From an uncultured Candidatus Actinomarina sp. (GTDB taxonomy: Bacteria > Actinomycetota > Acidimicrobiia > Actinomarinales > Actinomarinaceae): a stretch of DNA of 64,000 nt. This document shows positions 1 to 64,000 of the stretch, one piece after another. A program made the translations under genes and the position numbers. Numbering within the stretch: position 1 is the stretch's first letter; every line of letters starts with the position of its first letter. The stretch spans positions 86,654 through 150,653 of the forward strand of contig CACJPC010000001.1 of NCBI GenBank assembly GCA_902595195.1. The letters run 5' to 3'. The notes beneath the pieces were generated by a model. That model saw only the letters and a list, made by a program, of their open reading frames with translations, was not told where the DNA came from and made no database searches.

Positions 1-444
1 GCCGAAAAATAAATCTGCTGAAGTTCCAATAGTTATAATTAACGCACCGAAGATTGATAAGATTTCATATACTGGACGAAAGATACCAGTACCTCTTAAA
101 GTTAGTCCATAAATTAATGAGTTAAATGCCCAAAAAAAGTACATTGGTAAAAAACCCTCTTCAACTATGGTGAGTTCAAGAAATGTACCTATGATAATGA
201 CTGTTGCCAGTCCTGATGAAGCCATTTTCCAATACTCTGGAACATGTCCTTCAGCTAGATAATATCCAGCAATAACTATTGATAAGAGCGAGAATCCCCA
301 GAAGAAATTTAGCAAATCTTCAACAGCATCTAATGCTGTAGTTCCTGAAAGCTCTGCTCCAATAAATACTATATTGATGACCAAAAAGAATAGGGCATTC
401 TGCCTAGACAGTTCACCAATTGGCTGTGTAAAGAATTTTTTCAT
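1..444 (-). CDS. polytopic membrane protein, unknown family (N-terminal part only; gene runs off the left edge)
   Basis: Absent from the ORF track because it is open at the window edge. Manual minus-strand translation from ATG 444-442 gives MKKFFTQPIGELSRQNALFFLVINIVFIGAELSGTT... A GGAAGG Shine-Dalgarno lies upstream. The frame stays open to position 1 and contains several hydrophobic helices. Confidence 0.6.
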   Translation of the reverse strand, partial: MKKFFTQPIGELSRQNALFFLVINIVFIGAELSGTTALDAVEDLLNFFWGFSLLSIVIAGYYLAEGHVPEYWKMASSGLATVIIIGTFLELTIVEEGFLPMYFFWAFNSLIYGLTLRGTGIFRPVYEILSIFGALIITIGTSADLFFG

Positions 445-538
445 AAGTTAACCTACCTTCCATAAGCTCCCTATATTTAATTGTGACGCAATTTAACTTC
501 CTTAAATTACAAGGCAAGTCTAATGAATAAACTTTGTC

Positions 539-571
539 GATGTATTAAAAATACAATATTTTTAATACATC
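539..571. repeat. perfect 33-bp palindrome (15-bp arms, 3-nt centre) in a divergent promoter region; candidate operator
   Basis: GATGTATTAAAAATA-CAA-TATTTTTAATACATC read directly. It lies between the minus-strand gene starting at 444 and the plus-strand gene starting at 582/612. Confidence 0.9.
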
Positions 572-581
572 CATTAACAAT

Positions 582-1238
582 TTGTTTACTATTTATGTTT
601 ACTATTTATGTGTGGACAAATCTAAAGTAAGAAGATTAAAAGAACGTGCTTCATATGATCTAAATGAACTTTTTTTATTCTTGAACAAAACCCATTTTGT
701 AACTGTGTCATTTAACCAGAAAGGAACTGTCTTTTCTATTCCAATGTTACATGCTATTTATAATGAAAAAATTTATCTACACGCTGCTGTTGGGTCAAGA
801 ATTACAAAAGAGTTGACTAATAATTCAAATGTAACACTGTCTGCAACAGATGTTCATGGAATAGTTTTGTCAAAAAGTCTTTTCCATTCTTCTATGAATT
901 ATCAATCAGCAGTTGTATTTGGTGAAACTAAAAGAATTAGTGATGAAAAACTTATGTATGCGGCATTTGAAAATATGGTTGATAGATTTTTTAAAGGAAG
1001 ATTTGAAGATGCAAGAAAACCTACAAAAAATGAGTGGCTACAAACTGCAATGCTTGAATTCACAATTGATGAATTTTCACTTAAACATCGCACTGGCATG
1101 CCTAAAGAAGAAGAGTCCGATAAAACCCTTCCAGTTTGGTCAGGAGTTGTGCCTATAGAAACTAAGTTTGTAACACCAGAAGTAGATAAAGAACATTCTG
1201 CTGATATTGATCTGCCTGATTATTTAGAGTTTCTCTAA
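582..1238 (+). CDS. pyridoxamine 5'-phosphate oxidase-like split-barrel flavin-binding protein
   Basis: ORF track. RRLKERASYD...IYLHAAVGSR...LSKSLFHSSMNYQSAVVFG...KHRTGMP resembles the PNPOx-like family common in Actinobacteria. The track start is TTG 582; in-frame GTG 612 is an alternative start. Confidence 0.75.
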   Translation: MFTIYVYYLCVDKSKVRRLKERASYDLNELFLFLNKTHFVTVSFNQKGTVFSIPMLHAIYNEKIYLHAAVGSRITKELTNNSNVTLSATDVHGIVLSKSLFHSSMNYQSAVVFGETKRISDEKLMYAAFENMVDRFFKGRFEDARKPTKNEWLQTAMLEFTIDEFSLKHRTGMPKEEESDKTLPVWSGVVPIETKFVTPEVDKEHSADIDLPDYLEFL

Positions 1239-2255
1239 AACTAAAGGTTTTACCTTTTCTCCAATTAATGTATAGGTTTCCATTAAATCTTCATGTGTTA
1301 GACCTGCGTTGTCAATCTGAAAAGTAAAACGAGATAAGCCTCCTAAAGCTTCACTATGTCTAACTAATTTTTCTGCTACTTCCTCTGGTCCACCAATAAC
1401 ATATGCACCCAAGTCACCGATTTGTTGCTCGAATCTCTCCATAGTAACTGGCGGCCAACCACGCTCTTTACCAATCTGATTAAACCAAATTCTATAGCCT
1501 GGGTAATATCTCTCGATAGCTTCCTCTTTTGAGTTTGCTACAAATCCGAGTGAATGAAGACCAACTTTTAGAGAGGATTTGTCATGGCCTGCTTTTTCTG
1601 CAGCTTCGTAATATAAATCTATTAAAGGTCTAAATCTGTGAGTTTCTCCACCTATAACTGCAACCATTAAGGGGAGGCCGAGTGATCCTGCTCTAACAAA
1701 AGAAGCAGGCGTACCACCAACTCCAACCCACACAGGCAGCTTCTCTTGCAATGGTCTTGGATACACAGTCTGATCTTCTAGAGAAGGTCTAAATTTTCCG
1801 GACCAAGTGACTTCTTTCTCATTTCTTATTCTTAATAAAAGGTCAAGCTTTTCAGCATAGAGGTCGTCATAATCATTAAAATCTAAACCAAAGAGTGGAA
1901 AAGCTTCTGTGAACGAACCTCTTCCTGCGACTATCTCTGCTCTACCATTTGAAATTAAATCTAATGTTGCATAATTTTGGAACAATCTAACTGGATCCAT
2001 TGCACTAATTACAGCTACTGCACTTGTTAGCCTTATATTTTCTGTCTTTGCTGCTGCTGCAGAAAGTATATTGTGTGCTGCTGAATCTAAAAACTCTTCT
2101 CTGTGGTGTTCTCCAAGACCAAAAACATCTAAACCTACTTTGTCTGCATGGACTATTCTCTCAATTAGCTCAGACATAGCACGAGCATCGTCCTGAACAG
2201 TGCCACCTTCATTAGTTTGAGTTTTTTTTGCGAATGAATCTATGCCTATTTCCAT
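1224..2255 (-). CDS. LLM-class (luciferase-like) flavin/F420-dependent oxidoreductase
   Basis: ORF track. The N-terminus IGIDSF...VGLDVFGLGEHHREEF and the overall TIM-barrel LLM pattern fit this class. Confidence 0.8.
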   Translation of the reverse strand: MEIGIDSFAKKTQTNEGGTVQDDARAMSELIERIVHADKVGLDVFGLGEHHREEFLDSAAHNILSAAAAKTENIRLTSAVAVISAMDPVRLFQNYATLDLISNGRAEIVAGRGSFTEAFPLFGLDFNDYDDLYAEKLDLLLRIRNEKEVTWSGKFRPSLEDQTVYPRPLQEKLPVWVGVGGTPASFVRAGSLGLPLMVAVIGGETHRFRPLIDLYYEAAEKAGHDKSSLKVGLHSLGFVANSKEEAIERYYPGYRIWFNQIGKERGWPPVTMERFEQQIGDLGAYVIGGPEEVAEKLVRHSEALGGLSRFTFQIDNAGLTHEDLMETYTLIGEKVKPLVLEKL

Positions 2256-2260
2256 AAAAA

Positions 2261-3559
2261 TTAGGAAATATTTTTTAAAGTTTGTGCAAGACTTTCTATT
2301 AGCATTTCAATATGGTCAATTTGGACACTTTCATTTGGTGCATGTGCATTTCCTAGTTCTTCATCAGCAGCACCAACTAGTACCAATTCTGCATTAGGAA
2401 ACTCCCTAACAAAATCATTGGCAAAAGGTATTGATCCACCAACACCAATGTAAGCAGTCTCATTGTCCCAGATCGAGTTAAAACTTTTAACTAACTCTTT
2501 TGTAAATGGTTTATTAGGATCTGCAACTACACCAGAACCTTTTGAGTTTGGAATAAATTTAACAGAAGCATTCCATGGAATATTTTTCATAACATGCTCT
2601 TCAAGCACTTTCATTGCATGCTCTGGGTCTTCGGTTGGGGGAAGTCTCAAGCTAATTTTTGCACTCGCTTTTGGAATGACTAAATTTACAGCATCTTTAA
2701 CTGGGGGTGCGTCAATAGCTAAGACATCCAATGCTGGCTCTAACCAGAGTCTTTTTGAAATACTTTCTGTATCAAATAGATTGATATCATCTGATCCAAG
2801 CATTTTTTTCAAAAACGATTCCTCTAGTTCAGTCACTTGCATATCTGTAGGAGTTAAACCTTCGATCATGAGTTCTCCTTTTTCATTATGAAAAGAAGCA
2901 ATAATTCTACTTAAAACCATAAAAGCATCGGGAACAACCCCTCCGCCAACACCAGAATGTATCGGTCTCATTGGTTGATCAACCTCAATAATTGCATCAA
3001 CCAGACCTCTTAATGTTGTTGTGATAGTTGGTACGCCAATTTTTACATTTCCTGAATCAGCAATAACAATAACGTCAGCTTCTAGTGCTTCTCTGTTTTG
3101 TTCAATGAAGTCTGACATAGTTGGAGATCCAATTTCTTCTTCTCCCTCGATAAAAATTTTGATATTTACTGGTAAATCGTTTAATAGATCTTTTACAACA
3201 TTGTAATGAACAACTACTCCTGATTTGTTATCACCTGAACCTCTGCCATAAAGTCTTCCATCTTTTACTACAGGATCAAATGGTTCAGTGTTCCACAAAT
3301 CTACATCTCCCACTGGTTGTACATCGTGGTGAGCATAAAGAAGAACAGTTTTTTTGGAAGGATCGATTTCTGTGTGAGCTACAACTGCTGGCATTCCTCC
3401 TGCAACCTTGATAACTTGAGTGTTTAATCCCAGGTCTGCGAATAAGTTTTGAACAAATTGTGCTGAAGCATCCACATCATCTCTATGGTTTTTGTCAGAG
3501 CTGATAGATTTTATTTCTACCATTTCAGATAATAACTTAATTATTTCTTCTTGAGCCAT
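2261..3559 (-). CDS. M20 family metallopeptidase (dipeptidase/ArgE-DapE-like)
   Basis: ORF track. Motifs LLYAHHDVQP, GRGSGDNKSG and EGEEEIGSP are typical M20 metal-binding and catalytic motifs. Confidence 0.85.
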   Translation of the reverse strand: MAQEEIIKLLSEMVEIKSISSDKNHRDDVDASAQFVQNLFADLGLNTQVIKVAGGMPAVVAHTEIDPSKKTVLLYAHHDVQPVGDVDLWNTEPFDPVVKDGRLYGRGSGDNKSGVVVHYNVVKDLLNDLPVNIKIFIEGEEEIGSPTMSDFIEQNREALEADVIVIADSGNVKIGVPTITTTLRGLVDAIIEVDQPMRPIHSGVGGGVVPDAFMVLSRIIASFHNEKGELMIEGLTPTDMQVTELEESFLKKMLGSDDINLFDTESISKRLWLEPALDVLAIDAPPVKDAVNLVIPKASAKISLRLPPTEDPEHAMKVLEEHVMKNIPWNASVKFIPNSKGSGVVADPNKPFTKELVKSFNSIWDNETAYIGVGGSIPFANDFVREFPNAELVLVGAADEELGNAHAPNESVQIDHIEMLIESLAQTLKNIS

Positions 3560-3585
3560 AGGAATATTGTAAGGTTGAAAAATAT

Positions 3586-6201
3586 TTACTCGTAGGAGAT
3601 AGCTTCAAGTATATTTTGTCTTGCTGCCCTAATAGCAGGAAGTATTGCTGCAATTACTCCAGCAATTATTGCAATTCCAATCCACAATAATGTTTGCGGC
3701 ACAGAAACGGCAAATACTGTAAAGCCCTCATCAGCTAATGTCTGAATTAAGCTCCATGCAAAGAATATTCCTAATCCAGTACCCAGAGCTGCGCCAAATA
3801 TTGAAATAATGGAAGATTCAATAAATATCATTCTTCTTATTTGTTTTCTATAAGTTCCTATTGCTCTCATTAGTCCTATCTCCCTAGTTCTTTCATACAC
3901 CGATAAAGAGAGTGTGTTTGTAATACCAAATAGAGCTACAAAAATAGATATGGAAAGAAATCCATAAATTACGTTAAGAAGTAATTGTATTTGATTATTA
4001 GCTTCTTCAACTAAACCATCTTCATCTCTTACTTCAACTCCGGGGTATTCATCAACAATTGCGTTTATTTTCTGTTCTAATTCCGGAGTTTTTTTACTTA
4101 CGTTGAAATACAATTCTGTATCAAGCGATTCGTCAGCAAAAAAAGTATTGTTTTCAAGAAGTACAAAAAACTCAGCAGGTGGTTGAGTGGTCCAGTCAAA
4201 AATATAGGTGACAGTAAAAGTTCTTTCTCCTTCTTCAGGAATTGTTAGTACAACCTCATCTCCTACAAAAAGTTCTTCTCTTTCAGCAGTTTGTTTAAGT
4301 ATTCCTATTGCATCTTTTTTAAGGAAGTCTTTTCTATTTCCAGATATATCGTCTGTTTTTACAAGGTCAAAGACAGTTTCGTCGACTGCACCGAGAATAA
4401 GGGGTCTTTGGTTGTACCCAACAACAGTTGCTCTTGTTCTCGAAAGTTTTGTTACTTCATCTAGCTCTAAAAGCTCTTCCGATAAACCTGTTGGAATTCC
4501 AGGAGAAACAAATACGTTAGAAGCGCTTACTTGATAATCAGCAAGTATTACTTCACTTATTAATGACTCTGCTTGAGCTTTAAATGAGGTGGTTATTACA
4601 TTTGCTAAAGATATCAATGTTAGTCCGATCATTAAAGCTGATGCTGTTGATGCAGTTCTTCGTGGAGTTCTCTTAGAATTCTCTGTTGCCAATTTACCAA
4701 GAATTCCAAACACTAGGTTATACGCTTTATCAAAAATGAAAACAAATGGCTTTGTAATCGATGGTGTAATAACAGAAATTCCAATAAATATTACACCTGC
4801 GCCAAATCCTACTTGCTGCAAAGAAGATAGAGTCGGAAGATCTAGGAAATCGTATAACACTCCAAACAACATACCAAACCCAACAACAGAAATAAGCGAG
4901 CCAAAAACTAAACGTATAAACAAGGATTTTCTTCTAGGGGTTGAGACACTATCTCTAATCGCTTCCATTGGGCTTACCTGGGAGGCTTTTCTAGCTGGCA
5001 ATAAAGAAGACAAGATAGTAACAGTTATTCCGATAATTAATCCTGTTATTGCAGCTTCTGTAGTTAAGACTAATGGTCCATCTGGTAATCCAAACTCGAA
5101 ATACTGCAGTCCTTCCTTCACTGCAATCGCCAAACCAATACCAAGTGCTATCCCTAATCCAGATCCTATTACAGACATAAATAAGGACTCAGATATTACT
5201 AATCTGTAAATTTGTCTTTTTGAGGTACCAAGAGCTCTAAGAAGTGAAAGTTCTTTTGTTCTTTGAAGCAAAAGAATTCTAAATGTATTTTGAATGATAA
5301 AAGCGCCAACAAATATTGCGATACCAGCAAATACATTAAGTATCGTATTAAAAAAATCAAGACCTTGTTTAATTGAATCAGCTTGTTCTGCTGCAGCTTC
5401 TTGAGCATTAATTACATTTAAATTTTCTGAATCTAGGTTAGTAATTTCAGTTTTCACATCATTAATATCAAAATTATTTTCGATTACTACATTAATGAGA
5501 TCCACTTCTCCTCTTGAATCTAGTAATTTTTGAGCAGTTCTAAATTCGAATAGAGCAAAGGTTGCACCTCCTGGAGCACCTACATTAGCAAACTCTGCAA
5601 TTCCAACAATCGTAAATGATGCAGGAGTTGCACCAGCCAAAACAGTTACCCTATCTCCAACTGTAAAGTCATGATTTTCAGCAGTCACAACATCCATAAC
5701 AACTTCTTTTGTATTAGTTGGGGGTTCTCCTTCTACTAAAGACCATTGCTGTGCATAAGGGTTGCTATCCCAAGCGGCACCAAATGTAGGAGCAAACCCG
5801 TTAGAGATTAATACTGTTTCTCCATCAACAATTTTTATAAATTGTGCAAATCCTAGTACTTCACCCCAAGCAGCTTTTACACTTGGTAAATTTGAAATCT
5901 CCTCAATTCTTTCATCGGGTATTTTTTTAACTTCAAAAGAGATTGGTCCTTGTCCACCGTCGCCACTAAAACCCTCAGCAAAATCTTCTTGTATTGGCTG
6001 TACTACTAAGTCGACTCCCTCATAAATACCTGAGAATAAGTTATCGAATGCGGATTTATTGCTTTCCGAAAAAATATTTGAAGCAATAATGACTGCGACG
6101 CCAAGAATGATTGATGAAGTTGTTAAAAATATTCTGACTGGATAGGTTTTTAAATTTTTCCAGGCTATCAGAAATAGAGGGCGTTTTGTAAATCCAAACA
6201 T
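3586..6201 (-). CDS. ABC transporter permease, duplicated FtsX/MacB-type (871 aa)
   Basis: ORF track. Two FtsX-like 4-TM modules, each preceded by a large extracytoplasmic domain. Its start is adjacent to the stop of the ATPase gene upstream (shared position 6201). Confidence 0.85.
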   Translation of the reverse strand: MFGFTKRPLFLIAWKNLKTYPVRIFLTTSSIILGVAVIIASNIFSESNKSAFDNLFSGIYEGVDLVVQPIQEDFAEGFSGDGGQGPISFEVKKIPDERIEEISNLPSVKAAWGEVLGFAQFIKIVDGETVLISNGFAPTFGAAWDSNPYAQQWSLVEGEPPTNTKEVVMDVVTAENHDFTVGDRVTVLAGATPASFTIVGIAEFANVGAPGGATFALFEFRTAQKLLDSRGEVDLINVVIENNFDINDVKTEITNLDSENLNVINAQEAAAEQADSIKQGLDFFNTILNVFAGIAIFVGAFIIQNTFRILLLQRTKELSLLRALGTSKRQIYRLVISESLFMSVIGSGLGIALGIGLAIAVKEGLQYFEFGLPDGPLVLTTEAAITGLIIGITVTILSSLLPARKASQVSPMEAIRDSVSTPRRKSLFIRLVFGSLISVVGFGMLFGVLYDFLDLPTLSSLQQVGFGAGVIFIGISVITPSITKPFVFIFDKAYNLVFGILGKLATENSKRTPRRTASTASALMIGLTLISLANVITTSFKAQAESLISEVILADYQVSASNVFVSPGIPTGLSEELLELDEVTKLSRTRATVVGYNQRPLILGAVDETVFDLVKTDDISGNRKDFLKKDAIGILKQTAEREELFVGDEVVLTIPEEGERTFTVTYIFDWTTQPPAEFFVLLENNTFFADESLDTELYFNVSKKTPELEQKINAIVDEYPGVEVRDEDGLVEEANNQIQLLLNVIYGFLSISIFVALFGITNTLSLSVYERTREIGLMRAIGTYRKQIRRMIFIESSIISIFGAALGTGLGIFFAWSLIQTLADEGFTVFAVSVPQTLLWIGIAIIAGVIAAILPAIRAARQNILEAISYE

Positions 6202-6929
6202 TAGATGTTAGTTAAAGCCGTAACCTCTGCAACAATTTCTTCTTGTGTTGGTTGGTCTAAATCGCTAGCAATTCTTCCATCTTTCAACATTATTACTCTG
6301 TTGGCGTAAGAAGCAGCATAGGGATCATGAGTAACCATTATTATTGTTTGGTTAAGCTCTTCAACAACAGACTTCATAAAACTTAAAAGCTCTTTACTTG
6401 ACTTAGAGTCTAAATTTCCTGAAGGTTCGTCTGCAAATATTACTTCTGGTTTTGTTGCCATAGCCCTAGCTGCCGCTACTCGTTGCTGTTGTCCCCCTGA
6501 AAGCTCGTTAGGTCGATGTGATAATCTATCTCCAATATCTACAGTTTCAACAACTTGCTTTACCCAATCCATATCTGGCTTTCGTCCAGCAATTGATGCA
6601 GGTAGTGTAATGTTTTCTTCCGCGGTTAGAGTTGGAATTAAGTTAAAAGCCTGAAATACAAATCCAAAACTATCTCTCCTGATTTTTGTTAGTTGCTTAT
6701 CGTTTAGAGTTGAAATATCTTCTTCTTTTAAAAATATTTGTCCTGATGTGGGCCTGTCTAATCCAGCTAAACAGTGAAGAAGTGTTGATTTACCCGAGCC
6801 AGATGGACCCATGATTGCTGTGAATTCGTTTTCTTTAAATTCAACATTAATGTTGTCAAGTGCTGTGACACTTGTTTCTTTCTCTCCATAAATTTTTGTT
6901 AAATTTACTGAATGAATTATTTTATTCAT
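6201..6929 (-). CDS. ABC transporter ATP-binding protein (MacB/LolD-like)
   Basis: Walker A GPSGSGKST, signature LSGGQQQRV and Walker B IFADEPSGNLD are present. The track ORF extends to 7019, but the ATG at 6929 (MNKIIHSVNLTKIYG) gives the normal N-terminus. Confidence 0.9.
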   Translation of the reverse strand: MNKIIHSVNLTKIYGEKETSVTALDNINVEFKENEFTAIMGPSGSGKSTLLHCLAGLDRPTSGQIFLKEEDISTLNDKQLTKIRRDSFGFVFQAFNLIPTLTAEENITLPASIAGRKPDMDWVKQVVETVDIGDRLSHRPNELSGGQQQRVAAARAMATKPEVIFADEPSGNLDSKSSKELLSFMKSVVEELNQTIIMVTHDPYAASYANRVIMLKDGRIASDLDQPTQEEIVAEVTALTNI

Positions 6930-7005
6930 GAGTCCAATACTAGGTTGCAGATAGATATATGATATTTTCGTATTTTCTGTTAACAAAAAATTTACAAATA
7001 AAATT

Positions 7006-7033
7006 TTGAAAATTTTCAATTTACCTCTACATT
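7006..7033 (+). promoter_or_regulatory. candidate promoter (TTGAAA - 16 nt - TACATT) for a leaderless trp leader transcript
   Basis: TTGAAA at 7006-7011 and TACATT at 7028-7033. The leader ATG at 7041 starts 7 nt after the -10 hexamer, and there is no Shine-Dalgarno before the leader ORF. Confidence 0.35.
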
Positions 7034-7040
7034 TATAACA

Positions 7041-7085
7041 ATGTATAAAGTAACAAACTGGAACTGGTGGATTCTACATATGTAG
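7041..7085 (+). CDS. trpL: Trp-rich leader peptide MYKVTNWNWWILHM (attenuation leader)
   Basis: ATG TAT AAA GTA ACA AAC TGG AAC TGG TGG ATT CTA CAT ATG TAG read directly. It has three Trp codons within four codons, followed by a terminator hairpin and then a TrpB-family gene. Confidence 0.6.
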   Translation: MYKVTNWNWWILHM

Positions 7086-7110
7086 GTGCCTAGTTCTATG
7101 TTGTTTTCTT

Positions 7111-7136
7111 AAGCCGGGCACAGCCCGGTTTTTTTT
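7111..7136 (+). terminator. rho-independent terminator/attenuator upstream of trpB2
   Basis: AAG-CCGGGC-ACA-GCCCGG-TTT forms a 6-bp all-GC stem, extendable to 9 bp, followed by a run of eight T (7129-7136). The AGGAGG Shine-Dalgarno and the trpB2 ATG (7151) follow. Confidence 0.75.
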
Positions 7137-7150
7137 ATTTAGGAGGAAAA

Positions 7151-8506
7151 ATGACAGAACAATATAAATTTTTACTATCAGAATCTGAGATGCCAAAAAG
7201 GTGGTACAACATTGTGCCTGATTTACCAAGTCCTTTACCTCCACCGTTAAACCCTCAAACTATGGAGCCAATTGGACCTGAAGATCTTGCACCTTTATTT
7301 CCAATGGGATTAATACTGCAAGAAGTGTCTCAGGATTCATATATAGACATACCCCAACCAGTTCTTGACCTATATAAGCTATATAGGCCTTCCCCTTTGT
7401 TTAGAGCGGTTCGGCTCGAAAAAGCTCTCGGAACAAATTCGAGAATATATTACAAATACGAAGGTGGTTCCCCATCTGGCTCGCATAAGCCAAACACTGC
7501 AATCCCCCAAGCGTTTTACAACGCGGAAGAAGGTGTTAAAAAAATGGTTACAGAAACTGGTGCGGGTCAGTGGGGTTCTGCTTTAGCATTTGCTTGTCAG
7601 GCTTTTGATATTGAACTTGAAGTTTTTCAAGTTGCTGCATCTTATCTAGCTAAACCTTATAGAAAAACAATGATGGAGATCTACGGTGCAACTGTACATT
7701 CAAGCCCTTCGGAGAGAACGGATATAGGTAAAAAGTTTTTATCTGAGGATCCAGAAACTCCTGGAAGCTTAGGTATTGCTATTTCAGAAGCAATAGAGGT
7801 TGCAGCTAAGGATGAAAAAACTCGATATGCACTAGGAAGTGTTTTAAATCATGTACTAATGCATCAAACCATTATTGGGGAAGAGGCTCTAAAACAAATT
7901 GATTTAGCTGGAGACTATCCGGATGTAATAGTTGGATGTACTGGTGGAGGTTCAAATTTCGCCGGTCTGTTTACACCTTTTGCAAGAGAAAATATGCAAA
8001 ATAATAAATCTACTGTTATTAGAGCTGTTGAACCTGAGGCTTGTCCATCTTTGACTAAGGGAACGTATGCATATGATTTTGGAGACTCAGTAGGAATGGC
8101 TCCTGTAGTCAAAATGCATACCCTTGGTCATTCTTTTGTACCTGATCCTATCCATGCAGGAGGTTTAAGGTATCACGGAATGGCACCTTTGGTAAGTGCA
8201 ATGTACGAAGAGAAGTTGATTGAAGCAGAAGCAATTGGACAGAAAGAGTGTTTTGAAGCAGGTCAATTGTTTGCGAAAACTGAAGGTATAGTTCCAGCTC
8301 CCGAAGCTACACATGCAATAGCATCGGCAATACGAGCAGCGAAAAATGCAGATACAAACTCTGAATCAATTGCAGTATTGACTGCTATGTGTGGTCACGG
8401 ACACTTTGATATGCAGGCGTATAGTAATTTCCTATCAGGAGAAATGGTAGATTACGAATTTCCTGCTGAAAAAGTAAAAATAGCAAAGGAGTCAATTAAG
8501 TCTTAG
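7151..8506 (+). CDS. trpB2: TrpB-like pyridoxal-phosphate enzyme, long TrpB2 type (tryptophan synthase beta-like)
   Basis: ORF track, 451 aa. It has the N-terminal extension MPKRWYNIVPDLP...PP typical of TrpB2 and a PLP-lysine region GGSPSGSHKPNTA. No trpA or other trp genes are nearby. Confidence 0.85.
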   Translation: MTEQYKFLLSESEMPKRWYNIVPDLPSPLPPPLNPQTMEPIGPEDLAPLFPMGLILQEVSQDSYIDIPQPVLDLYKLYRPSPLFRAVRLEKALGTNSRIYYKYEGGSPSGSHKPNTAIPQAFYNAEEGVKKMVTETGAGQWGSALAFACQAFDIELEVFQVAASYLAKPYRKTMMEIYGATVHSSPSERTDIGKKFLSEDPETPGSLGIAISEAIEVAAKDEKTRYALGSVLNHVLMHQTIIGEEALKQIDLAGDYPDVIVGCTGGGSNFAGLFTPFARENMQNNKSTVIRAVEPEACPSLTKGTYAYDFGDSVGMAPVVKMHTLGHSFVPDPIHAGGLRYHGMAPLVSAMYEEKLIEAEAIGQKECFEAGQLFAKTEGIVPAPEATHAIASAIRAAKNADTNSESIAVLTAMCGHGHFDMQAYSNFLSGEMVDYEFPAEKVKIAKESIKS

Positions 8507-8959
8507 AGTGGTTATCTCCTTCCACTCTGAAACCTTTGGTCCTGTCTTGTAAAGAGACAGTGTATCAAAAGAAATAGTTATAGGGATGAGTTCATTAAGC
8601 TCCCCCAAGTCAAAAGATTTGGGTAACTCATCCCCGTAACTTAAAGAAAGATGAGGTACCCAAAAACTTGGCCAACCTTCTATTTTTGAAACAGAGTTAA
8701 AAAAATAGGAATTGTCTGAAGATTCAAGATATAGTCTTTGAAGATATGTGTCTCCCGTAGATATTTTGTCAAAGTTAATAATACATTTTTCATTGGAAAG
8801 CAGTTTTAAAGTATTCATTGCTGTTTCGTAAGTAGAAATTTTCGTTACTAGGGTTACATGTGGAAAAAATGAGTCTTTTCCTTCTTCTTTTGCAAATCTT
8901 TTAATCAAGTCATATATTTCTTTATTGTGTTTGGTGCTTTGAAGCCAAATCGAATACAT
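8492..8959 (-). CDS. 2H phosphoesterase superfamily protein (cyclic phosphodiesterase / RNA-ligase-like)
   Basis: ORF track. Two H-x-T/S-x motifs are present: FPHVTLVT and VPHLSLSY. Confidence 0.65.
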   Translation of the reverse strand: MYSIWLQSTKHNKEIYDLIKRFAKEEGKDSFFPHVTLVTKISTYETAMNTLKLLSNEKCIINFDKISTGDTYLQRLYLESSDNSYFFNSVSKIEGWPSFWVPHLSLSYGDELPKSFDLGELNELIPITISFDTLSLYKTGPKVSEWKEITTLRLN

Positions 8960-8963
8960 AAAT

Positions 8964-9788
8964 TTATTGAATTTTTACATTTTTTAGTTTATTAATAAAA
9001 AAGCAAATTATAAATATACCAGTTGCAACTAACGACATTGTTGGACCTGAAGGCAGATTATAAAAATAAGATAAATATAGCCCGGAAACTGACGAAATAA
9101 TTCCAAAAATAATACTTATATAGATTGAAGACACAAAAGTGTCTGTTATTTGTTTTGATGCAGCAGCGGGTATCAGAAGCATGCTTAAGACCAGAATAAT
9201 ACCTACTGTTTGAAGTGAAGCAACAATTGCTACTGATAAAACAACAAGAAATAGGTAATTTAAAAAATTTGTATTTAAACCTTTAACTTCAGCACCAATA
9301 GGATCAAAAGAATAAAACAGCAATTGCTTGAAGAAGACTATTAAAAGACAAATTACAACGATACACATTGAAACAACTATGTAAACATCGATTCTACTGA
9401 CAGCTAATATTTGACCAAAAAGTAAATCTTCTAAATTAATAGTTACATTAAGTATTGATATTAAAACAAAGCCAAGGGCAAAAAAGGAAGAGAAAATAAT
9501 ACCTATTGCAGTATCTTCACCAACATTTGAATTTTTAATAATATATCCTAGAAAAAAGGCAATCAAAATAGCAGCTGGAATACCTAATTCAGAAATACTG
9601 AACCCGAGAAAAACACCTATTGCAATAATTGGTAGGGTTGCATGAGCCATTGCATCAGCCATAAAGCCCATGTTTCTATTTATTGCAAAAGGCCCTAGTA
9701 ATGAAAGCATGGTTCCTGAAGCTATGGCTGTGATAGTTGAGCGAACCATAAATTCATATTTGAAGGGCTCGATTAAAATCTCAATCAT
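8964..9788 (-). CDS. znuB: metal (Zn/Mn) ABC transporter permease, ABC-3 family
   Basis: Polytopic ABC-3-type sequence. The track ORF runs to 9857, but the ATG at 9788 (MIEILIEPF...) overlaps the upstream ATPase stop by 8 nt (ATGATTGA), which is typical of coupling. Confidence 0.8.
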   Translation of the reverse strand: MIEILIEPFKYEFMVRSTITAIASGTMLSLLGPFAINRNMGFMADAMAHATLPIIAIGVFLGFSISELGIPAAILIAFFLGYIIKNSNVGEDTAIGIIFSSFFALGFVLISILNVTINLEDLLFGQILAVSRIDVYIVVSMCIVVICLLIVFFKQLLFYSFDPIGAEVKGLNTNFLNYLFLVVLSVAIVASLQTVGIILVLSMLLIPAAASKQITDTFVSSIYISIIFGIISSVSGLYLSYFYNLPSGPTMSLVATGIFIICFFINKLKNVKIQ

Positions 9789-10572
9789 TGTTTTGCTTGT
9801 GACTTTCTGAGGTATGATATTTGAACATATCATAATGTGAACCATACATCTCTTCAATTACTTCTTTTGTTAATACTTCTGATGGATCTCCATATGCACA
9901 GCAATGTCTATTGAGACATAGAACCTCATCAAACTTATCTTCTAGATTGTTTAAATCATGTGTAGCAACAAGAATTGTCTTGCCATCAAGATTGATATCA
10001 CTTATTAAACTCATAATGTCTTCTTGTGCACCTACATCAACAGCGCTAAATGCTTCGTCTAATAAAAGAATGTCTGCGTCTTGTGCGAGCCCTCTTGCAA
10101 TTAATACCCTCTGAAACTGACCGCCTGATAGTTTGTTAATATTTACGTTAATCTTTTCTAGAAGACCCACATTTTCAAGAGCTTCTTTAATCTTTGAGTT
10201 TATTTTATTTCTTGAAAAAAGGTTCAACGACTTCTTACTAATCAATCCCATCTCGACAACTTGTTTGACTGAAAGTGGAAAATTTCGATTTATTAAATCT
10301 CTTTGGGGGACATAGCTAATAGACCCCTTTGCTTCTTTAGGGCTTAATCCATTAATTTTCAGTGATCCATTAACTATAGGAACTATGCCTGCCATTGCAT
10401 TAAACAAGGTCGATTTACCTCCACCATTAGGACCAACTACTGCAACTTTTTTACCTTTATTTATACGAAAAGTTACATCATCTAATGCGGGTGTTGTACC
10501 TAGTTGAACACAGCAACCATCTGAAATGATGATTGCTGTGTCATCTAATAACTTATCTTCTGTTGTTGTCAC
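9781..10572 (-). CDS. znuC: metal ABC transporter ATP-binding protein
   Basis: GTG start. Walker A GPNGGGKST, signature LSGGQFQRV and Walker B LLLDEAFSAVD are present. Confidence 0.85.
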   Translation of the reverse strand: MTTTEDKLLDDTAIIISDGCCVQLGTTPALDDVTFRINKGKKVAVVGPNGGGKSTLFNAMAGIVPIVNGSLKINGLSPKEAKGSISYVPQRDLINRNFPLSVKQVVEMGLISKKSLNLFSRNKINSKIKEALENVGLLEKINVNINKLSGGQFQRVLIARGLAQDADILLLDEAFSAVDVGAQEDIMSLISDINLDGKTILVATHDLNNLEDKFDEVLCLNRHCCAYGDPSEVLTKEVIEEMYGSHYDMFKYHTSESHKQNND

Positions 10573-10616
10573 TGTGATACCTTTCTTACGGGTAGGGAAA
10601 GTTATCTACAACTAAC

Positions 10617-11645
10617 TTAATCAGTATTTGTTAAATTCTCCACAATTAATTCCACAGCAGTCATTAAAAACTCTGGATAGGTTTGACCAGGCCTTAAGGT
10701 CTCTACCCATAAGCCTTCTACAGCTTTTATTCCTGTCTCAGCGACAATTGTTTCAGCGTAAACAGATGGGGCTTCTGCCTCAATAAAGATCACCTTTATA
10801 TTATTATCTTCAATTACATCAATTACACCAACAAGTTGTGCTGGTGAAATCTCGTTTGAAGAATCTAAATCAGGAATAATTGTGGATAATACTTCAAGTC
10901 CAAACTTAGCTTCCAAATAACCTAAAGACTCATGTGTAGTTATGAGCTTTCTGTTTTGAGAAGGTACTGAAGAAATTAATTCAGATACCTGATTAACTAA
11001 CCCTTTTAGTTCAGTCACATAAGCAGATCCTGCTGCTTCATAGTCAGAGGCATTACTTGGGTCAAACTCAACTAATTTTGACTCTATAAACTCTGCTGCA
11101 TAAGCAACTCTGTTCGGATCGAACCAAAAGTGAGGGTCATATGCTCCATGGTTGTGGCCGTCATGGTCATCATGTCCCTCTTCGTCATGGTCATCATGTC
11201 CCTCTTCGTCATGGTCATCATGTCCCTTTTCACCGTGGTGGTCGTCATGACCGCCTTCTTTAAACTCTATTGGAAAAACATTTTCTCCAACTTCTGCTAA
11301 AGCTTCTGCACCACAAACTGAATTTTCAAGAAGTTCAATTAATGGAGCTGGCTCATACATTAACCCTGTGTAGAAAACTAGATCTGCATCAGCTATTTTC
11401 CCAGCATCTTGAGGGGCTGGTTCGTACGTATGGGGATCAGCCTCAGGCGGCATTAAAACTGTAAGGTTTATATTGTCTCCACCTACTTGGCTAACGAATT
11501 CTCCAATCATTGGTGTAGTTGCTACAACATTAATCTCTCTTCCATCTATTTCAGGACAACCTGCCTCAGCGCTTCCACCGGAGCAAGCTATCAACACTAA
11601 TGAAAGTGCGATCACACCAAATCTAAAACTTAGTTTATTTTTCAA
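10617..11645 (-). CDS. znuA: metal ABC transporter substrate-binding lipoprotein with His/Asp-rich loop (ZnuA-like)
   Basis: TTG start with an AAGGAGA Shine-Dalgarno and a lipobox LIAC. TroA/ZnuA-like fold motifs are present, plus the loop HDDHHGEKGHDDHDEEGHDDHDEEGHDDHDGHNHG that is characteristic of zinc-specific ZnuA. Confidence 0.8.
   Translation of the reverse strand: MKNKLSFRFGVIALSLVLIACSGGSAEAGCPEIDGREINVVATTPMIGEFVSQVGGDNINLTVLMPPEADPHTYEPAPQDAGKIADADLVFYTGLMYEPAPLIELLENSVCGAEALAEVGENVFPIEFKEGGHDDHHGEKGHDDHDEEGHDDHDEEGHDDHDGHNHGAYDPHFWFDPNRVAYAAEFIESKLVEFDPSNASDYEAAGSAYVTELKGLVNQVSELISSVPSQNRKLITTHESLGYLEAKFGLEVLSTIIPDLDSSNEISPAQLVGVIDVIEDNNIKVIFIEAEAPSVYAETIVAETGIKAVEGLWVETLRPGQTYPEFLMTAVELIVENLTNTD
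11160..11229 (-). repeat. 24-bp in-frame tandem repeat encoding the EEGHDDHD units of the ZnuA His-rich loop
   Basis: GTCATGGTCATCATGTCCCTCTTC is repeated about 2.5 times on the plus strand. It is a coding repeat, not a CRISPR array. Confidence 0.85.
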
Positions 11646-11671
11646 AAAATTCTCCTTCTAATAATCACAAT

Positions 11672-11692
11672 AAATGAGATTAAGTCTCATTT
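11672..11692. promoter_or_regulatory. candidate Zur/Fur-family operator (AAATGAGA-N5-TCTCATTT; core TGAGATTAAGTCTCA)
   Basis: The palindrome lies in the znuA-zur divergent intergenic region, 27 nt upstream of the znuA TTG. A third half-site TCTCATTT sits at 11723-11730, and AGAATTATTCT, palindromic about its central T, sits at 11715-11725. Confidence 0.5.
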
Positions 11693-11759
11693 ATTTTTTT
11701 GTCAAGCATATTTAAGAATTATTCTCATTTTTTTTCAAGTTGCAAAGTATAATAAATTC

Positions 11760-12197
11760 ATGTCAGAAAGTTCAAGAAAAATATTATCAGAACGCAATGT
11801 GTCTATTACCAATCCAAGAATTCTTGTTCTTGAAGCATTGATGGAAAATCGTAATCCTCAAACAATTGATGAACTTCAGAAAAAACTTAAAGACAAAGTA
11901 GCAAAATCAACACTATACAGAGTTTTGGGCGACTTAAAGAGAATAAATATCTTGAACGAGTTTACTTCTCCGGATAACACAACAGTTGTTGAACTGCTTT
12001 TAGAAGACCATATTCATCACCATCATCTATTCTGTAGTGACTGTGGTGAAATAATTGATGTAAATTTATCAAATGAATTTGAAGATTTGTTATCGGAAGA
12101 AATAAGAAAAATTGAAAAAAAATTTAATTTTGTAATTAACGACCACAGAGTCGAAATGTTTGGAATATGTACTGATCAGTGTTCTAACTGTAAATAA
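11760..12197 (+). CDS. zur: Fur-family transcriptional regulator, probably zinc uptake regulator Zur
   Basis: ORF track. It has a winged-helix N-terminus, HIHHHHLFCSDCG and CTDQCSNC metal sites, and is divergent from znuACB. Confidence 0.7.
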   Translation: MSESSRKILSERNVSITNPRILVLEALMENRNPQTIDELQKKLKDKVAKSTLYRVLGDLKRINILNEFTSPDNTTVVELLLEDHIHHHHLFCSDCGEIIDVNLSNEFEDLLSEEIRKIEKKFNFVINDHRVEMFGICTDQCSNCK

Positions 12198-12199
12198 AA

Positions 12200-12379
12200 T
12201 TAAAATATTAAAGCTATTAAGTTAGCGTTCAATAGCATAGATTGAATAACCTCAAAAGAATGGATTTGCTCTGGTGTTGTTGTGAGTGGAATTGTCATGT
12301 ATTCACCATCAAACACGTTCTCTACTGCTAAGGCTGTTTCAATAAATTCGTTCTGAGTAATGTTACAAACTATACACAT
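12200..12379 (-). CDS. hypothetical 59-aa ORF (below the ORF-track cutoff)
   Basis: Codon-by-codon manual translation gives MCIVCNITQNEFIETALAVENVFDGEYMTIPLTTTPEQIHSFEVIQSMLLNANLIALIF. It fills an otherwise empty 257-nt gap. There is no recognisable family and no clear RBS. Confidence 0.2.
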   Translation of the reverse strand: MCIVCNITQNEFIETALAVENVFDGEYMTIPLTTTPEQIHSFEVIQSMLLNANLIALIF

Positions 12380-12454
12380 AATTTTTTCCCTGTTTAATCC
12401 ATATTAATTGTAGTGTGGATTTGATGATTGAAAAACATATAATTAAGTTATCCA

Positions 12455-13690
12455 ATGTTTATTGAACCTAGCTTGGGTCACGGAATTATAAACGTTGGGG
12501 ACTTGCCTATTCCGTTCAATATGGTTCTCAATGCAGCGGTTTTAACTGTAGTTCTTACTTTTGTATTTCTAAAAGTTTCTTGGAAGGAATCAATTTTAAC
12601 ATCTGAAGAGAGGCTTTTTTCAACAAAACAATCACCGAGCGGAAAGCTTTTAGGTCTCTTAGTGCTGGTTTTATTAACCGTTCCTGGTTTAGTAAATAAT
12701 GAAGCAGCTAAGGTTTCAATTACTCCTTTGATGTTATGGGTTTTCTTATGGATTGGAGTTCCTGTTCTTGGCCTTCTGTTTGGTGATTTATACGCAAAGT
12801 TCAATCCTTTATCAATAATTGTGAATCAAGAAGGGGATTCTAAAAATGTATATGTCGCATCTTTCTTGTTTATTTGTTTAACTTGGTTTGAATTAGTTTG
12901 GACCAAACCTGGCAATCCAAGACATATAGGTATCGTGTTTATACTGCTGATTGTCGTTGTATCGCTTATTCAAAAGTTTTACAAAAAAACTATTATCGAA
13001 GTTGACCCCTTACTTGTTCTTCATCATCTTTACAGCAAAATGAGGGTGACTCATAAAGCTCCTGTTTTCAGAAATCTTTTAAACAATCTCTCCAACCTGG
13101 CTCAGCTGAAAGGAATGGAGTACTTTATTCTTCTAATGATTGGGACAGTTACTTACGACGGACTAAGAGAGACAACATTTTGGTTCAACTTGTTTGGAAC
13201 TAGAAGCTATGAAACATCTTTTTCAACAATTGCTTTTCTCTCGATGAATTTGATTGTCATAATTTTTTATAGATTTGCTTGTTATTTTGCAATACGCGTC
13301 AGCGGAGAAAATTATAATCTTAATGAAATCTCGCTTAAATTTGGCCACACAATGCTGCCAATTGCTTTTGCATATCATGTAACACATTACCTAGGGCTAC
13401 TCTTGTTTGAGTCTCAAACATTGTTATACAGACTTAATGATCCTCTAGGTTTTGGGTGGAACCTATTTAACGCACAAGAAACTACTGTTGATTATTTTTT
13501 GGAGCCAATTGTTTTATGGACAGTTATGGTAATCGTAACCCTTGCAGGACACATGCTAAGTGTGGTTTTAGCTCATGATTTGTCGGTTAAAATATTTGGG
13601 CATCAAAAAAGTGATAAAACACAATATATTTTCTTATTCATAACAGTGGCATTAACATTGCAGGCTTTATTTGTGCTGAGTGTTCCATAA
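12455..13690 (+). CDS. polytopic membrane protein, unknown function
   Basis: ORF track, 411 aa with about 10 hydrophobic helices and an N-terminal GHGxxxxGDLPIP motif. I do not recognise the family with confidence. Confidence 0.7.
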   Translation: MFIEPSLGHGIINVGDLPIPFNMVLNAAVLTVVLTFVFLKVSWKESILTSEERLFSTKQSPSGKLLGLLVLVLLTVPGLVNNEAAKVSITPLMLWVFLWIGVPVLGLLFGDLYAKFNPLSIIVNQEGDSKNVYVASFLFICLTWFELVWTKPGNPRHIGIVFILLIVVVSLIQKFYKKTIIEVDPLLVLHHLYSKMRVTHKAPVFRNLLNNLSNLAQLKGMEYFILLMIGTVTYDGLRETTFWFNLFGTRSYETSFSTIAFLSMNLIVIIFYRFACYFAIRVSGENYNLNEISLKFGHTMLPIAFAYHVTHYLGLLLFESQTLLYRLNDPLGFGWNLFNAQETTVDYFLEPIVLWTVMVIVTLAGHMLSVVLAHDLSVKIFGHQKSDKTQYIFLFITVALTLQALFVLSVP

Positions 13691-13734
13691 AATATTCAAG
13701 CGACGTATAGTTTTTACTACTAATATTTCGGTAA

Positions 13735-16155
13735 ATGTTAAAAATAAGCAATAAATTAATCGTTTTATTCTTGTTTTTTTTAGTTGTTTCTGCCTGTTCA
13801 AGCAGTGATTCCTTGGGTCCTACGTTGGTTGAGATATCTTCTGATGAAGAAAGTGTAGATTTTGAAGAAGAAAATAATGACGAAGAAGATAGCGATGAAG
13901 AAGAAGCTGATAATGAAGTTACAGAATTTATACCTCCTGAATTACCAGATTTACCAGATCCAGCACTAAGTTCTTCTAAATGGAATCAAGTAAATGGACC
14001 ATTTGGTGGAACCGTAACAAGCTTATTTAAAACTGTAGATGGATACTGGGCAACTACAACAGATAACTCTGGGTTTGCCGATAGTAACTTATATTTTATT
14101 GACAAAGAAACTTTTACTTGGGAATTGAAAAAAACTATAGGCGGAAATATGGCTGGAGTTGTTGTTGGTAAACATAATCCAGATGGAGTTGCTTTCATTA
14201 CAGAAGCATCAAACACATCGGACTCAAAATTATTTATATCACTCGACAAAGGCCTCACATGGACAGAAACGAATCCCATAGGAAATTTTGAGCCTGGTGT
14301 GGTTGAATATACAGGAATTGCTATAGACAAAACTATGGATTTTCTATATGTAGCAGGTAGATATTTACCATTTGGAGAAGACTGTGAAGATGATGAAAAT
14401 GGAGATTGTTCTCCAATAGAAAACTCAGCTGTTTATATTTCTCCTGATTGGGGAGATCAGTGGACAAGAACTAATCCCGTGCCAAAAGGGGTGTTTGAAG
14501 AAATTGAGCTAGAAGAAGGACAAGAGCTTGATGAAGAAGAAATTGATAGAATCGAAACCGTATATGTCGATCCACAAAATCCAAGCACTATTTTTGTTGG
14601 GACTGACAACCTAGTAGCAAAAACCGAGGACTCGGGAGAAACTTGGAAAATAGTAAGTGAATCTTTTCATAGGTCAGATGTCAATGGTATTGCTATTCAT
14701 CCAGAGAACTCAGACGTAGTTTATGTAAGAGTTGGGAAATATACTTTTGCAGACTGTTTTAATTTAGAAGATGAAGACCCAGATTATGAAGAAGATGTAG
14801 CTAGGTATTGTGCTGGAATTTACAGAAGTGTTGATGGAGGAAATAACTGGGTTTTACTAGATGGAGTAAGTGGAGACCCTTCTGAAGGTGGTGTTTATGT
14901 AGATGATTTCAATGAAAATGTAGTTTATTCTGTGTTTTCAAGAGTTACGTTTATTAGCAAAGATGGGGGTAATTCTTCTGAAGAATTTCTAAGCACTAGC
15001 GAACACCCAATAATTCCTGATGTGGGTGTTGAAATAATAATGACAGGTGAAAATAGTACAGAAGTAATTATGGCTGGACTTCAAGGAGTGTATAGAACAT
15101 ACGACGAAGGAAGTAATTGGATTGAGACAAATACTGGATTTGTTGGTTCTGAGGTTGTTGATATAGCAACTGCTACTGATGGAACAATGTATGCAACAAC
15201 TTACAATATTGGAATATTTAAAAGCATTGATAGTGGTAAAAATTGGGGTTTTGCCTCTTTTGGAATCAAGAATTGGTACGGAATGCAACTAGCTCCTCAC
15301 CCTATTGATCCAGATATTGTATTTGCGACATTTGGTGGTGGTGTCTACAAGTCCGAAAATGCTGGGGGATCCTGGGAAATTATTGGTGGTGCGGATCTCT
15401 GTGACGATCCAGAACCAGGAGGTGGAAACTGTCATTATCACGGGATAATAGTTGAGACAGAAAGCCCCTACAAAGTATTAGTAGGTAGTGGAGGCGATCA
15501 ATCAGCTAAAAGAGGAGTGGGTATCACAGGTTCTGAAAACTTAGGTGAATCTTGGAGAAACTCAGACGATGGTTTTACTCGTGATGTTCACGTAAGCAAA
15601 TTAGTTATAGATCCAAATAATAGTGATGTGTTCTATGCCACTACTCAGGGTCAAACAGACTACACGGATAAAATAGGTGACGGTGCAGGTGTTTTCAAAA
15701 GTGTAGACAGAGGTTCAAGCTGGGAACAAATAAATAATGGTTTAAACACTTTAGAGACAAATGTTTTAATTGTTGATCCAAATGATTCAAATACTCTTTA
15801 CCTAGGTACTGACGATGATGGGCTTTATAAAAGCACTAATGGAGGAGCAAACTGGACACAGCTTAATGTACCACAAATATCTGAACCATTTGGCGTGGGT
15901 GATATTGCAGTTGATCCAAAAGATAGCAATATGCTTTATTTAGCAACAGTCGATTACTTTAGGCTTGCAGGAGACAGGGGTGCATTAGGAGATTTTGGTA
16001 TCTATAAAAGCACTGATGGTGGAACAACATGGGAAGATTTCAATAAAGGATTACTACACCCTGGAGTATTTTCTTTAGAGTTGAACCCTGAAACAAGAAT
16101 TTTGTACGCTGGTACAAGAGCTGGTGGGGTTTACTGGATAAGCCTAGAGGACTAA
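13735..16155 (+). CDS. secreted lipoprotein with about 12 BNR/Asp-box repeats (tandem beta-propellers, sialidase/GH74/Ycf48-like)
   Basis: Lipobox VSAC, an acidic DE-rich linker, and repeated S-x-D-x-G-x-x-W motifs (SLDKGLTW, SPDWGDQW, TEDSGETW, SVDGGNNW, SIDSGKNW, SVDRGSSW, STDGGTTW...). Confidence 0.8.
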   Translation: MLKISNKLIVLFLFFLVVSACSSSDSLGPTLVEISSDEESVDFEEENNDEEDSDEEEADNEVTEFIPPELPDLPDPALSSSKWNQVNGPFGGTVTSLFKTVDGYWATTTDNSGFADSNLYFIDKETFTWELKKTIGGNMAGVVVGKHNPDGVAFITEASNTSDSKLFISLDKGLTWTETNPIGNFEPGVVEYTGIAIDKTMDFLYVAGRYLPFGEDCEDDENGDCSPIENSAVYISPDWGDQWTRTNPVPKGVFEEIELEEGQELDEEEIDRIETVYVDPQNPSTIFVGTDNLVAKTEDSGETWKIVSESFHRSDVNGIAIHPENSDVVYVRVGKYTFADCFNLEDEDPDYEEDVARYCAGIYRSVDGGNNWVLLDGVSGDPSEGGVYVDDFNENVVYSVFSRVTFISKDGGNSSEEFLSTSEHPIIPDVGVEIIMTGENSTEVIMAGLQGVYRTYDEGSNWIETNTGFVGSEVVDIATATDGTMYATTYNIGIFKSIDSGKNWGFASFGIKNWYGMQLAPHPIDPDIVFATFGGGVYKSENAGGSWEIIGGADLCDDPEPGGGNCHYHGIIVETESPYKVLVGSGGDQSAKRGVGITGSENLGESWRNSDDGFTRDVHVSKLVIDPNNSDVFYATTQGQTDYTDKIGDGAGVFKSVDRGSSWEQINNGLNTLETNVLIVDPNDSNTLYLGTDDDGLYKSTNGGANWTQLNVPQISEPFGVGDIAVDPKDSNMLYLATVDYFRLAGDRGALGDFGIYKSTDGGTTWEDFNKGLLHPGVFSLELNPETRILYAGTRAGGVYWISLED

Positions 16156-16475
16156 ATTCTAGCTATTTTTTCTCCATCTTTGTTAGTAAATTGTCCTGTA
16201 ATGATAAGAATTAAATCTATTAATAACCATATTCCCAAGCCTCCAAAGGTGAGAAGCATTAATATTCCAGTCCCTGTTTTCCCGACATAGAATCTGTGCG
16301 CTCCTATAACTCCTAGAAGAAATGCTAAAAGCAAAGTTACAACCCATTGAGAATCGCTTTCTGACGGGCTACTTTTTTTAAGAAGTTTATCTTTTTGTGC
16401 GTCAAACTCTTCTTGAGATATAACCCTATCTCTGAGTAATTCATTTAACTTTTTAATTTCGTCTGCAGTGCTCAT
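16152..16475 (-). CDS. SHOCT + TM2 domain membrane protein
   Basis: The N-terminus EIKKLNELLRDRVISQEEFDAQKDKLL is SHOCT-like. The C-terminus GVIGAHRFYVGKTGTGILMLLTFGGLGIWLLIDL is a TM2 domain. Confidence 0.8.
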   Translation of the reverse strand: MSTADEIKKLNELLRDRVISQEEFDAQKDKLLKKSSPSESDSQWVVTLLLAFLLGVIGAHRFYVGKTGTGILMLLTFGGLGIWLLIDLILIITGQFTNKDGEKIARI

Positions 16476-16485
16476 GTTTCTATTA

Positions 16486-17748
16486 CTATTGTAACTTATT
16501 TTCTATACTTGCAACCCTTTCAGCAATTGGAGGGTGTGAGTAATAGTAAGAACTGTAAAGGGGGTCGGGAGTTAAATTAGAAGCATTATCTTTAGTGAGT
16601 TTTAATAAACCAGATATCATGTGTTCTCCATCAGTAAATTGAAAGGAAAAATCGTCTGCCTCAAATTCTCTCTTCCTAGATAAAGCAGATGTTATAGGTT
16701 TAGTGAAGAATGTATAGGAACCAATAACTAAATAGAACATTAAAAACTTTGAATACACTGTTAAATTTTCTAATCCATGGGCTATGAAAAAATTATCGCT
16801 CTTAAATATTTCATTTAAAATATAAAACCCTAGGAAACCAAAAACTAAAGAGCTAATTAATGTTTTACGAATATGTCCTAGTTTATAGTGACCCAGTTCG
16901 TGCCCAAGTATTGCTTCCATTTCATCAGGGTTAATTGTTTTTAGAAGTGTATCAAAAAATACAATTCTCTTGTTTTTTCCAAAGCCTGTGAAGAATGCAT
17001 TACCGTGTGTGCTACGCAAGCTTGCATTCATCACAAATAAACCTTTCGATTTAAAATCGACTTTTTCTAATAATTTTTCAATTGGTTTTTTAAACTGTTC
17101 GTCATCTAATGGTTCAAATTTGTTGAATAAAGGCATAATTAATACTGGGTATAAAAAGAAAATTATGGCCTGTAAGGTAAAGACTGCAGCAAATGCATAA
17201 ATCCACCATAGATCACCCGCGCTAATAATAATAAAAATTACAGTTGCATAAAGAATAGAAGATATTGCGCCAGAAATAAGGAGTCCTTTAAATATGTCAG
17301 TAACAAATGTTTTTCTGGTTGTTTTGTTAAAACCATGTCTTTCTTCAATCACAAAAGTTGAATATATTGATATCGGAATTGAAATTATCTCTTCAACAAT
17401 TATTAAAAGTAATCCAAGAAGTACTGCTCCCAAGACATTTGATGAAGTCATGTCCATAACAACTTGAGTTAAATAATTAAGTAGGCCCCCGATTGTAAAA
17501 ATGACAAGAACAACTGAGCCAAATAAAGCAGTAAATATCTGAAATTTAATTCGATCTGTATTGTAGAGGATTGATTTTTTGTACTCTTCTTCTGTTACAA
17601 CATTCTTAAATCTAGGCGGTACAGAGTCTTTGTTATTGTCAATAGATTTAAGGTTTCTTATTTTTAAATACGTTTCTAATAAAAACTTGATCAATATGAG
17701 AGCAATAAAAATTTGAGTAAAATTTGTGGAATTTAGAAAATCTTGCAT
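16486..17748 (-). CDS. M48 family zinc metallopeptidase (Ste24/HtpX-like)
   Basis: HELGHYKLGH is the HExxH motif. The protein is polytopic with a C-terminal EFEAD motif. Confidence 0.85.
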   Translation of the reverse strand: MQDFLNSTNFTQIFIALILIKFLLETYLKIRNLKSIDNNKDSVPPRFKNVVTEEEYKKSILYNTDRIKFQIFTALFGSVVLVIFTIGGLLNYLTQVVMDMTSSNVLGAVLLGLLLIIVEEIISIPISIYSTFVIEERHGFNKTTRKTFVTDIFKGLLISGAISSILYATVIFIIISAGDLWWIYAFAAVFTLQAIIFFLYPVLIMPLFNKFEPLDDEQFKKPIEKLLEKVDFKSKGLFVMNASLRSTHGNAFFTGFGKNKRIVFFDTLLKTINPDEMEAILGHELGHYKLGHIRKTLISSLVFGFLGFYILNEIFKSDNFFIAHGLENLTVYSKFLMFYLVIGSYTFFTKPITSALSRKREFEADDFSFQFTDGEHMISGLLKLTKDNASNLTPDPLYSSYYYSHPPIAERVASIENKLQ

Positions 17749-17771
17749 GTATCGATTTTAGACTAAGTGTT

Positions 17772-18335
17772 TTATAACCTTAAAGTTTTTTCAATTGTTT
17801 CGTAAACTTTATCTTCAGCTTTTTCTAAATAGGATATTAATTTTGACTCCTTCTTTTCTTTTTCTTTCCAAAATGGGGTCATAGCATTCCATATCCCTTC
17901 CCCTTTTAATTTCGAATAAAAAGAAGCACCGACATGTACAGCAATAAGGACGTAACTTAAAAAGGCAGAAAATTCATGTAAAACTATTGCTAATTCAATC
18001 CCTCCAGCTTCTATGGAAAAGAGCCCTGCAATCAAAAGTCCAGTCAGTGGAAGCATTACAAGAGTAAAATATACAAGCTTATGTACAGATTTTGCGATGA
18101 ACAAATGGCCTTTACGAATTTCAATATTTGCACCCAGCAAGGTTTCAGTGTCTTTCATGTAAAAATATCTGATGAAAACAATAACTAAAAACGCAACCGC
18201 AAATAAGATTTCAAAATTTAACAAAGCTGGATCTTCAAGTTCTGACAAATCTCCTACTTGTTTAAATATTCCATATGCATAGAGAATTGAAAAACTCCAG
18301 TGAATAAATTTAGCTAAAGGCGTGTGGGATTTCAT
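17772..18335 (-). CDS. four-helix membrane protein, cytochrome b561-like (tentative)
   Basis: An N-terminal FIHWSF motif and conserved His residues in the predicted helices (SVHKL, LHEF, AVHVG). The family assignment is by pattern only. Confidence 0.45.
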   Translation of the reverse strand: MKSHTPLAKFIHWSFSILYAYGIFKQVGDLSELEDPALLNFEILFAVAFLVIVFIRYFYMKDTETLLGANIEIRKGHLFIAKSVHKLVYFTLVMLPLTGLLIAGLFSIEAGGIELAIVLHEFSAFLSYVLIAVHVGASFYSKLKGEGIWNAMTPFWKEKEKKESKLISYLEKAEDKVYETIEKTLRL

Positions 18336-18344
18336 ACCAATATT

Positions 18345-19115
18345 TTACTGTCCAAATCTTCTTTCTCTTTGTGCGTACTCTCTTAAGCACCTTAAAAAAT
18401 CAATCTTTCTAAATTCTGGCCAATATACGTCTTGAAAAATAACTTCTGAATAAGCGCTTTGCCAAAGCAAGAAGCCAGAAAGTCTAGATTCTCCACTAGT
18501 TCTTATTATCAAATCTATATCAGGGGCTTCAGGAGAATAAAGGTGTTGTCTTAACTGTTCATCAGTAACGTTTTCAATCAATCTGTCAAAATCGTTTTCT
18601 TGATTCCTATTTTTGTCGATTAATCCTTTAATAGCATCTAAAATTTCCTGTCTACCTCCATATCCAAGTGCAATTGTTAAAGTCTTCTGGCCACCTCCTC
18701 TGACTTCCTCAAGTTGTTCAATGGTTGTCTGTAAGAATTCTGGAAGAAGATCTGTGCTTCCAATAAATTCAATTTTAAAATTATCAACAACGTCATCAAT
18801 TAATAAATCTTCAAATAGCTCATTTAGTATCTCAAAATATGGTTCTAGTTCTTCTTTGGGCCTAGCTAAATTTTCTCTAGATAACAGCCAGCTGGTTATG
18901 TAGTCAATCCCTACATCATCACACCACGCTATACACTCTTTAAGTCTGGTCATTCCAATCTTGTAAGATACTTCGAAACTTAAGAGGCCTTCTTTCCTTG
19001 CGTATCTTCTGTGACCATCATGTATTAGTCCTATATGTTTGGGAAGGTTTTCTTTTTTAAGTCTATTTTGTAGACGATTTTCATAGATTGAATAAATTAA
19101 TTTTGGTGATGACAT
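18345..19115 (-). CDS. uppS: isoprenyl transferase (cis-prenyl/undecaprenyl diphosphate synthase family)
   Basis: HIGLIHDGHRRYA and IRTSGESRLSGFLLWQSAYSE motifs. Confidence 0.85.
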   Translation of the reverse strand: MSSPKLIYSIYENRLQNRLKKENLPKHIGLIHDGHRRYARKEGLLSFEVSYKIGMTRLKECIAWCDDVGIDYITSWLLSRENLARPKEELEPYFEILNELFEDLLIDDVVDNFKIEFIGSTDLLPEFLQTTIEQLEEVRGGGQKTLTIALGYGGRQEILDAIKGLIDKNRNQENDFDRLIENVTDEQLRQHLYSPEAPDIDLIIRTSGESRLSGFLLWQSAYSEVIFQDVYWPEFRKIDFLRCLREYAQRERRFGQ

Positions 19116-19119
19116 TTGC

Positions 19120-20541
19120 TTATGAAGTAATAGCTTCTATTTCCTCAATAGTTTTTGGAGCTTTTTCGGTCATGTTTACTGGTCCGTCATTAGTGCAGAT
19201 AATATCGTCTTCTATCCTAACTCCTATACCCAGAAGTTCTTTGGGAATTTCATGCTTAATAGTTTTTGCATTGCTAATTTCTTCTTTTTCCAGAATTGTT
19301 GCTTTTTCCATACCGAGCAGTTTTCTTCTTTCTCTAATTTTTTTTGGATCTCGTTCAATTAATGGGAATTCAATTACGGGTTTTGTTGGACGAACATAAA
19401 TTCCCGGTTCAACTGTAGTCACCATTCCATTTTTGAATTGTCTAGGTTGACCGTCAACCTCTGTGCTTCCAGCATCATGTACATCAAGTCCAAGCCAGTG
19501 GCCGGTGCCGTGCATAAAAAATTCAAAAAAGTGCATCATTGAAATTGTTTCATCTACTCCTAAAGGAACTAGACCTAAATTCACCATTGATTCGGATAAT
19601 GATTTTATAGTATCTTCATGGAGATTTTTCATAGAGTTGCCGACAACAACTCCCTCTATTCCAAGATTCTGAGCTTTTAATACTTCGTTATATATATCTT
19701 TTTGTGGTGAAGAAAACTTCTTGTGTATTGGAAATGTCCTAGTTACATCTGAGGAGTACATTCCGTACTCTGCTGCTGCATCAATTAAAAGAAGTTCTCC
19801 TTCATTGAGAATTTCTCTATTTGTTGAATAATGAAGGATACAAGAGTTATCACCGCCTGCGACAATTGATGGGTATCCCAGTCTTTCTGCTCCATTGTCA
19901 TAAAATACTTTTTCCATTTCAGCGGCAATCTGATATTCATATTTTCCTGGCTCAGTGTGCTTCATAGCTTCAATATGACCTAATACTGTTATGTCACAGG
20001 CTGTTTTTAATAGCTCCAACTCGCCATTATTTTTAATTAATCGTAGTTCTGAAATCAAAGGAGACAATGAATGTAGAGTTGCTTTACTAAACTCAGATCC
20101 TCTCTGATCATAGGGAATAGCGTGTGCTAAGCCATCTCTGTCGTATTTTTCAAAAAATGGAGAAGAATAATCGCAATATACATCTGTTACGCCCTCAAGA
20201 AGGTTTCCAAGTTCTTTTTGGTAATCATTAAATGAATAAGCTTTTGTTGCATTATATTTTTCTAATGCACCCTCCTGCCCAATTCTTTTTCCATCCCATG
20301 TTTCCATTTCTTCATTGCGATCCTGAACAAATAGATGCAGTTCGGGCGTTGAGTCTTTAATTACAATAACAGCGTGGGCTTCAGGCTCAGGCCATTCAGT
20401 TAAGTAGTAGAAATTTGAATCTTGTCTGAACGGATACCAAGTGTCATTATTTCTGTATGTAATTTTTCCACTATGAATTAGCACTGCGCCATTTCCAATT
20501 TGTTGTGCTAAATGTTTTCTTGCGTCGGTAGAATTATTCAT
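19120..20541 (-). CDS. pepP: Xaa-Pro aminopeptidase (M24B)
   Basis: An AMP_N-like N-terminus and the M24 pita-bread metal ligands (LIDAAAEY, HGTGHWLGLDVHD, TVEPGIY, GVRIEDD). Confidence 0.85.
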   Translation of the reverse strand: MNNSTDARKHLAQQIGNGAVLIHSGKITYRNNDTWYPFRQDSNFYYLTEWPEPEAHAVIVIKDSTPELHLFVQDRNEEMETWDGKRIGQEGALEKYNATKAYSFNDYQKELGNLLEGVTDVYCDYSSPFFEKYDRDGLAHAIPYDQRGSEFSKATLHSLSPLISELRLIKNNGELELLKTACDITVLGHIEAMKHTEPGKYEYQIAAEMEKVFYDNGAERLGYPSIVAGGDNSCILHYSTNREILNEGELLLIDAAAEYGMYSSDVTRTFPIHKKFSSPQKDIYNEVLKAQNLGIEGVVVGNSMKNLHEDTIKSLSESMVNLGLVPLGVDETISMMHFFEFFMHGTGHWLGLDVHDAGSTEVDGQPRQFKNGMVTTVEPGIYVRPTKPVIEFPLIERDPKKIRERRKLLGMEKATILEKEEISNAKTIKHEIPKELLGIGVRIEDDIICTNDGPVNMTEKAPKTIEEIEAITS

Positions 20542-20586
20542 CTATTGAATAAGAATAATGTACAACAGCCGCAAATTGCTAGTGTT

Positions 20587-21393
20587 TTATGTAGAAATCA
20601 AAAATTTATCTAATAGCTGGTTCCATGAATTTTCATTATGCTTTCCTTTTGGCAGTTGAATGAAGTTTGTCTCAATATTGTTTTCTTTGATAGTTTCATT
20701 AATTTTTTTTACACCAGAAACGTAGAAGTCATTGTTGTTAGTGTAATCTAAACCCCATTCAGCAGGTTTGATAATGTTTGATTTATCCTCAAAAATTTCA
20801 CCCTCTTCAGAACCAACGGAGATATTGCATATAGTTTTCTTATTGAGGTTCTTTAGGTCATTTATAAAATCTGTGTATCCATACCAAAATGCAGGAGAAA
20901 ATGAAATAATATTACTAAAGGTGGGGTATAAAATTGATGTTTTTATTGACATTAGACCTCCCATTGACGATCCCATAACGATCCTTTTAGTCGAACTAAA
21001 TTCAACATCATAATCAGCTAAGACTATAGGTAAGTATTGTTCAACAATTGATTGTATATGACTGATTGCATGGTTGTTGTTTCTACTTGGCGGATAAGGG
21101 TTGTATTGTTTTTTTCTATTTTTATTTGATGTAACTCCCATGACGAAGTATCCGTTTTTGCTATTGTTCTCATGCTTTAAAAGCAGTTCCTCTAGGTTAA
21201 ACGAGTAGCCAAATGCACTTTTTGAGTCTAAAAAAAGATTCTCTGCATCAAAAGAAAGAATAAAATGTGTTATTCTTCTGAGTTTCGGAAATCTTACGAT
21301 AAAACAGTTGGAGTCTTCTATGTCGATATCAACAACAGGTTGGCTTATAAAAATGTTGTCAAAAGCATTCTCATATTTTGAAAATAGGAGCAT
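20587..21393 (-). CDS. alpha/beta hydrolase, esterase family
   Basis: A GSSMGG nucleophile elbow with an esterase-D-like layout. Confidence 0.6.
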   Translation of the reverse strand: MLLFSKYENAFDNIFISQPVVDIDIEDSNCFIVRFPKLRRITHFILSFDAENLFLDSKSAFGYSFNLEELLLKHENNSKNGYFVMGVTSNKNRKKQYNPYPPSRNNNHAISHIQSIVEQYLPIVLADYDVEFSSTKRIVMGSSMGGLMSIKTSILYPTFSNIISFSPAFWYGYTDFINDLKNLNKKTICNISVGSEEGEIFEDKSNIIKPAEWGLDYTNNNDFYVSGVKKINETIKENNIETNFIQLPKGKHNENSWNQLLDKFLIST

Positions 21394-21397
21394 TCAG

Positions 21398-21859
21398 TTA
21401 GTTTAAATTGTTCTCAATAGTGTTTGCTACATCTTTAGCTATCTTTTCATTTGGAGTGATTATTAAAACTACATTGTCTCCAGCAATTGATGCAACTATA
21501 CCCTCGATATACAAGTTATCAATTGACTCAGCGATTACTTGAGCAGCAGCAGTAGTTGTCTTAACAACAACTTGGTTAGAGACTGGCTCTATTTCTAAAA
21601 CAAAGTCTTGAAGTGCTCTTTTGGCTATTTTGTATTGAGCGTTATTATCTTGATTTTTTGGTAATAAGTAAACCAACCTACCATTTTTTAATCTTTTCTT
21701 TATAGCTCCAAGCTCATTTAAGTCTCTTGACAGAGTGGCTTGCGTAATAACTGTCCCATTCTTTTTAAGCATGCCTTTAAGTTGATTCTGTGATGAAACA
21801 TTTCCAGAATCAATAAAGTCAGCAATCATCTTTTGTCTTTGAATAGTTGCTTTTGTCAT
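21398..21859 (-). CDS. argR: arginine repressor
   Basis: ITQATLSRDLNELGAIK is the winged helix, and a C-terminal oligomerisation domain (GDNVVLII) is present. The track ORF extends to 21895, but the ATG at 21859 (MTKATIQRQ) gives the normal length. Confidence 0.85.
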   Translation of the reverse strand: MTKATIQRQKMIADFIDSGNVSSQNQLKGMLKKNGTVITQATLSRDLNELGAIKKRLKNGRLVYLLPKNQDNNAQYKIAKRALQDFVLEIEPVSNQVVVKTTTAAAQVIAESIDNLYIEGIVASIAGDNVVLIITPNEKIAKDVANTIENNLN

Positions 21860-21860
21860 A

Positions 21861-21894
21861 TTTATAAATATACATTTGTTTGTATATTTATACA
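21861..21894 (-). promoter_or_regulatory. two tandem ARG-box-like 14-bp palindromes immediately upstream of argR
   Basis: In the minus-strand reading: TGTATAAATATACA - aacaaa - TGTATATTTATAAA - t - ATG(argR). Each copy has the TGNAT-W4-ATNCA shape of the ARG-box core TGAAT-W4-ATTCA. The centres are 20 bp apart. Confidence 0.55.
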
Positions 21895-21895
21895 A

Positions 21896-23269
21896 TTATA
21901 ATTTTTTATATGTTTCCTCAGCAAGTTTTAAAGCATCTTCTTTGGATACCTCACCGTCGTTAATCCTTTGTTCATATAGGGCTTTCATAATAACTCCAAC
22001 TTTAGGTCCAGGTTGAATGTTGAAATGTTCCATAATCTCATCTCCTGATAAAGCTGGTCTAATTTTGGATAGCTCCTCTTTAGCTTTAACTTCTTCTATC
22101 CTTTTTTCCATTTCATCAAGATTTTCATATATCTCTTTTGCTTTTATTTTGTTTTTTGTAGTTACATCCGCTCTTACTAGTTCATTTAAATCCTCAAGCA
22201 TATGTCCAGCATCAACAATGTATCTTCTCACTGCTGAATCTGTCCATCCCATCTTGAAAGTATGGGGACGTAAGTGCTGTTCAACAAGTAGCGCTATATC
22301 TTCAATTGTTTTTTTATCATACTTCAATCCCTTTAATATTTTTTTTGTCATCCTTGCGCCCACTACTTCGTGGTGCCTAAAGTGTACTTTTCCATTTTCT
22401 ATTCCTTTAGTGTTTGGTTTAGCAATATCATGTAAAAGAGCTCCCATTCTAAGTGTGAGTTTTGGTGGTACCCCATCTAAAACTGCTAATGTATGTTCAT
22501 AAACATCTTTGTGGTGGTGTTTTGGATCCACTTCTATTTTAAGTTCATTTATTTCTGGAATAATATATAAACTCAGACCGCTCTCAACTAAAGTTCGAAT
22601 GCCCATTGATGGGCTCTTGCCAACTAAAAGTTTATTTATCTCATCTCTAATTCTCTCTTTTGTTATTATTTTTATTCGTTCTATATTTTCTTTCATTGCT
22701 ATGTAGGTTTCATTGTCTGGTGAAAATCCATGTGTGCTTGCAAATCTACATACTCTTAACATTCTTAAAGGATCATCAGAAAAGGAGATGATTGGATCAT
22801 CTGGTGTTGATATAGTTCCAGATGCAAGGTCTTTTAAACCTGAAAATGGGTCTATTAATTCATTAGTTTCTAATGAATAGGCAATGGAATTTATTGTAAA
22901 GTCTCTTCTCGATAAATCTGTAACAAGATCAGAAGCTTTTTCTATTTCGGGGTTTCTTGAATCTGTTTCATAGGTGTCTTTCCTAAAAGTAGTTATATGC
23001 ACTACCCTTTCTTGGTCATAAAGTTCAATTGTCCCAAAAGCTTTCCCTACCTCAGTTGTTTTGTAATTATTTTTTTTAAGCAATTCGATTGACTCTTCTG
23101 GGGTGGCGTTAGTTGTAAAGTCAAAATCGTTTGTCGGGATGTCTAGTATTCCATCCCTTACTGCACCTCCAACAAGATATAACTCAAAACCATTACCGTG
23201 ATATAAGGAAGAAAGAGTGCTTAAAAAGCTATTGTTCTCAACTAATTTTAATAGTGTAATTGGTACCAT
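21896..23269 (-). CDS. cca: CCA tRNA nucleotidyltransferase / poly(A) polymerase family with HD domain
   Basis: GGAVRD and a DFDF nucleotidyltransferase motif are followed by an HD domain (HHKDVYEHT, LHDIAKP). The position next to a NUDIX gene matches actinobacterial pcnA-mutT4. Confidence 0.85.
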   Translation of the reverse strand: MVPITLLKLVENNSFLSTLSSLYHGNGFELYLVGGAVRDGILDIPTNDFDFTTNATPEESIELLKKNNYKTTEVGKAFGTIELYDQERVVHITTFRKDTYETDSRNPEIEKASDLVTDLSRRDFTINSIAYSLETNELIDPFSGLKDLASGTISTPDDPIISFSDDPLRMLRVCRFASTHGFSPDNETYIAMKENIERIKIITKERIRDEINKLLVGKSPSMGIRTLVESGLSLYIIPEINELKIEVDPKHHHKDVYEHTLAVLDGVPPKLTLRMGALLHDIAKPNTKGIENGKVHFRHHEVVGARMTKKILKGLKYDKKTIEDIALLVEQHLRPHTFKMGWTDSAVRRYIVDAGHMLEDLNELVRADVTTKNKIKAKEIYENLDEMEKRIEEVKAKEELSKIRPALSGDEIMEHFNIQPGPKVGVIMKALYEQRINDGEVSKEDALKLAEETYKKL

Positions 23270-23306
23270 ATTGATAGCTTAGAAGAACTGTGGATACAAT
23301 AGAAGA

Positions 23307-23732
23307 ATGAATTCAAAAGTAGATTTTGCAGCTGGAGGAATTGTTGTAGATAACAACAAGGTACTACTGGTTAAAAACAAAAAAAGTGAATATGTAGACG
23401 ATCCAAAGTCGTTTTGGGGTTTTCCAAAAGGGCACATGGAAGAAGGTGAAACACCAAAAGATGCTGCAAAAAGAGAAGTGTCTGAGGAAACCGGTTTTAT
23501 CGTAGAACTGTCTGATGAAAAGCCCTTGGCTGAATCACGATATGAAATATCGGTTAATAATGAAAAAGTTAAGAAAACAGTTTGGTTTTTCAAAATGCAT
23601 GTTGTGAAGGCGTTTGATAGCGAGCCTGATGATGAAATTGAGGAAGTGGCTTTAGTTGATTATGAAACAGCTGTAAATCTCGTAACACACGATGAAGATA
23701 AGAAAATACTTAAGTATGTATTTAACAGATGA
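23307..23732 (+). CDS. NUDIX hydrolase
   Basis: The Nudix box is GFPKGHMEEGETPKDAAKREVSEETG. Confidence 0.85.
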   Translation: MNSKVDFAAGGIVVDNNKVLLVKNKKSEYVDDPKSFWGFPKGHMEEGETPKDAAKREVSEETGFIVELSDEKPLAESRYEISVNNEKVKKTVWFFKMHVVKAFDSEPDDEIEEVALVDYETAVNLVTHDEDKKILKYVFNR

Positions 23733-24414
23733 GAAAACCAAACACACTTCTTGGGTTGGGAGTTACCAAACAAGAAAATGGAACGATGTTACTTCAATAA
23801 TTTATTTTGAAAAAGTTTATGGTGGGAGGAGTCTTCTAAAAAGAATAAAACAAGAAGCTGAAAATACAGGGCTTAAATTTAATTCATCAATGATTCAAGA
23901 AAATGAAACCCACAGTTGGTTGTCATCTGGATGGAATGCTGCTGAAAAATTAAATGTTCTGTCAATAAATTTAAGAAGTTTAGAACTAAAAAATATTGAG
24001 CCTTCGCATTGTGAAAATTTTACAAAAAACAATATCGATGAATTAATTGATCTTGATAGATCTATATTTAGCCCTTATTGGCAAAATTCAAGGGCAGCAT
24101 TTGTAGAAACTCTTGATAGCTGTAATCAAAACTTTTTGTTCAAAGAATATAGCGGAGATAGTCTTGTTGGGTATGCGATTTTGGGAGCAACAAGAAACTT
24201 TTCATTCTTACAAAGATTTGGAATTAGTACAGAATATCAACACAATGGTCATGGTTCCAAATTGCTTAATAGTGTTCTTAACTTTGCCAAAGAAAAAAAA
24301 TACATAAATATACGTTTAAATACTCAAGAGAATAACGAGGCTGCTAAAGGCCTCTATACAAAACATGGTTTTGAATTTACAAAAACTAATTTCATAATCT
24401 TAAGTACTAGTTAG
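23692..24414 (+). CDS. GNAT family N-acetyltransferase
   Basis: The C-terminal acetyl-CoA binding pattern is QRFGISTEYQHNGHGSKLL...AKGLYTKHGFEF. The start is uncertain: ATG 23716 would shorten the overlap with the NUDIX gene. Confidence 0.7.
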   Translation: MKIRKYLSMYLTDEKTKHTSWVGSYQTRKWNDVTSIIYFEKVYGGRSLLKRIKQEAENTGLKFNSSMIQENETHSWLSSGWNAAEKLNVLSINLRSLELKNIEPSHCENFTKNNIDELIDLDRSIFSPYWQNSRAAFVETLDSCNQNFLFKEYSGDSLVGYAILGATRNFSFLQRFGISTEYQHNGHGSKLLNSVLNFAKEKKYINIRLNTQENNEAAKGLYTKHGFEFTKTNFIILSTS

Positions 24415-24461
24415 ATTTTTAGAACTACATTAATAATTTTTGAACGCTTAATATTAGGTAT

Positions 24462-24743
24462 ATGGAACAAGAAGATAGTTTTGTAGAATCCGTAGAAAGC
24501 TTAATTGAAACTATTAAAAGGTTAGTTGTTAAACCTGTAAAAAGAATTGCAGGGTTTGCGTCAATGGGATTTCTGTTGGTTGTTTTGCTTTTAATGGCTT
24601 TGGGATTTCTTATTATTGGAATAATAAAAATTATGCAGGGGCTTGGGTTACTTCTTGGAATTAATCCAACAGGCTTTGCTTTTGCCTCAATAGGACTACT
24701 CTTCTTAATTATGTCTTTAAGAAATTATTGGAGAAAAAAGTAA
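24462..24743 (+). CDS. small two-helix membrane protein, unknown function
   Basis: ORF track. Two long hydrophobic helices, and a TAATG overlap with the trxB start. Confidence 0.55.
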   Translation: MEQEDSFVESVESLIETIKRLVVKPVKRIAGFASMGFLLVVLLLMALGFLIIGIIKIMQGLGLLLGINPTGFAFASIGLLFLIMSLRNYWRKK

Positions 24744-25657
24744 TGGAAAATGTAGCAATTATTGGTTCTGGTCCGGCAGGATATACTGCAGGAATATATG
24801 CTGGAAGAGCAAGTCTCTCTCCAGTACTTTTTGAAGGTTTAGAGTCTGGGGGTCAGTTGATGTTAACCACAGATGTTGAAAATTATCCAGGTTTTGTCGA
24901 TGGCATTATGGGTCCTGAATTAATGCAAGTTTTTAAAGGACAAGCTGAAAGGTTTGGAACAGAAATTAAAACAGAAACAATAGATTCAATAGAAAAACTT
25001 GATAATGGTTTTAAGCTAACAAGTTCTAAGGGAGAGTACCTGTTTAAATCAGTAATAATTGCATCTGGGGCATCAGCGAGATGGCTTGGAGTAGAAGGTG
25101 AAAAAGAATTACAGGGATATGGTGTTTCAGCATGTGCTACCTGTGATGGTTTTTTCTTTAAAGAGAAGATTGTTGCAGTTGTGGGTGGCGGTGATTCTGC
25201 AATGGAAGAGGCACTGTTTTTAACAAAGTTTGCATCAAAAGTTTATGTAATACACAGAAGAGACCAGTTTAGAGCAAGCCAAATAATGCAAGACAGGGTA
25301 CTAAATCATGAACAAATAGAAGTAGTTTGGAACAAAACTGTTGAAAAAATTAATGGTGATGGGAGCGTTTCATCAATTGAGTTGAAAGATGTAGAAAACG
25401 AAACAACGAGTGAATTAGAGCTTGATGGAGTGTTTGTTGCCATAGGTCATGATCCAAATGTAAAATTTTTAGACGAGCTTGTAGAACTTGATGAAAAAGG
25501 ATACATAAAAACTGGGTTCACAACGGAGACAAGCACTTCAGTACCTGGTGTGTTTGCAGCTGGCGATGTAGCAGATTCTTTATACAGACAAGCAATTACT
25601 GCTGCTGGTACCGGGTGTCAAGCAGCAATGGATGTTGAGAGATGGCTTGACCACTAA
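24743..25657 (+). CDS. trxB: thioredoxin-disulfide reductase
   Basis: GSGPAGYTAG (FAD), the redox-active CATCDG, and GGGDSAMEEA (NADPH). The start was moved to ATG 24743 (MENVAIIGSG). Confidence 0.9.
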   Translation: MENVAIIGSGPAGYTAGIYAGRASLSPVLFEGLESGGQLMLTTDVENYPGFVDGIMGPELMQVFKGQAERFGTEIKTETIDSIEKLDNGFKLTSSKGEYLFKSVIIASGASARWLGVEGEKELQGYGVSACATCDGFFFKEKIVAVVGGGDSAMEEALFLTKFASKVYVIHRRDQFRASQIMQDRVLNHEQIEVVWNKTVEKINGDGSVSSIELKDVENETTSELELDGVFVAIGHDPNVKFLDELVELDEKGYIKTGFTTETSTSVPGVFAAGDVADSLYRQAITAAGTGCQAAMDVERWLDH

Positions 25658-26582
25658 TTTAAACTTTACAAAATACTTACAAGAACTTTCAAACGAAGAG
25701 TTAGATGATATAAATATAAAACTCAATTCATGTGGTTATCCTGGTTCTAAAAACGTTGAAGAGTTGATCAATCTTGTAGAGTTGTTTATAGAAGATCACA
25801 ACCTTTCAAAAACTATTTCGAAAGAGCATTTATGGCTTGAACTCTTAAACAATGGTTATGTTTTGGGTGATAGGATTCTTTTATTATCAAAACCAGTTTT
25901 ATATGGTTCTGATGTAGAAGAGCTTCAAGAATATCTTTCTAGGTTGGGTTTTTACTCTGAACCGATAAATTCTACTTTTGATAATAATGTAAGTAGATCT
26001 GTTAAGTTGTTTCAGGAAAATAGAGGATTGTCCGTTGATGGTACGGTAGGCCTAGAAACTGCAGCTGAAATTAAAAAATTACTAAGGCCAACAATGAATA
26101 CATCTTTGAATGAGGCTGTAAAAACCTTTAAGGGGAGTTCTAGCAATCTTTCAATCTGTTTTGACATAGAAAACCGTGGAGATTATAAAGAACAGATAGG
26201 TTTATATCAAAAAATAAAAGACTTCTGTAATGAAAACAACTTAAATATTTCATTTTCTTCAGAAATCACACAAGACAATGATGAAGAAAACAGCATCGAG
26301 TACGTAAACAAAGTTAATCCCACTTTGTTTTTGAGTTTAAGAAACTCTGTAGATTTAAAAGTAAATTTTTTCCAAGGTAAACATTCATCAAGTTCAATTG
26401 GTGAAAGAATCTCAACAAAGATTGAATCCTCAATGGGGTTTGTTGCAGAGGGCAGGTCTTTGTCTGTTTTAAAAAATACTAAATCTGTCACTTTAGTAAT
26501 AAATGGTAATTTTTACCAATATGCAATAATCGATTTACTTTCTTGCATTCTTGAGGAATTAAAGGAAATTTATAAAGATTAA
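25632..26582 (+). CDS. CwlM-like protein: PG_binding_1 domain + degenerate amidase_3-like domain, no signal peptide
   Basis: VEELQEYLSRLGFYSEPINSTFDNNVSRSVKLFQENRGLSVDGTVGLETAAEI is the peptidoglycan-binding repeat. The C-terminal half aligns by eye to MurNAc-L-Ala amidase_3. The position after trxB matches actinobacterial cwlM. Confidence 0.6.
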   Translation: MLRDGLTTNLNFTKYLQELSNEELDDINIKLNSCGYPGSKNVEELINLVELFIEDHNLSKTISKEHLWLELLNNGYVLGDRILLLSKPVLYGSDVEELQEYLSRLGFYSEPINSTFDNNVSRSVKLFQENRGLSVDGTVGLETAAEIKKLLRPTMNTSLNEAVKTFKGSSSNLSICFDIENRGDYKEQIGLYQKIKDFCNENNLNISFSSEITQDNDEENSIEYVNKVNPTLFLSLRNSVDLKVNFFQGKHSSSSIGERISTKIESSMGFVAEGRSLSVLKNTKSVTLVINGNFYQYAIIDLLSCILEELKEIYKD

Positions 26583-27373
26583 GAGATTTTTTTTATAAAC
26601 GAATCAAGGTCTTTTTTTGAATTTAATGTAAAACTTATTTTTGTTTTATTTTTGCTTTTTTTAAATGTGACCTTTGTTCCAAGTAGATTTTCCAACATAT
26701 TTTTATAATGAAAAGACTCTTCATCTGCGTTAGTACCGTGGAGTTGACGAACTTTTTCTTCCACATCTCTACTAGAAAGATTTAATGCAATTATATCTTT
26801 CAGCATCTTATCTTGAACGCTATGCTCTAAAACTATAATTGGTTTGATCTGGCCAAACGAGACCTCTTCATTACTTAAAGCGTTTTGAGCATTTGGGCTT
26901 AGGTTAGAAATTCTAAGCATGTTAGAAATATGAGGTCTACTTTTACCAACTAAAAAGCCTATTTCATCGTTAGAAAGTTCATAGTTTTCTTTTAGATTTT
27001 TATAAGCCAAAGCCTCTTCAATTGAATTTAACTGGCTTCTTTGAATATTTTCAACTATTCCGAGAACTGCTGCATCTCTTTGACTTACGTCCTTTATAAG
27101 ACAGGGAACAGATTCTAATTTAAGCATTTTAGATGCTCTCAGTCTTCTCTCGCCGGCAATCAGTTCATATTGATTGTTTTCAAGCTTCTGAACAATAAGT
27201 GGTTGGAGTATTCCATTTTTAGATATCGAATCTCTTAATTCCTCTAATTTTTTTTGGTCAAACTTTTTACGGGCCTGGGTTGGACTCTCCTTAATAGAGT
27301 CAATATTCACATTTTTTATCACAAGATCTTTAGTATCGCTATTGGTTATTAGATCGCTTAAAGTACGTTTCAT
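26579..27373 (-). CDS. parB: chromosome partitioning protein ParB
   Basis: ParB box GERRLRA with a helix-turn-helix region. The position is next to parA. Confidence 0.9.
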   Translation of the reverse strand: MKRTLSDLITNSDTKDLVIKNVNIDSIKESPTQARKKFDQKKLEELRDSISKNGILQPLIVQKLENNQYELIAGERRLRASKMLKLESVPCLIKDVSQRDAAVLGIVENIQRSQLNSIEEALAYKNLKENYELSNDEIGFLVGKSRPHISNMLRISNLSPNAQNALSNEEVSFGQIKPIIVLEHSVQDKMLKDIIALNLSSRDVEEKVRQLHGTNADEESFHYKNMLENLLGTKVTFKKSKNKTKISFTLNSKKDLDSFIKKIS

Positions 27374-28125
27374 AATCCCACTTTTTCAAAAATTTCTTCG
27401 GAAAGCTCAATAAATTCAAGCTTTGCTTTGCTGTTTTCATTGAAATCAAGCACGGTCTTAGCATAGAATGGGCTGTCAGCTATTTCAGTTAATTGGGAAA
27501 TTTTTGAATTAAAAAGTTTGTCAGCCAATAAAAACCTGAGTTCGTTTTCAAAGGACTGAAAGCTTGATCTTCTAGTGTCAACCTGGTTTAAAACAACACC
27601 TAAAAATATAGGGTCCGCTTTGATAACGTTATTTATTGTTTCCTTTGCAAAATCCATTGCTTGAGAAACTCCTTCTACAGCTAAAAATTCAGGTTTTGAT
27701 GGTATCAAGTAATAATCACTTATTGTTAAAGATTCTTGTGTTAAAGAGCTTATCGTTGGTGGGGTATCAATCAAAATTAAGTCAAAGCCCTTTTCCCTAA
27801 AAAAGTTTTTATGTTTCATGAGTTTTGAACCACCTATAATTTTTTCATTACTGTGCTTAGTTATTGATTTATTTGAAGGAATCAAATAAAGACTTTCAGA
27901 AACTTTCATAATTTCTTTATCTAGCCTGTTTTCAAATAAATCTGTTGTGTTTAGCGCTTCTTTAGAGTTTTTATCAAAATTTAGGTATGTTGATACATTT
28001 CCTTGAGGATCGGTATCTATCAATAGAGTTTTGTGGCCTTTGTGTGAAAGTAGTTTTCCTAAATTTACAACAAAAGTTGTTTTACCAACTCCACCTTTTT
28101 GGCACAATATTGTAAGAACCTTCAC
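27370..28125 (-). CDS. parA: chromosome partitioning ATPase ParA/Soj
   Basis: Deviant Walker A QKGGVGKTT; 4-nt overlaps with the neighbouring genes. Confidence 0.9.
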   Translation of the reverse strand: MKVLTILCQKGGVGKTTFVVNLGKLLSHKGHKTLLIDTDPQGNVSTYLNFDKNSKEALNTTDLFENRLDKEIMKVSESLYLIPSNKSITKHSNEKIIGGSKLMKHKNFFREKGFDLILIDTPPTISSLTQESLTISDYYLIPSKPEFLAVEGVSQAMDFAKETINNVIKADPIFLGVVLNQVDTRRSSFQSFENELRFLLADKLFNSKISQLTEIADSPFYAKTVLDFNENSKAKLEFIELSEEIFEKVGL

Positions 28126-28718
28126 TTAACATTTATAACATCAATGTGTCTTATGTTTGTTGAATTAATGGTGAATTTTTCTTGTTTCACGTGAAACTTT
28201 TCTTTATTTTCGTTTAAATTTTCTCCGTTTGAAGAGACTATGTATGTTACGTTTTTTAATTGTTTTATGTTTTTCAAAACGTCTTTTGATGAGATAAAGC
28301 AGCGAGAAATGTACGTGTTGTTATCTGTTAAAACTGCATCGGCACTCTCATTAAGAACTTCAACATTTTCTAAATTTAATATATTTTTTAGCCTTTGAAG
28401 TTCAAAAGCTCTACTTTCGCTTATGTCGACAAGGGTGAATAATTTGTTTGGGTTAGTTAAAGCAATAGGAATTCCAGGAATTCCACCGCCTGTGCCTAGG
28501 TCATATATGTTTTTATCATTATTTTTAATATTTTGCAGTATTTTTCCAAAATACAACGAGTGGACTATGAATTCGTCCCATATGTACTGCAAGGGCTTTT
28601 CACTTATTAATCCATTGTTTATGCCTGTTTTGCACAACCAATCATGGTAGCTTTTGAGCCTTTCAAGATAGTTTTTGTACTCATTACCCCAATCTGGAAT
28701 TTGGGGCTCGAAGGTCAT
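28122..28718 (-). CDS. rsmG: 16S rRNA (guanine527-N7)-methyltransferase
   Basis: SAM motif DLGTGGGIPGIP, in the conserved position between jag and parA. Confidence 0.85.
   Translation of the reverse strand: MTFEPQIPDWGNEYKNYLERLKSYHDWLCKTGINNGLISEKPLQYIWDEFIVHSLYFGKILQNIKNNDKNIYDLGTGGGIPGIPIALTNPNKLFTLVDISESRAFELQRLKNILNLENVEVLNESADAVLTDNNTYISRCFISSKDVLKNIKQLKNVTYIVSSNGENLNENKEKFHVKQEKFTINSTNIRHIDVINVK
28183..28198. promoter_or_regulatory. parS centromere-like site
   Basis: TGTTTCACGTGAAACT matches the consensus TGTTTCACGTGAAACA at 15 of 16 positions. It lies inside the 3' part of rsmG. Confidence 0.75.
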
Positions 28719-29458
28719 TCTTCTTCTTCGGGAGCAAAAACAACTGACCTATACGGTTCTCTACCTTCAGAATAAGACCTAATTCCGTCAAAAGTTGCCG
28801 CAGCGTCGTGGAGTGTTTTTCTATCAACAGAGTTCATTGGCTCTAACATAACTTCTTGTTTGTCTTCAAGAATTTGTTTACTCAATCTTTCTGCATATAT
28901 TGTCAGCGCTTCTTTGCGTTTTGTTGCATAATCAGCGACATCAAGCCTAAGTCTTGTTCCGGCGCCTGTTTTTCTTTGTACTACAGTTCTTGTCAGCTCG
29001 TGTATAGATCTTATAATAAAACCTTTTTCTCCAACTAGTGCCTCTGTTTGTTCTCCTGTTACATTCACAATTAGATTTTCGTCTTCTAGTGTGCCTTCAA
29101 CTTTACCGTCAAGTCCAAAAGACTTTATTAAACCCTCTAAAAAGTTAATAGAAACCTTTAACTGTTCATCTTTATCGGCCTCTATACGCGGCTTTTTGGG
29201 AGAATATTGTTTTTTGTACCCGTTTTTATTACCACTATTCCTTTTATTTTTGTTGTTGTAGTTTCTAGAACCACCGTTTCTTACAGAAATTCGAACAAGA
29301 GCTTTCGTTCCACCCACTCCAAAGACACCGCCTTCTGGTTCTCTTAAAATATTTATATTTGCTTGCGTTGCGTCTTCAAGGTTTAGTTCGTTTAATCCAG
29401 CTTTAATTGCGTCATCTATAGATTTTGCTTCAACCTCTACCCATTTATTGTTAGCCAT
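28715..29458 (-). CDS. jag: Jag/KhpB RNA-binding protein (Jag_N, KH, R3H)
   Basis: Domain pattern plus the conserved position downstream of yidC. Confidence 0.85.
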   Translation of the reverse strand: MANNKWVEVEAKSIDDAIKAGLNELNLEDATQANINILREPEGGVFGVGGTKALVRISVRNGGSRNYNNKNKRNSGNKNGYKKQYSPKKPRIEADKDEQLKVSINFLEGLIKSFGLDGKVEGTLEDENLIVNVTGEQTEALVGEKGFIIRSIHELTRTVVQRKTGAGTRLRLDVADYATKRKEALTIYAERLSKQILEDKQEVMLEPMNSVDRKTLHDAAATFDGIRSYSEGREPYRSVVFAPEEEE

Positions 29459-30270
29459 TACTTTCTCCTTCTTTTTTTGCGGTTTTTACGAGAATCTTCT
29501 TGAACAGGGTTTTGTTGTTGTTCCTCGTTTTCTTTTTTGTTATCTTCTTTTTTATTAGTTTCTTTATCATCAAGCTTTACAATCAATGCTTGTTGCCCAA
29601 TACGAAATATATTTCCTGTTAGAAAGTAGACAACTAAACCTGTTGGTAAAGTCCAAGAAATAAATCCGAAAAATATAGGCATAACTTTTCCTACCATTTG
29701 CATTTGTTGTGCTTGAGGATTGTCGCTTTTTCCAGTCTTCTTAGTTATCTGATTCTGCTGATATAAAGCAGTAAGAATAACCAATAAAATCAGAACTAAA
29801 TAAGGAACTCTTTCAATCCACTCAGCAACTTCTGAGGGTGGAATTTGGAGATCCATATTAAAAAATTTAAGGCTCGTACTAACAGCTAGGCTGTTTGAAA
29901 GACTAGATGAGCTTGGTATAAAAGCCAAAGGCTCTCTTAGAACCCTAAAAAGAGCAAACCATATAGGCATTTGAACTAAAAGTGGAAGTATGCAACCAAG
30001 GGGATTAATGCCCTTTTCTTTATACATTGCAGCCATTGCTTTGTTGAGTTCTTCTTTGTTGTCTTTGTGTTGTTTTTGAAGTCGTTTTATGTCCGACTGA
30101 GCATCTTGCATTCTCTTTGTTGATCTAGTTTGTCTTAGTGTAAGTGGGAAAATTATTACGTTAATTATTATTGTCAAAATGACAATTGAATATCCATATG
30201 ATGCGGTGTAGTCATACACATAAGAGAGTAAAAACCCTATAGCAAGCGCAAATGGTTCTAATATTGCCAA
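29458..30270 (-). CDS. yidC: membrane protein insertase YidC (short monoderm type with basic C-terminal tail)
   Basis: Five-TM core with a C-terminal KNRKKRRRK tail, in conserved synteny. Confidence 0.9.
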   Translation of the reverse strand: MAILEPFALAIGFLLSYVYDYTASYGYSIVILTIIINVIIFPLTLRQTRSTKRMQDAQSDIKRLQKQHKDNKEELNKAMAAMYKEKGINPLGCILPLLVQMPIWFALFRVLREPLAFIPSSSSLSNSLAVSTSLKFFNMDLQIPPSEVAEWIERVPYLVLILLVILTALYQQNQITKKTGKSDNPQAQQMQMVGKVMPIFFGFISWTLPTGLVVYFLTGNIFRIGQQALIVKLDDKETNKKEDNKKENEEQQQNPVQEDSRKNRKKRRRK

Positions 30271-30473
30271 TTTTTACCAATTTTCTTATATATTGGGTTG
30301 CAAATGAATATTCTTCTAAAAATAACTGGAACAGTCCTAATCAAACCGTTTTTTTCAAAACTATCAACGATAACATTTGTACATGATGGGTAGTACATGC
30401 AGTTGCCCCCACCTAAACCAAATAATGCGAGTAGAGACCTTGATCCTTGAAGAAAAAACCCTAATATTTTCAT
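30258..30473 (-). CDS. yidD: membrane protein insertion efficiency factor YidD
   Basis: CMYYPSCTNV...RRIFICNP is the YidD signature. Confidence 0.85.
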   Translation of the reverse strand: MKILGFFLQGSRSLLALFGLGGGNCMYYPSCTNVIVDSFEKNGLIRTVPVIFRRIFICNPIYKKIGKNWQY

Positions 30474-30479
30474 TCTTTT

Positions 30480-30797
30480 TTAGAGTAAGGGGTGAGACTT
30501 AAAAATCTTCAAAATTTCAGATGATGTTAGGTTTGACGAATCTTTATTTCCAACAACTAAAATGTCCAGATTTTTATTGTCTGATAGGCTCCTTACTGCT
30601 TCCCTTGTCCTTCTTTTAAACTTATTTCTATTAACTGCATTCGCATGCTTGCTTGAAATACTTATTCCAAGTCTTGAAGAGGTTGTACCGTTTTCTTTAA
30701 CAAAAACCTTTAGGCCTTTTGAGGCTATACAAAATTCTTCTTTTTTCAGGTTATCAAAATGATTTTTTTTATTCAGCGAAGTAAACTTCACACTCAC
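30480..30797 (-). CDS. rnpA: ribonuclease P protein component
   Basis: GTG start, a basic RNR-like motif (NRNKFKRRTREA), and a position directly downstream of rpmH. Confidence 0.85.
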   Translation of the reverse strand: MSVKFTSLNKKNHFDNLKKEEFCIASKGLKVFVKENGTTSSRLGISISSKHANAVNRNKFKRRTREAVRSLSDNKNLDILVVGNKDSSNLTSSEILKIFKSHPLL

Positions 30798-30800
30798 TAC

Positions 30801-30935
30801 CTAGGCAGACAGAATTTTACGACCCTTTTTTCTTCTTCTTTTAAGAATTTCGCGTCCTGCTCTTGTACGCATTCTTGATCTAAAACCGTGTTTTCTGCTT
30901 CTTTTTCTATTACTAGGTTGATATGTTCTTTTCAT
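30801..30935 (-). CDS. rpmH: 50S ribosomal protein L34
   Basis: Absent from the ORF track (44 aa). Codon-by-codon translation gives [44 protein letters not shown]. Confidence 0.95.
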
Positions 30936-31211
30936 TTAATACCTGTTTGTAAGAATAAATGAAGAAATTAATTAAACAAAACAAAATAAATTTTATTTTT
31001 GACTAGTTCGCGAAAAGGATTTTTAGCTCGCGAAAAACAAACTAACTAGCTTTAACAAACAACTTTATTAATAATTAATGTGTATTACTTGTTTAGGGTT
31101 TTACTCAATGTTTATTGAGGTTTTTCAAAGTTTTAAACACTTTGTGAAATTTTAATCTGTTTTTCACACTCTATGAAAATCTTGTTTTAGTGGTTAAGTT
31201 TATATCTGGTT
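30936..31211. other. candidate oriC / dnaA promoter region
   Basis: A 276-bp AT-rich rpmH-dnaA spacer. DnaA-box-like 9-mers are TTTTTCACA (31160-31168, fits TTWTNCACA), TGTGTATTA (31079-31087) and TGTGAAATT (31143-31151). An AT tract lies at 30961-31000. Confidence 0.5.
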
Positions 31212-31235
31212 ATGGGGAGTAGGGGAAATACTGTA

Positions 31236-32552
31236 ATGCTTGAAGAGTTTAAAGCCTTATTAGAAAAGTCTTTGACCAACAAGACAGATAGATATTGGTT
31301 AGATCAGGTTGGCCTTGAAATAAACGATGAGAACGATCTTTGTATTGTTGTTTCATCTGATTTTATAAAATCAGCTATTGAAAAAAAGGTCTATTCAAAA
31401 ATTAAGTCAGTATATCAACTTGAATATAACAACAAGGCTGATTGTGTTTTTGTTGTTGATAAGAACTTTCAAAAAACAAGTATATACGAAAGGTCAAGCG
31501 TTGAAACAACCATAGTTGAGAAAAAGCAAGATGATGTTGTTGTTGAGACTCGTTATGATTTGTCCTTTTTTGATGAGCTTTTTGTTGGTGGTTGTAATAA
31601 TCTGGCGATAACAGCAGCTAAAAACGTTGTTATATCACCCGGTAAACGGTTTAATCCACTTTTTGTTTATGGTAAACCAGGTGTTGGAAAAACCCACCTT
31701 TTGAAAACCATTGAGGCGTCAAGTAATTCCTCTTTCTATATTGACTCGGAATCTTTTCTTGAGTCATATATTTCCGGTATAAAGAATAATGATATTGACA
31801 ACTTTAAAAAGAGAATTAGGTCTGTAGACATTTTATTAGTAGATGATATTCAGTTTTTTGTAGGCAAAAAAGGTGTTTCTGAAGAGCTTTTTCATACAAT
31901 TAACTATTTTTTAAACAATTCAAAGTCTGTGGTTTTAGCATCCGACCAGAAACCCCAAGAACTTAATGGTTTTCCGGATCGTTTGATTTCTAGAATTTTA
32001 AACGGACTAGTAACAGACATAGAAAAACCTGATAGGGAAATTTTTTCTGAAGTCTTAAAAAAGAACAATGTTGAATTTGAAGGTTTGTTGTTTTCTAAAA
32101 ATGATTTAGAAACGTTGCTTTCGTTGGACTTTCAAAGCTTTAGAGAAATAAATGGTGTTGTTAACAATCTAATTATTAACAAACAAACTGGTGTAAGTAA
32201 CAACAAATACATATCTGAGCTCGTTTCAATGTATAGTAACAATAAGATAATGGAGTTAACTCCGGAGTTTATTCTAAAGTACTGTTCGGAGGTTTACCAG
32301 GTTGACGAAAGGCTTGTTCTTTCAAAAAACAGAAGTGAACTTGTAAGCAACGCTAGACACCTGTTTATTTATTTGATGAGGAAACATACTGAGTACTCCT
32401 TAAACCAAATTGGTTTATATGTGGGGAACAGATCTCACTCAACGGTTCTCTCTTCCATAAAGAAGGTCGAAGGTTCAAGTTTGTTTAAAAAAGAAGTTAA
32501 CATTTTCAACAACAAAATAGATAATAACTCAACAAAATTTGTTGGTGTTTAG
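31236..32552 (+). CDS. dnaA: chromosomal replication initiator protein DnaA
   Basis: AAA+ Walker A GKPGVGKTHLL plus a C-terminal DnaA-box binding domain. ATG 31236 is preceded by AGGGGA; the track start ATG 31212 is the alternative. Confidence 0.9.
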   Translation: MLEEFKALLEKSLTNKTDRYWLDQVGLEINDENDLCIVVSSDFIKSAIEKKVYSKIKSVYQLEYNNKADCVFVVDKNFQKTSIYERSSVETTIVEKKQDDVVVETRYDLSFFDELFVGGCNNLAITAAKNVVISPGKRFNPLFVYGKPGVGKTHLLKTIEASSNSSFYIDSESFLESYISGIKNNDIDNFKKRIRSVDILLVDDIQFFVGKKGVSEELFHTINYFLNNSKSVVLASDQKPQELNGFPDRLISRILNGLVTDIEKPDREIFSEVLKKNNVEFEGLLFSKNDLETLLSLDFQSFREINGVVNNLIINKQTGVSNNKYISELVSMYSNNKIMELTPEFILKYCSEVYQVDERLVLSKNRSELVSNARHLFIYLMRKHTEYSLNQIGLYVGNRSHSTVLSSIKKVEGSSLFKKEVNIFNNKIDNNSTKFVGV

Positions 32553-32662
32553 AATGTTGAAAACTACTAATGTGTTTTTAAAGCCTTTTAAGGTGTTTTC
32601 TGTTTTTTTAAACACTTTAAACAGCTTTATTATTGTTATATATATAAAAGAATAAGAGGTAT

Positions 32663-33784
32663 TTGTTGAAATTTAAAACAACAACCAAGAGTATAAAAGA
32701 ATATGTTTTAACGGTGTCGAAAGCTATTGATGTTAAACCCTCCACCCCAGCACTCCAAGGTCTTTATATAAAAATTAAAGAAAACCTTTGTGAGTTAACA
32801 GGGTCCGATCTAGACCTGGTTATAAAAGCCAGTTTTGAAGTAGAGTCTATTGTCGACGGAGAATGCCTCGTCAATGCAAGAATTTTTTCAGAAGTGGTAA
32901 GGAAACTACCTTCAGGAGAAGTTGTCTTTTCAGACATAGGGAACGAGATCAAAGTAGAAACAAAAAAAACAGAATACAGGCTTAGAAAACTAGATCACTT
33001 AACTTATCCCAAAACACTACTAGAAGAACAACACAACACCTCTGAAAGTAAACAACTTAAAACAACAAACCTTTTTGATGCACTAAAAAAGGTAGGTGTA
33101 GCAGCATCTCCAGAGGGAGGAAAACCAATACTCACAGGAGTCTTCTTTGATAACGAAAACAACGAAACAAACCTCGTTTCAACCGACAGCTACAGGCTTG
33201 CAACCAATACCGTTTTTGACCTTCCAATTTCCGACGCAGGAATTGTTTCATTTAGGTCTTTAAACGAAACAATAAAAATATTTGAAGACAGCGAAGAAGA
33301 AATAAACATAAACTCAACAGAAAGAGAGCTACACTTTTACAACAAAAGATATTACACATCAGTAAGAAAACTAGAAGGAACGTTTCCAGAGTATAAAATG
33401 TTGTTTCCTAAAGAAAATCTTTTTTCAATAGAAGTTGATAAAAAATCTATATTGGAATCACTAGACAGATCAACTGTTGTCGCAGAGGGTTTTATACCTG
33501 TAACCCTTAAGGTAGTGGATGACAAAACTCTTAATATCTCGTCTACCAATAAAGACATTGGTGGAGGCAACGAAGTGGTAGACATAAAAATATTAGGACT
33601 TGAAGTAGGAGACATTTCTGGTTTTGAAATATCGTTTAACCCAAACTATCTAATTCAAGGCATTGAAGTTTTGGAAGGAAACAAAGCTTATCTAAGGTTT
33701 TCTGGAAATGACAAACCAGCTGTTATTCAAGGAGAAGAAGAACACTACAAGTATTTATTAATGCCTGTTAGAACGAACCAATAA
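32663..33784 (+). CDS. dnaN: DNA polymerase III beta sliding clamp
   Basis: TTG start after AAGAGG, a three-domain clamp pattern, and a C-terminal LLMPVR. Confidence 0.9.
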   Translation: MLKFKTTTKSIKEYVLTVSKAIDVKPSTPALQGLYIKIKENLCELTGSDLDLVIKASFEVESIVDGECLVNARIFSEVVRKLPSGEVVFSDIGNEIKVETKKTEYRLRKLDHLTYPKTLLEEQHNTSESKQLKTTNLFDALKKVGVAASPEGGKPILTGVFFDNENNETNLVSTDSYRLATNTVFDLPISDAGIVSFRSLNETIKIFEDSEEEININSTERELHFYNKRYYTSVRKLEGTFPEYKMLFPKENLFSIEVDKKSILESLDRSTVVAEGFIPVTLKVVDDKTLNISSTNKDIGGGNEVVDIKILGLEVGDISGFEISFNPNYLIQGIEVLEGNKAYLRFSGNDKPAVIQGEEEHYKYLLMPVRTNQ

Positions 33785-34066
33785 ATGTTCAACAAAGAAC
33801 CCCAAAAAATTAATCCAAACGACTCAGGTATTGACTTTTCAAAATCCGAAAAGATTAGAAAACACTTTAAAAACGAGAAAACCAACCTTTACAGCGAAAT
33901 AATACCGGGACCAGTTGTTGGGGATGAGTTAATTCTCTATGTTGACTCAAAAAGATTGAAAAACCTAATCGAACTACAACAAGAAAAGCTGTTAGTTGAT
34001 ATAGAAAAAAATACAAAAATAAAGTTAAAAAAACTGAATATTCAAGTAGATAATAACCAGCAATAA
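33785..34066 (+). CDS. DUF721/DciA-like small protein (tentative)
   Basis: A 93-aa ORF in the slot occupied by the DUF721 protein before gyrB in Actinobacteria. VVGDELILYVDSKRLKNLIELQQEKLLVDIEKNTKIKLKKLNIQV resembles the DUF721 core pattern. Confidence 0.45.
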   Translation: MFNKEPQKINPNDSGIDFSKSEKIRKHFKNEKTNLYSEIIPGPVVGDELILYVDSKRLKNLIELQQEKLLVDIEKNTKIKLKKLNIQVDNNQQ

Positions 34067-34143
34067 TCAGCAAATCTAGTAAAATAAGAGTTCAGCAAGG
34101 GGCTGTAATATAAGCAAAAAGAAACGTATCTTGGAGATAGTTC

Positions 34144-36069
34144 GTGTCTAAAAAAGATTCAAATAATAGTTATGATTCAAAAGATATAAAAATTCTTGAG
34201 GGTCTAGAAGCAGTTAGAAAGCGCCCTGCAATGTATATTGGATCTACAGGTCCAAATGGATTACACCACCTAATTTGGGAAGTTTTAGACAACTCTGTTG
34301 ATGAAGCTATGGCTGGAAGATGTTCTAAGATAAAAGTTAGTCTAGAAAAAAACGGTTCAGTTACTGTTGAAGACGACGGAAGCGGAATACCAGTAAAACC
34401 GCACCCCAAAACAAAAATATCTGCACTCACAACAGTATTAACAACACTTCATGCTGGTGGAAAGTTTGAATCAGGAGCCTATACCGTTAGTGGTGGATTG
34501 CATGGAGTTGGAATATCTGTTGTTAACGCTTTATCAACATACGTTAAAGTAGAGGTTCAAAGAGACGGTCATTTTTGGAATCAAGACTTTGACTTGGGAA
34601 AACCAAAATCCAAAATCAAAAAAGGAAAAGTTTCAAAAAAAACAGGTACTAAAGTTAACTTTTTAGCAGATCCAGAAATATTTGATGAGACCCAAACATA
34701 TGATTACAACATAGTTGATGAAAGACTTAGACAAACTGCGTTTCTTAACAAAGGTTTGAAAATAACACTTGTTGACAACAGAGTTAAGCCACCCACAAAA
34801 GAAGAGTATCACTATAAAGGTGGCCTCACAGATTTTGTTGAATATTTAAATGACGGTTTTGATCCACTACATCAAAAAATAATTTCTTTTTCAGACCAAA
34901 CAAAAGACTCAGAAATCGAGGTTGCACTCCAGTGGAAAAACGAAGACGATGTAACAATAAAAAGCTTTGCTAACAACATACACACCCTAGAGGGTGGTAC
35001 TCATGAAGAAGGGCTAAGAACAGCTGTTACCAAAGCAATTAACGACTTTGCAAAAAAAAGAAATCTTCATTCGGACATATCTTTAACAGGAGACGACATA
35101 AGAGAAGGGCTTACAGGTGTGGTCTCTGTAAGGGTAAAAGAACCTCAATTCGAAGGACAGACAAAAACAAAATTAGGAAATACTGAAATGAAATCAAGGG
35201 TTCAAGTTCTAATTAATGAAGAGTTTCCAAAATGGTTAACCAAAAACACCAAAGAGGGTAGAGCAATAGTAGAAAGATGCGCAGTTGCTGCAAAAGCAAG
35301 AATGAGTGCAAAAAAAGCTAGAGAGCTCACCAAGCGTAAAAGCATTTTAGAGACCTCAGGCCTTCCAGGAAAACTTGCAGACTGCTCTTCAACAGACCCA
35401 ACAGAAAGTGAGTTGTTCATTGTAGAAGGAGACTCGGCAGCTGGTCCTGCCAAACAAGCACGAGACTCAAGAGTGCAAGCAATTCTGCCGATCAGGGGAA
35501 AGATTATAAACGTTCAAAAAGTTACAGAAAACAGAGCTCTTCAAAACGAAGAGATAAGCGCACTCATTAAAGCTATTGGTACCGGTATAAAGCTTCAGTT
35601 CAACGAAGAAGAGTCAAGATATGACAAAATAATATTTTTGACAGATGCTGATGTTGACGGTGCACATATTAGAACACTACTTCTTACATTCTTTTTTAAA
35701 TTTATGCCTGGTTTGATAACAAGTGGAAAAGTCTGGATATCAGAACCACCGTTATATCGAGTAAAAGCATCATCAGGAATAACATACTTAAAAGACGATG
35801 AAGCGCTGAATAAATTTAAAAAAGAAAACAAAAACAAAAAGTTTGATATAAGCAGATTCAAAGGGTTGGGAGAAATGAACGCTGGGGAGTTGTGGGACAC
35901 CGCAATGAATCCTGAGACTAGAACCTTAATTAAAGTTACACTTGCAGACGCTAAAGGTGCGATGGCGAAGGCTTCTGATATGTTTGAAATTTTAATGGGA
36001 AACGATGTTTCAAAAAGAAAACTTTTTATTGAAAAGAACGCTAAAGACGTGAGGTTTCTTGACGTATAA
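34144..36069 (+). CDS. gyrB: DNA gyrase subunit B
   Basis: GTG start after GGAGA. GHKL ATPase motifs (LEAVRKRPAMYIGS, GGLHGVG) and Toprim motifs (EGDSAGG, DADVDGAHI) are present. Confidence 0.95.
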   Translation: MSKKDSNNSYDSKDIKILEGLEAVRKRPAMYIGSTGPNGLHHLIWEVLDNSVDEAMAGRCSKIKVSLEKNGSVTVEDDGSGIPVKPHPKTKISALTTVLTTLHAGGKFESGAYTVSGGLHGVGISVVNALSTYVKVEVQRDGHFWNQDFDLGKPKSKIKKGKVSKKTGTKVNFLADPEIFDETQTYDYNIVDERLRQTAFLNKGLKITLVDNRVKPPTKEEYHYKGGLTDFVEYLNDGFDPLHQKIISFSDQTKDSEIEVALQWKNEDDVTIKSFANNIHTLEGGTHEEGLRTAVTKAINDFAKKRNLHSDISLTGDDIREGLTGVVSVRVKEPQFEGQTKTKLGNTEMKSRVQVLINEEFPKWLTKNTKEGRAIVERCAVAAKARMSAKKARELTKRKSILETSGLPGKLADCSSTDPTESELFIVEGDSAAGPAKQARDSRVQAILPIRGKIINVQKVTENRALQNEEISALIKAIGTGIKLQFNEEESRYDKIIFLTDADVDGAHIRTLLLTFFFKFMPGLITSGKVWISEPPLYRVKASSGITYLKDDEALNKFKKENKNKKFDISRFKGLGEMNAGELWDTAMNPETRTLIKVTLADAKGAMAKASDMFEILMGNDVSKRKLFIEKNAKDVRFLDV

Positions 36070-38615
36070 TGCCAGCTAAAAAACCACCATCAAAAAAACC
36101 AGCAGCTAAAAAACCAGCAGCTAAAAAACCACCATCAAAAAAACCAGCAGCTAAAAAACCAGCAGCTAAAAAACCAGCAGCTAAACAATCTGTAAAAGAA
36201 GAAAAAAACACTGACAACACATCAAATGGAACTATTGCTGTAGAAGACGAAATATCGAAGTCTTTTTTAGACTACGCAATGTCTGTAATCGTATCAAGAG
36301 CTTTGCCAGATGTTAAGGACGGTTTAAAGCCAGTTCAGAGAAGAATTTTGTATTCTATGTATGAAACGGGTATAAGACCAACAGGTCCATTTAGAAAATG
36401 TTCAAAAGTCGTTGGTGATGTAATGGGTAATTATCACCCTCACGGCAATGATGCAATTTATGGAACACTAGTAAGGCTTGGACAAAACTTTAGTACAAGA
36501 TACCCACTTATCGAGCCCCAAGGCAACTTTGGAACACCCGACGATCCACCCGCAGCTATGAGATACACAGAGTCACGAATGTCATCTCTCTCATCACAAT
36601 TATTGGATGGAATTGATGAGGATACTGTAAACTTTGAACCAAACTATTCAGGCGAAACATCAGAGCCTAAAGTTTTACCTGCAAGATTTCCAAACCTCCT
36701 TGTTAACGGTGCAGAAGGAATTGCTGTAGCAATGGCAACAAATATGCCGCCATACAACCTTAGAGAGATAACAGAAGCTGTTAAATACACTGTTGAAAAC
36801 AAGGATGTAAAACCAAAAGACTATCTAAAAATAATTAAAGGACCGGATTTCCCAACGGGTGGTCTTGTTGTTGATACACCAACAATTAAAGAAGCAATAT
36901 TAAAAGGAAGAGGATCAATCAAAATAAGAGCTGTTGCTGATGTAGAAGAACTAGGCAGAGGTAGGTCTGCAATAGTTGTTAAAGAATTACCCTACCAAGC
37001 ATCTACAGACCGAATTATGGAAAAAATTGCAACACTTGTTCAAGACAAGAAACTCCTGGGAATTTCTGATCTTAGGAACGAAAGTAGTGACAGGAACGGA
37101 ACAAGATTAGTTGTCGAGCTAAAAAGAGATGCAGTTCCACAAGTTGTACTTAATCAACTTTTTAAACAAACTCAACTACAAGACACTTTTTCCGTAAACT
37201 CAGTAGCTCTTGTTGAAGGAGTTCCAAAAGTACTTTCAGTTCCTGAGTTAATTAAATATTATATTGATCATCAAATCGATGTAATACAAAGAAGAACAAA
37301 ACACAGACTACAAAAAGCCGAAAACAGACTCCATATAGTAGAAGGCTTGCTTCTGGCTTTAAAAAAGATTGACCAAATTATTAAAGTCATAAAAGCCTCA
37401 AAAGATGTAGACACAGCAAGAAAATCTTTAATGACAAAATTTAAACTTAGTGAGATACAGGCTTCTCACATATTGGATATGCCCCTTAGGAGACTAACCG
37501 CGCTTGAAATGGAAAAACTAGAAGAAGAAAAAAAAGACCTAAAAGAAACAATCAAAGAACTAACTTCAATTTTAAAAAGTCGAGCAAAACAAGATAAGAT
37601 TTTAATCGAAGAACTAGAAGCAATTACCGACAAGTTTGGCGACGAAAGAAGATCAAGAATTGTTCCAGACGTTGGCGAGGTTTCAATAGAAGACCTTATT
37701 GAAGATGAAGAAATTATTGTATCTGTATCGGCAAATGGATATGTAAAATCTGTACCATCAACTTCATACAAAAAGCAAGGCAGAGGCGGCAAAGGGGTTA
37801 AAGCTGCTTCATCAAACGAAGATGTCATAGAGCACCTTCTTTCTACTTCTGTACACTCATATCTTTTATTCTTTACAGACCGCGGAAAAGTATATCGGGC
37901 CAAAGCACATGAAATTCCAAAAACCAACAGAACAGCAAAGGGTTCTTTAATTCAAAATGTTCTTTCGATGGGACAAGACGAAAAGGTGCAAGCAATTATT
38001 GATACAAGAGACTACGAAACTGAGAAGTTTTTACTAATAATGACAGAAAAAGGAACAGTTAAAAAATCTAGTTTTAAGGATTTTGATTCGAACTACAAAT
38101 CCTTACAAGCAATAAAACTAAAAGACGAAGATAGGGTTGTTTCTGTAAAAACGACCTCCGGCAAAGAAGATGTCATACTTGTTTCTCAAAACGGGCAAGC
38201 AATTAGATTTGATGAGACCAACCTTAAACCCCAAGGAAGAACAGCAATGGGTGTGAGGGGAATAAAACTTAGAGAGGGAGACAAGGTTGTAGGTGCAGCT
38301 ACCTCTAGAGATGAAACCCTCCTATTTATTACAGCTAAGGGATATGGGAAACGTACGAAACTTGATGAATTTAGAAGAGCAGGAAGAGGCGGCATGGGAG
38401 TGAAAGCTCTTAAAATTACGGAAAGTAAAGGAAATTTAGTTGGAGCAAGGTCTGTAGATGAAGATACCGAGGTTATGCTTATGAGTACAGGCGGTACTGC
38501 AATAAGATGTGCAGTAAAGCAAATAAAACAAATGAGTAGATCAGCACAAGGAGTAAGGGTTATGAAGCTGTCTTCTGAAGAAGAAGTTTCAGCTTTCATA
38601 CCTATAAAGAGCTAA
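36069..38615 (+). CDS. gyrA: DNA gyrase subunit A with N-terminal PAAKK-repeat extension
   Basis: A TAATG overlap with gyrB. The canonical core starts near residue 60 (SFLDYAMSVIVSRALPDVKDGLKPVQRRILY). Active-site and beta-pinwheel regions are present. Confidence 0.95.
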   Translation: MPAKKPPSKKPAAKKPAAKKPPSKKPAAKKPAAKKPAAKQSVKEEKNTDNTSNGTIAVEDEISKSFLDYAMSVIVSRALPDVKDGLKPVQRRILYSMYETGIRPTGPFRKCSKVVGDVMGNYHPHGNDAIYGTLVRLGQNFSTRYPLIEPQGNFGTPDDPPAAMRYTESRMSSLSSQLLDGIDEDTVNFEPNYSGETSEPKVLPARFPNLLVNGAEGIAVAMATNMPPYNLREITEAVKYTVENKDVKPKDYLKIIKGPDFPTGGLVVDTPTIKEAILKGRGSIKIRAVADVEELGRGRSAIVVKELPYQASTDRIMEKIATLVQDKKLLGISDLRNESSDRNGTRLVVELKRDAVPQVVLNQLFKQTQLQDTFSVNSVALVEGVPKVLSVPELIKYYIDHQIDVIQRRTKHRLQKAENRLHIVEGLLLALKKIDQIIKVIKASKDVDTARKSLMTKFKLSEIQASHILDMPLRRLTALEMEKLEEEKKDLKETIKELTSILKSRAKQDKILIEELEAITDKFGDERRSRIVPDVGEVSIEDLIEDEEIIVSVSANGYVKSVPSTSYKKQGRGGKGVKAASSNEDVIEHLLSTSVHSYLLFFTDRGKVYRAKAHEIPKTNRTAKGSLIQNVLSMGQDEKVQAIIDTRDYETEKFLLIMTEKGTVKKSSFKDFDSNYKSLQAIKLKDEDRVVSVKTTSGKEDVILVSQNGQAIRFDETNLKPQGRTAMGVRGIKLREGDKVVGAATSRDETLLFITAKGYGKRTKLDEFRRAGRGGMGVKALKITESKGNLVGARSVDEDTEVMLMSTGGTAIRCAVKQIKQMSRSAQGVRVMKLSSEEEVSAFIPIKS
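36072..36186 (+). repeat. in-frame 15-nt tandem repeat (CCAGCAGCTAAAAAA / CCACCATCAAAAAAA) encoding PAKK-PPSKK-PAAKK-PAAKK-PPSKK-PAAKK-PAAKK-PAAKQ
   Basis: Read directly. There is a higher-order 45-nt unit, and the repeat occupies codons 2-39 of gyrA. Confidence 0.95.
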
Positions 38616-38617
38616 AA

Positions 38618-39223
38618 ATGGTCAGAGTAAACAGAGTAAGAAGAATAATCAGAAAAATAGACCCTTGGACCGTATTAAAAGTCACGCTAGTACTTAATTT
38701 TGTTGTTGCATTAACGGTGGTGCTTGGATTATCAATAATGTGGGTTTTATTGGTTAACGCAGGAGTTCCACAAGGCCTTGAAGATATTGCAAGAAGACTG
38801 GCGCTTCTTGATCAAGATGCCTCGCTTGTCGGAAATATTGAAACACTCTTTACAAGTGTAGTTTCTTTAGCAGCAGTTTATATGCTGACCCAAACAGCCC
38901 TCGCTACTATCGGCGCCTTTTTCTACAACCTCGTTTCAGACCTCGTTGGGGGTATTGAAGTGGTTGTATTAGAGGAGTCTCATTTAGAAACACCTCAGAA
39001 GATAACAACAGAGGAAGTTAAAACTCAGAAAAAAAACGAACAAAAAGAAACAGTTCTGATGTCGATTGTAAATTCAATTAAAAAGGTGAGACAAGAATCC
39101 TCAGAAGAGGCAAGTTTACCTAACGAAGATTTACCAAGACCAGACGTCCCAAGAGATATTGAAGAACCCACTCTTATGGATGCATTAAAAAACACAGAAA
39201 ACGAAGAAGACGAAGAAAACTAA
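38618..39223 (+). CDS. DUF3566-type membrane protein conserved downstream of gyrA in Actinobacteria
   Basis: RKIDPWTVLKVTLVLNFVVAL... plus a second helix and an acidic tail. The synteny matches the Rv0007 position. Confidence 0.75.
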   Translation: MVRVNRVRRIIRKIDPWTVLKVTLVLNFVVALTVVLGLSIMWVLLVNAGVPQGLEDIARRLALLDQDASLVGNIETLFTSVVSLAAVYMLTQTALATIGAFFYNLVSDLVGGIEVVVLEESHLETPQKITTEEVKTQKKNEQKETVLMSIVNSIKKVRQESSEEASLPNEDLPRPDVPRDIEEPTLMDALKNTENEEDEEN

Positions 39224-39242
39224 TCTGCTACTATTCATCAAG

Positions 39243-39323
39243 AATAATGGAGCGAAGTTAGTGAAAGTCTAACACTGTCCCGCAACTGTAATTCGAAAGA
39301 TAAGTCAGGTCGCCTTCATTATT
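39243..39323 (+). promoter_or_regulatory. cobalamin riboswitch, compact form without a long peripheral extension
   Basis: P1 is AATAATG (39243-49) paired with CATTATT (39317-23). The core is GGAGCGAAG..GTGAAAGTC..ACTGTCCCGCAACTGTAA, with a B12-box-like AAGTCAGGTCGCC. A BtuF-like gene lies downstream. Confidence 0.7.
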
Positions 39324-39409
39324 GTTAAGACAACAGTCCTCGAGAGAAGGAATGAAGTTTCTAGAAATTCTTGAAGTTTCTTTATTTTCTCAAGGTAAGA
39401 AAGGAAAAT

Positions 39410-40330
39410 ATGAAAACGAAACTTATTATTCTTGCCTTGTTTGTATCAATGTGTTCAAATCAAGCGCAAGAAAAGAATGAAGTAAAAATTATTTCATTGT
39501 CTACAACCCACACTGAAATTATTCAATCATTAGGTGCAGAAAATACATTAATTGCTGTTGATGCTTTTTCTGAAGTTGACTTCCCAGTCCAAAGAATTGA
39601 CGCATACACAGTCACAGCTGAAGAACTAGCACCCCTTGATGCAGATATGGTAATAGTTGCTTTTGATTTCAATGGCATTATTGAAGGATTGGAAGCACAA
39701 GAGATTAACCATATCCTTTTACCTCCTGCTAGAAATCTTGAAGATGTGTATTCTCAGATTCAAATTATTGGAGAATTAGTAGATAAAAAAACTGTTGCAG
39801 AAACACAAATAAGAGATATGAAGCTTGCAATTAATAGAATCATAAGCAATTCAAATTATGAAAATATTACCGTATATCACGAAATTGGTTATTCCTATGG
39901 AATTTATAGTGTAAATGCAAACTCATTAATTGGAGAAATTTACAACTCACTTGGAATTATAAATATTGCTAACTCCGAGGAGGATCCTTTCGGAAGCGGA
40001 TACCCCGCATTAACTGAAGAAATGGTAATAGAAGCAAACCCCGACTTTATTGTTGTAGGACACTCTGACTATTTAAATAAAGACCTTTCAATTAGAGATG
40101 GTTGGGAAAACATAAATGCGGTTCAGAGTTCCAATGTATATTTTTTGGATGATACATTAGCCAGCAACTGGGGAACAACAACGCTAGAGCTTGTTGAAAC
40201 TTTATCAGCTACTTTTGAAGAAAGTGCTGAAACCAACCCATATTCAGACTATTTACTATTAGTATCATTATTGTTTTTAGTAATTATGCTATTTGTACTC
40301 ACACGAGACAGTACAAGGGCAAAAGTATAA
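39410..40330 (+). CDS. BtuF/FhuD-type (cluster A, Peripla_BP_2) substrate-binding lipoprotein, probably cobalamin-binding
   Basis: ATG 39410 follows AAGGAAA; the track start 39371 is a TTG inside the leader. Lipobox VSMC. KIISLSTTHTEIIQSLGAENTLIAVD is the BtuF-like N-lobe motif. A C-terminal hydrophobic helix LLLVSLLFLVIMLFVL is followed by basic residues. Confidence 0.7.
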   Translation: MKTKLIILALFVSMCSNQAQEKNEVKIISLSTTHTEIIQSLGAENTLIAVDAFSEVDFPVQRIDAYTVTAEELAPLDADMVIVAFDFNGIIEGLEAQEINHILLPPARNLEDVYSQIQIIGELVDKKTVAETQIRDMKLAINRIISNSNYENITVYHEIGYSYGIYSVNANSLIGEIYNSLGIINIANSEEDPFGSGYPALTEEMVIEANPDFIVVGHSDYLNKDLSIRDGWENINAVQSSNVYFLDDTLASNWGTTTLELVETLSATFEESAETNPYSDYLLLVSLLFLVIMLFVLTRDSTRAKV

Positions 40331-40340
40331 AGGAGAGTTT

Positions 40341-41249
40341 ATGAAAGGGTATTCAAACGACTTATACATTCTTGCATTTGACCATAGAGGCACACTAACA
40401 AAAGGCCTTCTTGGTGTTGAAGGCAGAGCTCCGACCGAGGATGAAGTTTCTCGTGTATCTTCCATGAAAGACATTATTTTTGACGGTTTTCTTGAAGCAC
40501 AAAACAAAGGTATAGATGGAGGAGATCCAGCAATTCTTGTTGATGAGACTTTTGGTCTTCAAGTTCAAGAAAAAGCAAAAGAAATGGGAATAAAGTTTGC
40601 AGCCCCCGTTGAAAAGTCAGGACAAAAGATTTTTGACTTTGAATACGGTAGTGATTTCGGTGAAAAAATAAAAGAAGTGAATGCAGATTTTGTAAAGATA
40701 CTTGTACGTTGGAATCCTAGTGACGATTCTGATACTAGACAGGTTCAAGGTGAAAGAATAAAAACTCTTTCAGATTGGCTAGATGAAAACGAAAGAAAAT
40801 TTCTTTTAGAGTTTTTAGTGCCTGCGACTGAAGAACAGCTAGCAAGTGTAGATGGAGACCAGGCTAAATATGACTCTGAGATAAGACCTAAGCTTGCTGT
40901 CCAGGTTGTTGAGGAAATGAGAGAAAAAGGTGCTGATCCAGATATATGGAAGATTGAAGGCCTAGACACCATTGAAGACAATGAAAATGTTTCAAAAGTT
41001 ATTAAAGATGGCGGAAGAGAAGATGTGATTGCAGTTGTTTTGGGAAGAGGAGCGAATGATGAAAAAGTTAATGAATGGCTCAGAGCAGGCTCATCTGTAG
41101 ATGGCTATAAGGGATTTGCAATTGGAAGATCAATATTTTGGAACTCACTTAAAGGTTGGCACAGTGGTGATAAATCCAGAGAAGAAGCAGTTTCAGAAAT
41201 TGCCAATTCTTATTTAAGTTTTATTTCGGTATATCAAAACGGGAGTTAG
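40341..41249 (+). CDS. class I aldolase-like TIM-barrel protein (DUF2090 / LacD-DeoC superfamily)
   Basis: ATG 40341 follows AAAGGAG. LYILAFDHRGTL resembles the LacD/DUF2090 N-terminal motif, and WKIEG is a candidate Schiff-base lysine strand. The assignment is by pattern only. Confidence 0.5.
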   Translation: MKGYSNDLYILAFDHRGTLTKGLLGVEGRAPTEDEVSRVSSMKDIIFDGFLEAQNKGIDGGDPAILVDETFGLQVQEKAKEMGIKFAAPVEKSGQKIFDFEYGSDFGEKIKEVNADFVKILVRWNPSDDSDTRQVQGERIKTLSDWLDENERKFLLEFLVPATEEQLASVDGDQAKYDSEIRPKLAVQVVEEMREKGADPDIWKIEGLDTIEDNENVSKVIKDGGREDVIAVVLGRGANDEKVNEWLRAGSSVDGYKGFAIGRSIFWNSLKGWHSGDKSREEAVSEIANSYLSFISVYQNGS

Positions 41250-41252
41250 AAA

Positions 41253-42455
41253 ATGCCACTAGGCAAAGCAGTTATTGGACAATCAGGCGGTCCAACAGCT
41301 GTCATAAACAGATCACTAGTGGGCTTTATTAAAGAAGCAACTAAATCAGATTTTGATGAAATCCTAGGAGCAAAGCACGGATTAGAAGGAATGCTCAATG
41401 AAGATTTTGTAGATCTTTCAAATCTGTCTGAAGCACAACTTTATGGCATTGGAAAAACACCTGCCGCAGCTTTAGGTTCAGTAAGAAAAAAGCCTACTGA
41501 CTCAGATATAGAAAAACTTGTTTCAATATTTGAACAACAGAATATCAGAAATTTTTTCTACATAGGAGGTAATGATTCGGCTGAAACAGCTAATTTAGTT
41601 TCTGAAGGGGCAAAATCTATAGGATATGAAATGAAAGCCTTCCATATTCCTAAAACAATTGACAATGATTTACGAGAAACAGACCATTGTCCCGGATACG
41701 GTTCAGCAGCTCGATTTGTAGCTCATGCTTTTCAGGGAGATGATGCAGACAACAGAAGTCTTAGAGGTATTAAAATAAACGTTTTAATGGGCCGACATGC
41801 AGGGTGGCTTACTGCTGCAAGCACCTTAGGTAAATCTACCGAAGAAGATGGTCCGCATTTAGTATATGTCCCTGAAAAAGTATTCAACATTGAAACCTTT
41901 TTGAAAGAAGTTAAAGAAGTATATGATTCGCTTGGAAGGTGTGTAGTCGCCGTTTCTGAAGGAATTCACAACGAAGATGGTGAATATTTTCTTCAAACAT
42001 ATGCTAGCGAAACAGGCTCTGGACTGGCAGGAAAAAAAGATAGCCATGGGAACATCCAACTTTCAGGCTCAGGTGCACTAGGTGATACATTAACAAATAT
42101 AGTTTCACAACATATTGATGGTGCAAGAGTTAGGGCGGACACCTTTGGTTATTTACAGAGATCATTTTTAGCGGATGTATCTGATATAGACGCTGAAGAA
42201 GCCGAGAGAGTAGGACATCATGCTGTGGTTTTTTCAAAAGAACTACAGAGTGGATCAGTAATTCTTAAAAGACAACTGTCAGAAACATACCACTGCGATG
42301 TTGATGTTGTAGATTTGAGCAAAGTCGCTAAACACACAAAAGACATGCCTAAGGAATTTTTAGACGAATCCAAACCATATGTTACAAATGACTTTTTTGA
42401 ATATGCCATGCCGCTTACCGGTGGAATAGAACCAAAAACCCAAATATTTGTATAA
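41253..42455 (+). CDS. pfp: phosphofructokinase, probably pyrophosphate-dependent (PFP)
   Basis: GQSGGPTAVIN, GGNDS (Asp at the position that is Gly in ATP-PFK GGDGS), PKTIDND (Lys instead of Gly) and MGRHAGW. Confidence 0.75.
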   Translation: MPLGKAVIGQSGGPTAVINRSLVGFIKEATKSDFDEILGAKHGLEGMLNEDFVDLSNLSEAQLYGIGKTPAAALGSVRKKPTDSDIEKLVSIFEQQNIRNFFYIGGNDSAETANLVSEGAKSIGYEMKAFHIPKTIDNDLRETDHCPGYGSAARFVAHAFQGDDADNRSLRGIKINVLMGRHAGWLTAASTLGKSTEEDGPHLVYVPEKVFNIETFLKEVKEVYDSLGRCVVAVSEGIHNEDGEYFLQTYASETGSGLAGKKDSHGNIQLSGSGALGDTLTNIVSQHIDGARVRADTFGYLQRSFLADVSDIDAEEAERVGHHAVVFSKELQSGSVILKRQLSETYHCDVDVVDLSKVAKHTKDMPKEFLDESKPYVTNDFFEYAMPLTGGIEPKTQIFV

Positions 42456-42890
42456 ATGTCAAAAATAAAACTATCAAAAGACCAATTCGAAGTTTTTTGG
42501 GAGGCAACAGTTCGATACTACGAACTAGATCCTCAAGGAGTAATGCACAACGCTAATCACGTCGCATTTTTTGATCAAGCAATTACTGCCTATTTTAAGC
42601 ATGTTAATTACGACTACTTGAGCGACATCGAAGAAACAAATAAAGATTTTCACACCGTACAGGTGTTAGTTCAGTACAACAAACCCCTTTACTTTGATCA
42701 AGATATAGAAATTGGCGTCAAAGTAAAAGAAATAGGGAACTCAAGCATGACATGGATTATGGGAATGTTTCTAAAAGAAACAGGGGATTTAGTTAGTTCT
42801 TGCGAGGCTGTTCATGTCTACACTGATCAAACAACAATGAAGCCAACACCCATTACTGATGAACTTAAAGCAAAACTGAAGTTTAATTAA
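42456..42890 (+). CDS. acyl-CoA thioesterase, hotdog fold (4HBT/YbgC-like)
   Basis: RYYELDPQGVMHNANHVAFFDQA is a typical catalytic-Asp region. The start abuts the pfp stop. Confidence 0.7.
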   Translation: MSKIKLSKDQFEVFWEATVRYYELDPQGVMHNANHVAFFDQAITAYFKHVNYDYLSDIEETNKDFHTVQVLVQYNKPLYFDQDIEIGVKVKEIGNSSMTWIMGMFLKETGDLVSSCEAVHVYTDQTTMKPTPITDELKAKLKFN

Positions 42891-42918
42891 TCACCTCTTA
42901 AGCTGTAATATTGTTGAT

Positions 42919-44010
42919 ATGAATCAAAGAAGATATGATATTGATGCCTTGCGATCCATAGCAATGTTTCTTCTTATTTTTTATCATCTCGGAATTTCGT
43001 TCACTTTGATAGCTCCACAAATCCTCTTTGTTCAGAACAAAAGAACGCCAGGGGGTATATGGCCGCTATTAAACACCATGAACAACTGGAGAATACCACT
43101 CGTTTTCTTAATTGCAGGAGTCGCTCTAAGGCTTTCATTTAGCAAAAGAACTAAGATGCAGATATTCAAAGAGAGAGCAAAGATCCTTATCTTACCTTGG
43201 TTGTTTGGAACTCTTATATTTTCAACCTCATCGGCTTTGATTGTTGGGAGATATTATAACTATTGGTGGCTAGACGAAATCAGTGAAGCTGTTTTCTTTG
43301 TTTTAGAATATGACGGGCTACATCTATGGTTTTTGATTAATATTTTTCTTTATTGCTTGGTCCTTATTCCAATTTTGAATTTTATCTCAAAAGAAAATTT
43401 TATTGCTTCATTACTCAACAAACCTGGAGGCATATTTTTATTTGCAATTCCCATAATTGCTGAGGGGCACTTATTGAATGTATCAAGGTTTAAAACTGAA
43501 ACATATGGAGATTATTACAACTCATACGCGCTTACAGACCACGGTTTTCTACTTGGCTTCCTATGGTTTTTTATAGGAATAATTCTTACTTCTCAAGGGG
43601 ATGCATTTTGGGAATCGAATAAAAAAAATTGGCGGTTACATCTAGCATTAGGTGCACTATCATATTTTTACAGATTTTTTAACAATTTCCTTGAAGATTA
43701 CGCCTTAGACAACAGGCTTATAGCTTTCGAGTCTTTTAATTTTATTTTTGCACTTCTTGGCATTGCTGCAGTTTTCCTAAACAAAGATTCACCACAACTA
43801 ACATATTACAAAACAGCGGTTTATCCTGTATACATTGTTCACCTGCCGGTACAAATGGCAGTCATGTATTTTTTTGCTGGATCAAACATTCATCCAATAA
43901 TAAAATTTCCAATTGCTTTATTTTTAATTTGTTTCTTATCTCTAACTATTTACCATGCTGTAAAAAATATCAAACTATTAAGACCCTTGTTTGGTCTAAG
44001 GAATAAATAA
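42919..44010 (+). CDS. membrane acyltransferase family 3
   Basis: DIDALRSIAMFLLIFYHLG is the acyltransferase_3 N-terminal motif. About 10 TM helices. Confidence 0.7.
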   Translation: MNQRRYDIDALRSIAMFLLIFYHLGISFTLIAPQILFVQNKRTPGGIWPLLNTMNNWRIPLVFLIAGVALRLSFSKRTKMQIFKERAKILILPWLFGTLIFSTSSALIVGRYYNYWWLDEISEAVFFVLEYDGLHLWFLINIFLYCLVLIPILNFISKENFIASLLNKPGGIFLFAIPIIAEGHLLNVSRFKTETYGDYYNSYALTDHGFLLGFLWFFIGIILTSQGDAFWESNKKNWRLHLALGALSYFYRFFNNFLEDYALDNRLIAFESFNFIFALLGIAAVFLNKDSPQLTYYKTAVYPVYIVHLPVQMAVMYFFAGSNIHPIIKFPIALFLICFLSLTIYHAVKNIKLLRPLFGLRNK

Positions 44011-44012
44011 AT

Positions 44013-44504
44013 TTGAAAAAAGTAAATCTTTTAATTTTTATTCTTTTTCTAAGCTTATGCTCAACAACTAGTAATGATGGAGTAGCTTCTCTATCAAGTG
44101 ATACAACTACAACTTCGGTTATAGCGGAAGAAGATTATCCAATTGTTTTAACTCAGTGCTTAAACGAAGAAAAGGGCTACAACATAGCAACGCCGTTTGA
44201 TATTGAAGATTTAAAATCAACAATTAATCAGTTAAGTAACAGCAAAGAGGAACAGCTACAACTAAGAGAAGATGTTGATTACTGCATAAGCAAATATAAT
44301 CTCTGGTCAGATTCATCTTCATTGAATCCTGAAGAGCTTGCCAAAGTATATGATGAAAATCTTGAATTAGCTAAATGCTTAAGAGAAAAAGGGTTAAACG
44401 TTCCTGATCCAAGCCAACAAGAACCTAAAGTTGATTTAAGCGGGCTCAAGGAATCTAAAGACGACATAATGCCGTTGTTACAGGAATGTGGTTGGCAAAA
44501 ATAA
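44013..44504 (+). CDS. Cys-motif lipoprotein, paralog A (unknown family)
   Basis: TTG start and lipobox LSLC. It has two copies of the helix-C-x-[RN]-E-x-G...DP...C unit: LTQCLNEEKGY...DYC and LAKCLREKGLNVPDP...QEC. Confidence 0.75.
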   Translation: MKKVNLLIFILFLSLCSTTSNDGVASLSSDTTTTSVIAEEDYPIVLTQCLNEEKGYNIATPFDIEDLKSTINQLSNSKEEQLQLREDVDYCISKYNLWSDSSSLNPEELAKVYDENLELAKCLREKGLNVPDPSQQEPKVDLSGLKESKDDIMPLLQECGWQK

Positions 44505-44508
44505 GTTT

Positions 44509-45777
44509 TTAAAAACTAATAATAAACTTGGCTCCACCAAGCTCGGATTTATCTACGGAAATAGTCCACCCATATTTTAAAGTTATATTTTTAACAATAC
44601 TTAAACCAATGCCTTTACCGCTTTTATTTCTTGTTCTTGACTCATCTTCTTGCCAAAAGGGGGTAAATATTAAATCGTAGTTTTTTGGTTTAATACCGCC
44701 ACCATCATCTTCAACAATCACTGAAGGAATGCCATGAACCAAGTCAGTACTAATTACAGTTTTGTTGGATTTAAATTTTTCTGCATTTCCAATTAAATTA
44801 TTAAGCATTAATTTAACAACCTTACTGTTTGAAAAAACTTTTATTTCTTTCTTGTCTTGAAATACAATATCTGTACCGACCACTACTGTCTTAATTAACT
44901 CATTGACAAGGACTTCTTCAGAGCCTTCGGTGTTGCTGCCTGAAGTCTCTAAATCCAATAATGCTTCAAGTGTTGATTGGATTTCATTAATATCTTCTTG
45001 AATATTCTTAATCATCTCTTCATTTACACCGTTTAAGACACTCAACTTTTCAATTTGAAGTTTTAAACTTGTTAGCGGTGTTTTTAACTCATGAGATGTG
45101 TTTGATATAAACTGTTTCTGACTAATTGAGCTGATATTAACTTTTTCAAGAAGGGAGTTAAATGTTGATATTAAATTTCCAATTTCATCGTTACTAGCAA
45201 CCTCGTCGAGTTTCTCGAGCTTATTTAAAGGATCTAATTTTTCTATTTTCTTTATAGATTTATCTACTGGCTTTAATGCTATTTGTATAGAAATTAAAAT
45301 TCCAACAATAACTAACAATGAAGCCAAAATGTAAATTACAATAAAAATTCTCTCTATACCATTAATTATCTCGCTTGGTGTTGATTCGCTAAACCCAACA
45401 ACAATATCTACTTTTTTATCGTTACTCTCAGTTTTTATAAAGTTTAGATCAGTTAAGTTTTCGTTAAATTTGTTACTTTGGGGGTCATAATCATCAATGA
45501 GGTTTGGTGGAAAAAAACTATATTCAGATATTAGTTTTCCATTTTGCTTATCATATACCAACACAAAATATGGAATGAAGCGTTGACTTTCTAACGGTTC
45601 GAGGTTTTGATAATCTTCTTTTAACTCTTCAACTAATTTATCACTTCCTTCTTCTATAACCTGTTTAAACCTAAGCTCAGCTATATCTACTAATACTCCT
45701 GGAGCAATAAAAAGACCGACACCAAGGAAAAGGAGAGTAATTGATATAATTTTGGTTCTTATTCCTATATTCTTCAA
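44509..45777 (-). CDS. sensor histidine kinase (2 TM, HAMP, HisKA, HATPase_c)
   Basis: H-box SHELKTPLT and a G-box GKGIGLSIV. It is directly adjacent to the response regulator gene. Confidence 0.85.
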   Translation of the reverse strand: MKNIGIRTKIISITLLFLGVGLFIAPGVLVDIAELRFKQVIEEGSDKLVEELKEDYQNLEPLESQRFIPYFVLVYDKQNGKLISEYSFFPPNLIDDYDPQSNKFNENLTDLNFIKTESNDKKVDIVVGFSESTPSEIINGIERIFIVIYILASLLVIVGILISIQIALKPVDKSIKKIEKLDPLNKLEKLDEVASNDEIGNLISTFNSLLEKVNISSISQKQFISNTSHELKTPLTSLKLQIEKLSVLNGVNEEMIKNIQEDINEIQSTLEALLDLETSGSNTEGSEEVLVNELIKTVVVGTDIVFQDKKEIKVFSNSKVVKLMLNNLIGNAEKFKSNKTVISTDLVHGIPSVIVEDDGGGIKPKNYDLIFTPFWQEDESRTRNKSGKGIGLSIVKNITLKYGWTISVDKSELGGAKFIISF

Positions 45778-46452
45778 TCAATTCCACCTATACCCAAAAC
45801 CACGTACAGTGTTGATGCATACATCTAAATTAAATGGCTTTAGCTTTTTTCTGAGATAGCCAATATAAACCTCAACTTTATTAACGTCCTCTTCGGTTGG
45901 CTGTAAAATATCCCATATTTCTTCTAGTAGCTCTTTTTTAGTAAGAACATTGCCAGAGTTTTCTAATAAGTAACTTAGTAAATCAAATTCTTGTCTTGTT
46001 AACTCAATTTCTAATTTGTTGTGAGTAGCTTTTCTAGCAGCTAGGTCAATTTTTAAATCCTGAAATTCTAAGGTGTTTGTAGGAGCTATATCTTTTTTTA
46101 AAAGCTTTCTAACTCTTGCGAGCAACTCAATCATTGAAAAAGGTTTTCTTAAATAATCATTTGCACCAGTATCCAATCCCTCTTCGACATCATATTCACC
46201 ACTTTTTGCAGTCAACATTAAAATAGGTGACATCACTCCATGCTCTCTTACTTTTGCACACACTTTAAAGCCATTCATTTTTGGAATCATTATGTCTAGG
46301 ATTATTAAATCAGGTTGATTTTCCAAGATTTTAAAGTATCCCTCTTCTCCATCAAAAGCTTGGTCAACAACATAACCTTCATCAAGTAAAGAATCTTTGA
46401 CTAAGTCAGAAATTTTTATATCGTCCTCAATTAGAAGTACTTTGTTTACCAT
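45778..46452 (-). CDS. OmpR/PhoB-family response regulator
   Basis: Receiver domain (LLIEDD, DLIILDIMIPKMNG) plus a winged-helix C-terminus (VRGFGYRW). Confidence 0.9.
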   Translation of the reverse strand: MVNKVLLIEDDIKISDLVKDSLLDEGYVVDQAFDGEEGYFKILENQPDLIILDIMIPKMNGFKVCAKVREHGVMSPILMLTAKSGEYDVEEGLDTGANDYLRKPFSMIELLARVRKLLKKDIAPTNTLEFQDLKIDLAARKATHNKLEIELTRQEFDLLSYLLENSGNVLTKKELLEEIWDILQPTEEDVNKVEVYIGYLRKKLKPFNLDVCINTVRGFGYRWN

Positions 46453-46455
46453 AAG

Positions 46456-48096
46456 CTAGTTCTTGGCCTCGCGACTAACGCGCATCGGATTATCTAGTGC
46501 GTTTATGACAGGCTCTAGATCAGCTGGCCCCGGAGCTGTATATCTAACACCTTCAAATGGTTCTGGGCCAGGACCACCAGGATTGTAAAAGGCATTGTAA
46601 CCACCCTCTAGTGATGGGATTTCTACATAGGTAATGTTTCGTGCTGCTGCTTCATCGCCAACAAGAATTATATCAATGTAGTTATCCCTATCTTCAGCAT
46701 AACAATCATCATAAAAGATTCCTTCATCAGGGTTTTCTTTTTGCCCCAAATCCGAAAGCCCAACAATTCTGAGTGTTCCGCCTGCTACTAGATACTCCTG
46801 CCCCACCTTTTCCAAGAGAACTAATTCACCGTTAGACCCATTGGCGTGAATTCGGAAAAAATCCTCAAACATTGTGGGGGTCAAACCAGTAATACCATCG
46901 GGTGAGAAGCCTCCTGTTGTCAGCACGCGTATGCGAAAGTCACCCTCGTCATACAGTGATAGTTCATCGTTTGGCAAAACCCCAGATCTTGTTCCAAACC
47001 CCAAACCTCCTTCACCTAGAGCCTCGTTACCGACATGATTTAGTTTAGCTCCGACTAATTTTGGGCCCGAATCATAAGGACTTGTATCAGTTTCCCAGCT
47101 CAAGCCAACCGCATTAAACTCTTGGCCGTTTGGACCAATAAGAAGTAGCGGTGTTTCGTCTTCAACAATATCAAGCCTCACAGGGAAGATCGCATCTTCC
47201 TCGCTGCTGAGACCTCGATTGCCGAAATCACCAAACACAACAACCGTATTGCGTTCGTTCAATTCCCAATTTGGCAGCATTCCAGCGCTATTTGGAAAAA
47301 CGATATCGCCTGTGTTCAATGTGAATTGAAAATCGGTTAGATCAACAGTTTCTGTGGCTACAGGCCAACTAAATACAATAGGCAATCCGTCATCATCTTC
47401 AGAAGAACCCTTGTAGAACAAACCAACCCCGGCTGTACTTACAGTGCTGGTATATGCACCAGCTGGAGGATCTTCACCATTTGTACATGTTACTGAGCCA
47501 TACCAACTTCCTTCGGCTTCTCTGACAGTTTCTTCATTTACTTGGGGCCAACCAATAATTCCCTCAAAACCCATACCAGCAGATAAAATAACCGGTTCAT
47601 CACTCCAATAATCCGCTTCTTTTAAAGCGCCGTCAAAAAGCTGATCTTGCATATTCAACGAGTTCATAAGTCCTACGGCTAATACAACTAGCGCTCCAAA
47701 AACTGAAACTACTACAGCAAACCATCGTTTATGAAAGTACTTTTGTTCGTTAGATTCACTAATTTCAAAATCTTTTATTTTTAAGATTTGAGCCCAGCGA
47801 AGAAGTAAGTACAGACTTAGACCAATGAAAATGAGCATAGGAATTGCGAAATCGTGCTCACTTACATGAACTGTGTTAAGAGCAACGGTTGAAATAAATG
47901 CAACTAGTAACAACGTAAAAGAGAGTTTTTTGGGAGCACCTAGCAATATCGCAACTGCAACAAGAATAGCAATAACGTTACCAGTTATTCGCAACGGCTC
48001 TGCCATGTCAATTGCAATATGAAGTAACGCATCGAACGTGTTCCATCCGACTAAAACTGATGGAATACGACCACTTTTTATGACTTTATTTACCAC
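46456..48096 (-). CDS. membrane-anchored protein with large extracytoplasmic domain, unknown family; first gene of the TCS operon
   Basis: GTG start, about 5 N-terminal TM helices and then a roughly 390-aa Gly/Pro/Asp-rich domain. It ends 3 nt before the RR start. GC and codon usage are atypical. Confidence 0.75.
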   Translation of the reverse strand: MVNKVIKSGRIPSVLVGWNTFDALLHIAIDMAEPLRITGNVIAILVAVAILLGAPKKLSFTLLLVAFISTVALNTVHVSEHDFAIPMLIFIGLSLYLLLRWAQILKIKDFEISESNEQKYFHKRWFAVVVSVFGALVVLAVGLMNSLNMQDQLFDGALKEADYWSDEPVILSAGMGFEGIIGWPQVNEETVREAEGSWYGSVTCTNGEDPPAGAYTSTVSTAGVGLFYKGSSEDDDGLPIVFSWPVATETVDLTDFQFTLNTGDIVFPNSAGMLPNWELNERNTVVVFGDFGNRGLSSEEDAIFPVRLDIVEDETPLLLIGPNGQEFNAVGLSWETDTSPYDSGPKLVGAKLNHVGNEALGEGGLGFGTRSGVLPNDELSLYDEGDFRIRVLTTGGFSPDGITGLTPTMFEDFFRIHANGSNGELVLLEKVGQEYLVAGGTLRIVGLSDLGQKENPDEGIFYDDCYAEDRDNYIDIILVGDEAAARNITYVEIPSLEGGYNAFYNPGGPGPEPFEGVRYTAPGPADLEPVINALDNPMRVSREAKN

Positions 48097-48148
48097 AATT
48101 TAATGATGACAACATATATTTATTTAATCAAGCTTTATGAAGTTATCA

Positions 48149-48166
48149 TCACAGGATTCTCACAGG
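48149..48166 (+). promoter_or_regulatory. direct repeat TCACAGG-attc-TCACAGG (11-bp period), candidate OmpR-family binding site
   Basis: Read directly in the divergent region between the TCS operon and the 48191 operon. It ends 24 nt before ATG 48191, and TAAGAAT (48171-77) is a possible -10. Confidence 0.4.
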
Positions 48167-48190
48167 TTTTTAAGAATACACTCGAATGAA

Positions 48191-49156
48191 ATGAAAGTTT
48201 TTATGTTTACAAAAGAAAATACATTAAAAAGTGCATTATTTTTTTTAGCACTAGTAGTTACTGTAACTGTAATCACTCTAACTATTGGATTCGGAGGTAA
48301 TAAATCTTTAGATAAAGGAAGCAGATGGATTTCACTGGGGATGGATGAAATCAAAAGCATTGAACAATTAAACGAAGATCAAGCTCTAAAAATTAATAGT
48401 CATTTAAAGGAACTTAATGATCAAGAAGAACTACGAACAAACAAGGATTTTCAAAATACTTTCATTGAAGAAATAAGAACCGAAAATTATCCTGAATCTG
48501 CAATTTTATCAGTTGAAAAAACTCATATAAGAGTGAGTTCGCCTCTTAATTATCATGATGGTTATTGGGTTACAAAAGTGAAACTACCAAATATTTTTTT
48601 CAAAGGAACAGTTATTAACGATATGCACATTGACCCCTATACGAAACGAGTCACAGTCTATGCAAAATTACAAGTGTTGGGTAGAACAGTTTCGCCAGCA
48701 CAAGTTGGGCCTGGTGAATATGTAACAGATGACGATGGTAATAAAACAGCTCATCATCCAAATTCAGTTTACCTTAATGGTAGTGGACAAGAACTTTCTG
48801 AATCAGATGGTACAGGGGAATGGTGGGTAAAACATTCTTGGGTTCTTGATGGTGAAGGTTATATGAATTGGGAATTGAAACCTGAAGAGGACTATGGTGA
48901 AGGAACCTGGGTTGATGGTATTCTTCTAGATGATGGTATAACAATGAAAATTGGCACACTCAGTGATACAGAAAACCTATTGGGATTCAACACGCGTAAA
49001 CCTATTTTTAAAGATAACAAGTTAACATATGAAGTTATTAGGTGGGAATATGAAAATAATGAATCAGAACCAAATGAGGTTTTTACATTGGAGTGGAACT
49101 ATAAAACTAAAAAAAGTGCTTTTGATGGACTTAGAAGAAAGCCTTTAGGAGGATAA
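48191..49156 (+). CDS. N-terminally anchored extracytoplasmic protein, unknown family
   Basis: The track ORF starts at 48137. Starting at ATG 48191 (MKVFMFTKENTLKSALFFLALVV...) leaves a 94-nt divergent promoter region. One TM helix. No recognisable domain. Confidence 0.7.
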   Translation: MKVFMFTKENTLKSALFFLALVVTVTVITLTIGFGGNKSLDKGSRWISLGMDEIKSIEQLNEDQALKINSHLKELNDQEELRTNKDFQNTFIEEIRTENYPESAILSVEKTHIRVSSPLNYHDGYWVTKVKLPNIFFKGTVINDMHIDPYTKRVTVYAKLQVLGRTVSPAQVGPGEYVTDDDGNKTAHHPNSVYLNGSGQELSESDGTGEWWVKHSWVLDGEGYMNWELKPEEDYGEGTWVDGILLDDGITMKIGTLSDTENLLGFNTRKPIFKDNKLTYEVIRWEYENNESEPNEVFTLEWNYKTKKSAFDGLRRKPLGG

Positions 49157-49161
49157 ACTTA

Positions 49162-49602
49162 ATGAAAAAATTAATACCTGAAACAATCGAAAATAAAATT
49201 CCAAGTAACAAATTTGTCTATTATTTCACATGGCTATTAGTTGCATTTAATTTTTTTAGAAGTTTAGAGCATATATTTAACGATGATGGAGGAGCACAAT
49301 CTATTGCTGGTATTCCACTCGACTTTTATATTCCTGAAGCCTCAAATAATATAATTTCAATATTTGCTCAGTGGGGCTTTTCACAGCTAGTTTTAGCTTG
49401 CATATTATTACTTGTTGTTTTAAAAATGAGGGAATTAATACCTCTCATATTGCTCATTATTGCTTTAGAAAACATTTTAAGAGGAGCAGTAGCGTTATAT
49501 AAGCCTTTAATTTTGTTAGATGCTCCTCCAGGTGCAGTTTCTCCAATTATTGGTTTAGTAACTTTAGTTGTTTTTTTTATTTCAATAAGAGAAAACAAGT
49601 AA
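49162..49602 (+). CDS. small four-helix membrane protein, unknown family
   Basis: ORF track. A strong AGGAGG lies upstream, 5 nt after the previous stop. Confidence 0.7.
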   Translation: MKKLIPETIENKIPSNKFVYYFTWLLVAFNFFRSLEHIFNDDGGAQSIAGIPLDFYIPEASNNIISIFAQWGFSQLVLACILLLVVLKMRELIPLILLIIALENILRGAVALYKPLILLDAPPGAVSPIIGLVTLVVFFISIRENK

Positions 49603-49606
49603 AACT

Positions 49607-50197
49607 ATGAAAAAATATTTAAAAACTCCCTTACTACTTTTATTTATTTTTTTATTGGCGTGCTCTTCATCAGATGAATCAGAAGGAGTTGTTTCTGCAA
49701 ATGATTTATCAAGTGATACAACAGTTACAACGATTGTGGAGGAAGTTGCTGAAGAGGTCGTTTCAGTTGAAGATGCACAGCTTCTACTAGCTAGGTGCTT
49801 AAGAGAAAATGGATATGATATTACAGATCCTAAAAACGATGAGAGTTTACAAAGTGTCATTGGCCCAATTTGGTTAGCTGCTGATCAAAAAGGCAGGCAA
49901 GAACTCCAAGAGTCCATTCAGACATGTGCTGAAGAGAACAACATACCCCTTGGTGGTTCAGCAGAATTTGAGAATCCAGAAGCTGTTGCTGACTTATTAG
50001 ACACTCAGTTAGAGTTTGCCCAGTGCTTACGAGAAAACGGAATAGAGGTAGTAGATCCAAGTGCTGAAACCCCACTTCAACCTTTACTTATTGAGCTTGT
50101 TCAGTCTGGACAATATCTACAGACTCAAATTCAAGAAGCTGCAAATATATGTTTTGACGAGCTTGGAATTGACCCACCACAACAGGGCGGTGGTTAA
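49607..50197 (+). CDS. Cys-motif lipoprotein, paralog B
   Basis: Lipobox LLAC. The two units are LARCLRENGYDITDP...QTC and FAQCLRENGIEVVDP...NIC. Confidence 0.8.
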   Translation: MKKYLKTPLLLLFIFLLACSSSDESEGVVSANDLSSDTTVTTIVEEVAEEVVSVEDAQLLLARCLRENGYDITDPKNDESLQSVIGPIWLAADQKGRQELQESIQTCAEENNIPLGGSAEFENPEAVADLLDTQLEFAQCLRENGIEVVDPSAETPLQPLLIELVQSGQYLQTQIQEAANICFDELGIDPPQQGGG

Positions 50198-50222
50198 AGC
50201 TACATATAATTTATAATTTTAT

Positions 50223-50822
50223 ATGTACAAAAAAATCTCAGTAACACTAGTTTTATTTACTGCTTGCTCACTATTTCAACAAGAAGAACAAGCTGTTGTT
50301 TCTGTAGCAGATACTGATAAAGGAAAAGCAGCAATCGCTTCTGGCGTACAACTAACAGATGAACGAGAAGAGATTTCAGATGAGGATGCACCTTTAGTAC
50401 TTGTTCAGTGTGTTAATGAATCTGGTTATAGATTTAAAGAACCAAAAAACTTTTTAGATCTTTACACCACAATTGCATCGTATTTTGAAACAATAACCGA
50501 ACAAGAGGCCGAGGAACTGTGGGACATAATCGAGGAATGTGCTTTGGAATATAATTTATGGGGGGTAGCAGATGAAAATCAATTCGAAGATCCGGCACAA
50601 GTATCAAAAGAAATTGACAGATCACTGTTTATGGCGAAGTGTTTTAGAGAAAGTGGATATCCTAAAGTCCCAGACCCAGATTATTTCAACCGAGAAGTTA
50701 GGTTAGATGCTTATATTGATGAAGATTGGGAGCTTAGAGAAGACGACCCACTAGTCCAGACATGGCAAGCATGTGAAGATAAATTACCAGAAGAGTTAAA
50801 AGACGATGAGTGGGATGCATAA
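50223..50822 (+). CDS. Cys-motif lipoprotein, paralog C
   Basis: Lipobox FTAC. The two units are LVQCVNESGYRFKEP...EEC and MAKCFRESGYPKVPDP...QAC. Confidence 0.8.
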   Translation: MYKKISVTLVLFTACSLFQQEEQAVVSVADTDKGKAAIASGVQLTDEREEISDEDAPLVLVQCVNESGYRFKEPKNFLDLYTTIASYFETITEQEAEELWDIIEECALEYNLWGVADENQFEDPAQVSKEIDRSLFMAKCFRESGYPKVPDPDYFNREVRLDAYIDEDWELREDDPLVQTWQACEDKLPEELKDDEWDA

Positions 50823-50884
50823 AAAACTTAAGAAATTAATTCTCAGAAAACATACAGGTTTAATAAACTACTCTAATTGGAACA

Positions 50885-52450
50885 ATGATGAAAAATATAT
50901 TTAAATTAAAAAACTTATTAATTTTAGTTGCTGTTGCAGCACTAGCTTATGGTGGTTACTATTTTGGAACACAAAATGCAGATACATCTTCTAGCAGTAA
51001 AACACTGGAATTGACCACTGTTGCTATACAAAAAGGTGACTTAGCAAAAAAAGAAGAGTACAACGGAACATTAAGGCAGACAGACAAAAAAGTTCTTAAT
51101 TCGCCAACCAATGGAGTTGTTACTTTTCTACCTGAAGAAGGGACAATAATTAATTTTGGAGAGGTACTTTTCGTTATTGACAATAAACCAGTAATACTGC
51201 TTGAAGGAAGCACTCCCTTTTACAGAACTCTTGATTTGAATTCTGATCCTGGTGTTGACATAAAACAAGTTGAAGAAGCTTTAGTTTATTTAGGCTATGC
51301 GGAAAATTCTTTTGTGCCAGATGAAATTTTTGACACAGAAACATCACAAATGCTTAATGAGTTATATATAGATTATGGAATTGAAACTAAAACAGAAATT
51401 ACTCCTACCGAGCAAGTTTTAATAAATCAAAAAGAAGATGAAATAGAAAATTTTGAAGACATAATTTCAGATGGAGGAACAACTCTCAAAGAAGTTGACA
51501 ATAAGAAAAAATTATTAGATGATGCAATAGAAAATGCAACAAAAGAAAATGCTGCTTGGCAGGCTGCAGATGCAGAGATTGAAAGAATTCGTAATTTAAT
51601 AGACGAGCTCCAATATGAATCTATGTCTGAAGAAACTCGAGCTGGAAAGAAGGCAGATTATGAAGAAGATATTAAAGCACAAGAACGTATAAAAAACAGG
51701 GAAGCAGGAAAAGAATCCGGAATTGATGCTACCGAAGCCCTAGCAATTGAAAATGCTCAGAAAGCTTACGATGAAGCGCTTGAGTCTTACAATGAAGGTG
51801 TTAACAGAGAGGCTGAATTAGAAAAAGCAAGAGAAGAATTAGTTGAATTAAAATTAAGTGCTGTTTCAGAAACGTTTAGCCCAACTAATGCTTTTGCTTC
51901 AAAAACTCCAGTTATTGTTGGATCATACATTAATGACGTAGGGTCTGCTGTAGCTCTAAACTCACCTTTGTATAATATTTCTTCAACTGGAATAGAAGTA
52001 GTTTTTCAAGTAGATGCCACAGACCAAGAAACAGTATCTCTTGGAGACAGCGTTGAGATAGAACTTCCTACAAACGAAAGAGTTCCAACAGTAATTACAT
52101 TTATAGATCAAGTTGTAACACAAACGCAAGCAGGAGAATTTATAGAAGTGACATTAGAAGTTCTTAATCCAGAAGAAATTGAAGCTTACGACCAAGCTCC
52201 AGTAAAGGTATTCGTCACAACAGAAATTTCTGAAAACGTTTTATACGTTCCAGTAAATGCACTTCTTGCCTTAGCAGAAGGTGGCTACGCCTTAGAAGTG
52301 TATGATGGAGAATCCGATGGGGGAACTTTCGAAGGAGAGTCTGGGGTTGACACCAGCTACGTCGCTGTTGAAATAGGAGTTTTCACTGACGGTTTTGTTG
52401 AAGTAAAAGGTAATATCTCAGAAGGTCAAACAGTAGTCGTTCCAAGATGA
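50885..52450 (+). CDS. HlyD/membrane-fusion-type adaptor with peptidoglycan-binding segment
   Basis: An N-terminal TM helix is followed by a PG_binding_1-like stretch (VKQVEEALVYLGYAENSFVPDEIFDTETSQMLNELY). A long coiled coil and a C-terminal beta-barrel region follow. There is an ATGA overlap with the ABC ATPase gene. Confidence 0.75.
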   Translation: MMKNIFKLKNLLILVAVAALAYGGYYFGTQNADTSSSSKTLELTTVAIQKGDLAKKEEYNGTLRQTDKKVLNSPTNGVVTFLPEEGTIINFGEVLFVIDNKPVILLEGSTPFYRTLDLNSDPGVDIKQVEEALVYLGYAENSFVPDEIFDTETSQMLNELYIDYGIETKTEITPTEQVLINQKEDEIENFEDIISDGGTTLKEVDNKKKLLDDAIENATKENAAWQAADAEIERIRNLIDELQYESMSEETRAGKKADYEEDIKAQERIKNREAGKESGIDATEALAIENAQKAYDEALESYNEGVNREAELEKAREELVELKLSAVSETFSPTNAFASKTPVIVGSYINDVGSAVALNSPLYNISSTGIEVVFQVDATDQETVSLGDSVEIELPTNERVPTVITFIDQVVTQTQAGEFIEVTLEVLNPEEIEAYDQAPVKVFVTTEISENVLYVPVNALLALAEGGYALEVYDGESDGGTFEGESGVDTSYVAVEIGVFTDGFVEVKGNISEGQTVVVPR

Positions 52451-53130
52451 AAACCAGTACGAAAACTGTAATATCTATAAACAATATTTCCAAAGTTTAC
52501 GAAGGCCCACCACCTGTAAGAGCTTTAGACGGTGTATCTTTAGAAATTAAAGAAGGTGATTTTGTTTCAATTGTTGGACAATCAGGAAGTGGAAAATCAA
52601 CTTTCTTAAATATGATTGGTTTACTAGATAGCATAACTGATGGCTCAATAGAGATTGAAGGTAGTGATGTATCAAAACTTTCAGACAATGAGCTTTCAAA
52701 ATTCAGAGGTGAGAAAATTGGGTTTATTTTTCAAAGTTTTTTTCTTTTACCTGGTTTAACTGCACAGGAAAATGTTGCAGAAGGACTTTTATACCAAGGG
52801 ATTTCTAGATCAAAAAGATTAGAAAAAGCAAAAGAGGTACTGGACCAAGTGGGTTTAGGAGACAGATTAACTCATCTTCCAAAAGAATTATCTGGGGGAC
52901 AGCAACAAAGAGTTGCAATTGCTCGTGCATTAGTCCAAGACCCTGCATTTGTATTAGCGGATGAACCAACAGGTAATCTAGATAAAGAATCTGGATTAAA
53001 TATTCTCAATATCCTAAAAGACCTTAATAATCAAGGAAAAACAGTAATAATGATTACCCACAACCAAGAACATGCAAATATGTTTAAAAAAGTAATTGAG
53101 CTAGTTGATGGAAAAATAGTAAATCAATGA
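52447..53130 (+). CDS. ABC transporter ATP-binding protein (MacB/FtsE-like)
   Basis: Walker [10 protein letters not shown], signature LSGGQQQRV and Walker [12 protein letters not shown]. Confidence 0.9.
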
Positions 53131-54311
53131 AAAAAAACAGGCTTAAGATTAAAGATTTATTTTTTGTTGCGCTTTATGGAGTCAGAGCAAGAAAAGGGAG
53201 AGCAACACTCACCTCAATTGGGATAGGTATTGGTATTGCAGCAATAGTAGCTGTATCTGGAATTTCAGCATCGGGAAGGGCAGATCTTCTATCAACTCTG
53301 GAATCCCTTGGAACAAATCTAGTAAAAGCATCACCACAAGCCGGTTTTTTTGGAACTCAGGAAGAACTTCCCAAGGGCGTTTTGGGTATGGTTGAAAGAA
53401 TTGGGCCTGTTCAAGAGGTTACAGCTACTACACAGACGGATCTTTTAGTTAGAAGAAGCAATTTTATTTCTGAATTTGAAGGCGGAGGTATATCAACAAT
53501 AATTACTAGTGCTGAACTTTTAGACGTTATTGGTGGTGACTTAGCTGATGGAAGGTTTATTCAAGATGGATTGTCCGATATTCCAGTAACTGTTTTGGGA
53601 AGTGTGACAGCTCAAAGGTTGGGCATTAATAATTTATCTAAACCAACAAAAATACTTATTGAGAATGAGTGGTTTGGTGTGGTGGGCATTTTGGAAGAAC
53701 TAAAAATTCACCCTGACCTAGACAGGTCTGTGTTTATTGGATACGGTGTTGCAAAAACTCTTTTTGATATTAACGAAGAACCTACAACTATATACCTGAG
53801 AGCTAATCCAACTTTTATTGAGGATGTGGTTGAAGTACTTGCTCCATCAATGAATCCTGAAAATCCAGACCAAGTTGAAGTGACTCGTCCATCAGATGCA
53901 CTTGAAGCACAACAAGCAGCTGAAGAAGCTTTCACCAATTTATTGCTGGGACTAGGATCTGTGGCTTTACTTGTTGGAGGTGTCGCGATAGCAAACGTTA
54001 TGGTTATGTCTGTCCTAGAGAGAAGAATGGAAATTGGTGTTAGAAGATCTATCGGTGCAACTAGAAGAGAAATTAGATACCAGTTTTTACTGGAAAGTAT
54101 TGTTTTGTCAGGAATAGGAGGTTTAGTTGGAGTACTTCTCGGAACAGCTATAACCCTGGGTTATACTAATTACACAAATATTGTATTCTCAATACCTGTA
54201 TGGCAAATATTTGGAGCAGTACTCTTAGCATTATTAATCGGAGCTATTTCTGGTGTATATCCAGCTATAAAAGCATCAAAAATTCAACCAGCAGAGGCAG
54301 TTCGAAAGTAA
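53127..54311 (+). CDS. ABC transporter permease, FtsX/MacB type (4 TM with extracytoplasmic domain)
   Basis: The layout is TM1, a roughly 230-aa extracytoplasmic domain, then three TM helices. It ends with the canonical IQPAEAVRK. Confidence 0.85.
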   Translation: MKKNRLKIKDLFFVALYGVRARKGRATLTSIGIGIGIAAIVAVSGISASGRADLLSTLESLGTNLVKASPQAGFFGTQEELPKGVLGMVERIGPVQEVTATTQTDLLVRRSNFISEFEGGGISTIITSAELLDVIGGDLADGRFIQDGLSDIPVTVLGSVTAQRLGINNLSKPTKILIENEWFGVVGILEELKIHPDLDRSVFIGYGVAKTLFDINEEPTTIYLRANPTFIEDVVEVLAPSMNPENPDQVEVTRPSDALEAQQAAEEAFTNLLLGLGSVALLVGGVAIANVMVMSVLERRMEIGVRRSIGATRREIRYQFLLESIVLSGIGGLVGVLLGTAITLGYTNYTNIVFSIPVWQIFGAVLLALLIGAISGVYPAIKASKIQPAEAVRK

Positions 54312-54829
54312 AAATCCTTGCCTTTGTTGCGGTGTTTGCTGCATGCACCATTGGTGGAGAAGAGTCTCAGGGAGTAGTAACCATTGAATCTACTACTGCC
54401 ACAACAGTTGTTGATGAGGAAACAACTTTTGAAGAGGGTGTCCTCGAGTTTGCTCAATGCATGCGAGAAGAAGGTATTAATTTTCCTGACCCAACATTTG
54501 ATATAGATGGAAATCCACAGTTCGATAATTTAGAAATTGAAAATGAAGAAGAGTTTGAGACTGCTTTTGAAAACTGTGAAGATATTTTGAGAAATGCTCT
54601 CCCAGAGCAATTTGATTTAGACCCAGAAGTTGAAGCGGCTTTAGTTGATGCTTCTCTAGAATTTTCGCAATGCATGAGAGACCAAGGGATTGATTTTCCT
54701 GACCCTAAACCTGGAGAGTTTGGGTTCTTTGCTTTCAGAGATGCTGATATAGACTTTAGTTCAGAAGCAGTACAAGAGGCTTTTGAAATCTGTCAGCCAG
54801 AAAATCCGTTAGAAAACTTAGACGACTAA
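54200..54829 (+). CDS. Cys-motif lipoprotein, paralog D (start codon unresolved)
   Basis: The signal-peptide-like KVKILAFVAVFAAC starts right at the permease stop. The two units are FAQCMREEGINFPDP...ENC and FSQCMRDQGIDFPDP...EIC. The only canonical in-frame starts are ATG 54200 (112-nt overlap) and GTG 54332 (too late for the signal peptide). Confidence 0.65.
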   Translation: MANIWSSTLSIINRSYFWCISSYKSIKNSTSRGSSKVKILAFVAVFAACTIGGEESQGVVTIESTTATTVVDEETTFEEGVLEFAQCMREEGINFPDPTFDIDGNPQFDNLEIENEEEFETAFENCEDILRNALPEQFDLDPEVEAALVDASLEFSQCMRDQGIDFPDPKPGEFGFFAFRDADIDFSSEAVQEAFEICQPENPLENLDD

Positions 54830-54848
54830 TATTTGATACAATCGTTAT

Positions 54849-55250
54849 ATGAAGATATATATAACAAATGTATTTGTAGATGATCAAGAAAAAGCACTTA
54901 ATTTTTATACAAATATTCTCGGTTTTGAACTTAAAAACGATGTCCCATTAGGTGAAAATAGATAGTTAACAGTAACAAGCAAAAATAATCCTGATGGTGT
55001 TGAGTTGTTATTAGAACCAAGTGGACATAGGGCAGTTGGTCCATACAAACAAGCCCTGGTTGAAGACAATATTCCTGCGGCTTCATTTAAAGTTGATAAT
55101 TTACATACAGAACACGAAAGGCTAGCAGCATTAGGTGTAAATTTTACACAAGAACCTATGGAGTTTGGAAATGTAAAAATGGCTACTTTGGATGATACTT
55201 GTGGTAATTTAATTCAAATTTTAGAAATGATTCCTGAAGCAAAGACATAA
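54849..55250 (+). pseudogene. VOC/glyoxalase-family gene interrupted by an in-frame TAG
   Basis: ATG 54849 gives MKIYITNVFVDDQEKALNFYTNILGFELKNDVPLGENR-TAG(54963-65)-LTVTSKNNPDGVELLLEPSGH... The reading continues in the same frame as track ORF 55005..55250. The stop sits where family members usually have Trp (R-W-L-T-V). Confidence 0.65.
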
Positions 55251-55257
55251 ATTAATA

Positions 55258-55410
55258 ATGTTTTATGACGAAGGTAGTGGTTGGGAAATTATCATTGCTG
55301 CTGTCCTAACGGTAGGTGCACTAATTTTCCAAATATGGGCTAAATATGATAAATGGAAGAATCCTGAAAACTACGAATTCGATTGGAAAGCAGCATTAGA
55401 AGAGGAATAG
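55258..55410 (+). CDS. possible 50-aa single-helix membrane peptide
   Basis: Manual translation gives MFYDEGSGWEIIIAAVLTVGALIFQIWAKYDKWKNPENYEFDWKAALEEE. It starts 8 nt after the VOC stop and is followed by a terminator. No family was recognised. Confidence 0.3.
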   Translation: MFYDEGSGWEIIIAAVLTVGALIFQIWAKYDKWKNPENYEFDWKAALEEE

Positions 55411-55483
55411 TAAAAAATAGTTATTAAATAATCTAGGTATCTAGTTATATTATTAGTAGGTAATAAGCCTGTTACCTCAGAAG

Positions 55484-55509
55484 AGACCTAGAGAAATCTA
55501 GGTCTTTTT
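55484..55509 (+). terminator. rho-independent terminator
   Basis: AGACCTAG-agaaat-CTAGGTCT followed by TTTTGTTT. It sits between convergent genes. Confidence 0.7.
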
Positions 55510-55530
55510 GTTTCACAAGGTAAGATATTT

Positions 55531-56022
55531 TTAAATTCCTGAATCAAAATATTCAGGCTGGCTTACACCAATTGTTCTCCAACAAGGCTTTTCATCACAT
55601 AGTGTTTTTTGGAATACCCATGTAATTACAAAGTAATTATTGTTTTGCGTCAATACTTTAACTTCGTAGTGAATATTTTCTTCAGATTCAAAAATAATTT
55701 CATAGGAATAATCCTTTAAGTCAATAATTGAATCATATGGTTCAGAGACAAGCATTGTGGCAAACCGCTCCTTTGGTCCCGTAGCTTCTTTATTGTCTTC
55801 ATGTGCATAATTCCAAATAGTATCTACTGCTTTTATTGGATCATCAGAAAATGCTTGATAGGCATTAAATATTTCTATCAAGATATCTTGTGAAGTTAAT
55901 GATTGTTCAACAAATATTTCAGTAGTGGTTGTTTGTGTATTTGATTCAGCTTCTATTGGTAAAACATCATTTGTTGATGTACATGAAGCGATTAGAAGGA
56001 AAAGAAGAAGTTTTTTAGCCAC
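55531..56022 (-). CDS. lipoprotein, unknown function
   Basis: GTG start and lipobox IASC. No recognisable domain. Confidence 0.65.
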   Translation of the reverse strand: MAKKLLLFLLIASCTSTNDVLPIEAESNTQTTTTEIFVEQSLTSQDILIEIFNAYQAFSDDPIKAVDTIWNYAHEDNKEATGPKERFATMLVSEPYDSIIDLKDYSYEIIFESEENIHYEVKVLTQNNNYFVITWVFQKTLCDEKPCWRTIGVSQPEYFDSGI

Positions 56023-56539
56023 CGATAAAAGTAGTTAACACGAGGTACACGTGCAATACAAACGCAACAAATAAGAACCCAAAGAATGATTTCTTTTCTA
56101 CTTTATTCACAATTAAATATTAGCAATCAAGTGTTTTTTAGATAAATTACTTGTTTGCTTGTTCGTAAGCTTGGCTATATAAAATTAAGGTTGGAGCCCA
56201 TAAGCCTACATATATTGCTAATTGAGAGTCATTTAAAACAATATAAATAAGCACAGAAGCTATTACCGACACCATGCTTGCGTATAATCCTAGTTTTACC
56301 ACACTATCCCTTTCAAGATTTAATTATACTACCGGTATTTGTTATGATTAATTATGCTAGAAACTCTGTCGTCAAGTCCCTTTACAGTTATATTGCTATT
56401 TCCCGTCGCAACCTTAACAATATTTGTAGTTGGTTTAATAAGAATAGATATTAGAGATCTAAGGGGAAAACAAACAGCTGGCCAAAAACTTGCTGCAGAA
56501 GAAGAGTAATTTGTCTTATTTAGTTGTTTAAATAAAATT

Positions 56540-57040
56540 GTGGATCGAGAAAATCTAGAGAGCTTAGACGAAGAGTCCTTATTCAGGATTCAAAACACCA
56601 TTTCAGAAATTATTAAAGAAAGAAATTTTAAAAAAGGAGACATAGAAGCAATTGTTGACAGCTCTTTTGATATAGCTTTTCCAAAAAATGACAGTTTAGG
56701 ATTGAATCCATGGGTAGAAGGATCAATCCTTATTTGTCCTGGTGCAAGAATTGACAAAACCCAAACTAAACATATATGTAAATTCGTAGTTGTTGAGGAA
56801 GACTGGTCTTGGGAGTCTGGTCACATGGTTAATGATGTTATTAGAAGAGATCAGTCTTCTAAGCGTTTTAAACAACATTCAATAACTTTAATATCTCCAT
56901 TCGAAGGTATGTCTGTACAGGTAATTTCACAAAAATCACAAAATGGAAAACATTTAGTTGATAATGTAGAGTCTTTTATCTTTACAAATGGTAGCTTAGA
57001 TAAAGTTATGACTAAATCTAGTAGATCCAGAGAACACTAG
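56540..57040 (+). CDS. hypothetical protein (166 aa)
   Basis: ORF track, GTG start. No motif recognised. Confidence 0.5.
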   Translation: MDRENLESLDEESLFRIQNTISEIIKERNFKKGDIEAIVDSSFDIAFPKNDSLGLNPWVEGSILICPGARIDKTQTKHICKFVVVEEDWSWESGHMVNDVIRRDQSSKRFKQHSITLISPFEGMSVQVISQKSQNGKHLVDNVESFIFTNGSLDKVMTKSSRSREH

Positions 57041-58614
57041 ACGAATAAAGATAAAGCTCTCCAACCAAATAAATAAATTAAAATTACAAAAACTAGAAAT
57101 AGCAGAACTACAGCAATTCTTTTAAATAATGAATTCTCTACTATTAGGCCTGCATCATCTGACTTGACCCTAGCTCGTAATAAAGTAACAAATCTTGCAA
57201 AAGGGAAATACTCGTTAGTTTTAAGATCAATAATAAGTGACTCTTTATTTTTAGAAAATGTATGGATTCCCCTGAATATTGAATTCTCAGAGGGCTTTAA
57301 TTCTCCAACTAAAGATTCTTTAAATTCATCAGGACTAAGCACCTCTATTTTATTAAACACCAAAGAGGTTCCGTAATCAGGGAAACAGTTTTGTGCAGGC
57401 CTAATTAGCGAATCCCCTTCTCTAAACATTGATCCACCACCACGAGAGTTGCTCAAGTTAATTTTTACAGGATTAAGATTGTGTGGAGTCCATTCATCAA
57501 GTGGATTTTTAGCATAAAATATATTTAGGTAAGAATGTCCTCCCATTCGTCCATCAGTTGCAAAAACATACCAAGCATTATTATGTTCTACAATAGTTGG
57601 ATCAACACCAGCAAAATCACTGACTACAGTGTTTACTTTTGTGAGAGAACCTTTATGAATTTTATAAATTTCAATTTTATTGCTTTGTGCACCCTCTGGT
57701 ATTAAATATGTTTCTCCTTCATATTCAAAAATACAAGGATAAGAGTAATGAATATTATTCGAAGTTTTTATATCCTCTATACTTTTATTTTCAAAGCTAT
57801 ATTTTGCTAGTTTTCCAGTCCCTAAAAAATAGTTAAATTTTTCAAAATATAGTGAGTTTTCATTTTCAGAATAAAAAGGATCTGCTTTGAAGCTCCAAGT
57901 ACGATCATCGAAAACCTTTTTAACCATAGATTCATCAATAAAGTTCTGTCCAAAAATATCTAAAATTTTTGGATATGTATAGATACTCCAAGAAGGGTAA
58001 TTGAAAATTAAAGAATAAAGTTTTTTAATTAATGAAGAAAGCCCAGAGCTTGAAACTGAAAGAGAGCTGTCCATCAATTTTTTATAATTTGTACTTATTG
58101 GTGTATTTCTATTTGTAATTAAAAACCTTAAAGACTCTAGGTGTTTTGAAGTAGATCTACTTTCACTAAACTTTGCCTCTTCAGTCCAAGAAACATTAAT
58201 GATTTTGTTTGTGCTTTTACTTCTTTGCGTTAAGTATGTAATAAATTTAAACTTATCGAAATCTCTTGCGTAATAAGATTTTTCAAATTTCTGATCACTA
58301 ATTTCGTTACTAAAGTAAAAAATATTATCGCTGTGTGTAAAATCTATAGGGATTTCAGACAACCAAATCAAACTACCTGAGTATTGAGAATTTTCTATTA
58401 TTGAAATTCTCTCAATCTCTTCAAACAGTTCAGAAATATTTATTTTGAATAAGTTTTTACAAAAAAACCGAACAGATGAAAAAGTAGGATAAAAATTTTT
58501 GTGATTTGTTATATATATTTTTTTTAGATTATTTTCTTTATACAGCTTGTCTATTAATTGATACTTCCAGTAACTAACTGTGTGTCCATCTATAACTACC
58601 GATGTTTTATTCAT
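57037..58614 (-). CDS. hypothetical protein with C-terminal TM helix; C-terminal half faintly resembles GH43-like beta-propeller domains of so-called formyl-transferase-like bacterial proteins
   Basis: ORF track, 525 aa. The relevant stretch is FKADPF...HYSYPCIFEYEGETYLIPEGAQ...VDPTIVEHNNAWYVFAT...FYAKNPLDEWTPHNLNPV...IRPAQNC...YG. The function call has low confidence. Confidence 0.6.
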   Translation of the reverse strand: MNKTSVVIDGHTVSYWKYQLIDKLYKENNLKKIYITNHKNFYPTFSSVRFFCKNLFKINISELFEEIERISIIENSQYSGSLIWLSEIPIDFTHSDNIFYFSNEISDQKFEKSYYARDFDKFKFITYLTQRSKSTNKIINVSWTEEAKFSESRSTSKHLESLRFLITNRNTPISTNYKKLMDSSLSVSSSGLSSLIKKLYSLIFNYPSWSIYTYPKILDIFGQNFIDESMVKKVFDDRTWSFKADPFYSENENSLYFEKFNYFLGTGKLAKYSFENKSIEDIKTSNNIHYSYPCIFEYEGETYLIPEGAQSNKIEIYKIHKGSLTKVNTVVSDFAGVDPTIVEHNNAWYVFATDGRMGGHSYLNIFYAKNPLDEWTPHNLNPVKINLSNSRGGGSMFREGDSLIRPAQNCFPDYGTSLVFNKIEVLSPDEFKESLVGELKPSENSIFRGIHTFSKNKESLIIDLKTNEYFPFARFVTLLRARVKSDDAGLIVENSLFKRIAVVLLFLVFVILIYLFGWRALSLFV

Positions 58615-58646
58615 TATGAACTAGTTTATTTAATTAAATGAACTAT

Positions 58647-60515
58647 TTAAACTAAATGTTTTTTATGCCACCTTATTATGTGATCGAACCTTTGTTTTCT
58701 ATGAACTGGTGTTCCAGACCTAGATAGCTCATGGCTTTCACCAGGAAACCTTAACATAGCTGCTTTTACACCTCTTTTTTTCAAATTTGAAAACAGTTGC
58801 TCTGCTTGCTCTATCGGACATCTGTAGTCTTCTTGAGAGTGAACGATTAAAGTTGGCGTTTTTATATTTGAAGCATATGTTATAGGACTCTTTTTTCTGT
58901 ATAGATTTATATTTTTTGACATGTCATCGAGCAAATACATTTCTGGAAAACCTATTCCAATGTCAGACGTTCCAACCATTGTTTCCCAATTGAGTAGAGC
59001 ACGTTCAACAATTGCAGATTTAAAAGCATTCGGATTATGACTAATTATCCAGGATGTCATAAATCCACCATACGAACCCCCCATTATTCCGTCTTTTTTA
59101 TTGTCTACTCCCATCACTTTTTTCATTTTTTTAAATGAAGTAAGAACATCATGCATATCATTTACACCCCATTTGTTGCCACAAACATCTCTTAAGAATT
59201 CATGACCTCTTCCTGCAGAACCCCTAGGATTACAAGCAATCACATTGAAGCCTGCAGAGGCGTAAGTTTGAAACTCATCAAAAAATGTAAATCCATATTG
59301 ACTTGCAGGCCCACCATGGATGTTTAAGATTGTTGGTTTATCTTTTCCAACGAATATTCCCCAAGTATCAATCTCTGATTTACCTGTGTCAATTCTTTCA
59401 TATACGCAATCCCTTGTTTTAATGTTTTTAACAAAAAAATCGTTGGCTTTCGATATTTTATTTAGTTCTCCATCGATCAACTCGTACACTTCGTCTGGAT
59501 TTGAGAATGAATTTGCTATAACATATGTACTTTCATCGCTTAATGCAAAGTCTTTGATTGTGATATTTTCATCAATTAAGTCAACTTTTTCAGTACCATT
59601 CCGTAGTAGTGTTTTTCCAGAGTCCTCGTATAGAAAATAGAGAATAGATTTGTGTACTTCTGCTTTAACTATATTTCTATCAAACAATCTATATTTAAAT
59701 GAAACTTTTCCTGACTGAGAGAATTTTAAAATTGTAGTATTGGTAGGCCATTCAAACCTATTCCTTAAGCCGACAGCATGAAGTTCGCCCTCATAGTAAA
59801 ACAAATTTCCCATCATGCCTTTTGTAAATATATCTACAATTTTTTTATTTTTTAAAGATCCAATTCTCTCCTCAAGCATTGTTCCTTTTGAATTGTGCTT
59901 GTCATAAGAGAAAGTAAGAACACCATTATTTTCTACTAAAGAATCAATTGAAATAATATTATGTTTATCACCGTTCACAACTTTTTCAGATTTACCAGTT
60001 TGAAGGTTAACTTTGTAGATATTACCTCTTTTGTTATAGATGATCCCTCTTGTATCAAATCTAAAAGGAAGATTCTCGTAGTACATAGGCTCTGAATCTT
60101 TTGATTCAATATTCTTAAATTCCTCACTCCACTCACTAGTAATCACATACAGAAACTTTTCATTATTACTCAGTAGATAGTTATTGACACTTCCTTCAAT
60201 TTCAAAAACTGAGCTGACAGACCTTCCTGACTGCATTTCAATCGTTGAAGATGCTTTTTTAGACTTACTTTTATCCTCAGCAGACCTATGTGTTTTTACA
60301 TAAAAAATGTCATTGGTTTTCTTTGCAAATTTTGGATTACTAAAGTTATTATTACCTGACTTAAATTTTCTCCAGTTCCCTTTGCTCATTCTCCAAAGTT
60401 CACTTACATATGTATTAGTTTCAAAATCCATACGAGTACTTTGCACAATTAGGTTTGAATCTTTAGCTACAAGATTTGATAGAGTGTTGAACGAATTCAA
60501 ATTTTCTGGTTTCAT
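58647..60515 (-). CDS. S9 family serine peptidase (prolyl oligopeptidase / acylaminoacyl-peptidase-like)
   Basis: An N-terminal propeller followed by an alpha/beta hydrolase domain with HGGPASQ, the nucleophile GGSYGGFM, SQEDYRCP and GESHEL. Confidence 0.85.
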   Translation of the reverse strand: MKPENLNSFNTLSNLVAKDSNLIVQSTRMDFETNTYVSELWRMSKGNWRKFKSGNNNFSNPKFAKKTNDIFYVKTHRSAEDKSKSKKASSTIEMQSGRSVSSVFEIEGSVNNYLLSNNEKFLYVITSEWSEEFKNIESKDSEPMYYENLPFRFDTRGIIYNKRGNIYKVNLQTGKSEKVVNGDKHNIISIDSLVENNGVLTFSYDKHNSKGTMLEERIGSLKNKKIVDIFTKGMMGNLFYYEGELHAVGLRNRFEWPTNTTILKFSQSGKVSFKYRLFDRNIVKAEVHKSILYFLYEDSGKTLLRNGTEKVDLIDENITIKDFALSDESTYVIANSFSNPDEVYELIDGELNKISKANDFFVKNIKTRDCVYERIDTGKSEIDTWGIFVGKDKPTILNIHGGPASQYGFTFFDEFQTYASAGFNVIACNPRGSAGRGHEFLRDVCGNKWGVNDMHDVLTSFKKMKKVMGVDNKKDGIMGGSYGGFMTSWIISHNPNAFKSAIVERALLNWETMVGTSDIGIGFPEMYLLDDMSKNINLYRKKSPITYASNIKTPTLIVHSQEDYRCPIEQAEQLFSNLKKRGVKAAMLRFPGESHELSRSGTPVHRKQRFDHIIRWHKKHLV

Positions 60516-60524
60516 CTTTTAATT

Positions 60525-61889
60525 CTATTTGGTAAATCTGTCTGCAACAAACGTAATTATGACTGATGATACTAAAGCGATAGCAAAAGTATTAAGATCA
60601 GCTAATCCGTAGAGATCTGTTGGAACAAATAAACCTCCAGGATTTTCTTCTAAATTAATAAACAAATATCTGTACACAAACACTGAAACAAGCGAACCGA
60701 CAAAAGGCAAAACAAGCAGAATATCTTTACTCGTTTTTCTAATTCTGTAAAAAGCCGGAAAAACAAGACTTGTTGCTAGAAGATCAGCAACTAAAAATAC
60801 AGTAAAAATATTAGTTACTCTTGTTGAAGCAAAAAGTGCCAAGATGATAACTAATAAAGTTATATTATTAGCTTCTCTACTTCCTTTTTTAATCAAGTCA
60901 ATTGATATGGTAGATGAGATAGCATTTTCCAATGTATCAACGCTTGATGTTACCAAGAGAGTTGCTAGGGAGATCAAAACCAAGACAGTCATAGAATTCA
61001 AACTCAATTGATTTATAAAGCTTAAAGTGGGAATCTCCAAACCTTTCCCAGCACCAACGGCACCCGCAATGCCCAATAGAAGAATTGTTATAAAAACCCC
61101 AAATCCTGAGTAGATACTAGCTTTTTTGATTGTCGTTTCATTCATAGCTGAGAAGGTTCGTTGCCAATAGCCAGTAGAAAATATTTCAGCTGCTGTAACT
61201 GCAATTATTACTGCAAGTGCTGATTTCAAGCTGTATGTTTCAAAAGTATTTAACCCACCAAGTATTGCAAAATCTGCAATTTCGCTGATGTTATTTTGAC
61301 TAAACCAAATACCAAACAAAAAGGTTAAAAGAAGTATTATTCCAATTCCTTGAATTTTATCGGTCAGATAAGAAGCTTTAAATCCTGACTTATTAAGATA
61401 CAAAAAAGTAGTAGTTGCAACTAACGCTGCAACCACAACACCTGAAACATCAGAGATTGCCTCAAATAAATAACTTATTGATGCGAACTCTGCTATCAAG
61501 AATGCACTCATGTAAATAACAGCTACTAAAGAAACAATTTTTTGTGCTACAGATCCATATTTTTTTTCAACAAACTGAGCCAAAGTAACCCCATTAGGAA
61601 GTAGTTTAGAAATTTTTGGGCCAAATATGTATATCAAAATAAAAGGAGTTGCAGCTGAGATTGCGTATCCATAAATATCATATCCAAGTCCATACCATGC
61701 AACTTCAGCTGGTGAAGTCAATATCCATAAACCCATGCCACTTGCGTAGAAACTCATAGTCAACCCAAAAGTTTTTTCTGTCTTATCAAGTACAAAGTAT
61801 TCGCTATCAACTGTCTTAATATTTCTAGTAATAAGAAATACCATTACAAGCAAGGATGCAATTACAACATAAGCTATATTTGTATTCAT
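60525..61889 (-). CDS. sodium:solute symporter (SSS) family transporter
   Basis: ORF track, about 12-13 TM helices with an SSS-like N-terminal pattern. Confidence 0.65.
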   Translation of the reverse strand: MNTNIAYVVIASLLVMVFLITRNIKTVDSEYFVLDKTEKTFGLTMSFYASGMGLWILTSPAEVAWYGLGYDIYGYAISAATPFILIYIFGPKISKLLPNGVTLAQFVEKKYGSVAQKIVSLVAVIYMSAFLIAEFASISYLFEAISDVSGVVVAALVATTTFLYLNKSGFKASYLTDKIQGIGIILLLTFLFGIWFSQNNISEIADFAILGGLNTFETYSLKSALAVIIAVTAAEIFSTGYWQRTFSAMNETTIKKASIYSGFGVFITILLLGIAGAVGAGKGLEIPTLSFINQLSLNSMTVLVLISLATLLVTSSVDTLENAISSTISIDLIKKGSREANNITLLVIILALFASTRVTNIFTVFLVADLLATSLVFPAFYRIRKTSKDILLVLPFVGSLVSVFVYRYLFINLEENPGGLFVPTDLYGLADLNTFAIALVSSVIITFVADRFTK

Positions 61890-61943
61890 AAATAACCACC
61901 TTCAATAGTTTGTAATGGGAATAAAAGTTATGATTTCCCTTCG

Positions 61944-62984
61944 TTGGAATTACCCAACAGGTTCATACGGTCGGTTTTTACAACCCTCTCAGCTTTTGCT
62001 CCCGCTAATTTAATAATAGCGAAAATTGTCAACAAGAGTTATCTTTTTGAGAGCATTAATATTTCAAGAGTGAAATCATCTACGAACACATCATTACAGC
62101 AGCCAACATTACTCCAAACCATTGTTGCTATTTTTATTTCTGCATTTATGTGGGGAATGGGCAATGTGTTATCTAGAAGTCTTCTCATAGAAGGTATTAA
62201 CGAAATTTATCTTGTTACGGTAAGGGTTTGTTTGATTGGGTCTTTGTTATTTTTATACTATGCCATTTTTATTAGAGAAGGATTTCAATCAACAATTTTT
62301 AAAGAAGCAACCATAACGGGGTTCTTTTCTGTGTTTTCAATTAGTTGGTTTTTTATATTTGCACTTCAATATATTTCTTCAGGTCTTGTGACCCTTCTCA
62401 TAAGTTCCGCACCAGTATTTACTGTAATTTGGATAAAGCTACTTTTAAAGGATGAAGAGATTTCAAAAACTAGATACTTGGCAATACTTGTAGGTTTTGC
62501 AGGTATTGCATATTTATTTTTAAGACAGGAAACTGGGCTTTTAGATGAAGGAAGCATACTCCTTGGAGGAACGTTGGCGTTTTTTGGAGTTCAGTGTATT
62601 TCATTGGCAACAGTGTTAAATAGAAAGTACGCACCCAAATACAAAGTTGCTACCTGGTTGAGCTACCAATATCCATTGATGATTGTTGCATCATTAATTG
62701 CATATATATTTTTTGATATTGAGGCAGAAACATTAAACCTATCTCAAGCTTTGAGGATAGCTGCTTTAGTTATTGCAAACTTAAGTGCATTTACAGCTTT
62801 TACCTGGTTAATAAGGAGAGTTAGTGCATTGCAAGTTGCTTCTGTTGACTATCTAGTGCCTATTGTTGGAGTGACCGCCGGTGTAGTGTTTTTAGGAGAA
62901 TCTTTTAATACAAATATCTTTATTGCGGGAGTTTTTATTTTCATTTCACTGTTGCTAAATACTAAGGAAGAATTTTCAGGTTAA
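61944..62984 (+). CDS. DMT superfamily (EamA-type) transporter
   Basis: Two EamA-like 5-TM halves. The TTG track start probably over-extends the N-terminus. Confidence 0.7.
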   Translation: MELPNRFIRSVFTTLSAFAPANLIIAKIVNKSYLFESINISRVKSSTNTSLQQPTLLQTIVAIFISAFMWGMGNVLSRSLLIEGINEIYLVTVRVCLIGSLLFLYYAIFIREGFQSTIFKEATITGFFSVFSISWFFIFALQYISSGLVTLLISSAPVFTVIWIKLLLKDEEISKTRYLAILVGFAGIAYLFLRQETGLLDEGSILLGGTLAFFGVQCISLATVLNRKYAPKYKVATWLSYQYPLMIVASLIAYIFFDIEAETLNLSQALRIAALVIANLSAFTAFTWLIRRVSALQVASVDYLVPIVGVTAGVVFLGESFNTNIFIAGVFIFISLLLNTKEEFSG

Positions 62985-63554
62985 ATTAAGTTCTTCCTTT
63001 ACTTTTTTTAGATCTTGCCATGTTAGCCATTTAGGTTTACCTTTTTCTTTTGACGGGTTTCGAAGTAAGTAAGATGGATGAAAAATAGGCATGTATTTAA
63101 TATCATCTTTTATTATCCATTTCCCTCTAATTTTTGATATTGGTTCAGTCACTTGAAGATAAGATTCTACAGCAGTTGAACCTGCTAGCACAATAACTTT
63201 TGGTTTAATAAGTTCAATTTGTTTTTCTAACCAAGGAATGCATTCAGATACTTCATTTTTGTGTGGCTTTCTATTTCCTGGAGGTCTGCATTTAACAATA
63301 TTTGAAATGTAACAATCTCTATTTGTATCAATGCCAACTGATAAAAATGCTGAATCCAACATTTTCCCAGCCCTCCCAACAAAAGCAACACCCTGCTCAT
63401 CTTCTTGTTGACCTGGTCCTTCACCTACTACAAACAGCTTAGAGTTTGGGTTTCCTCGACCAAAAACTACATTGTTCCTTGTTAAAGATAGAGAACATTT
63501 CTTGCATTTAATGCATTTGTTGTTTAAAGTTTGAAATTTTATTTGGTTAACCAT
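62976..63554 (-). CDS. uracil-DNA glycosylase, family 4
   Basis: C-x2-C-x2-C at the N-terminus, GEGPGQQEDEQGVAFVGRAGKMLD, and HPSYLLRNP. Confidence 0.85.
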   Translation of the reverse strand: MVNQIKFQTLNNKCIKCKKCSLSLTRNNVVFGRGNPNSKLFVVGEGPGQQEDEQGVAFVGRAGKMLDSAFLSVGIDTNRDCYISNIVKCRPPGNRKPHKNEVSECIPWLEKQIELIKPKVIVLAGSTAVESYLQVTEPISKIRGKWIIKDDIKYMPIFHPSYLLRNPSKEKGKPKWLTWQDLKKVKEELNLT

Positions 63555-63734
63555 TTTATAAAAATACTAGCCATTTTTCATTAATTGAACACCCTAGGAT
63601 ATTAGGTTCCTAGGGATTTTTGTATACCAACAAATCAGGGAGCGTTTGTTTTAATTACTAATTTTATTTTCTACTAGAGTGTTAAATTTTTAGTAAACGG
63701 ATTTTAAACAACAGGAAACTTCAAGAGCAGACAT

Positions 63735-63792
63735 AAAACGAGAAAACCCTTGAAAACTCCGCAATCTGTTTCCAGATTTCCTGCCTCAAGGG
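63735..63792 (-). terminator. rho-independent terminator of the gene entering from the right edge
   Basis: Minus-strand reading: CCCTTGA-GGCAGGAAATCTG-gaaa-CAGATTGCGGAGTTT-TCAAGGG followed by TTTTCTCGTTTT. Confidence 0.65.
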
Positions 63793-63888
63793 TTATCTCT
63801 TATTACTTCTTGTAATGATTGTCTATAAAGATTTTCTTCACAAAAAGTACTCTAAATATATACCTCTAAATAATAGAAATCAAAAAAT

Positions 63889-64000
63889 TTATGAGGAATT
63901 TTTCCCACTCTCACGTCTCTTCATAAACATAGCTGTAATAATTGCTATCGATGCAATCCCAAGCAAAGCACTCAGAAATGTTGATACAAAATTATTATTG
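63889..64000 (-). CDS. C-terminal end of a protein with a hydrophobic helix plus basic tail (gene runs off the right edge)
   Basis: Manual minus-strand translation gives ...NNNFVSTFLSALLGIASIAIITAMFMKRRESGKNSS-stop (TAA at 63891-63889). Confidence 0.5.
   Translation of the reverse strand, partial: NNNFVSTFLSALLGIASIAIITAMFMKRRESGKNSS

Follow-up and report, generated by a model that had tools for sequence, protein, structure and literature searches.

In this study, we describe an element ahead of a stand-alone trpB2 gene of Candidatus Actinomarina that we read, with a probability of about 85%, as a classical ribosome-mediated leader-peptide attenuator, which would sense charged tRNA-Trp and gate trpB2 alone. 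A short open reading frame (ORF) rich in Trp codons, an intrinsic terminator and two alternative RNA pairings lie between a putative promoter and the trpB2 start, and the whole arrangement recurs in related genomes and in metagenomic contigs. The features concerned are located as follows in the window, that is, the entire stretch of 64,000 nucleotides that was analysed.

7006..7033, + strand: putative promoter, with -35 TTGAAA at 7006-7011, a 16-nt spacer and -10 TACATT at 7028-7033
7041..7085, + strand: predicted leader ORF, trpL-like, MYKVTNWNWWILHM and stop, 14 codons, ATG at 7041 and TAG at 7083-7085
7059-61, 7065-67 and 7068-70, + strand: TGG codons of the leader ORF, the putative sensor codons
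7048..7110, + strand: hairpin 1:2 of the minimum-free-energy (MFE) fold, predicted anti-antiterminator and possibly a pause hairpin too
7086..7121, + strand: predicted antiterminator 2:3, GUGCCU 7086-91 with GGGCAC 7116-21 and AGU 7093-95 with AGC 7112-14
7111..7136, + strand: predicted intrinsic terminator 3:4, stem AAGCCGGGC/GCCCGGUUU, loop ACA 7120-22, T8 at 7129-7136
7141..7146, + strand: Shine-Dalgarno sequence AGGAGG of trpB2, 4 nt past the T run and 4 nt ahead of the ATG
7151..8506, + strand: trpB2, encoding a TrpB-like PLP enzyme of 451 aa, start ATG at 7151
6201-6932, divergent from trpB2: ABC ATPase gene, upstream neighbour
3586-6201, divergent from trpB2: MacB-like permease gene, upstream neighbour
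8492-8959, convergent with trpB2: CPDase-like gene, downstream neighbour

The anatomy of the leader had been read from the letters in a first-pass annotation, and it stands in its details. The 14-codon ORF at 7041-7085, with three TGG within four codons, is where that annotation placed it, and the segments it singled out for alternative pairing (GAACTGG 7061-67, CCTAGTTC 7089-96, GTGCC 7086-90 and GGCAC 7117-21) are all correctly positioned. The CCGGGC-aca-GCCCGG hairpin, described there as extendable to 9 bp and followed by eight T, indeed forms a stem of nine pairs (7111-7119/7123-7131), six of them G-C, and the AGGAGG and the trpB2 ATG follow as claimed; the GGAG of this Shine-Dalgarno sequence is kept in all loci. 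In the MFE fold of the 115-nt leader (-34.4 kcal/mol, z = -2.74), the Trp codons are paired with CCUAGUUC and the terminator is a separate hairpin. The 5' arm of hairpin 1:2 (7048-7069) thus holds the Trp codons, its 3' arm spans 7086-7110, and its apical CUAC/GUAG stem (7074-77/7082-85) includes the leader stop codon. Antiterminator 2:3 is mutually exclusive both with this hairpin and with the terminator.

As regards its uniqueness, no W-rich short ORF in the 64-kb window other than the leader ORF has a terminator after it. Where 0.2 occurrences of the string TGGNNNTGGTGG would be expected, the window has three; the two further matches were rejected as W-rich ORFs, being out-of-frame Gly-Val-Gly-Gly codons inside monooxygenase-like and peptidase-like genes. 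Judged from sequence statistics, a chance origin of the arrangement is excluded by the excess of TGGNNNTGGTGG, the sole W-rich ORF with its terminator, the fold z-score and the recurrence in 103 other loci.

The gene downstream had been called a stand-alone TrpB2, and both parts of this name hold. It is monocistronic, with divergent neighbours upstream and a convergent one downstream, beyond which the window carries a metal-type ABC transporter. Its product scores 706.8 bits against the NCBIfam equivalog NF009057 (cut-off 366, profile positions 2-440 of 441) and 615 bits against TIGR01415, and it stays far under threshold with the TrpB1 model TIGR00263 (144.6 bits, cut-off 392). By its equivalog match the window gene is a bona fide TrpB2, with a predicted enzymatic activity. 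The top relatives in the PDB, with E-values from 2e-129 to 1e-112, are three chains entered there as tryptophan synthase beta chains, which we take to be Sulfolobus TrpB2 enzymes. The motifs GSHKPN and GCTGGGSNFAG (GGGSN) are intact, the former presumably being the PLP-lysine motif and GGGSN the phosphate-loop motif, as in fold-type II TrpB enzymes. The nearest genomic relatives of the protein are found in 23 species-level assemblies, at 84-96% identity; 22 of these are labelled Candidatus Actinomarina or OCS155, and the remaining one is a short contig labelled Polynucleobacter. Thereafter the matches drop to 68% identity or less and come from other Actinobacteria, Chloroflexota and Bacteroidota.

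Conservation of the leader is the evidence that carries the attenuator reading. All 23 Actinomarina loci show, ahead of trpB2, an x-W-x-W-W short ORF and a CCGGGC...GCCCGG-T7/8 terminator. A pattern scan of metagenome contigs added at least 80 further leader loci, the ORF being present in each of the 80 metagenomic matches listed. Window, 23 Actinomarina loci and 80 matches together give at least 104 loci with 44 distinct sequences, and each of the 104 collected loci retains the ATG start, tandem WW, a stop in frame, the terminator and a hairpin burying the Trp codons. Neither the ATG nor the WW pair varies in any of them, so that the Trp-codon attenuation claimed in the first-pass annotation now has comparative support, and with it a probable regulatory role. 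A few sequences have L or F in place of the first W; N, S, H or R may stand between the Ws, and I, T, K, S, M or N may come after WW. UGG is the only invariant codon type of the leader. In one clade, a 1-nt insertion after WW shifts the frame, and the ORF closes three codons on (…WWSTT and stop) instead of four (…WWILHM and stop); the C-terminal part of the peptide accordingly differs between clades (ILHM against STT). The shifted stop still lies inside the invariant CUACAUA.GUAG hairpin. A stop kept across an indel, together with freely varying flanking codons, indicates that selection acts on the Trp codons and on where the ORF begins and ends rather than on the peptide. Such a pattern marks a sensor ORF that is presumably translated, and neither a functional peptide nor an incidental reading frame.

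The distribution of the element was also followed beyond Actinomarina. The first-pass annotation had suggested that trpB2 orthologues be compared for the W-rich ORF; the expectation of conservation is borne out in the 23 Actinomarina loci and fails elsewhere, since no comparable W-rich ORF exists upstream of 57 TrpB2 loci from other lineages (L024-L080). A recurring MASWMWM in Caldilineaceae TrpB2 loci was discarded, as it comes from reading a thioredoxin-like gene upstream in the wrong frame. With no credible W-rich ORF at these 57 loci, the leader is lineage-specific rather than a general TrpB2 feature and, among the TrpB2 loci compared, is apparently restricted to Actinomarina. Within this lineage, 76 of the metagenomic matches listed have sufficient upstream sequence, and in 70 of these the leader adjoins the divergent ABC ATPase gene seen in the window. 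The leader-trpB2 unit is also found behind a short-chain-dehydrogenase-like gene, behind a 205-aa gene of no identified family, and with an extra 158-aa gene between ATPase and leader. Its presence in at least four genomic contexts implies that the leader travels with trpB2.

The putative promoter suggests that the leader is transcribed without a 5' untranslated region. The -10 hexamer ends 7 nt ahead of the leader ATG in the window, as had been pointed out for the TTGAAA-16-TACATT arrangement together with the suggestion of leaderless initiation, and no Shine-Dalgarno sequence precedes this ATG. The geometry is maintained in relatives: 46 of 49 distinct upstream sequences show a TTGnnn-16/17-TAnnnT-6..8-ATG pattern despite their differing spacers, as against 0.25% of all ATGs in the window that have this pattern ahead of them. 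We infer that the transcript starts at or beside A7041 and that the leader ORF is consequently leaderless. Comparable elements have been reported: leaderless short leader ORFs are known in mycobacteria (bioRxiv 10.1101/834739), the Sinorhizobium trpL RNA has been described as leaderless (PMC6614838), and leader peptides at trpE, leuA, ilvB and aroF of C. glutamicum have been detected by RNA-seq (PMC3890552).

The alternative RNA structures were examined across the collected leaders. Every distinct sequence (n = 43) has hairpin 1:2, which pairs 5-8 of the 9 bases of the Trp codons, whereas the 3' arm of the hairpin is clade-specific and differs among three clades. RNAalifold on a plain MAFFT alignment recovered the apical stem and the terminator and nothing else; it missed the rest of hairpin 1:2 because the 3' arm cannot be aligned between clades, and the hairpin was assessed by per-sequence folds mapped to the well-aligned 5' arm. 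Several columns of this arm show two or three canonical pair types (e.g., C-G in 29, A-U in 10 and U-G in 4 sequences), and z-scores against dinucleotide shuffles range from -2 to -4.5 in 10 of 11 representatives, the exception being the orphan sequence L138 (z = -0.7). By these folds, hairpin 1:2 is conserved and covarying. In the case of the terminator, 99% of the cells are paired across the 43 distinct sequences, and the changes are one-sided only, giving G-U or A-U pairs.

The antiterminator requires closer attention. With the ribosome footprint masked and the full terminator present, it is absent from the equilibrium folds and the terminator stays the MFE structure. When the terminator 3' arm is withheld to mimic the state during transcription, every variant forms the antiterminator, with energies from -5 to -16 kcal/mol, among them -9.6 kcal/mol for the window and a weak -5.1 kcal/mol for the L008 type. 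Folding thus recovers the antiterminator from the truncated transcript and not from the complete one, and the 1:2 / 2:3 / 3:4 layout proposed in the first-pass annotation is upheld under these masked, truncated folds. As the terminator remains the MFE structure under a masked ribosome, the switch must be kinetic, as in E. coli. The conserved helix of the antiterminator pairs GUGCC(U/C), just past the stop, with GGGCAC, which spans the terminator 5' arm and loop, and 86% of its alignment cells are paired, as compared with 35-55% after sliding the partner by 1-3 columns as a control. At pair 47:84, 34 of the 43 sequences have G-C, 3 have C-G and 6 have a mismatch. Since column 84 is a terminator-loop base, the swap is not explicable by the terminator; it is probably a single event, and all three sequences with the compensated C-G pair come from loci without trpB2. 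Conservation for the most part, together with this one compensatory pair, gives the antiterminator moderate support. The geometry in the window fits the classical model: with UGG 7065-70 in the A site, the footprint of a stalled ribosome would extend to about 7083, so that 7086-95 stays free, and a ribosome at the leader stop codon would cover 7086-95.

All together, these features allow us to propose a sequence of events. Transcription would begin at or beside the first base of the leader AUG, so that the mRNA would be leaderless, and a 70S ribosome would translate its 14-codon ORF. With Trp plentiful, this ribosome would reach the UAG at 7083-85 and either cover GUGCCU (7086-91) or be released, so that hairpin 1:2 re-forms; in either case the terminator (7111-7131) with its U8 would form and an RNA of about 95 nt would be released. 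When Trp-tRNA is scarce, the ribosome would stall at the tandem UGG codons (7065-70), occupy the 5' arm of hairpin 1:2 and free 7086-7095, which could then pair with 7112-7121 in the 5' arm and loop of the terminator while its 3' arm is still to be transcribed. Once this antiterminator has formed, RNA polymerase would continue into trpB2, and TrpB2 would join indole and serine (or phosphoserine) to yield Trp.

A challenge to a purely cis-acting attenuator comes from loci in which the gene is missing. Among the 80 metagenomic matches listed, trpB2 lies directly downstream of the leader in 58, one of them cut by the contig end, and in 22 the leader is kept but trpB2 is missing; these 22 conserved leaders argue that cis control of trpB2 is not the leader's only reason to persist. 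In four of them, the leader is fused to a 745-aa gene with a PEP-utilising-domain product. This gene was discarded as a second regulated target, for it normally lies after trpB2 (L140) and the fusion is hence a deletion product; the L098 fusion retains a remnant of the trpB2 start (ribosome-binding site and first codons). The other 18 are orphans, which keep the promoter with its leaderless geometry, the leader ORF with WW, the hairpins, the terminator and a conserved 35-nt post-terminator element, have no other downstream gene on the same strand, and run about 45 nt past that element into the end of the convergent CPDase-like gene. They suggest a dual-function or primarily trans-acting element, in which the terminated RNA of about 95 nt, less likely the peptide, would regulate on its own in the manner of rnTrpL/peTrpL, cis control of trpB2 being one job among others. 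We regard this as unlikely, although a leaderless trp attenuator RNA acting in trans is a documented precedent (PMC6614838).

Among the orphans, clade C (12 loci, MYK[LV]NNW[HR]WWSLH[RT]) is internally old: between pairs, its leaders are 86-100% identical, with 93 of 93 bases shared in one pair, while in the same pairs the synonymous third positions of the ATPase gene are 51-56% identical and those of the CPDase-like gene 66-75% (79% for the protein). The ATPase gene alone was dropped as a neutral yardstick, its phylogeny being incongruent with the leader clades, and the downstream CPDase-like gene was added as a second flank. That the ATPase and leader phylogenies conflict makes recombination at the locus evident, and a narrow recent tract could mimic constraint; either purifying selection maintains the orphan leader, which would imply an independent function, or recombination has spread a narrow tract. 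Furthermore, several loci without trpB2 derive recently from trpB2-bearing relatives (leader 96-98% identical, with the start remnant in L098), orphans being among these recent derivatives, and trpB2 might lie elsewhere in the orphan-leader genomes. A trans-acting role names no target and amounts to a candidate function, and the non-conserved C-terminus after the frameshift speaks against a functional peptide. It is conceivable, if doubtful, that the Trp leader, besides being an attenuator, is a regulatory gene that stands by itself, with a leaderless RNA of ~95 nt that carries the Trp codons, reports Trp-tRNA status and acts in trans, for instance on uptake or other Trp-related mRNAs. Were this true, it would explain why lineages without trpB2 keep promoter, ORF, hairpins and terminator under constraint, and trpB2 would be an accessory indole-salvage cassette plugging into a Trp sensor. 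The conserved orphan leaders in any event offer a natural experiment on the own functions of attenuator RNAs.

Far less probable is an attenuator based on structure only, such as a metabolite riboswitch or a TRAP-like or T-box-like leader, in which the short ORF would be incidental. The nucleotide invariance of the apical hairpin CUACAUA.GUAG and of GUGCC, which exceeds the need of a leader peptide alone, could be taken in this sense, but Rfam scans of 6900-7250, at gathering and at permissive thresholds (to E = 10), return no family that reaches its gathering score, the best weak match in the leader having E = 0.048 and 20.6 bits against a gathering score of 111; a permissive scan of one orphan leader likewise finds no known family. 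The leader sequence contains neither a visible (G/U)AG triplet repeat array of the TRAP type nor a specifier loop or T-box motif. Moreover, start codon, in-frame WW and stop all survive an indel, no codon type other than UGG is invariant, and the position of the promoter would make the AUG the 5' end of the transcript, which is the arrangement of known leaderless leader ORFs. Least credible of all is a non-regulatory feature with a fortuitous W-rich ORF, be it a relic in decay or a constitutive terminator or insulator that separates divergent from convergent operons: the terminator does persist where trpB2 is deleted and A's and T's flank the hairpin, yet a constitutive 9-bp/U8 terminator 14 nt ahead of the only start it precedes would silence a gene of which about 80 loci carry an intact copy (451 aa), the genes upstream lie on the opposite strand, the reverse strand of clade C is without a U run, and the ORF, the WW and the alternative pairings are conserved far past chance.

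The ribosome-mediated attenuator favoured here has its closest functional counterpart in trpL of the trpEDCBA operon of E. coli and Salmonella. Both leaders have 14 codons, tandem Trp codons 3-4 codons ahead of the stop and lying within the 5' arm of a 1:2 hairpin, and a weaker 2:3 antiterminator that would compete kinetically with a stronger 3:4 terminator and its U run. Unlike the enterobacterial leader, the Actinomarina ORF appears to be leaderless, with no Shine-Dalgarno sequence and a -10 ending 7 nt ahead of the AUG; its sensor is W-x-W-W, there is no sequence similarity between the two and no TrpR operator is evident, and it would control one TrpB2-type gene in a genome reported to be without the rest of the pathway.

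Nearer in phylogeny are the classical trp attenuators predicted for Corynebacterium and Streptomyces (PMC1262725), including Corynebacterium trpL and the Streptomyces trpE leader, and the leader peptides of C. glutamicum (PMC3890552), which belong to the same phylum and carry 2-3 UGG codons. The actinobacterial trp attenuators also share with the present one GC-rich poly-U terminators and a GC-rich triple common to antiterminator and terminator (PMC1262725), which reads GUGCC(U/C)/GGGCAC-CCGGGC/GCCCGG in Actinomarina and gGCC-rGCy-GGCC in those systems. They differ in their targets, which are full trp operons (or trpS) in Corynebacterium, Streptomyces and C. glutamicum and the orphan trpB2 in Actinomarina, and in their hosts, Actinomarina being a streamlined Acidimicrobiia lineage of about 33% GC. 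The 'trpB2A' of C. diphtheriae (PMC1262725) is a name for a second trpB copy, not shown as belonging to the TrpB2 family.

Other systems share single traits with the present element. The rnTrpL/peTrpL of Sinorhizobium meliloti (PMC6614838; PMC7298713) is likewise a leaderless trpL attenuator giving a terminated RNA of about 100 nt that could accumulate when Trp is sufficient, and orphan leaders persisting in Actinomarina are what would be expected of such a dual-function element; in contrast to S. meliloti, trans action is hypothetical in Actinomarina, the phylum is different and there is no sequence similarity. The leaderless poly-Cys short ORFs of mycobacteria (bioRxiv 10.1101/834739; PMC4633059) are also actinobacterial leaderless ORFs whose translation senses one amino acid and controls downstream genes, but the mycobacterial cys leaders are without an obvious terminator according to a 2005 comparative analysis (PMC1262725), whereas the Actinomarina leader has a canonical terminator and antiterminator. 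From a physiological point of view, the trpRBA genes of Chlamydia trachomatis (PMC7755916, PMC6504234) also represent a Trp pathway cut to its last step, using exogenous indole and expressed upon Trp shortage, although the enzyme there is TrpB1 with TrpA and control is exerted by the TrpR and YtgR repressors instead of a terminator switch with a leader peptide. The Actinomarina leader would extend leaderless leader-peptide attenuation to streamlined, AT-rich Acidimicrobiia.

The function of stand-alone TrpB2 outside trp operons has long been debated, and the leader offers regulatory evidence on this role, as a gene switched on by uncharged tRNA-Trp would be one that makes Trp. Actinomarina has been stated to be auxotrophic for tryptophan (PMC7771536; bioRxiv 10.64898/2026.04.03.716425), and a study of 84 complete Actinomarina genomes describes tryptophan biosynthesis as absent (bioRxiv 10.64898/2026.04.03.716425). 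The main texts of these two reports make no mention of trpB; that of the latter mentions neither tryptophan synthase nor indole, and the former (2020) mentions tryptophan only once. Since the rest of the Trp pathway is reported to be missing, indole would have to be scavenged, and the view that TrpB2 supplies Trp, already advanced in the first-pass annotation, gains weight and is reasonable. A TrpB2 induced by Trp shortage in a lineage for which the literature reports no upstream pathway points to salvage of exogenous indole, the likely substrates being those of the enzyme family. The published absence of tryptophan biosynthesis would accordingly need to be qualified, given that many strains keep the last step, apparently under Trp control.

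Actinomarina is among the most abundant surface-ocean bacteria, and the salvage proposed here would make indole, or a precursor related to it, a public good that is traded in the surface ocean. Among observations that go beyond the first-pass annotation, in addition to the persistence of orphan leaders and the apparent restriction of the element to Actinomarina, is that trpB2 is a polymorphic trait of the population, about a quarter of the metagenomic matches listed being without the gene.

The Trp leader, a short W-x-WW ORF with hairpins and a terminator, also occurs at loci that lack trpB2 downstream (orphan leaders), as follows:

L085, L087, L105, L127, L115, L141, L091, L095, L101, L108, L111, L119, L123, L124, L131, L138, L153, L159: orphan Trp leaders (e.g., L111:3101-3260)

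The orphan leaders keep their promoter and terminator as well as the W-x-WW ORF and the hairpins, but have no trpB2 downstream; the convergent CPDase-like gene is the next feature directly after the leader. In the 12-locus orphan clade (clade C), the synonymous sites of both flanking genes are far less conserved than the leader itself.

The upstream ABC ATPase gene has a phylogeny that conflicts both with the leader clade and with the presence of trpB2 (L002 versus L111, and other pairs); in an example pair, a clade-A locus carrying trpB2 and a clade-C orphan locus, the ATPase synonymous identity is 0.88. This conflict indicates recombination, or a flexible slot, located exactly at the leader/trpB2 position.

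At some loci this position is occupied by a different gene:

L094, L113, L098, L106: gene for a 745-aa protein in the trpB2 slot (e.g., L094:3714-5948, minus strand)

The sole domain of the 745-aa protein at these four loci is a PEP-utilising mobile domain (PF00391), and the Trp leader, together with the trpB2 ribosome-binding site, is now fused to its gene. Since the same gene directly follows trpB2 at L140, and a remnant of the trpB2 start is still present at L098, the four loci are trpB2 deletions.

A further conserved element lies beyond the terminator:

L010:2948-3003, with counterparts in clade B and clade C: post-terminator element, approximately 35 nt

Its sequence, ACUGUCACUGAAAUUAAA(A/U)CUCCGGGC(U/C)(C/A)AACCC, contains a second CCGGGC copy and is also kept at orphan loci; the element is absent from the window. 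A predicted pairing between the CUCC of this element and GGAG, the trpB2 Shine-Dalgarno sequence, suggests an additional, translational layer of control.

Two other TrpB2 loci deserve mention. On L009 (CAYVBV010000187.1), a contig of 2.7 kb, there is a leader of the Actinomarina type and a trpB2 with 90% identity to that of the window; its public label, 'uncultured Polynucleobacter sp.', probably results from a binning error. In an Anaerolineae locus (L077:2750-3003), a strong terminator-like hairpin (…CGCTCTCGTCCC…GGGATGAGGGCGTTTTTTT), preceded by a short ORF with one Trp codon, is found about 60 nt upstream of trpB2; the two may constitute an unrelated leader.

Elsewhere in the window, two other features were observed:

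39227-39363, plus strand: AdoCbl (cobalamin) riboswitch (Rfam RF01482, 58.4 bits against a gathering score of 50)
11152-11250, plus strand: short frame reading LWPSWSSCPSSSWSSCPSSSWSSCP…, which indicates a tandem repeat of about 24 nt at the nucleotide level, within or close to a gene on the opposite strand or in a different frame

Follow-up and report, generated by a model that had tools for sequence, protein, structure and literature searches.

A conserved lysine-repeat tail at the N-terminus of DNA gyrase subunit A in Actinomarinales and its putative role as a DNA tether

The gyrA gene described here opens with tandem repeats that would encode a lysine-rich tail, which raises the question of whether the repeats are a translated part of DNA gyrase and, if so, what they contribute to an essential, intensively studied enzyme that is also a drug target. 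The window, a stretch of 64,000 nucleotides from an uncultured Candidatus Actinomarina sp. (contig CACJPC010000001.1), comes from a marine actinobacterial group that ranks among the most abundant and the most streamlined. It contains dnaN (32663-33784), gyrB (34144..36069, + strand; 641 aa, with matches to PF00204, PF00986, PF01751, and PF02518), and gyrA (36069..38615, + strand; 848 aa including the tail, assigned from the list of open reading frames and domain matches) in this order. These are followed by a DUF3566 membrane protein gene (38618..39223, + strand; assigned by a domain match), the usual neighbor of gyrA in actinobacteria. The GyrA protein, which is identical to one already in a public protein collection, matched PF00521 (E 2.8e-155, residues 77-517) and carried six PF03989 blades, corresponding to the C-terminal beta-pinwheel. 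The catalytic tyrosine motif AAMRYTE (Y166) and the GyrA box QGRGGKG (residues 570-576) were both invariant. A beta-pinwheel and a GyrA box are characteristic of gyrase rather than of topoisomerase IV. Furthermore, the protein aligned to solved GyrA chains with an E value of about 1e-43, and gyrA was the only GyrA/ParC-type gene in this 79%-complete genome. With the breakage-reunion domain, the pinwheel and box, and the neighboring gyrB all present, the open reading frame at 36069-38615 is a genuine DNA gyrase subunit A. The C-terminus of the protein reads ...SAFIPIKS.

The gyrB stop codon (TAA, 36067-36069) overlaps the gyrA start codon (ATG, 36069-36071) as TAATG, and the GyrA translation opens with MPAKKPPSKKPAAKKPAAKKPPSKKPAAKKPAAKKPAAKQSVKEEKNTDNTSNGTIAVEDEISKSFLDYAMSVIVSRALPDV. 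This agrees letter for letter with the repeat tail that an earlier note had placed at the GyrA N-terminus directly after TAATG. The same note had claimed that the frame contains no stop and offers no alternative canonical start close to the conserved core; indeed, codon 1 is followed by no further in-frame ATG, GTG, or TTG before the core and by no in-frame stop. The tail itself, residues 1-40 (36069..36188, + strand), consists of eight xxxKK pentads, the last being PAAKQ, and contains 15 lysines and no acidic residue. When the DNA was analyzed with Tandem Repeats Finder, the span 36073..36185 (+ strand) was resolved into 7.5 copies of a 15-nt unit (88% matches, score 184) or, alternatively, into 2.3 copies of a 45-nt unit (100% matches, score 208), the latter far beyond chance. 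Residues 41-55 (36189..36233, + strand) form a polar and acidic linker, SVKEEKNTDNTSNGT, whose sequence differs between species, and the subsequent NG(T/A/S)IAVEDEISKSFLDYAMS is conserved between species. According to the alignment with solved GyrA chains, the canonical N-terminal arm begins with IAVEDEISKSFLDYAMSVI (36234..36290, + strand). Residue 56 pairs with residue 17 of Mycobacterium tuberculosis GyrA and residue 11 of Escherichia coli GyrA, and no PDB chain covers residues 1-53; these results define an N-terminal extension of approximately 40-45 residues. An AlphaFold2 prediction based on a 15-sequence alignment gave coil for residues 1-63 with a pLDDT of 25-33, in a model that was poor as a whole (mean pLDDT 44.9, pTM 0.29).

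The tail shows the features of the lysine-repeat type, namely terminal tandem repeats of lysine with alanine and proline, near absence of acidic residues, and a DNA-binding carrier, in this case GyrA. HupB/Hlp (MDP1) and HupS are HU proteins with a C-terminal tail of the PAKKA type; the pentad chemistry is identical to that of the GyrA tail, but the carrier there is a nucleoid-associated protein. Chlamydial Hc2 (PF07382) and the C-terminal domain of eukaryotic histone H1 share the Lys/Ala/Pro-rich repeat composition. The Pfam HC2 match on residues 3-46 reached 27.3 bits, below the cut-off of 40, and this likeness is thus compositional and does not indicate homology. To our knowledge, the terminal appendages described for gyrase are limited to the acidic C-terminal tail of GyrA. 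In E. coli, this short, disordered tail reportedly tunes the interaction with DNA by auto-inhibition (Tretter and Berger, 2012). The tail found here is likewise a short terminal appendage of GyrA, for which we infer disorder, DNA binding, and an effect on gyrase activity. It differs from the E. coli tail in its opposite charge, its position at the opposite end, and the non-auto-inhibitory role proposed for it, and the Actinomarina GyrA has no acidic C-terminal tail.

Taken together, we consider it probable that the tail is a translated polycationic module that serves most likely as a sequence-independent electrostatic DNA tether of gyrase. The eight x-x-x-K-K pentads, carrying a charge of +15 within the first 120 nt of the gene, would be joined through the polar linker of about 15 residues to a normal GyrA N-terminal arm, and each A2B2 gyrase would carry two such tails. 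The N-terminus of GyrA adjoins the C-terminus of GyrB, as is evident from many functional GyrB-GyrA fusions with solved structures; the tails are expected to emerge beside this C-terminus and the TOPRIM region, at the DNA gate. A conserved polycationic tail at this position would be a new putative regulatory element on gyrase. The presumed non-specific clamping of DNA is modeled on the topoisomerase TopA of Streptomyces coelicolor, in which C-terminal lysine repeats make the enzyme highly processive and stabilize its complex with DNA (Strzalka et al. 2017, PMC5714199). By analogy, the tail may raise the affinity and residence time of gyrase on DNA, and hence its processivity or DNA capture. 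Both cases concern short tandem Lys/Ala/Pro repeats at the terminus of an Actinomycetota topoisomerase, whereas the present enzyme is a type IIA gyrase rather than a type IA topoisomerase, the repeats are N-terminal rather than C-terminal, and the genome has a GC content of about 35% rather than being GC-rich. For the TopA repeats, adaptation to GC-rich genomes has been discussed (PMC5714199), and the rationale in this genome may differ. Lysine repeats are over-represented in DNA-binding proteins (PMC5714199) and are known for other DNA enzymes; a literature search for an N-terminal GyrA tail that is basic or rich in lysine returned nothing relevant, and we found no description for gyrase. A Sir2/CobB deacetylase, a candidate regulator of the tail, was not found in the 79%-complete genome.

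A tail that is translated and selected might instead have a main partner other than duplex chromosomal DNA: it might bind RNA or polyphosphate, promote partitioning into a nucleoid condensate, or influence the ATPase gate or the contact between GyrB and GyrA. The tail adjoins the GyrB C-terminus, polycationic low-complexity tails are promiscuous, and three Actinomarina genomes contain a free-standing micro-gene for the repeat alone (peptide of 26-37 residues), so that the module can act unattached to gyrase. Four further repeat matches from an order-wide DNA search were rejected as new genes; they are gyrB-side halves of broken gyrB-gyrA contigs. Nevertheless, we regard such a partner as rather unlikely, since all characterized carriers of the pentad bind DNA (TopA, HupS/HupB, Ku, FtsK, and HrdB, along with HU and CarD in class relatives) and the substrate of gyrase is itself DNA.

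The DNA tether was preferred also over a tail without any selected function, that is, a low-complexity expansion that slippage drives in an A-rich genome and that a permissive terminus tolerates. The perfect or near-perfect units, the copy number that shifts between near-identical strains, and the preference for AAA lysine codons at about 35% GC are what this explanation would predict. By contrast, an in-frame tail was present in 54 of the 54 Actinomarinales genomes in which the 5' end of gyrA was assembled; these cover two genera and 78-100% GyrA identity, and their tails had 4-10 KK pairs, never fewer than 4. Genomes and metagenomes together yielded 135 distinct tails, whose composition was 41% K, 25.5% A, 18.4% P, and 10.5% T, with D and E together accounting for 0.3%, and the spacing from KK to KK was exactly 5 in 733 of 763 intervals (96%). 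The three spacer residues of the pentads varied among P, A, T, S, V, and Q, and the lysine codons varied synonymously (AAA 576, AAG 117). The KK phase was held even where the DNA units were no longer repetitive, for instance in L006, and no comparable run or module was found in any other protein of this genome. Because the KK spacing is kept and acidic residues are nearly excluded while the spacers drift, the comparison points to selection at the protein level, and neutral expansion appears improbable. Among GyrAs that are 98-100% identical, the pentad count ranged from 5 to 8, bearing out an earlier prediction of strain-to-strain length variation. The 15/45-nt repeats would expand and contract by whole pentads through slippage or unequal recombination, so that the tail length varies between close strains without a break in the frame.

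The third explanation, in which the repeat is an untranslated gyrB-gyrA spacer or an assembly artefact and the true start lies downstream, could draw on the weak Shine-Dalgarno-like GAGG (36051..36054, + strand), situated 14 nt before the gyrA ATG within the end of the gyrB coding region, and on seven assemblies that break at the repeat, but it is already contradicted by the comparative data and is very improbable, given the lack of a canonical in-frame start between tail and core in this genome, a frame that stays open and lysine-periodic across 54 independent assemblies and over 100 contigs from metagenomes, indels that are all whole codons, and a gyrA start no more than 2 nt from the gyrB TAA in 54 of 54 orthologues. 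The downstream start in orthologues, non-coding repeat, or artefact against which the earlier note had weighed its reading was thus not what the assemblies contained. The fixed position of the start suggests that gyrA is probably initiated by translational coupling. One subclade has an ATG in frame after the tail (KKAEMNGAIAVEDE), and a tail-less GyrA isoform is therefore possible there. A practical point concerns the use of gyrA as a common marker gene: short-read assemblies break at the repeat, and the number of units recorded in metagenome-assembled genomes may be unreliable.

The distribution of the tail outside Actinomarinales was also examined. A word-indexed protein search with residues 1-80 returned Actinomarina matches only, and a search of 50%-representative proteins yielded a few other GyrA fragments with a basic N-terminus (P0138 and P0172). 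Apart from a clade of Ilumatobacteraceae, none of the 31 GyrAs inspected from other Acidimicrobiia had the tail. Many class-wide GyrA matches started before query residue 30 and were considered as further candidates; all 12 that were fetched outside the Ilumatobacteraceae genus proved to be the 3' end of gyrB read through in another frame, and the only match of this kind confirmed as a real tail was that of G031. GyrA of the Ilumatobacteraceae clade has its own basic N-terminal tail, MASKKPxKK, which is probably independent of the Actinomarina tail. Independent gains in two Acidimicrobiia lineages suggest a general way to keep a topoisomerase on DNA with a minimal repertoire of nucleoid proteins.

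The earlier note had also proposed that the tail compensates for lost nucleoid proteins. In all 21 genomes of the genus that gave a match, Actinomarina HU was a plain protein of about 92 residues without a tail, and TopA of this genome had no lysine repeats, which is consistent with the module having been relocated; HU, however, is retained. Since HU was not lost, and since the Ilumatobacteraceae clade combines its GyrA tail with a tailed HU, compensation is not required. A more far-reaching, and in our estimate doubtful, extension of the tether is that a histone-H1-like lysine module moved from HU onto gyrase, and in some strains also became a free peptide, so that the sole type IIA topoisomerase doubles as a nucleoid organizer and the pentad number sets the gyrase-DNA affinity or supercoiling set-point. 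If so, the slippage-driven pentad number would act as a rheostat on global DNA topology that is both heritable and quickly adjusted. Among class relatives, the pentad also occurs on other proteins: HU of some of them carries (PAAKK)n, with a C-terminal (PAAKK)x14 in G029 whose match to the GyrA tail showed 80-87% identity, and a CarD-like protein of G035 carries the pentad as an N-terminal tail.

The window has a GC content of ~35%, and gyrA (36069-38615, forward strand) lies there after dnaN (32663-33784), a small ORF and gyrB (34144-36069), and before a DUF3566 gene (38618-39223). The A of the gyrA ATG (36069) is part of the gyrB TAA, which gives a TAATG overlap. Translation from this ATG gave an N-terminal tail of eight pentads (MPAKK, PPSKK, PAAKK, PAAKK, PPSKK, PAAKK, PAAKK, and PAAKQ), followed by SVKEEKNTDNTSNGT and then by the canonical arm IAVEDEISKSFLDYAMSVIVSRALPDV. 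Tandem Repeats Finder described 36073-36185 as 7.5 copies of a 15-nt unit with 88% matches or, alternatively, as 2.3 copies of a perfect 45-nt unit. No second in-frame ATG, GTG, or TTG was found upstream of the GyrA core in the source genome (0.93 Mb, 29 contigs, 79% complete). The earlier note had described the overlap, the translation, the repeat, and the absence of another start, and it was correct in every element when these were re-derived. The exact 848-residue GyrA, tail included, was already contained in the public protein collection, and NCBI assigns a near-identical GyrA to Candidatus Actinomarina sp.

Sequence features identify the protein bearing the tail as a true gyrase A subunit: a PF00521 match (E 2.8e-155), six PF03989 blades, the motif AAMRYTE with the catalytic Tyr (Y166), and QGRGGKG as the GyrA box (residues 570-576). 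On alignment to solved structures, the counterpart of residue 56 was residue 17 in the M. tuberculosis protein and residue 11 in that of E. coli, and residues 1-53 were covered by no PDB chain; the N-terminal extra piece is therefore estimated at ~40-45 residues. Functional GyrB-GyrA fusion chains are numerous in the PDB (e.g. 2xcs and 6gau); thus, the GyrA N-terminus adjoins the GyrB C-terminus, in the DNA-gate region. The AlphaFold model of GyrA was too poor to inform on the tail.

A total of 65 Actinomarinales genomes from two genera were searched, and the gyrA 5' end was read in 61. The tail was in frame, with 4-10 KK pairs, in all 54 genomes with an assembled gyrA 5' end, and in each of them the start codon overlapped the gyrB TAA or lay no more than 2 nt away. 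When these 54 tails were pooled with ~120 metagenome-derived Actinomarina GyrAs, 135 distinct tails were obtained, composed of 41% K, 25.5% A, 18.4% P, 10.5% T, and only 0.3% D+E. Of 763 KK-to-KK intervals, 733 measured exactly five residues. The three spacer positions drifted freely, being occupied by P, A, T, S, V, or Q, and the lysine codons varied synonymously (AAA 576, AAG 117). Some tails kept the KK phase without repetition at the DNA level, e.g. PPAKKPAVKKSQAKKSATKKTSAKKPATKKPPAKK in locus L006. Tail DNA that served as a non-coding spacer, or that had arisen neutrally by slippage, would not be expected to look like this; the pattern indicates that the tail is coding and is selected as a periodic polycation.

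Two side observations were made on Actinomarina gyrA genes. One subclade (loci L011, L042, L044-L046, L054, and L056) has an in-frame ATG directly 3' of the tail (…KKAEMNGAIAVEDE), ~20 codons upstream of the core landmark DYAMS and near the start position of tail-less GyrAs; this ATG is absent from the source genome gyrA. Internal initiation yielding a tail-less isoform is conceivable in this subclade. In addition, an in-frame TAA splits the gyrA of one Actinomarina genome (G010:C4:4473-6964) at a point between residues ~464 and 487, which could be due to a pseudogene, sequencing error, or strain mixing.

The earlier note had also predicted strain-to-strain variation in tail length, and comparison of repeat number among related GyrAs bore this out. 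GyrAs 98-100% identical to that of the window over the aligned part had five (genomes G017, G058, and G064), six (G044, G045, and G075), or seven pentads (G068), versus eight in the source genome; the differences were whole units of 15, 30, or 45 nt. The repeat is also a recurrent cause of short-read assembly breaks, because contigs ended inside or at it in seven of the 61 assemblies (L021, L043, L053, L062-L064, and L066) and the complementary end, with the gyrB 3' end and the tail start, was recovered for four (L118, L119, L121, and L122). The second genus, represented by a single genome, is among these four (MAAKKTPAKKTPAKK...). Pentad counts from MAGs are accordingly to be taken as estimates.

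Outside the order, 31 GyrA N-termini from other families of Acidimicrobiia were examined, including the family nearest by GyrA identity (72-75%). None had the Actinomarina-type tail; an Ilumatobacteraceae clade was the exception in having a basic tail of its own. The tail-less GyrAs have a short acidic start (e.g. MADGHDVGIPSIDINQEVEKSFLDYAMS), located 25-30 residues upstream of DYAMS. Within the Ilumatobacteraceae, a MASKK(P/A)xKK... start was observed in one genus, in all of its four species (L070, L093-L095; G031, G135, G366, and G147), and in 86 distinct related metagenome N-termini (P0272-P0391), and was absent from sister genera of the same family. This tail has 7-11 basic residues among the first 35 and is followed by a conserved proline-rich linker, PPxKPP...NLFxNPDSVQPVQLQ. 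It is taken as a second, independent gain because the GyrA core is only ~49% identical to that of Actinomarina. A basic N-terminal GyrA fragment of unplaced lineage, P0138, was also present in the 50%-representative library.

A six-frame scan of the source genome (79% complete) found no Lys/Ala/Pro repeat run besides that of GyrA; its HU is plain (~90 residues), and its TopA has an acidic end without lysine repeats. HU was plain in all 21 genus genomes giving a match (open frames of 92-120 residues). Among class relatives, HU carries a C-terminal (PAAKK)x14 in G029 (L111, G029:C19) and a similar tail in G033 (L113, G033:C58), the second of the HU proteins in the Ilumatobacteraceae genome G031 (L115) ends in KK repeats, and a CarD-like protein of G035 (L116, G035:C2) has an N-terminal run of ~25 PVAKK-type pentads. 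Since it is present on HU and the CarD-like protein in relatives and on GyrA here, the pentad tail is best described as a module that moves between DNA-binding proteins within the class. The proposal of the earlier note that the tail compensates for lost nucleoid proteins is compatible with the plain HU without following from it; the Ilumatobacteraceae clade has both tailed HU and tailed GyrA.

Taken together, the best-supported reading is that the tail would act as a sequence-independent electrostatic DNA tether. Two tails per A2B2 gyrase, near the DNA gate, would increase the affinity for DNA and the residence time on it. The analogy is with the lysine repeats of another DNA topoisomerase, Streptomyces TopA, which were shown to make the complex of enzyme and DNA more stable and the enzyme processive; lysine repeats are also enriched among DNA-binding proteins (PMC5714199). 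The TopA authors tied the repeats to GC-rich chromosomes (PMC5714199), whereas the source genome is AT-rich. GyrA/ParC-type matches numbered one per genome; gyrase thus appears to be the sole type IIA topoisomerase in Actinomarina genomes and would accordingly also have to decatenate, where the tether could assist capture of the second duplex. In the literature searched, no account was found of a GyrA whose N-terminus bears lysine repeats or a basic tail. The module itself is known, whereas its position and its carrier are new. New here are the order-wide census, the assembly breaks, the independent Ilumatobacteraceae tail, the plain Actinomarina HU versus the tailed HU of class relatives, and a free-standing lysine-repeat micro-gene.

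This micro-gene, observed in three of the 65 order genomes, codes for the repeat alone: MPAKKQAAKKQAAKKTAAKKPAAKKTAAKKPAAKKKK, 37 aa (L098, G006:C34 ~1097-1210), with shorter versions of 26 and 28 aa in the other two genomes (G009:C1 ~221230, L100; G052:C40 ~338, L103). It has a strong ribosome-binding site, GAAGGAG(G), a conserved 3' UTR, and a hairpin/T-run terminator showing compensatory changes; its repeat DNA shares 90-95% identity with the gyrA 5' repeats. It was absent at the syntenic site of the source genome (G000 C5:37236-37330), and none of the three peptides was found in the public protein collection. Separately, GyrB contains a lysine-rich loop, FDLGKPKSKIKKGKVSKKTGTKVNF, at residues ~170-195 (window ~34640-34720), just upstream of the conserved KTGT motif, which may simply reflect AT-rich lysine bias.

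Follow-up and report, generated by a model that had tools for sequence, protein, structure and literature searches.

A new family of four-cysteine exported proteins linked to MacB-type ABC pumps in Actinomycetota, with a possible role as pump accessory subunits

Analysis of a 64,000-nucleotide stretch of a Candidatus Actinomarina contig (the window) reveals four small exported proteins, A to D, which define a new family, here termed 4C, whose genes are closely linked to those of a MacB-type ABC pump. We propose, with a probability of about one half, that A-D are membrane-tethered extracytoplasmic accessory subunits of this Gram-positive MacAB-like (type VII ABC) pump. Pumps of this kind have co-transcribed fourth components of unclear role, namely YknW and AS-48E, and a review regards the role of adaptor-containing MacAB-like pumps and their extra co-transcribed components in bacteria devoid of an outer membrane as an open question (PMC5985334). 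The 4C gene is the first gene in all the sampled operons of one widespread actinobacterial pump type, and its product offers several experimental handles in the form of four invariant cysteines together with a tether motif and two loops that are likewise conserved.

In the window, the pump genes are preceded by those for B and C and followed by that for D, while A lies 5 kb upstream beyond a variable insert (Table 1). The permease and the ATPase have Pfam matches above the cutoffs, and the adaptor was assigned by means of its homology to PG_binding_1/HlyD_3 proteins together with a sub-cutoff RND_mfp match; these three genes thus code for a MacB-type pump. In the adaptor, a TM helix at the N-terminus is accompanied by a degenerate PG_binding_1-like segment, and ~170 aa of coiled coil are inserted; the protein aligns at both its ends to the PG_binding_1 adaptors of high-GC relatives with 33-35% identity. 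The variable insert, which is found in some Actinomarinales loci only, codes for three proteins, one of 546 aa on the minus strand and then two on the plus strand (339 aa and 146 aa), whose genes head the string of plus-strand genes that runs into B; the insert proteins are uncertain members of the 4C/pump system. Promoter and terminator scans gave no signal: promoter-like sites were less frequent than in shuffled sequence, and terminator-like sites were no more frequent than expected by chance.

Table 1. Coordinates in the window of the 4C genes, their tether motifs and the genes around them
Feature	Position	Strand	Details
Paralogue A	44013..44504	+	TTG start; 163 aa; lipobox LSLC with Cys16; after the tether, 2-Cys units Cys49/91 and Cys122/159
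A, V-A-S-L tether motif	44082..44093	+	8 residues after the lipidated Cys
Sensor histidine kinase	44509..45777	-	HisKA + HATPase_c; two TM helices, ~110-aa extracytoplasmic loop
OmpR-family response regulator	45778..46452	-	Response_reg + Trans_reg_C
Variable insert	46456..49602	.	three unannotated membrane/exported proteins; no family matches
Paralogue B	49607..50197	+	196 aa; ATG start; lipobox LLAC (Cys19)
B, tether-motif equivalent	49688-49699	+	VVSA
B, unit 1	~49769-49948		Cys64/107
B, unit 2	~49976-50176		Cys140/182
Paralogue C	50223..50822	+	199 aa; ATG start; lipobox FTAC (Cys15); units Cys63/106 and Cys140/184; immediately 5' of the adaptor gene
C, tether-motif equivalent	50295-50306	+	VVSV
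Membrane-fusion (HlyD/YknX-like) adaptor	50885..52450	+	521 aa; NCBIfam RND_mfp E 6.6e-9, below family cutoff
ABC ATPase	52447..53130	+	PF00005 E 1.3e-34; 4-nt overlap with the neighbour on either side
MacB-type (type VII ABC) permease	53127..54311	+	MacB_PCD E 9e-16, FtsX E 2e-21
Paralogue D	54308..54829	+	~173 aa; lipobox FAAC; Cys51/90 and Cys122/162
D, tether-motif equivalent	54374-54385	+	VVTI

Each of the four proteins comprises a lipobox signal peptide, a low-complexity tether and two units of ~60 residues with two invariant cysteines apiece, and the spacing of these cysteines is 39-43 residues between C1 and C2, 31-34 between C2 and C3 and 37-44 between C3 and C4. An earlier note on this DNA had described four such paralogues, and their reading frames, lipoboxes, exact complement of four cysteines beyond the lipidated one and characteristic motif strings, including K/EYNLW after the second cysteine of A and C, were all recovered in the translations at the positions it gave. 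Judged by the n-region (basic), h-region (hydrophobic) and lipobox ([LVI][ASTVI][GAS]C) of their signal peptides, A-D qualify as substrates of the bacterial lipoprotein pathway (Lgt/Lsp), and are predicted to be lipidated; the corresponding regions read MKKVNLLIFILFLSLC in A, ...LLLLFIFLLAC in B, MYKKISVTLVLFTAC in C and (V)KILAFVAVFAAC in D. That the proteins are exported, as that note proposed, is supported, and so is their tethering to the membrane. All four also match the 4C unit pattern, [F/L]-A-x-C-[ML]-[RN]-[ED]-x-G-x-[DN]-x-[P]-[DE]-P ... C; each has the full set of four cysteines. When an HMM of the mature domains was run against the six-frame translation of the window, only A-D were recovered, with E-values of 1e-50 to 1e-59 and the next-best match at 4.5. 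Paralogue D, which is the window copy closest to the canonical high-GC members, is unusual in that its signal peptide contains no ATG, GTG or TTG: its first codon is GTA (54308-54310), which overlaps the TAA stop of the permease by 4 nt (GTAA), and the same position is occupied by ATG in 8 of 51 orthologues. The in-frame ATG at 54200, given as the start of the listed ORF, lies 36 codons upstream of D, within the permease gene. D may thus be translated by reinitiation at GTA/ATA, from this upstream ATG or as a -1 frameshift fusion.

Comparison of profiles of the N-terminal and C-terminal halves of A-D with hhalign gave a probability of 97% (E 4e-11). With HMMs of single halves, 6 of the 8 opposite halves scored above all 2000 shuffles, while An was outscored by one shuffle and Cn stood narrowly above the best shuffle (16.1 vs 14.1 bits). 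The internal duplication proposed earlier is therefore upheld by both the hhalign comparison and the half-HMM matches. The four cysteines are invariant in sets of 56 and 119 diverse homologues, so that the conservation on which the earlier proposal depended holds outside the window; moreover, the second cysteine is present in all 471 recognizable units that start with a cysteine, and one homologue contains three units and six cysteines. In the AlphaFold model of B (pLDDT 89.6) there are six helices, arranged as two sets of three. Each cysteine precedes the end of a helix, either the first or the last in its unit, by 3-4 residues. Given that the cysteines are invariant, even in number and placed near the ends of these helices, the two disulfides suggested in the earlier note appear plausible as intra-unit bonds. 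The small three-helix units leave little space for a pocket.

The 4C family comprises 3555 clusters at 50% identity, chiefly from Actinomycetota, and a lipobox along with four cysteines is seen in ~85-90% of 243 members. Neither Pfam nor NCBIfam has an entry for this unnamed family, and its members are labelled just as 'hypothetical protein'. Scans with Pfam and NCBIfam of the four window proteins and of the sets of 56 and 119 homologues yielded nothing above any cutoff, the matches to NCBIfam cytochrome c551 and various lipoprotein families all being far below theirs; in P0298, the residues aligned to the NCBIfam entry (27-94) cover the signal peptide, the tether and the first unit. A profile search of PDB sequences with 4C found no match below E 0.2, and Foldseek searches of PDB with models of B and of a canonical high-GC member found nothing below E 3; as Foldseek alignment is local, a match at the level of the single unit would already have appeared. 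These searches bear out the earlier statement that no named family could be recognized, and they provided no case for the motif being part of a characterized domain. Literature searches likewise found no description of the family or its operon type, and the Actinomarina genome descriptions consulted (including PMC7771536) make no mention of lipoproteins or MacB. Several candidate relationships were set aside: 1) the CHCH/CX9C/COX17 proteins, eukaryotic mitochondrial families which would resemble 4C in having helical units pinned by disulfides, show weak matches (E 1e-4 or weaker) to 4-8 of the 56 homologues and none to the window proteins, with scores far below the gathering thresholds, and the 4C cysteines are spaced 37-44 residues apart with no twin Cx9C; 2) the insect PBP/GOBP proteins have just sub-threshold matches in 4 of the 56; 3) DUF732, Excalibur, RcsF and other small cysteine-containing exported domains give no match in sequence or fold; 4) D-x-D-G segments reminiscent of EF-hand or DxDxDG-like calcium loops occur in D and in high-GC members, but are missing in A, B and C and hence do not define the family. 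Binding of cations or cationic peptides as a general property was also dismissed: the median net charge of the family is -20.5, but the Streptomyces copy is basic (+6).

A second conserved element of the 4C proteins is a V-A-S-L-like motif located in the tether ~9 residues past the lipidated cysteine. A match to [VI][AV][ST][LIV] at 8-12 residues past this cysteine is found in 178 of 227 lipoprotein members as against 1.7% of shuffled linkers; the motif is thus conserved far above chance.

The contextual connections of the family are dominated by the pump. In relatives, the canonical operon begins with a single 4C gene, after which the pump genes come in the order peptidoglycan-binding adaptor, ABC ATPase, MacB/FtsX permease, usually with a divergent two-component system upstream. 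An example is the operon of Streptomyces sp. NBC_00376, in which WP_266737619.1 is the 4C protein and the adaptor, ATPase and permease genes come next. In 6 of 7 high-GC contigs retrieved with the lipoprotein as seed, 4C lies directly 5' of the PG_binding_1 adaptor, ABC_tran and MacB_PCD/FtsX genes, and often overlaps the adjoining adaptor gene; the exception (L063) has an unannotated 143-aa gene in place of the adaptor neighbour. The pump-adjacent layout recurs on a Streptomyces plasmid, in Allosalinactinospora, in an Anaerolineaceae MAG and in a contig (P0224) coding for a variant that has a TM anchor and no lipobox; as this variant occupies the same position in the operon, the constant feature would appear to be tethering beside the pump. 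In the reciprocal direction, metagenome loci were retrieved with the adaptor as seed; 71 of them extended far enough upstream, and in every one a single 4C ORF lies directly 5' of the adaptor gene, at a median gap of 9 nt. The linkage extends over Acidimicrobiia, Streptomyces, Streptosporangiales, Gaiellales and the Anaerolineaceae MAG, and the stop codon of one gene often overlaps the start codon of the next. As for the check suggested in the earlier note, homologues elsewhere flank pairs of a PG-binding adaptor and MacB essentially without exception. The neighbours of one further member (P0161) code for regulator, kinase, ABC ATPase and double-FtsX permease, and no adaptor is among them; the partner of 4C may therefore not be the adaptor but the permease or the kinase.

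In Candidatus Actinomarinales the family is represented by three or four stable orthologous groups. The order of three 4C genes, adaptor, ATPase, permease and a further 4C gene is constant in ~55 loci, and A-D correspond to orthologous groups that are fixed across the order. Orthologue identity is 87% for C and D (the median for C), 88% for PFK and 75% for the adaptor; A and B are conserved to about the degree of the adaptor, and C and D to about that of the housekeeping PFK. Since A-D form fixed groups that are conserved roughly like the neighbouring genes, their expansion is not recent, and the ancestral state is a single 4C copy placed first in the operon. The earlier note had viewed the copies as amplified around a module of two-component system and ABC transporter. 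This has to be narrowed to the ABC pump as the tight partner: in ~50 of 62 Actinomarinales loci all the 4C copies and the pump are present with no kinase or regulator at the locus, and an OmpR-family regulator is found at only ~10 of the 62. Actinomarina has one of the most streamlined genomes known among free-living organisms, and devotes 7-8 of its ~1100 genes to the 4C/pump system; that a genome type poor in paralogues retains three or four anciently diverged 4C copies favours a core function in the envelope over optional resistance.

Comparable arrangements are seen in YknWXYZ of Bacillus and AS-48EFGH of Enterococcus, which share with the 4C operon the order accessory, adaptor, ABC ATPase and MacB-type permease, as well as monoderm hosts. 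YknX binds peptidoglycan, while the adaptors of 4C operons carry a built-in PG_binding_1 domain, with a weak match to YknX_C in one of them (L152). However, YknW and AS-48E are polytopic proteins with 4 TM segments and have no similarity to 4C in sequence or fold, whereas the 4C proteins are extracytoplasmic, tethered by a lipid or a single TM segment, and contain two putative disulfide units. MacAB-TolC of E. coli also combines a MacB permease with a hexameric adaptor and handles substrates that are already outside the cytoplasm. One of its substrates, STII, is a small Sec-exported peptide with two disulfides, unrelated to 4C. A lipoprotein accessory, YbjP, has been seen on assembled MacAB-TolC, but this DUF3828 protein binds TolC, which has no counterpart here, is encoded outside the operon and is unrelated to 4C.

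In light of the above, we propose that the 4C proteins would be exported by Sec, lipidated at the lipobox cysteine and suspended from the membrane by a flexible tether of 25-45 residues, which would bear a pair of small helical units; a single disulfide between first and last helix would probably lock each of these. The V-A-S-L-like strand and the two C-x-R..G-x-D-x-P-D-P loops are likely contacts for the ectodomains of the permease and adaptor, and we infer that 4C and the pump physically associate. Their most likely job would be to capture an extracytoplasmic substrate or present it to the pump, or else to gate the pump; in Actinomarinales, four specialized paralogues would share a single pump. 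Several lines of evidence point to such a subunit: 1) adjacency to the pump in the high-GC contigs, the Streptomyces plasmid, Allosalinactinospora and the Anaerolineaceae MAG; 2) the reciprocal linkage in all adaptor-seeded loci; 3) the fixed gene order in Actinomarinales, mostly with no two-component system; 4) the overlap of D with the permease stop codon; 5) the TM-anchored variant in the same operon; 6) the housekeeping-like conservation of orthologues and the tether motif; and 7) the precedent of YknW and AS-48E as co-transcribed fourth components. Against it stand the P0161 locus with no adaptor, the limited room for a pocket, the strong acidity that is not universal in the family, and the possibility that the conserved residue classes, namely cysteine, arginine, glycine, Asp-Pro and hydrophobics, are purely structural, in which case no ligand site is visible. 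A decoy role, also raised in the earlier note, finds no specific support, and the acidity that might suggest it does not extend to the Streptomyces copy.

Instead of being part of the pump, 4C could be its cargo, with the permease gripping the acyl chains and the tether strand in the manner of LolCDE and expelling the lipoprotein through the PG-binding adaptor to the wall or surface. This would amount to a dedicated lipoprotein-extrusion machine similar to Lol or Aat, and the four paralogues of Actinomarina would be its cargo. LolCDE and Aat are indeed MacB-family machines that move small lipidated proteins (PMC5985334; PMC7943197), a cleft in the periplasmic domain of LolE docks a short β-strand from the substrate linker at residues ~12-16 from the lipidated cysteine (PMC12846838), and the strand-like V-A-S-L motif is similarly placed at residues ~10-14. 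The export of the two-disulfide peptide STII by E. coli MacAB (PMC5985334) and the leading position of 4C in the operon are also in line with cargo. However, members that are TM-anchored and lack both lipobox and V-A-S-L occupy the same operon position (P0224 and also P0161) and are not obvious Lol-type substrates; Lol has no adaptor, employs the chaperones LolA and LolB and recognizes linkers independently of sequence, whereas the 4C operon includes an adaptor; and Aat depends on AatD, an acyltransferase, as well as on a duct in the outer membrane, whereas the lineages with 4C are monoderm and offer no outer membrane as a destination. Orthologue conservation is also unlike that of fast-evolving surface cargo, and the overlapping, apparently coupled genes suggest pump-matched expression, more in keeping with a subunit than with an overproduced cargo. 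We therefore consider the cargo role unlikely, and would give a rather low chance to the specific version in which the operon codes for a monoderm Actinomycetota machine that ejects 4C into the wall zone via the PG-binding adaptor with Lol-like tether binding. If true, it would mean that a Lol/Aat-type pathway exists in bacteria thought not to need one, and that the ~1100-gene Actinomarina keeps four different cargo proteins for a single machine.

The divergent OmpR-type regulator and kinase that flank most canonical operons raise the alternative that 4C senses together with the adjacent histidine kinase or modulates it, with the pump as regulated output. The order regulator, kinase, 4C, ATPase and permease on one strand, with no adaptor, in one locus (L153) is consistent with this. 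RcsF is a lipoprotein with four cysteines and two disulfides, as is envisaged for 4C, and small lipoproteins such as RcsF, NlpE, CseA and LpqB serve signalling systems. Yet none of these is related to 4C by a family match, and 4C persists where a two-component system is absent, both in most Actinomarinales loci and in canonical operons with none within several kb (L063, L068 and L112); the order Actinomarinales has itself been described as having no identifiable two-component systems (PMC7771536). Furthermore, the overlaps of the 4C gene are with the adaptor or permease gene and never with that of the kinase, and we regard the co-sensor role as improbable.

A CusF-like metal or cation chaperone that serves the pump, with cysteines or neighbouring methionine, histidine and acidic residues as ligands, seems quite improbable. 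CusF is encoded in cusCFBA, which adjoins cusRS, and the layout of the 4C operon resembles this arrangement. Many high-GC members contain C-M-R-E-H-G-x-D-M-P-D-P, acidity is very strong in most members, the adaptor shows a weak match to the CzcB/NccB family (E 8.8e-6), and the sub-threshold COX17, CX9C and CHCH matches noted above point in the same direction. However, all these family matches are far below cutoffs, the acidity is not universal and the cysteine spacing is not Cx9C. The conserved Met/His/Trp ligands of CusF-like metallochaperones are missing from 4C: no histidine or methionine column is conserved beyond the hydrophobic M/L beside the cysteine, and neither residue occurs in the paralogue B domain (0 His, 0 Met). 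The invariant, even-numbered cysteines of these exported actinobacterial proteins fit disulfides better than metal ligands. Finally, the neighbourhood might be coincidental, with 4C performing an independent envelope function. This we hold to be very remote, given that the linkage is seen in 71/71 adaptor-seeded loci and from Acidimicrobiia to the Anaerolineaceae MAG, with frequent overlaps between stop and start codons.

Each of the four paralogous small lipoproteins of the window (A-D; with their homologs, the 4C family) combines a lipoprotein signal peptide and a Ser/Thr/Asp/Glu-rich stretch with exactly four further cysteines, spaced 39-43, 31-34 and 37-44 residues apart, just as the earlier note had described them. 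They are only 27-38% identical to each other in pairwise comparisons, with 20 invariant columns. An HMM of the mature domain, run against the six-frame translation of the window, recovered A-D with E-values of 1e-50 to 1e-59 (next match at E 4.5) and no fifth copy. Their eight half-domains, each a two-Cys unit of ~60 residues, align under a single pattern (D/E-x-x-L-x-[FL]-[AT]-x-C-[LMFV]-[RN]-[ED]-x-G-x-x-x-x-[DETK]-P ... C), and the N-terminal and C-terminal halves match with an hhalign probability of 97% (E 4e-11), which upholds the duplicated unit recognized earlier. When HMMs of the halves were compared with each other, 6 of 8 outscored all 2000 shuffles, and the N-terminal halves of A and C scored roughly as high as the best of these; judged on sequence, the internal duplication is significant.

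Features of the lipoprotein-pump locus and other elements of the window
Feature	Coordinates	Strand	Description
Second type VII ABC system	3586-7019	-	871-aa FtsX-type permease and ATPase; no adjoining 4C gene
AdoCbl (B12) riboswitch	39227-39363	+	58.4 bits (gathering score 50); adjoins 5' side of ORF 39371-40330
Thioesterase	42456-42890		just upstream of acyltransferase
Acyltransferase	42919-44010		Acyl_transf_3, membrane protein; ends 2 nt ahead of the TTG start of A
A	44013-44504	+	ORF, 163 aa, lipobox LSLC
Two-component system	44509-46452	-	complete, OmpR-type
Variable insert	46456-49602		three genes without family match, between two-component system and B
Insert gene 1			546 aa; several N-terminal TM helices and large ectodomain
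Insert gene 2			339 aa; exported protein
Insert gene 3			146 aa; looks like a 4-TM membrane protein
B	49607-50197	+	ORF, 196 aa, lipobox LLAC
C	50223-50822	+	ORF, 199 aa, lipobox FTAC
Adaptor	50885-52450	+	521 aa
ATPase	52447-53130	+	MacB-type pump
Permease	53127-54311	+	MacB-type pump
D	54200-54829 (listed ORF)	+	lipobox FAAC
Convergent lipoprotein	55531-56022	-	163 aa; weak DUF4864 match (E 0.0018)

Searching 1.84 billion cluster representatives with a profile returned 3555 proteins at E <=1e-3 (635 at E <=1e-10) and a second homolog search listed 120 more, all labeled 'hypothetical protein' or similar; the listed homologs carry no precomputed Pfam domain. Pfam-A and NCBIfam scans of A-D and a PDB sequence search with the family gave no match, in keeping with the earlier failure to recognize a named family, while 56 and 119 members scanned singly against Pfam and NCBIfam yielded no more than noise below threshold (a few members with CX9C, CHCH, COX17 or PBP_GOBP; assorted NCBIfam families far under their cutoffs). 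The cysteine positions proved to be conserved in this wider set: the four domain cysteines, plus Gly, Pro, Arg and Asp-Pro, are invariant across 56 diverse members, the lipobox and domain cysteines are all invariant in 119, and the second cysteine is present in 471/471 recognizable units that start with one. In one protein there are three units, with six cysteines in all. The family is acidic (median net charge -20.5, pI ~4.05), but not universally, and hence we build no argument on this feature. 4C is a well-defined, uncharacterized family whose genomic association is unusually clean.

An AlphaFold2 model of domain B, built with a 56-sequence alignment (pLDDT 89.6, pTM 0.56), contains six helices in two groups of three; the linker at residues 60-69 is modeled with low confidence. 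Each cysteine lies 3-4 residues short of the end of helix 1 or 3 of its unit (Cys10 in helix 2-13, Cys53 in 40-56, Cys86 in 70-89 and Cys128 in 118-132). Given that these two helix ends adjoin in an up-down-up bundle, the model is compatible with one disulfide within each unit; the two probable disulfides proposed earlier agree with the helix positions, from which the pairing is inferred. The model of a canonical member from the high-GC relatives has an equal plan, with the middle helix swapped for a short hairpin (core pLDDT 85-96). Foldseek searches of the PDB with both models found nothing below E 3.

The neighboring genes of the window encode proteins with HisKA and HATPase_c, Response_reg and Trans_reg_C, ABC_tran, and MacB_PCD and FtsX domains. 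The adaptor has no Pfam match; both its ends are 33-35% identical to the PG_binding_1/HlyD_3 proteins of relatives, including their PG-binding segment, and it has an additional coiled-coil insert of ~170 aa. Beyond Actinomarinales, 4C is followed by ABC_tran in all seven high-GC contigs seeded with lipoprotein members. A PG_binding_1 protein comes straight after 4C in six of these, often with overlapping stop and start codons; contig L063 has an unannotated 143-aa gene at this position. MacB_PCD/FtsX is next wherever contig and gene calls permit, and a divergent regulator and kinase occur in 5/7. An equal layout is seen on a Streptomyces plasmid, with the annotations 'hypothetical protein' for 4C and 'peptidoglycan-binding protein' for the gene that follows, and a matching one in Allosalinactinospora and an Anaerolineaceae MAG. 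In the reverse direction, a metagenome scan was seeded with the adaptor and the 80 top-ranking matches, out of at least 522 confirmed, were taken, so that the result holds for this adaptor subfamily: nine loci had no upstream sequence, and the remaining 71 all had one and only one 4C ORF, immediately upstream in the same orientation (median gap 9 nt). The association of 4C with the pump is therefore general and reciprocal, and homologs elsewhere do flank PG-binding adaptor and MacB genes, as the earlier note had asked. Two metagenome proteins resemble 4C-adaptor fusions: in P0236 (353 aa) an Arg/Pro/Gly-rich stretch links a 4C domain to the start of a PG-binding adaptor, and P0255 has a comparable tail, rich in Arg and Ala, but no adaptor part. 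Both look like frameshifted or run-through gene calls rather than true fusions; P0236 independently shows that the two genes adjoin.

A genome scan assigned the window to Candidatus Actinomarina (OCS155, Acidimicrobiia). About 55 Actinomarinales loci share the fixed order PFK, thioesterase, (acyltransferase), A, variable insert, B, C, adaptor, ATPase, permease, D and a convergent lipoprotein. A-D form stable orthologous groups (220-480 bits to the ortholog versus 50-70 to a paralog), which indicates that the expansion predates the diversification of Actinomarinales; certain clades keep three copies. Relative to the window copy, orthologs have a median identity of 77% for A, 72% for B and 87% for C and D, compared with 75% for the adaptor, 88% for the housekeeping PFK and 93% for the permease. 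Such conservation argues against the decoy role once suggested, and by this measure A-D are not fast-evolving surface proteins. Amplification around a two-component and ABC module stands for the pump, which is constant, but not for the kinase and regulator, found between A and B in only ~10/62 loci, including the window.

Actinomarinales have been described as having ~1.1 Mb genomes, 29-44 paralogs each and no identifiable two-component systems (PMC7771536). The present genome encodes a complete one, and in the ~10/62 loci this system is always at the pump locus, as in high-GC relatives. The three insert genes occur in some Actinomarinales loci but not in others, and the 146-aa gene is often found between A and B even without the two-component system.

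By gene spacing, 48137-54829 is a tight plus-strand gene string, with 4-nt overlaps at adaptor/ATPase, ATPase/permease and permease/D. The last is invariable in the window (54305-54316) and 50 related loci (L001-L061), reading ATGA in 8, ATAA in 10 and GTAA in 33, the window among these. The aligned start codon of D is thus ATG, ATA or GTA, the last not being a table-11 start, which suggests that D may be translated by termination-reinitiation at near-cognate codons. Alternatively, D could start at an in-frame ATG 36 codons upstream, at 54200, which in the permease frame spans the third base of Val358 and bases 1-2 of Trp359, but four ATA loci lack it; or a -1 slip at A_AAG_TAA could fuse the permease to D.

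The otherwise low-complexity tether of 4C proteins contains a conserved motif, [VI][AV][ST][LIV] (commonest VASL), 8-12 residues after the lipidated cysteine in 178/227 lipoprotein members, versus 1.7% of shuffled linkers; A-D all carry it. Structures of LolCDE show that the lipoprotein substrate docks a short strand (residues ~12-16) into a cleft of LolE's periplasmic domain (PMC12846838). Given that LolE is a MacB-family permease, similar docking of the tether motif is a reasonable lead. A minority of members have a TM-helix anchor in place of the lipid. P0224 lacks both lipobox and VASL motif yet belongs to the same operon, and P0161 lies in the order regulator, kinase, 4C, ATPase and 818-aa FtsX permease, with no adaptor. 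Thus, what remains constant is that 4C is tethered to the outer face of the membrane and encoded with a type VII ABC permease.

The best-supported reading makes 4C a dedicated subunit of a Gram-positive MacAB-like pump, extracytoplasmic and tethered to the membrane. We favor a role in which it would capture, present or gate the pump's substrate, since type VII ABC transporters use mechanotransmission to act on substrates outside the cytoplasm, no conserved site in the family looks like that of an enzyme, and four specialized paralogs on one pump make sense as specificity factors. The tether motif and family precedent could instead point to Lol/Aat-like cargo, which is unlikely given that some variants are TM-anchored, the hosts are monoderm and the orthologs evolve slowly. 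Equally doubtful is a kinase co-sensor, since the divergent two-component system, though frequent, is absent from most Actinomarinales loci. A metal chaperone is more improbable still, as conserved ligands were looked for and none found. The nearest described arrangements to the proposed pump subunit are the four-component YknWXYZ and AS-48EFGH. In these, an accessory membrane protein of 'enigmatic' role is the product of the first, co-transcribed gene (PMC5985334); 4C is unrelated to these proteins in sequence and topology. While the pump type is already known, the literature searched describes neither the obligate 4-Cys partner nor its tether motif, nor its multiplication into three or four copies within a streamlined genome.

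Among the flanking genes, the acyltransferase occurs in roughly half of the related loci. The lipoprotein convergent with D occurs in nearly all Actinomarinales loci, is fast-evolving (median identity 58%) and was not found beside the high-GC operons. A contig labeled as a Flavobacteriales MAG (L048, JBDMYC010000105.1) carries an Actinomarina locus (PFK, A, kinase, regulator, 146-aa gene, B) with a copy of B 69% identical to that of the window, and is probably mis-binned.
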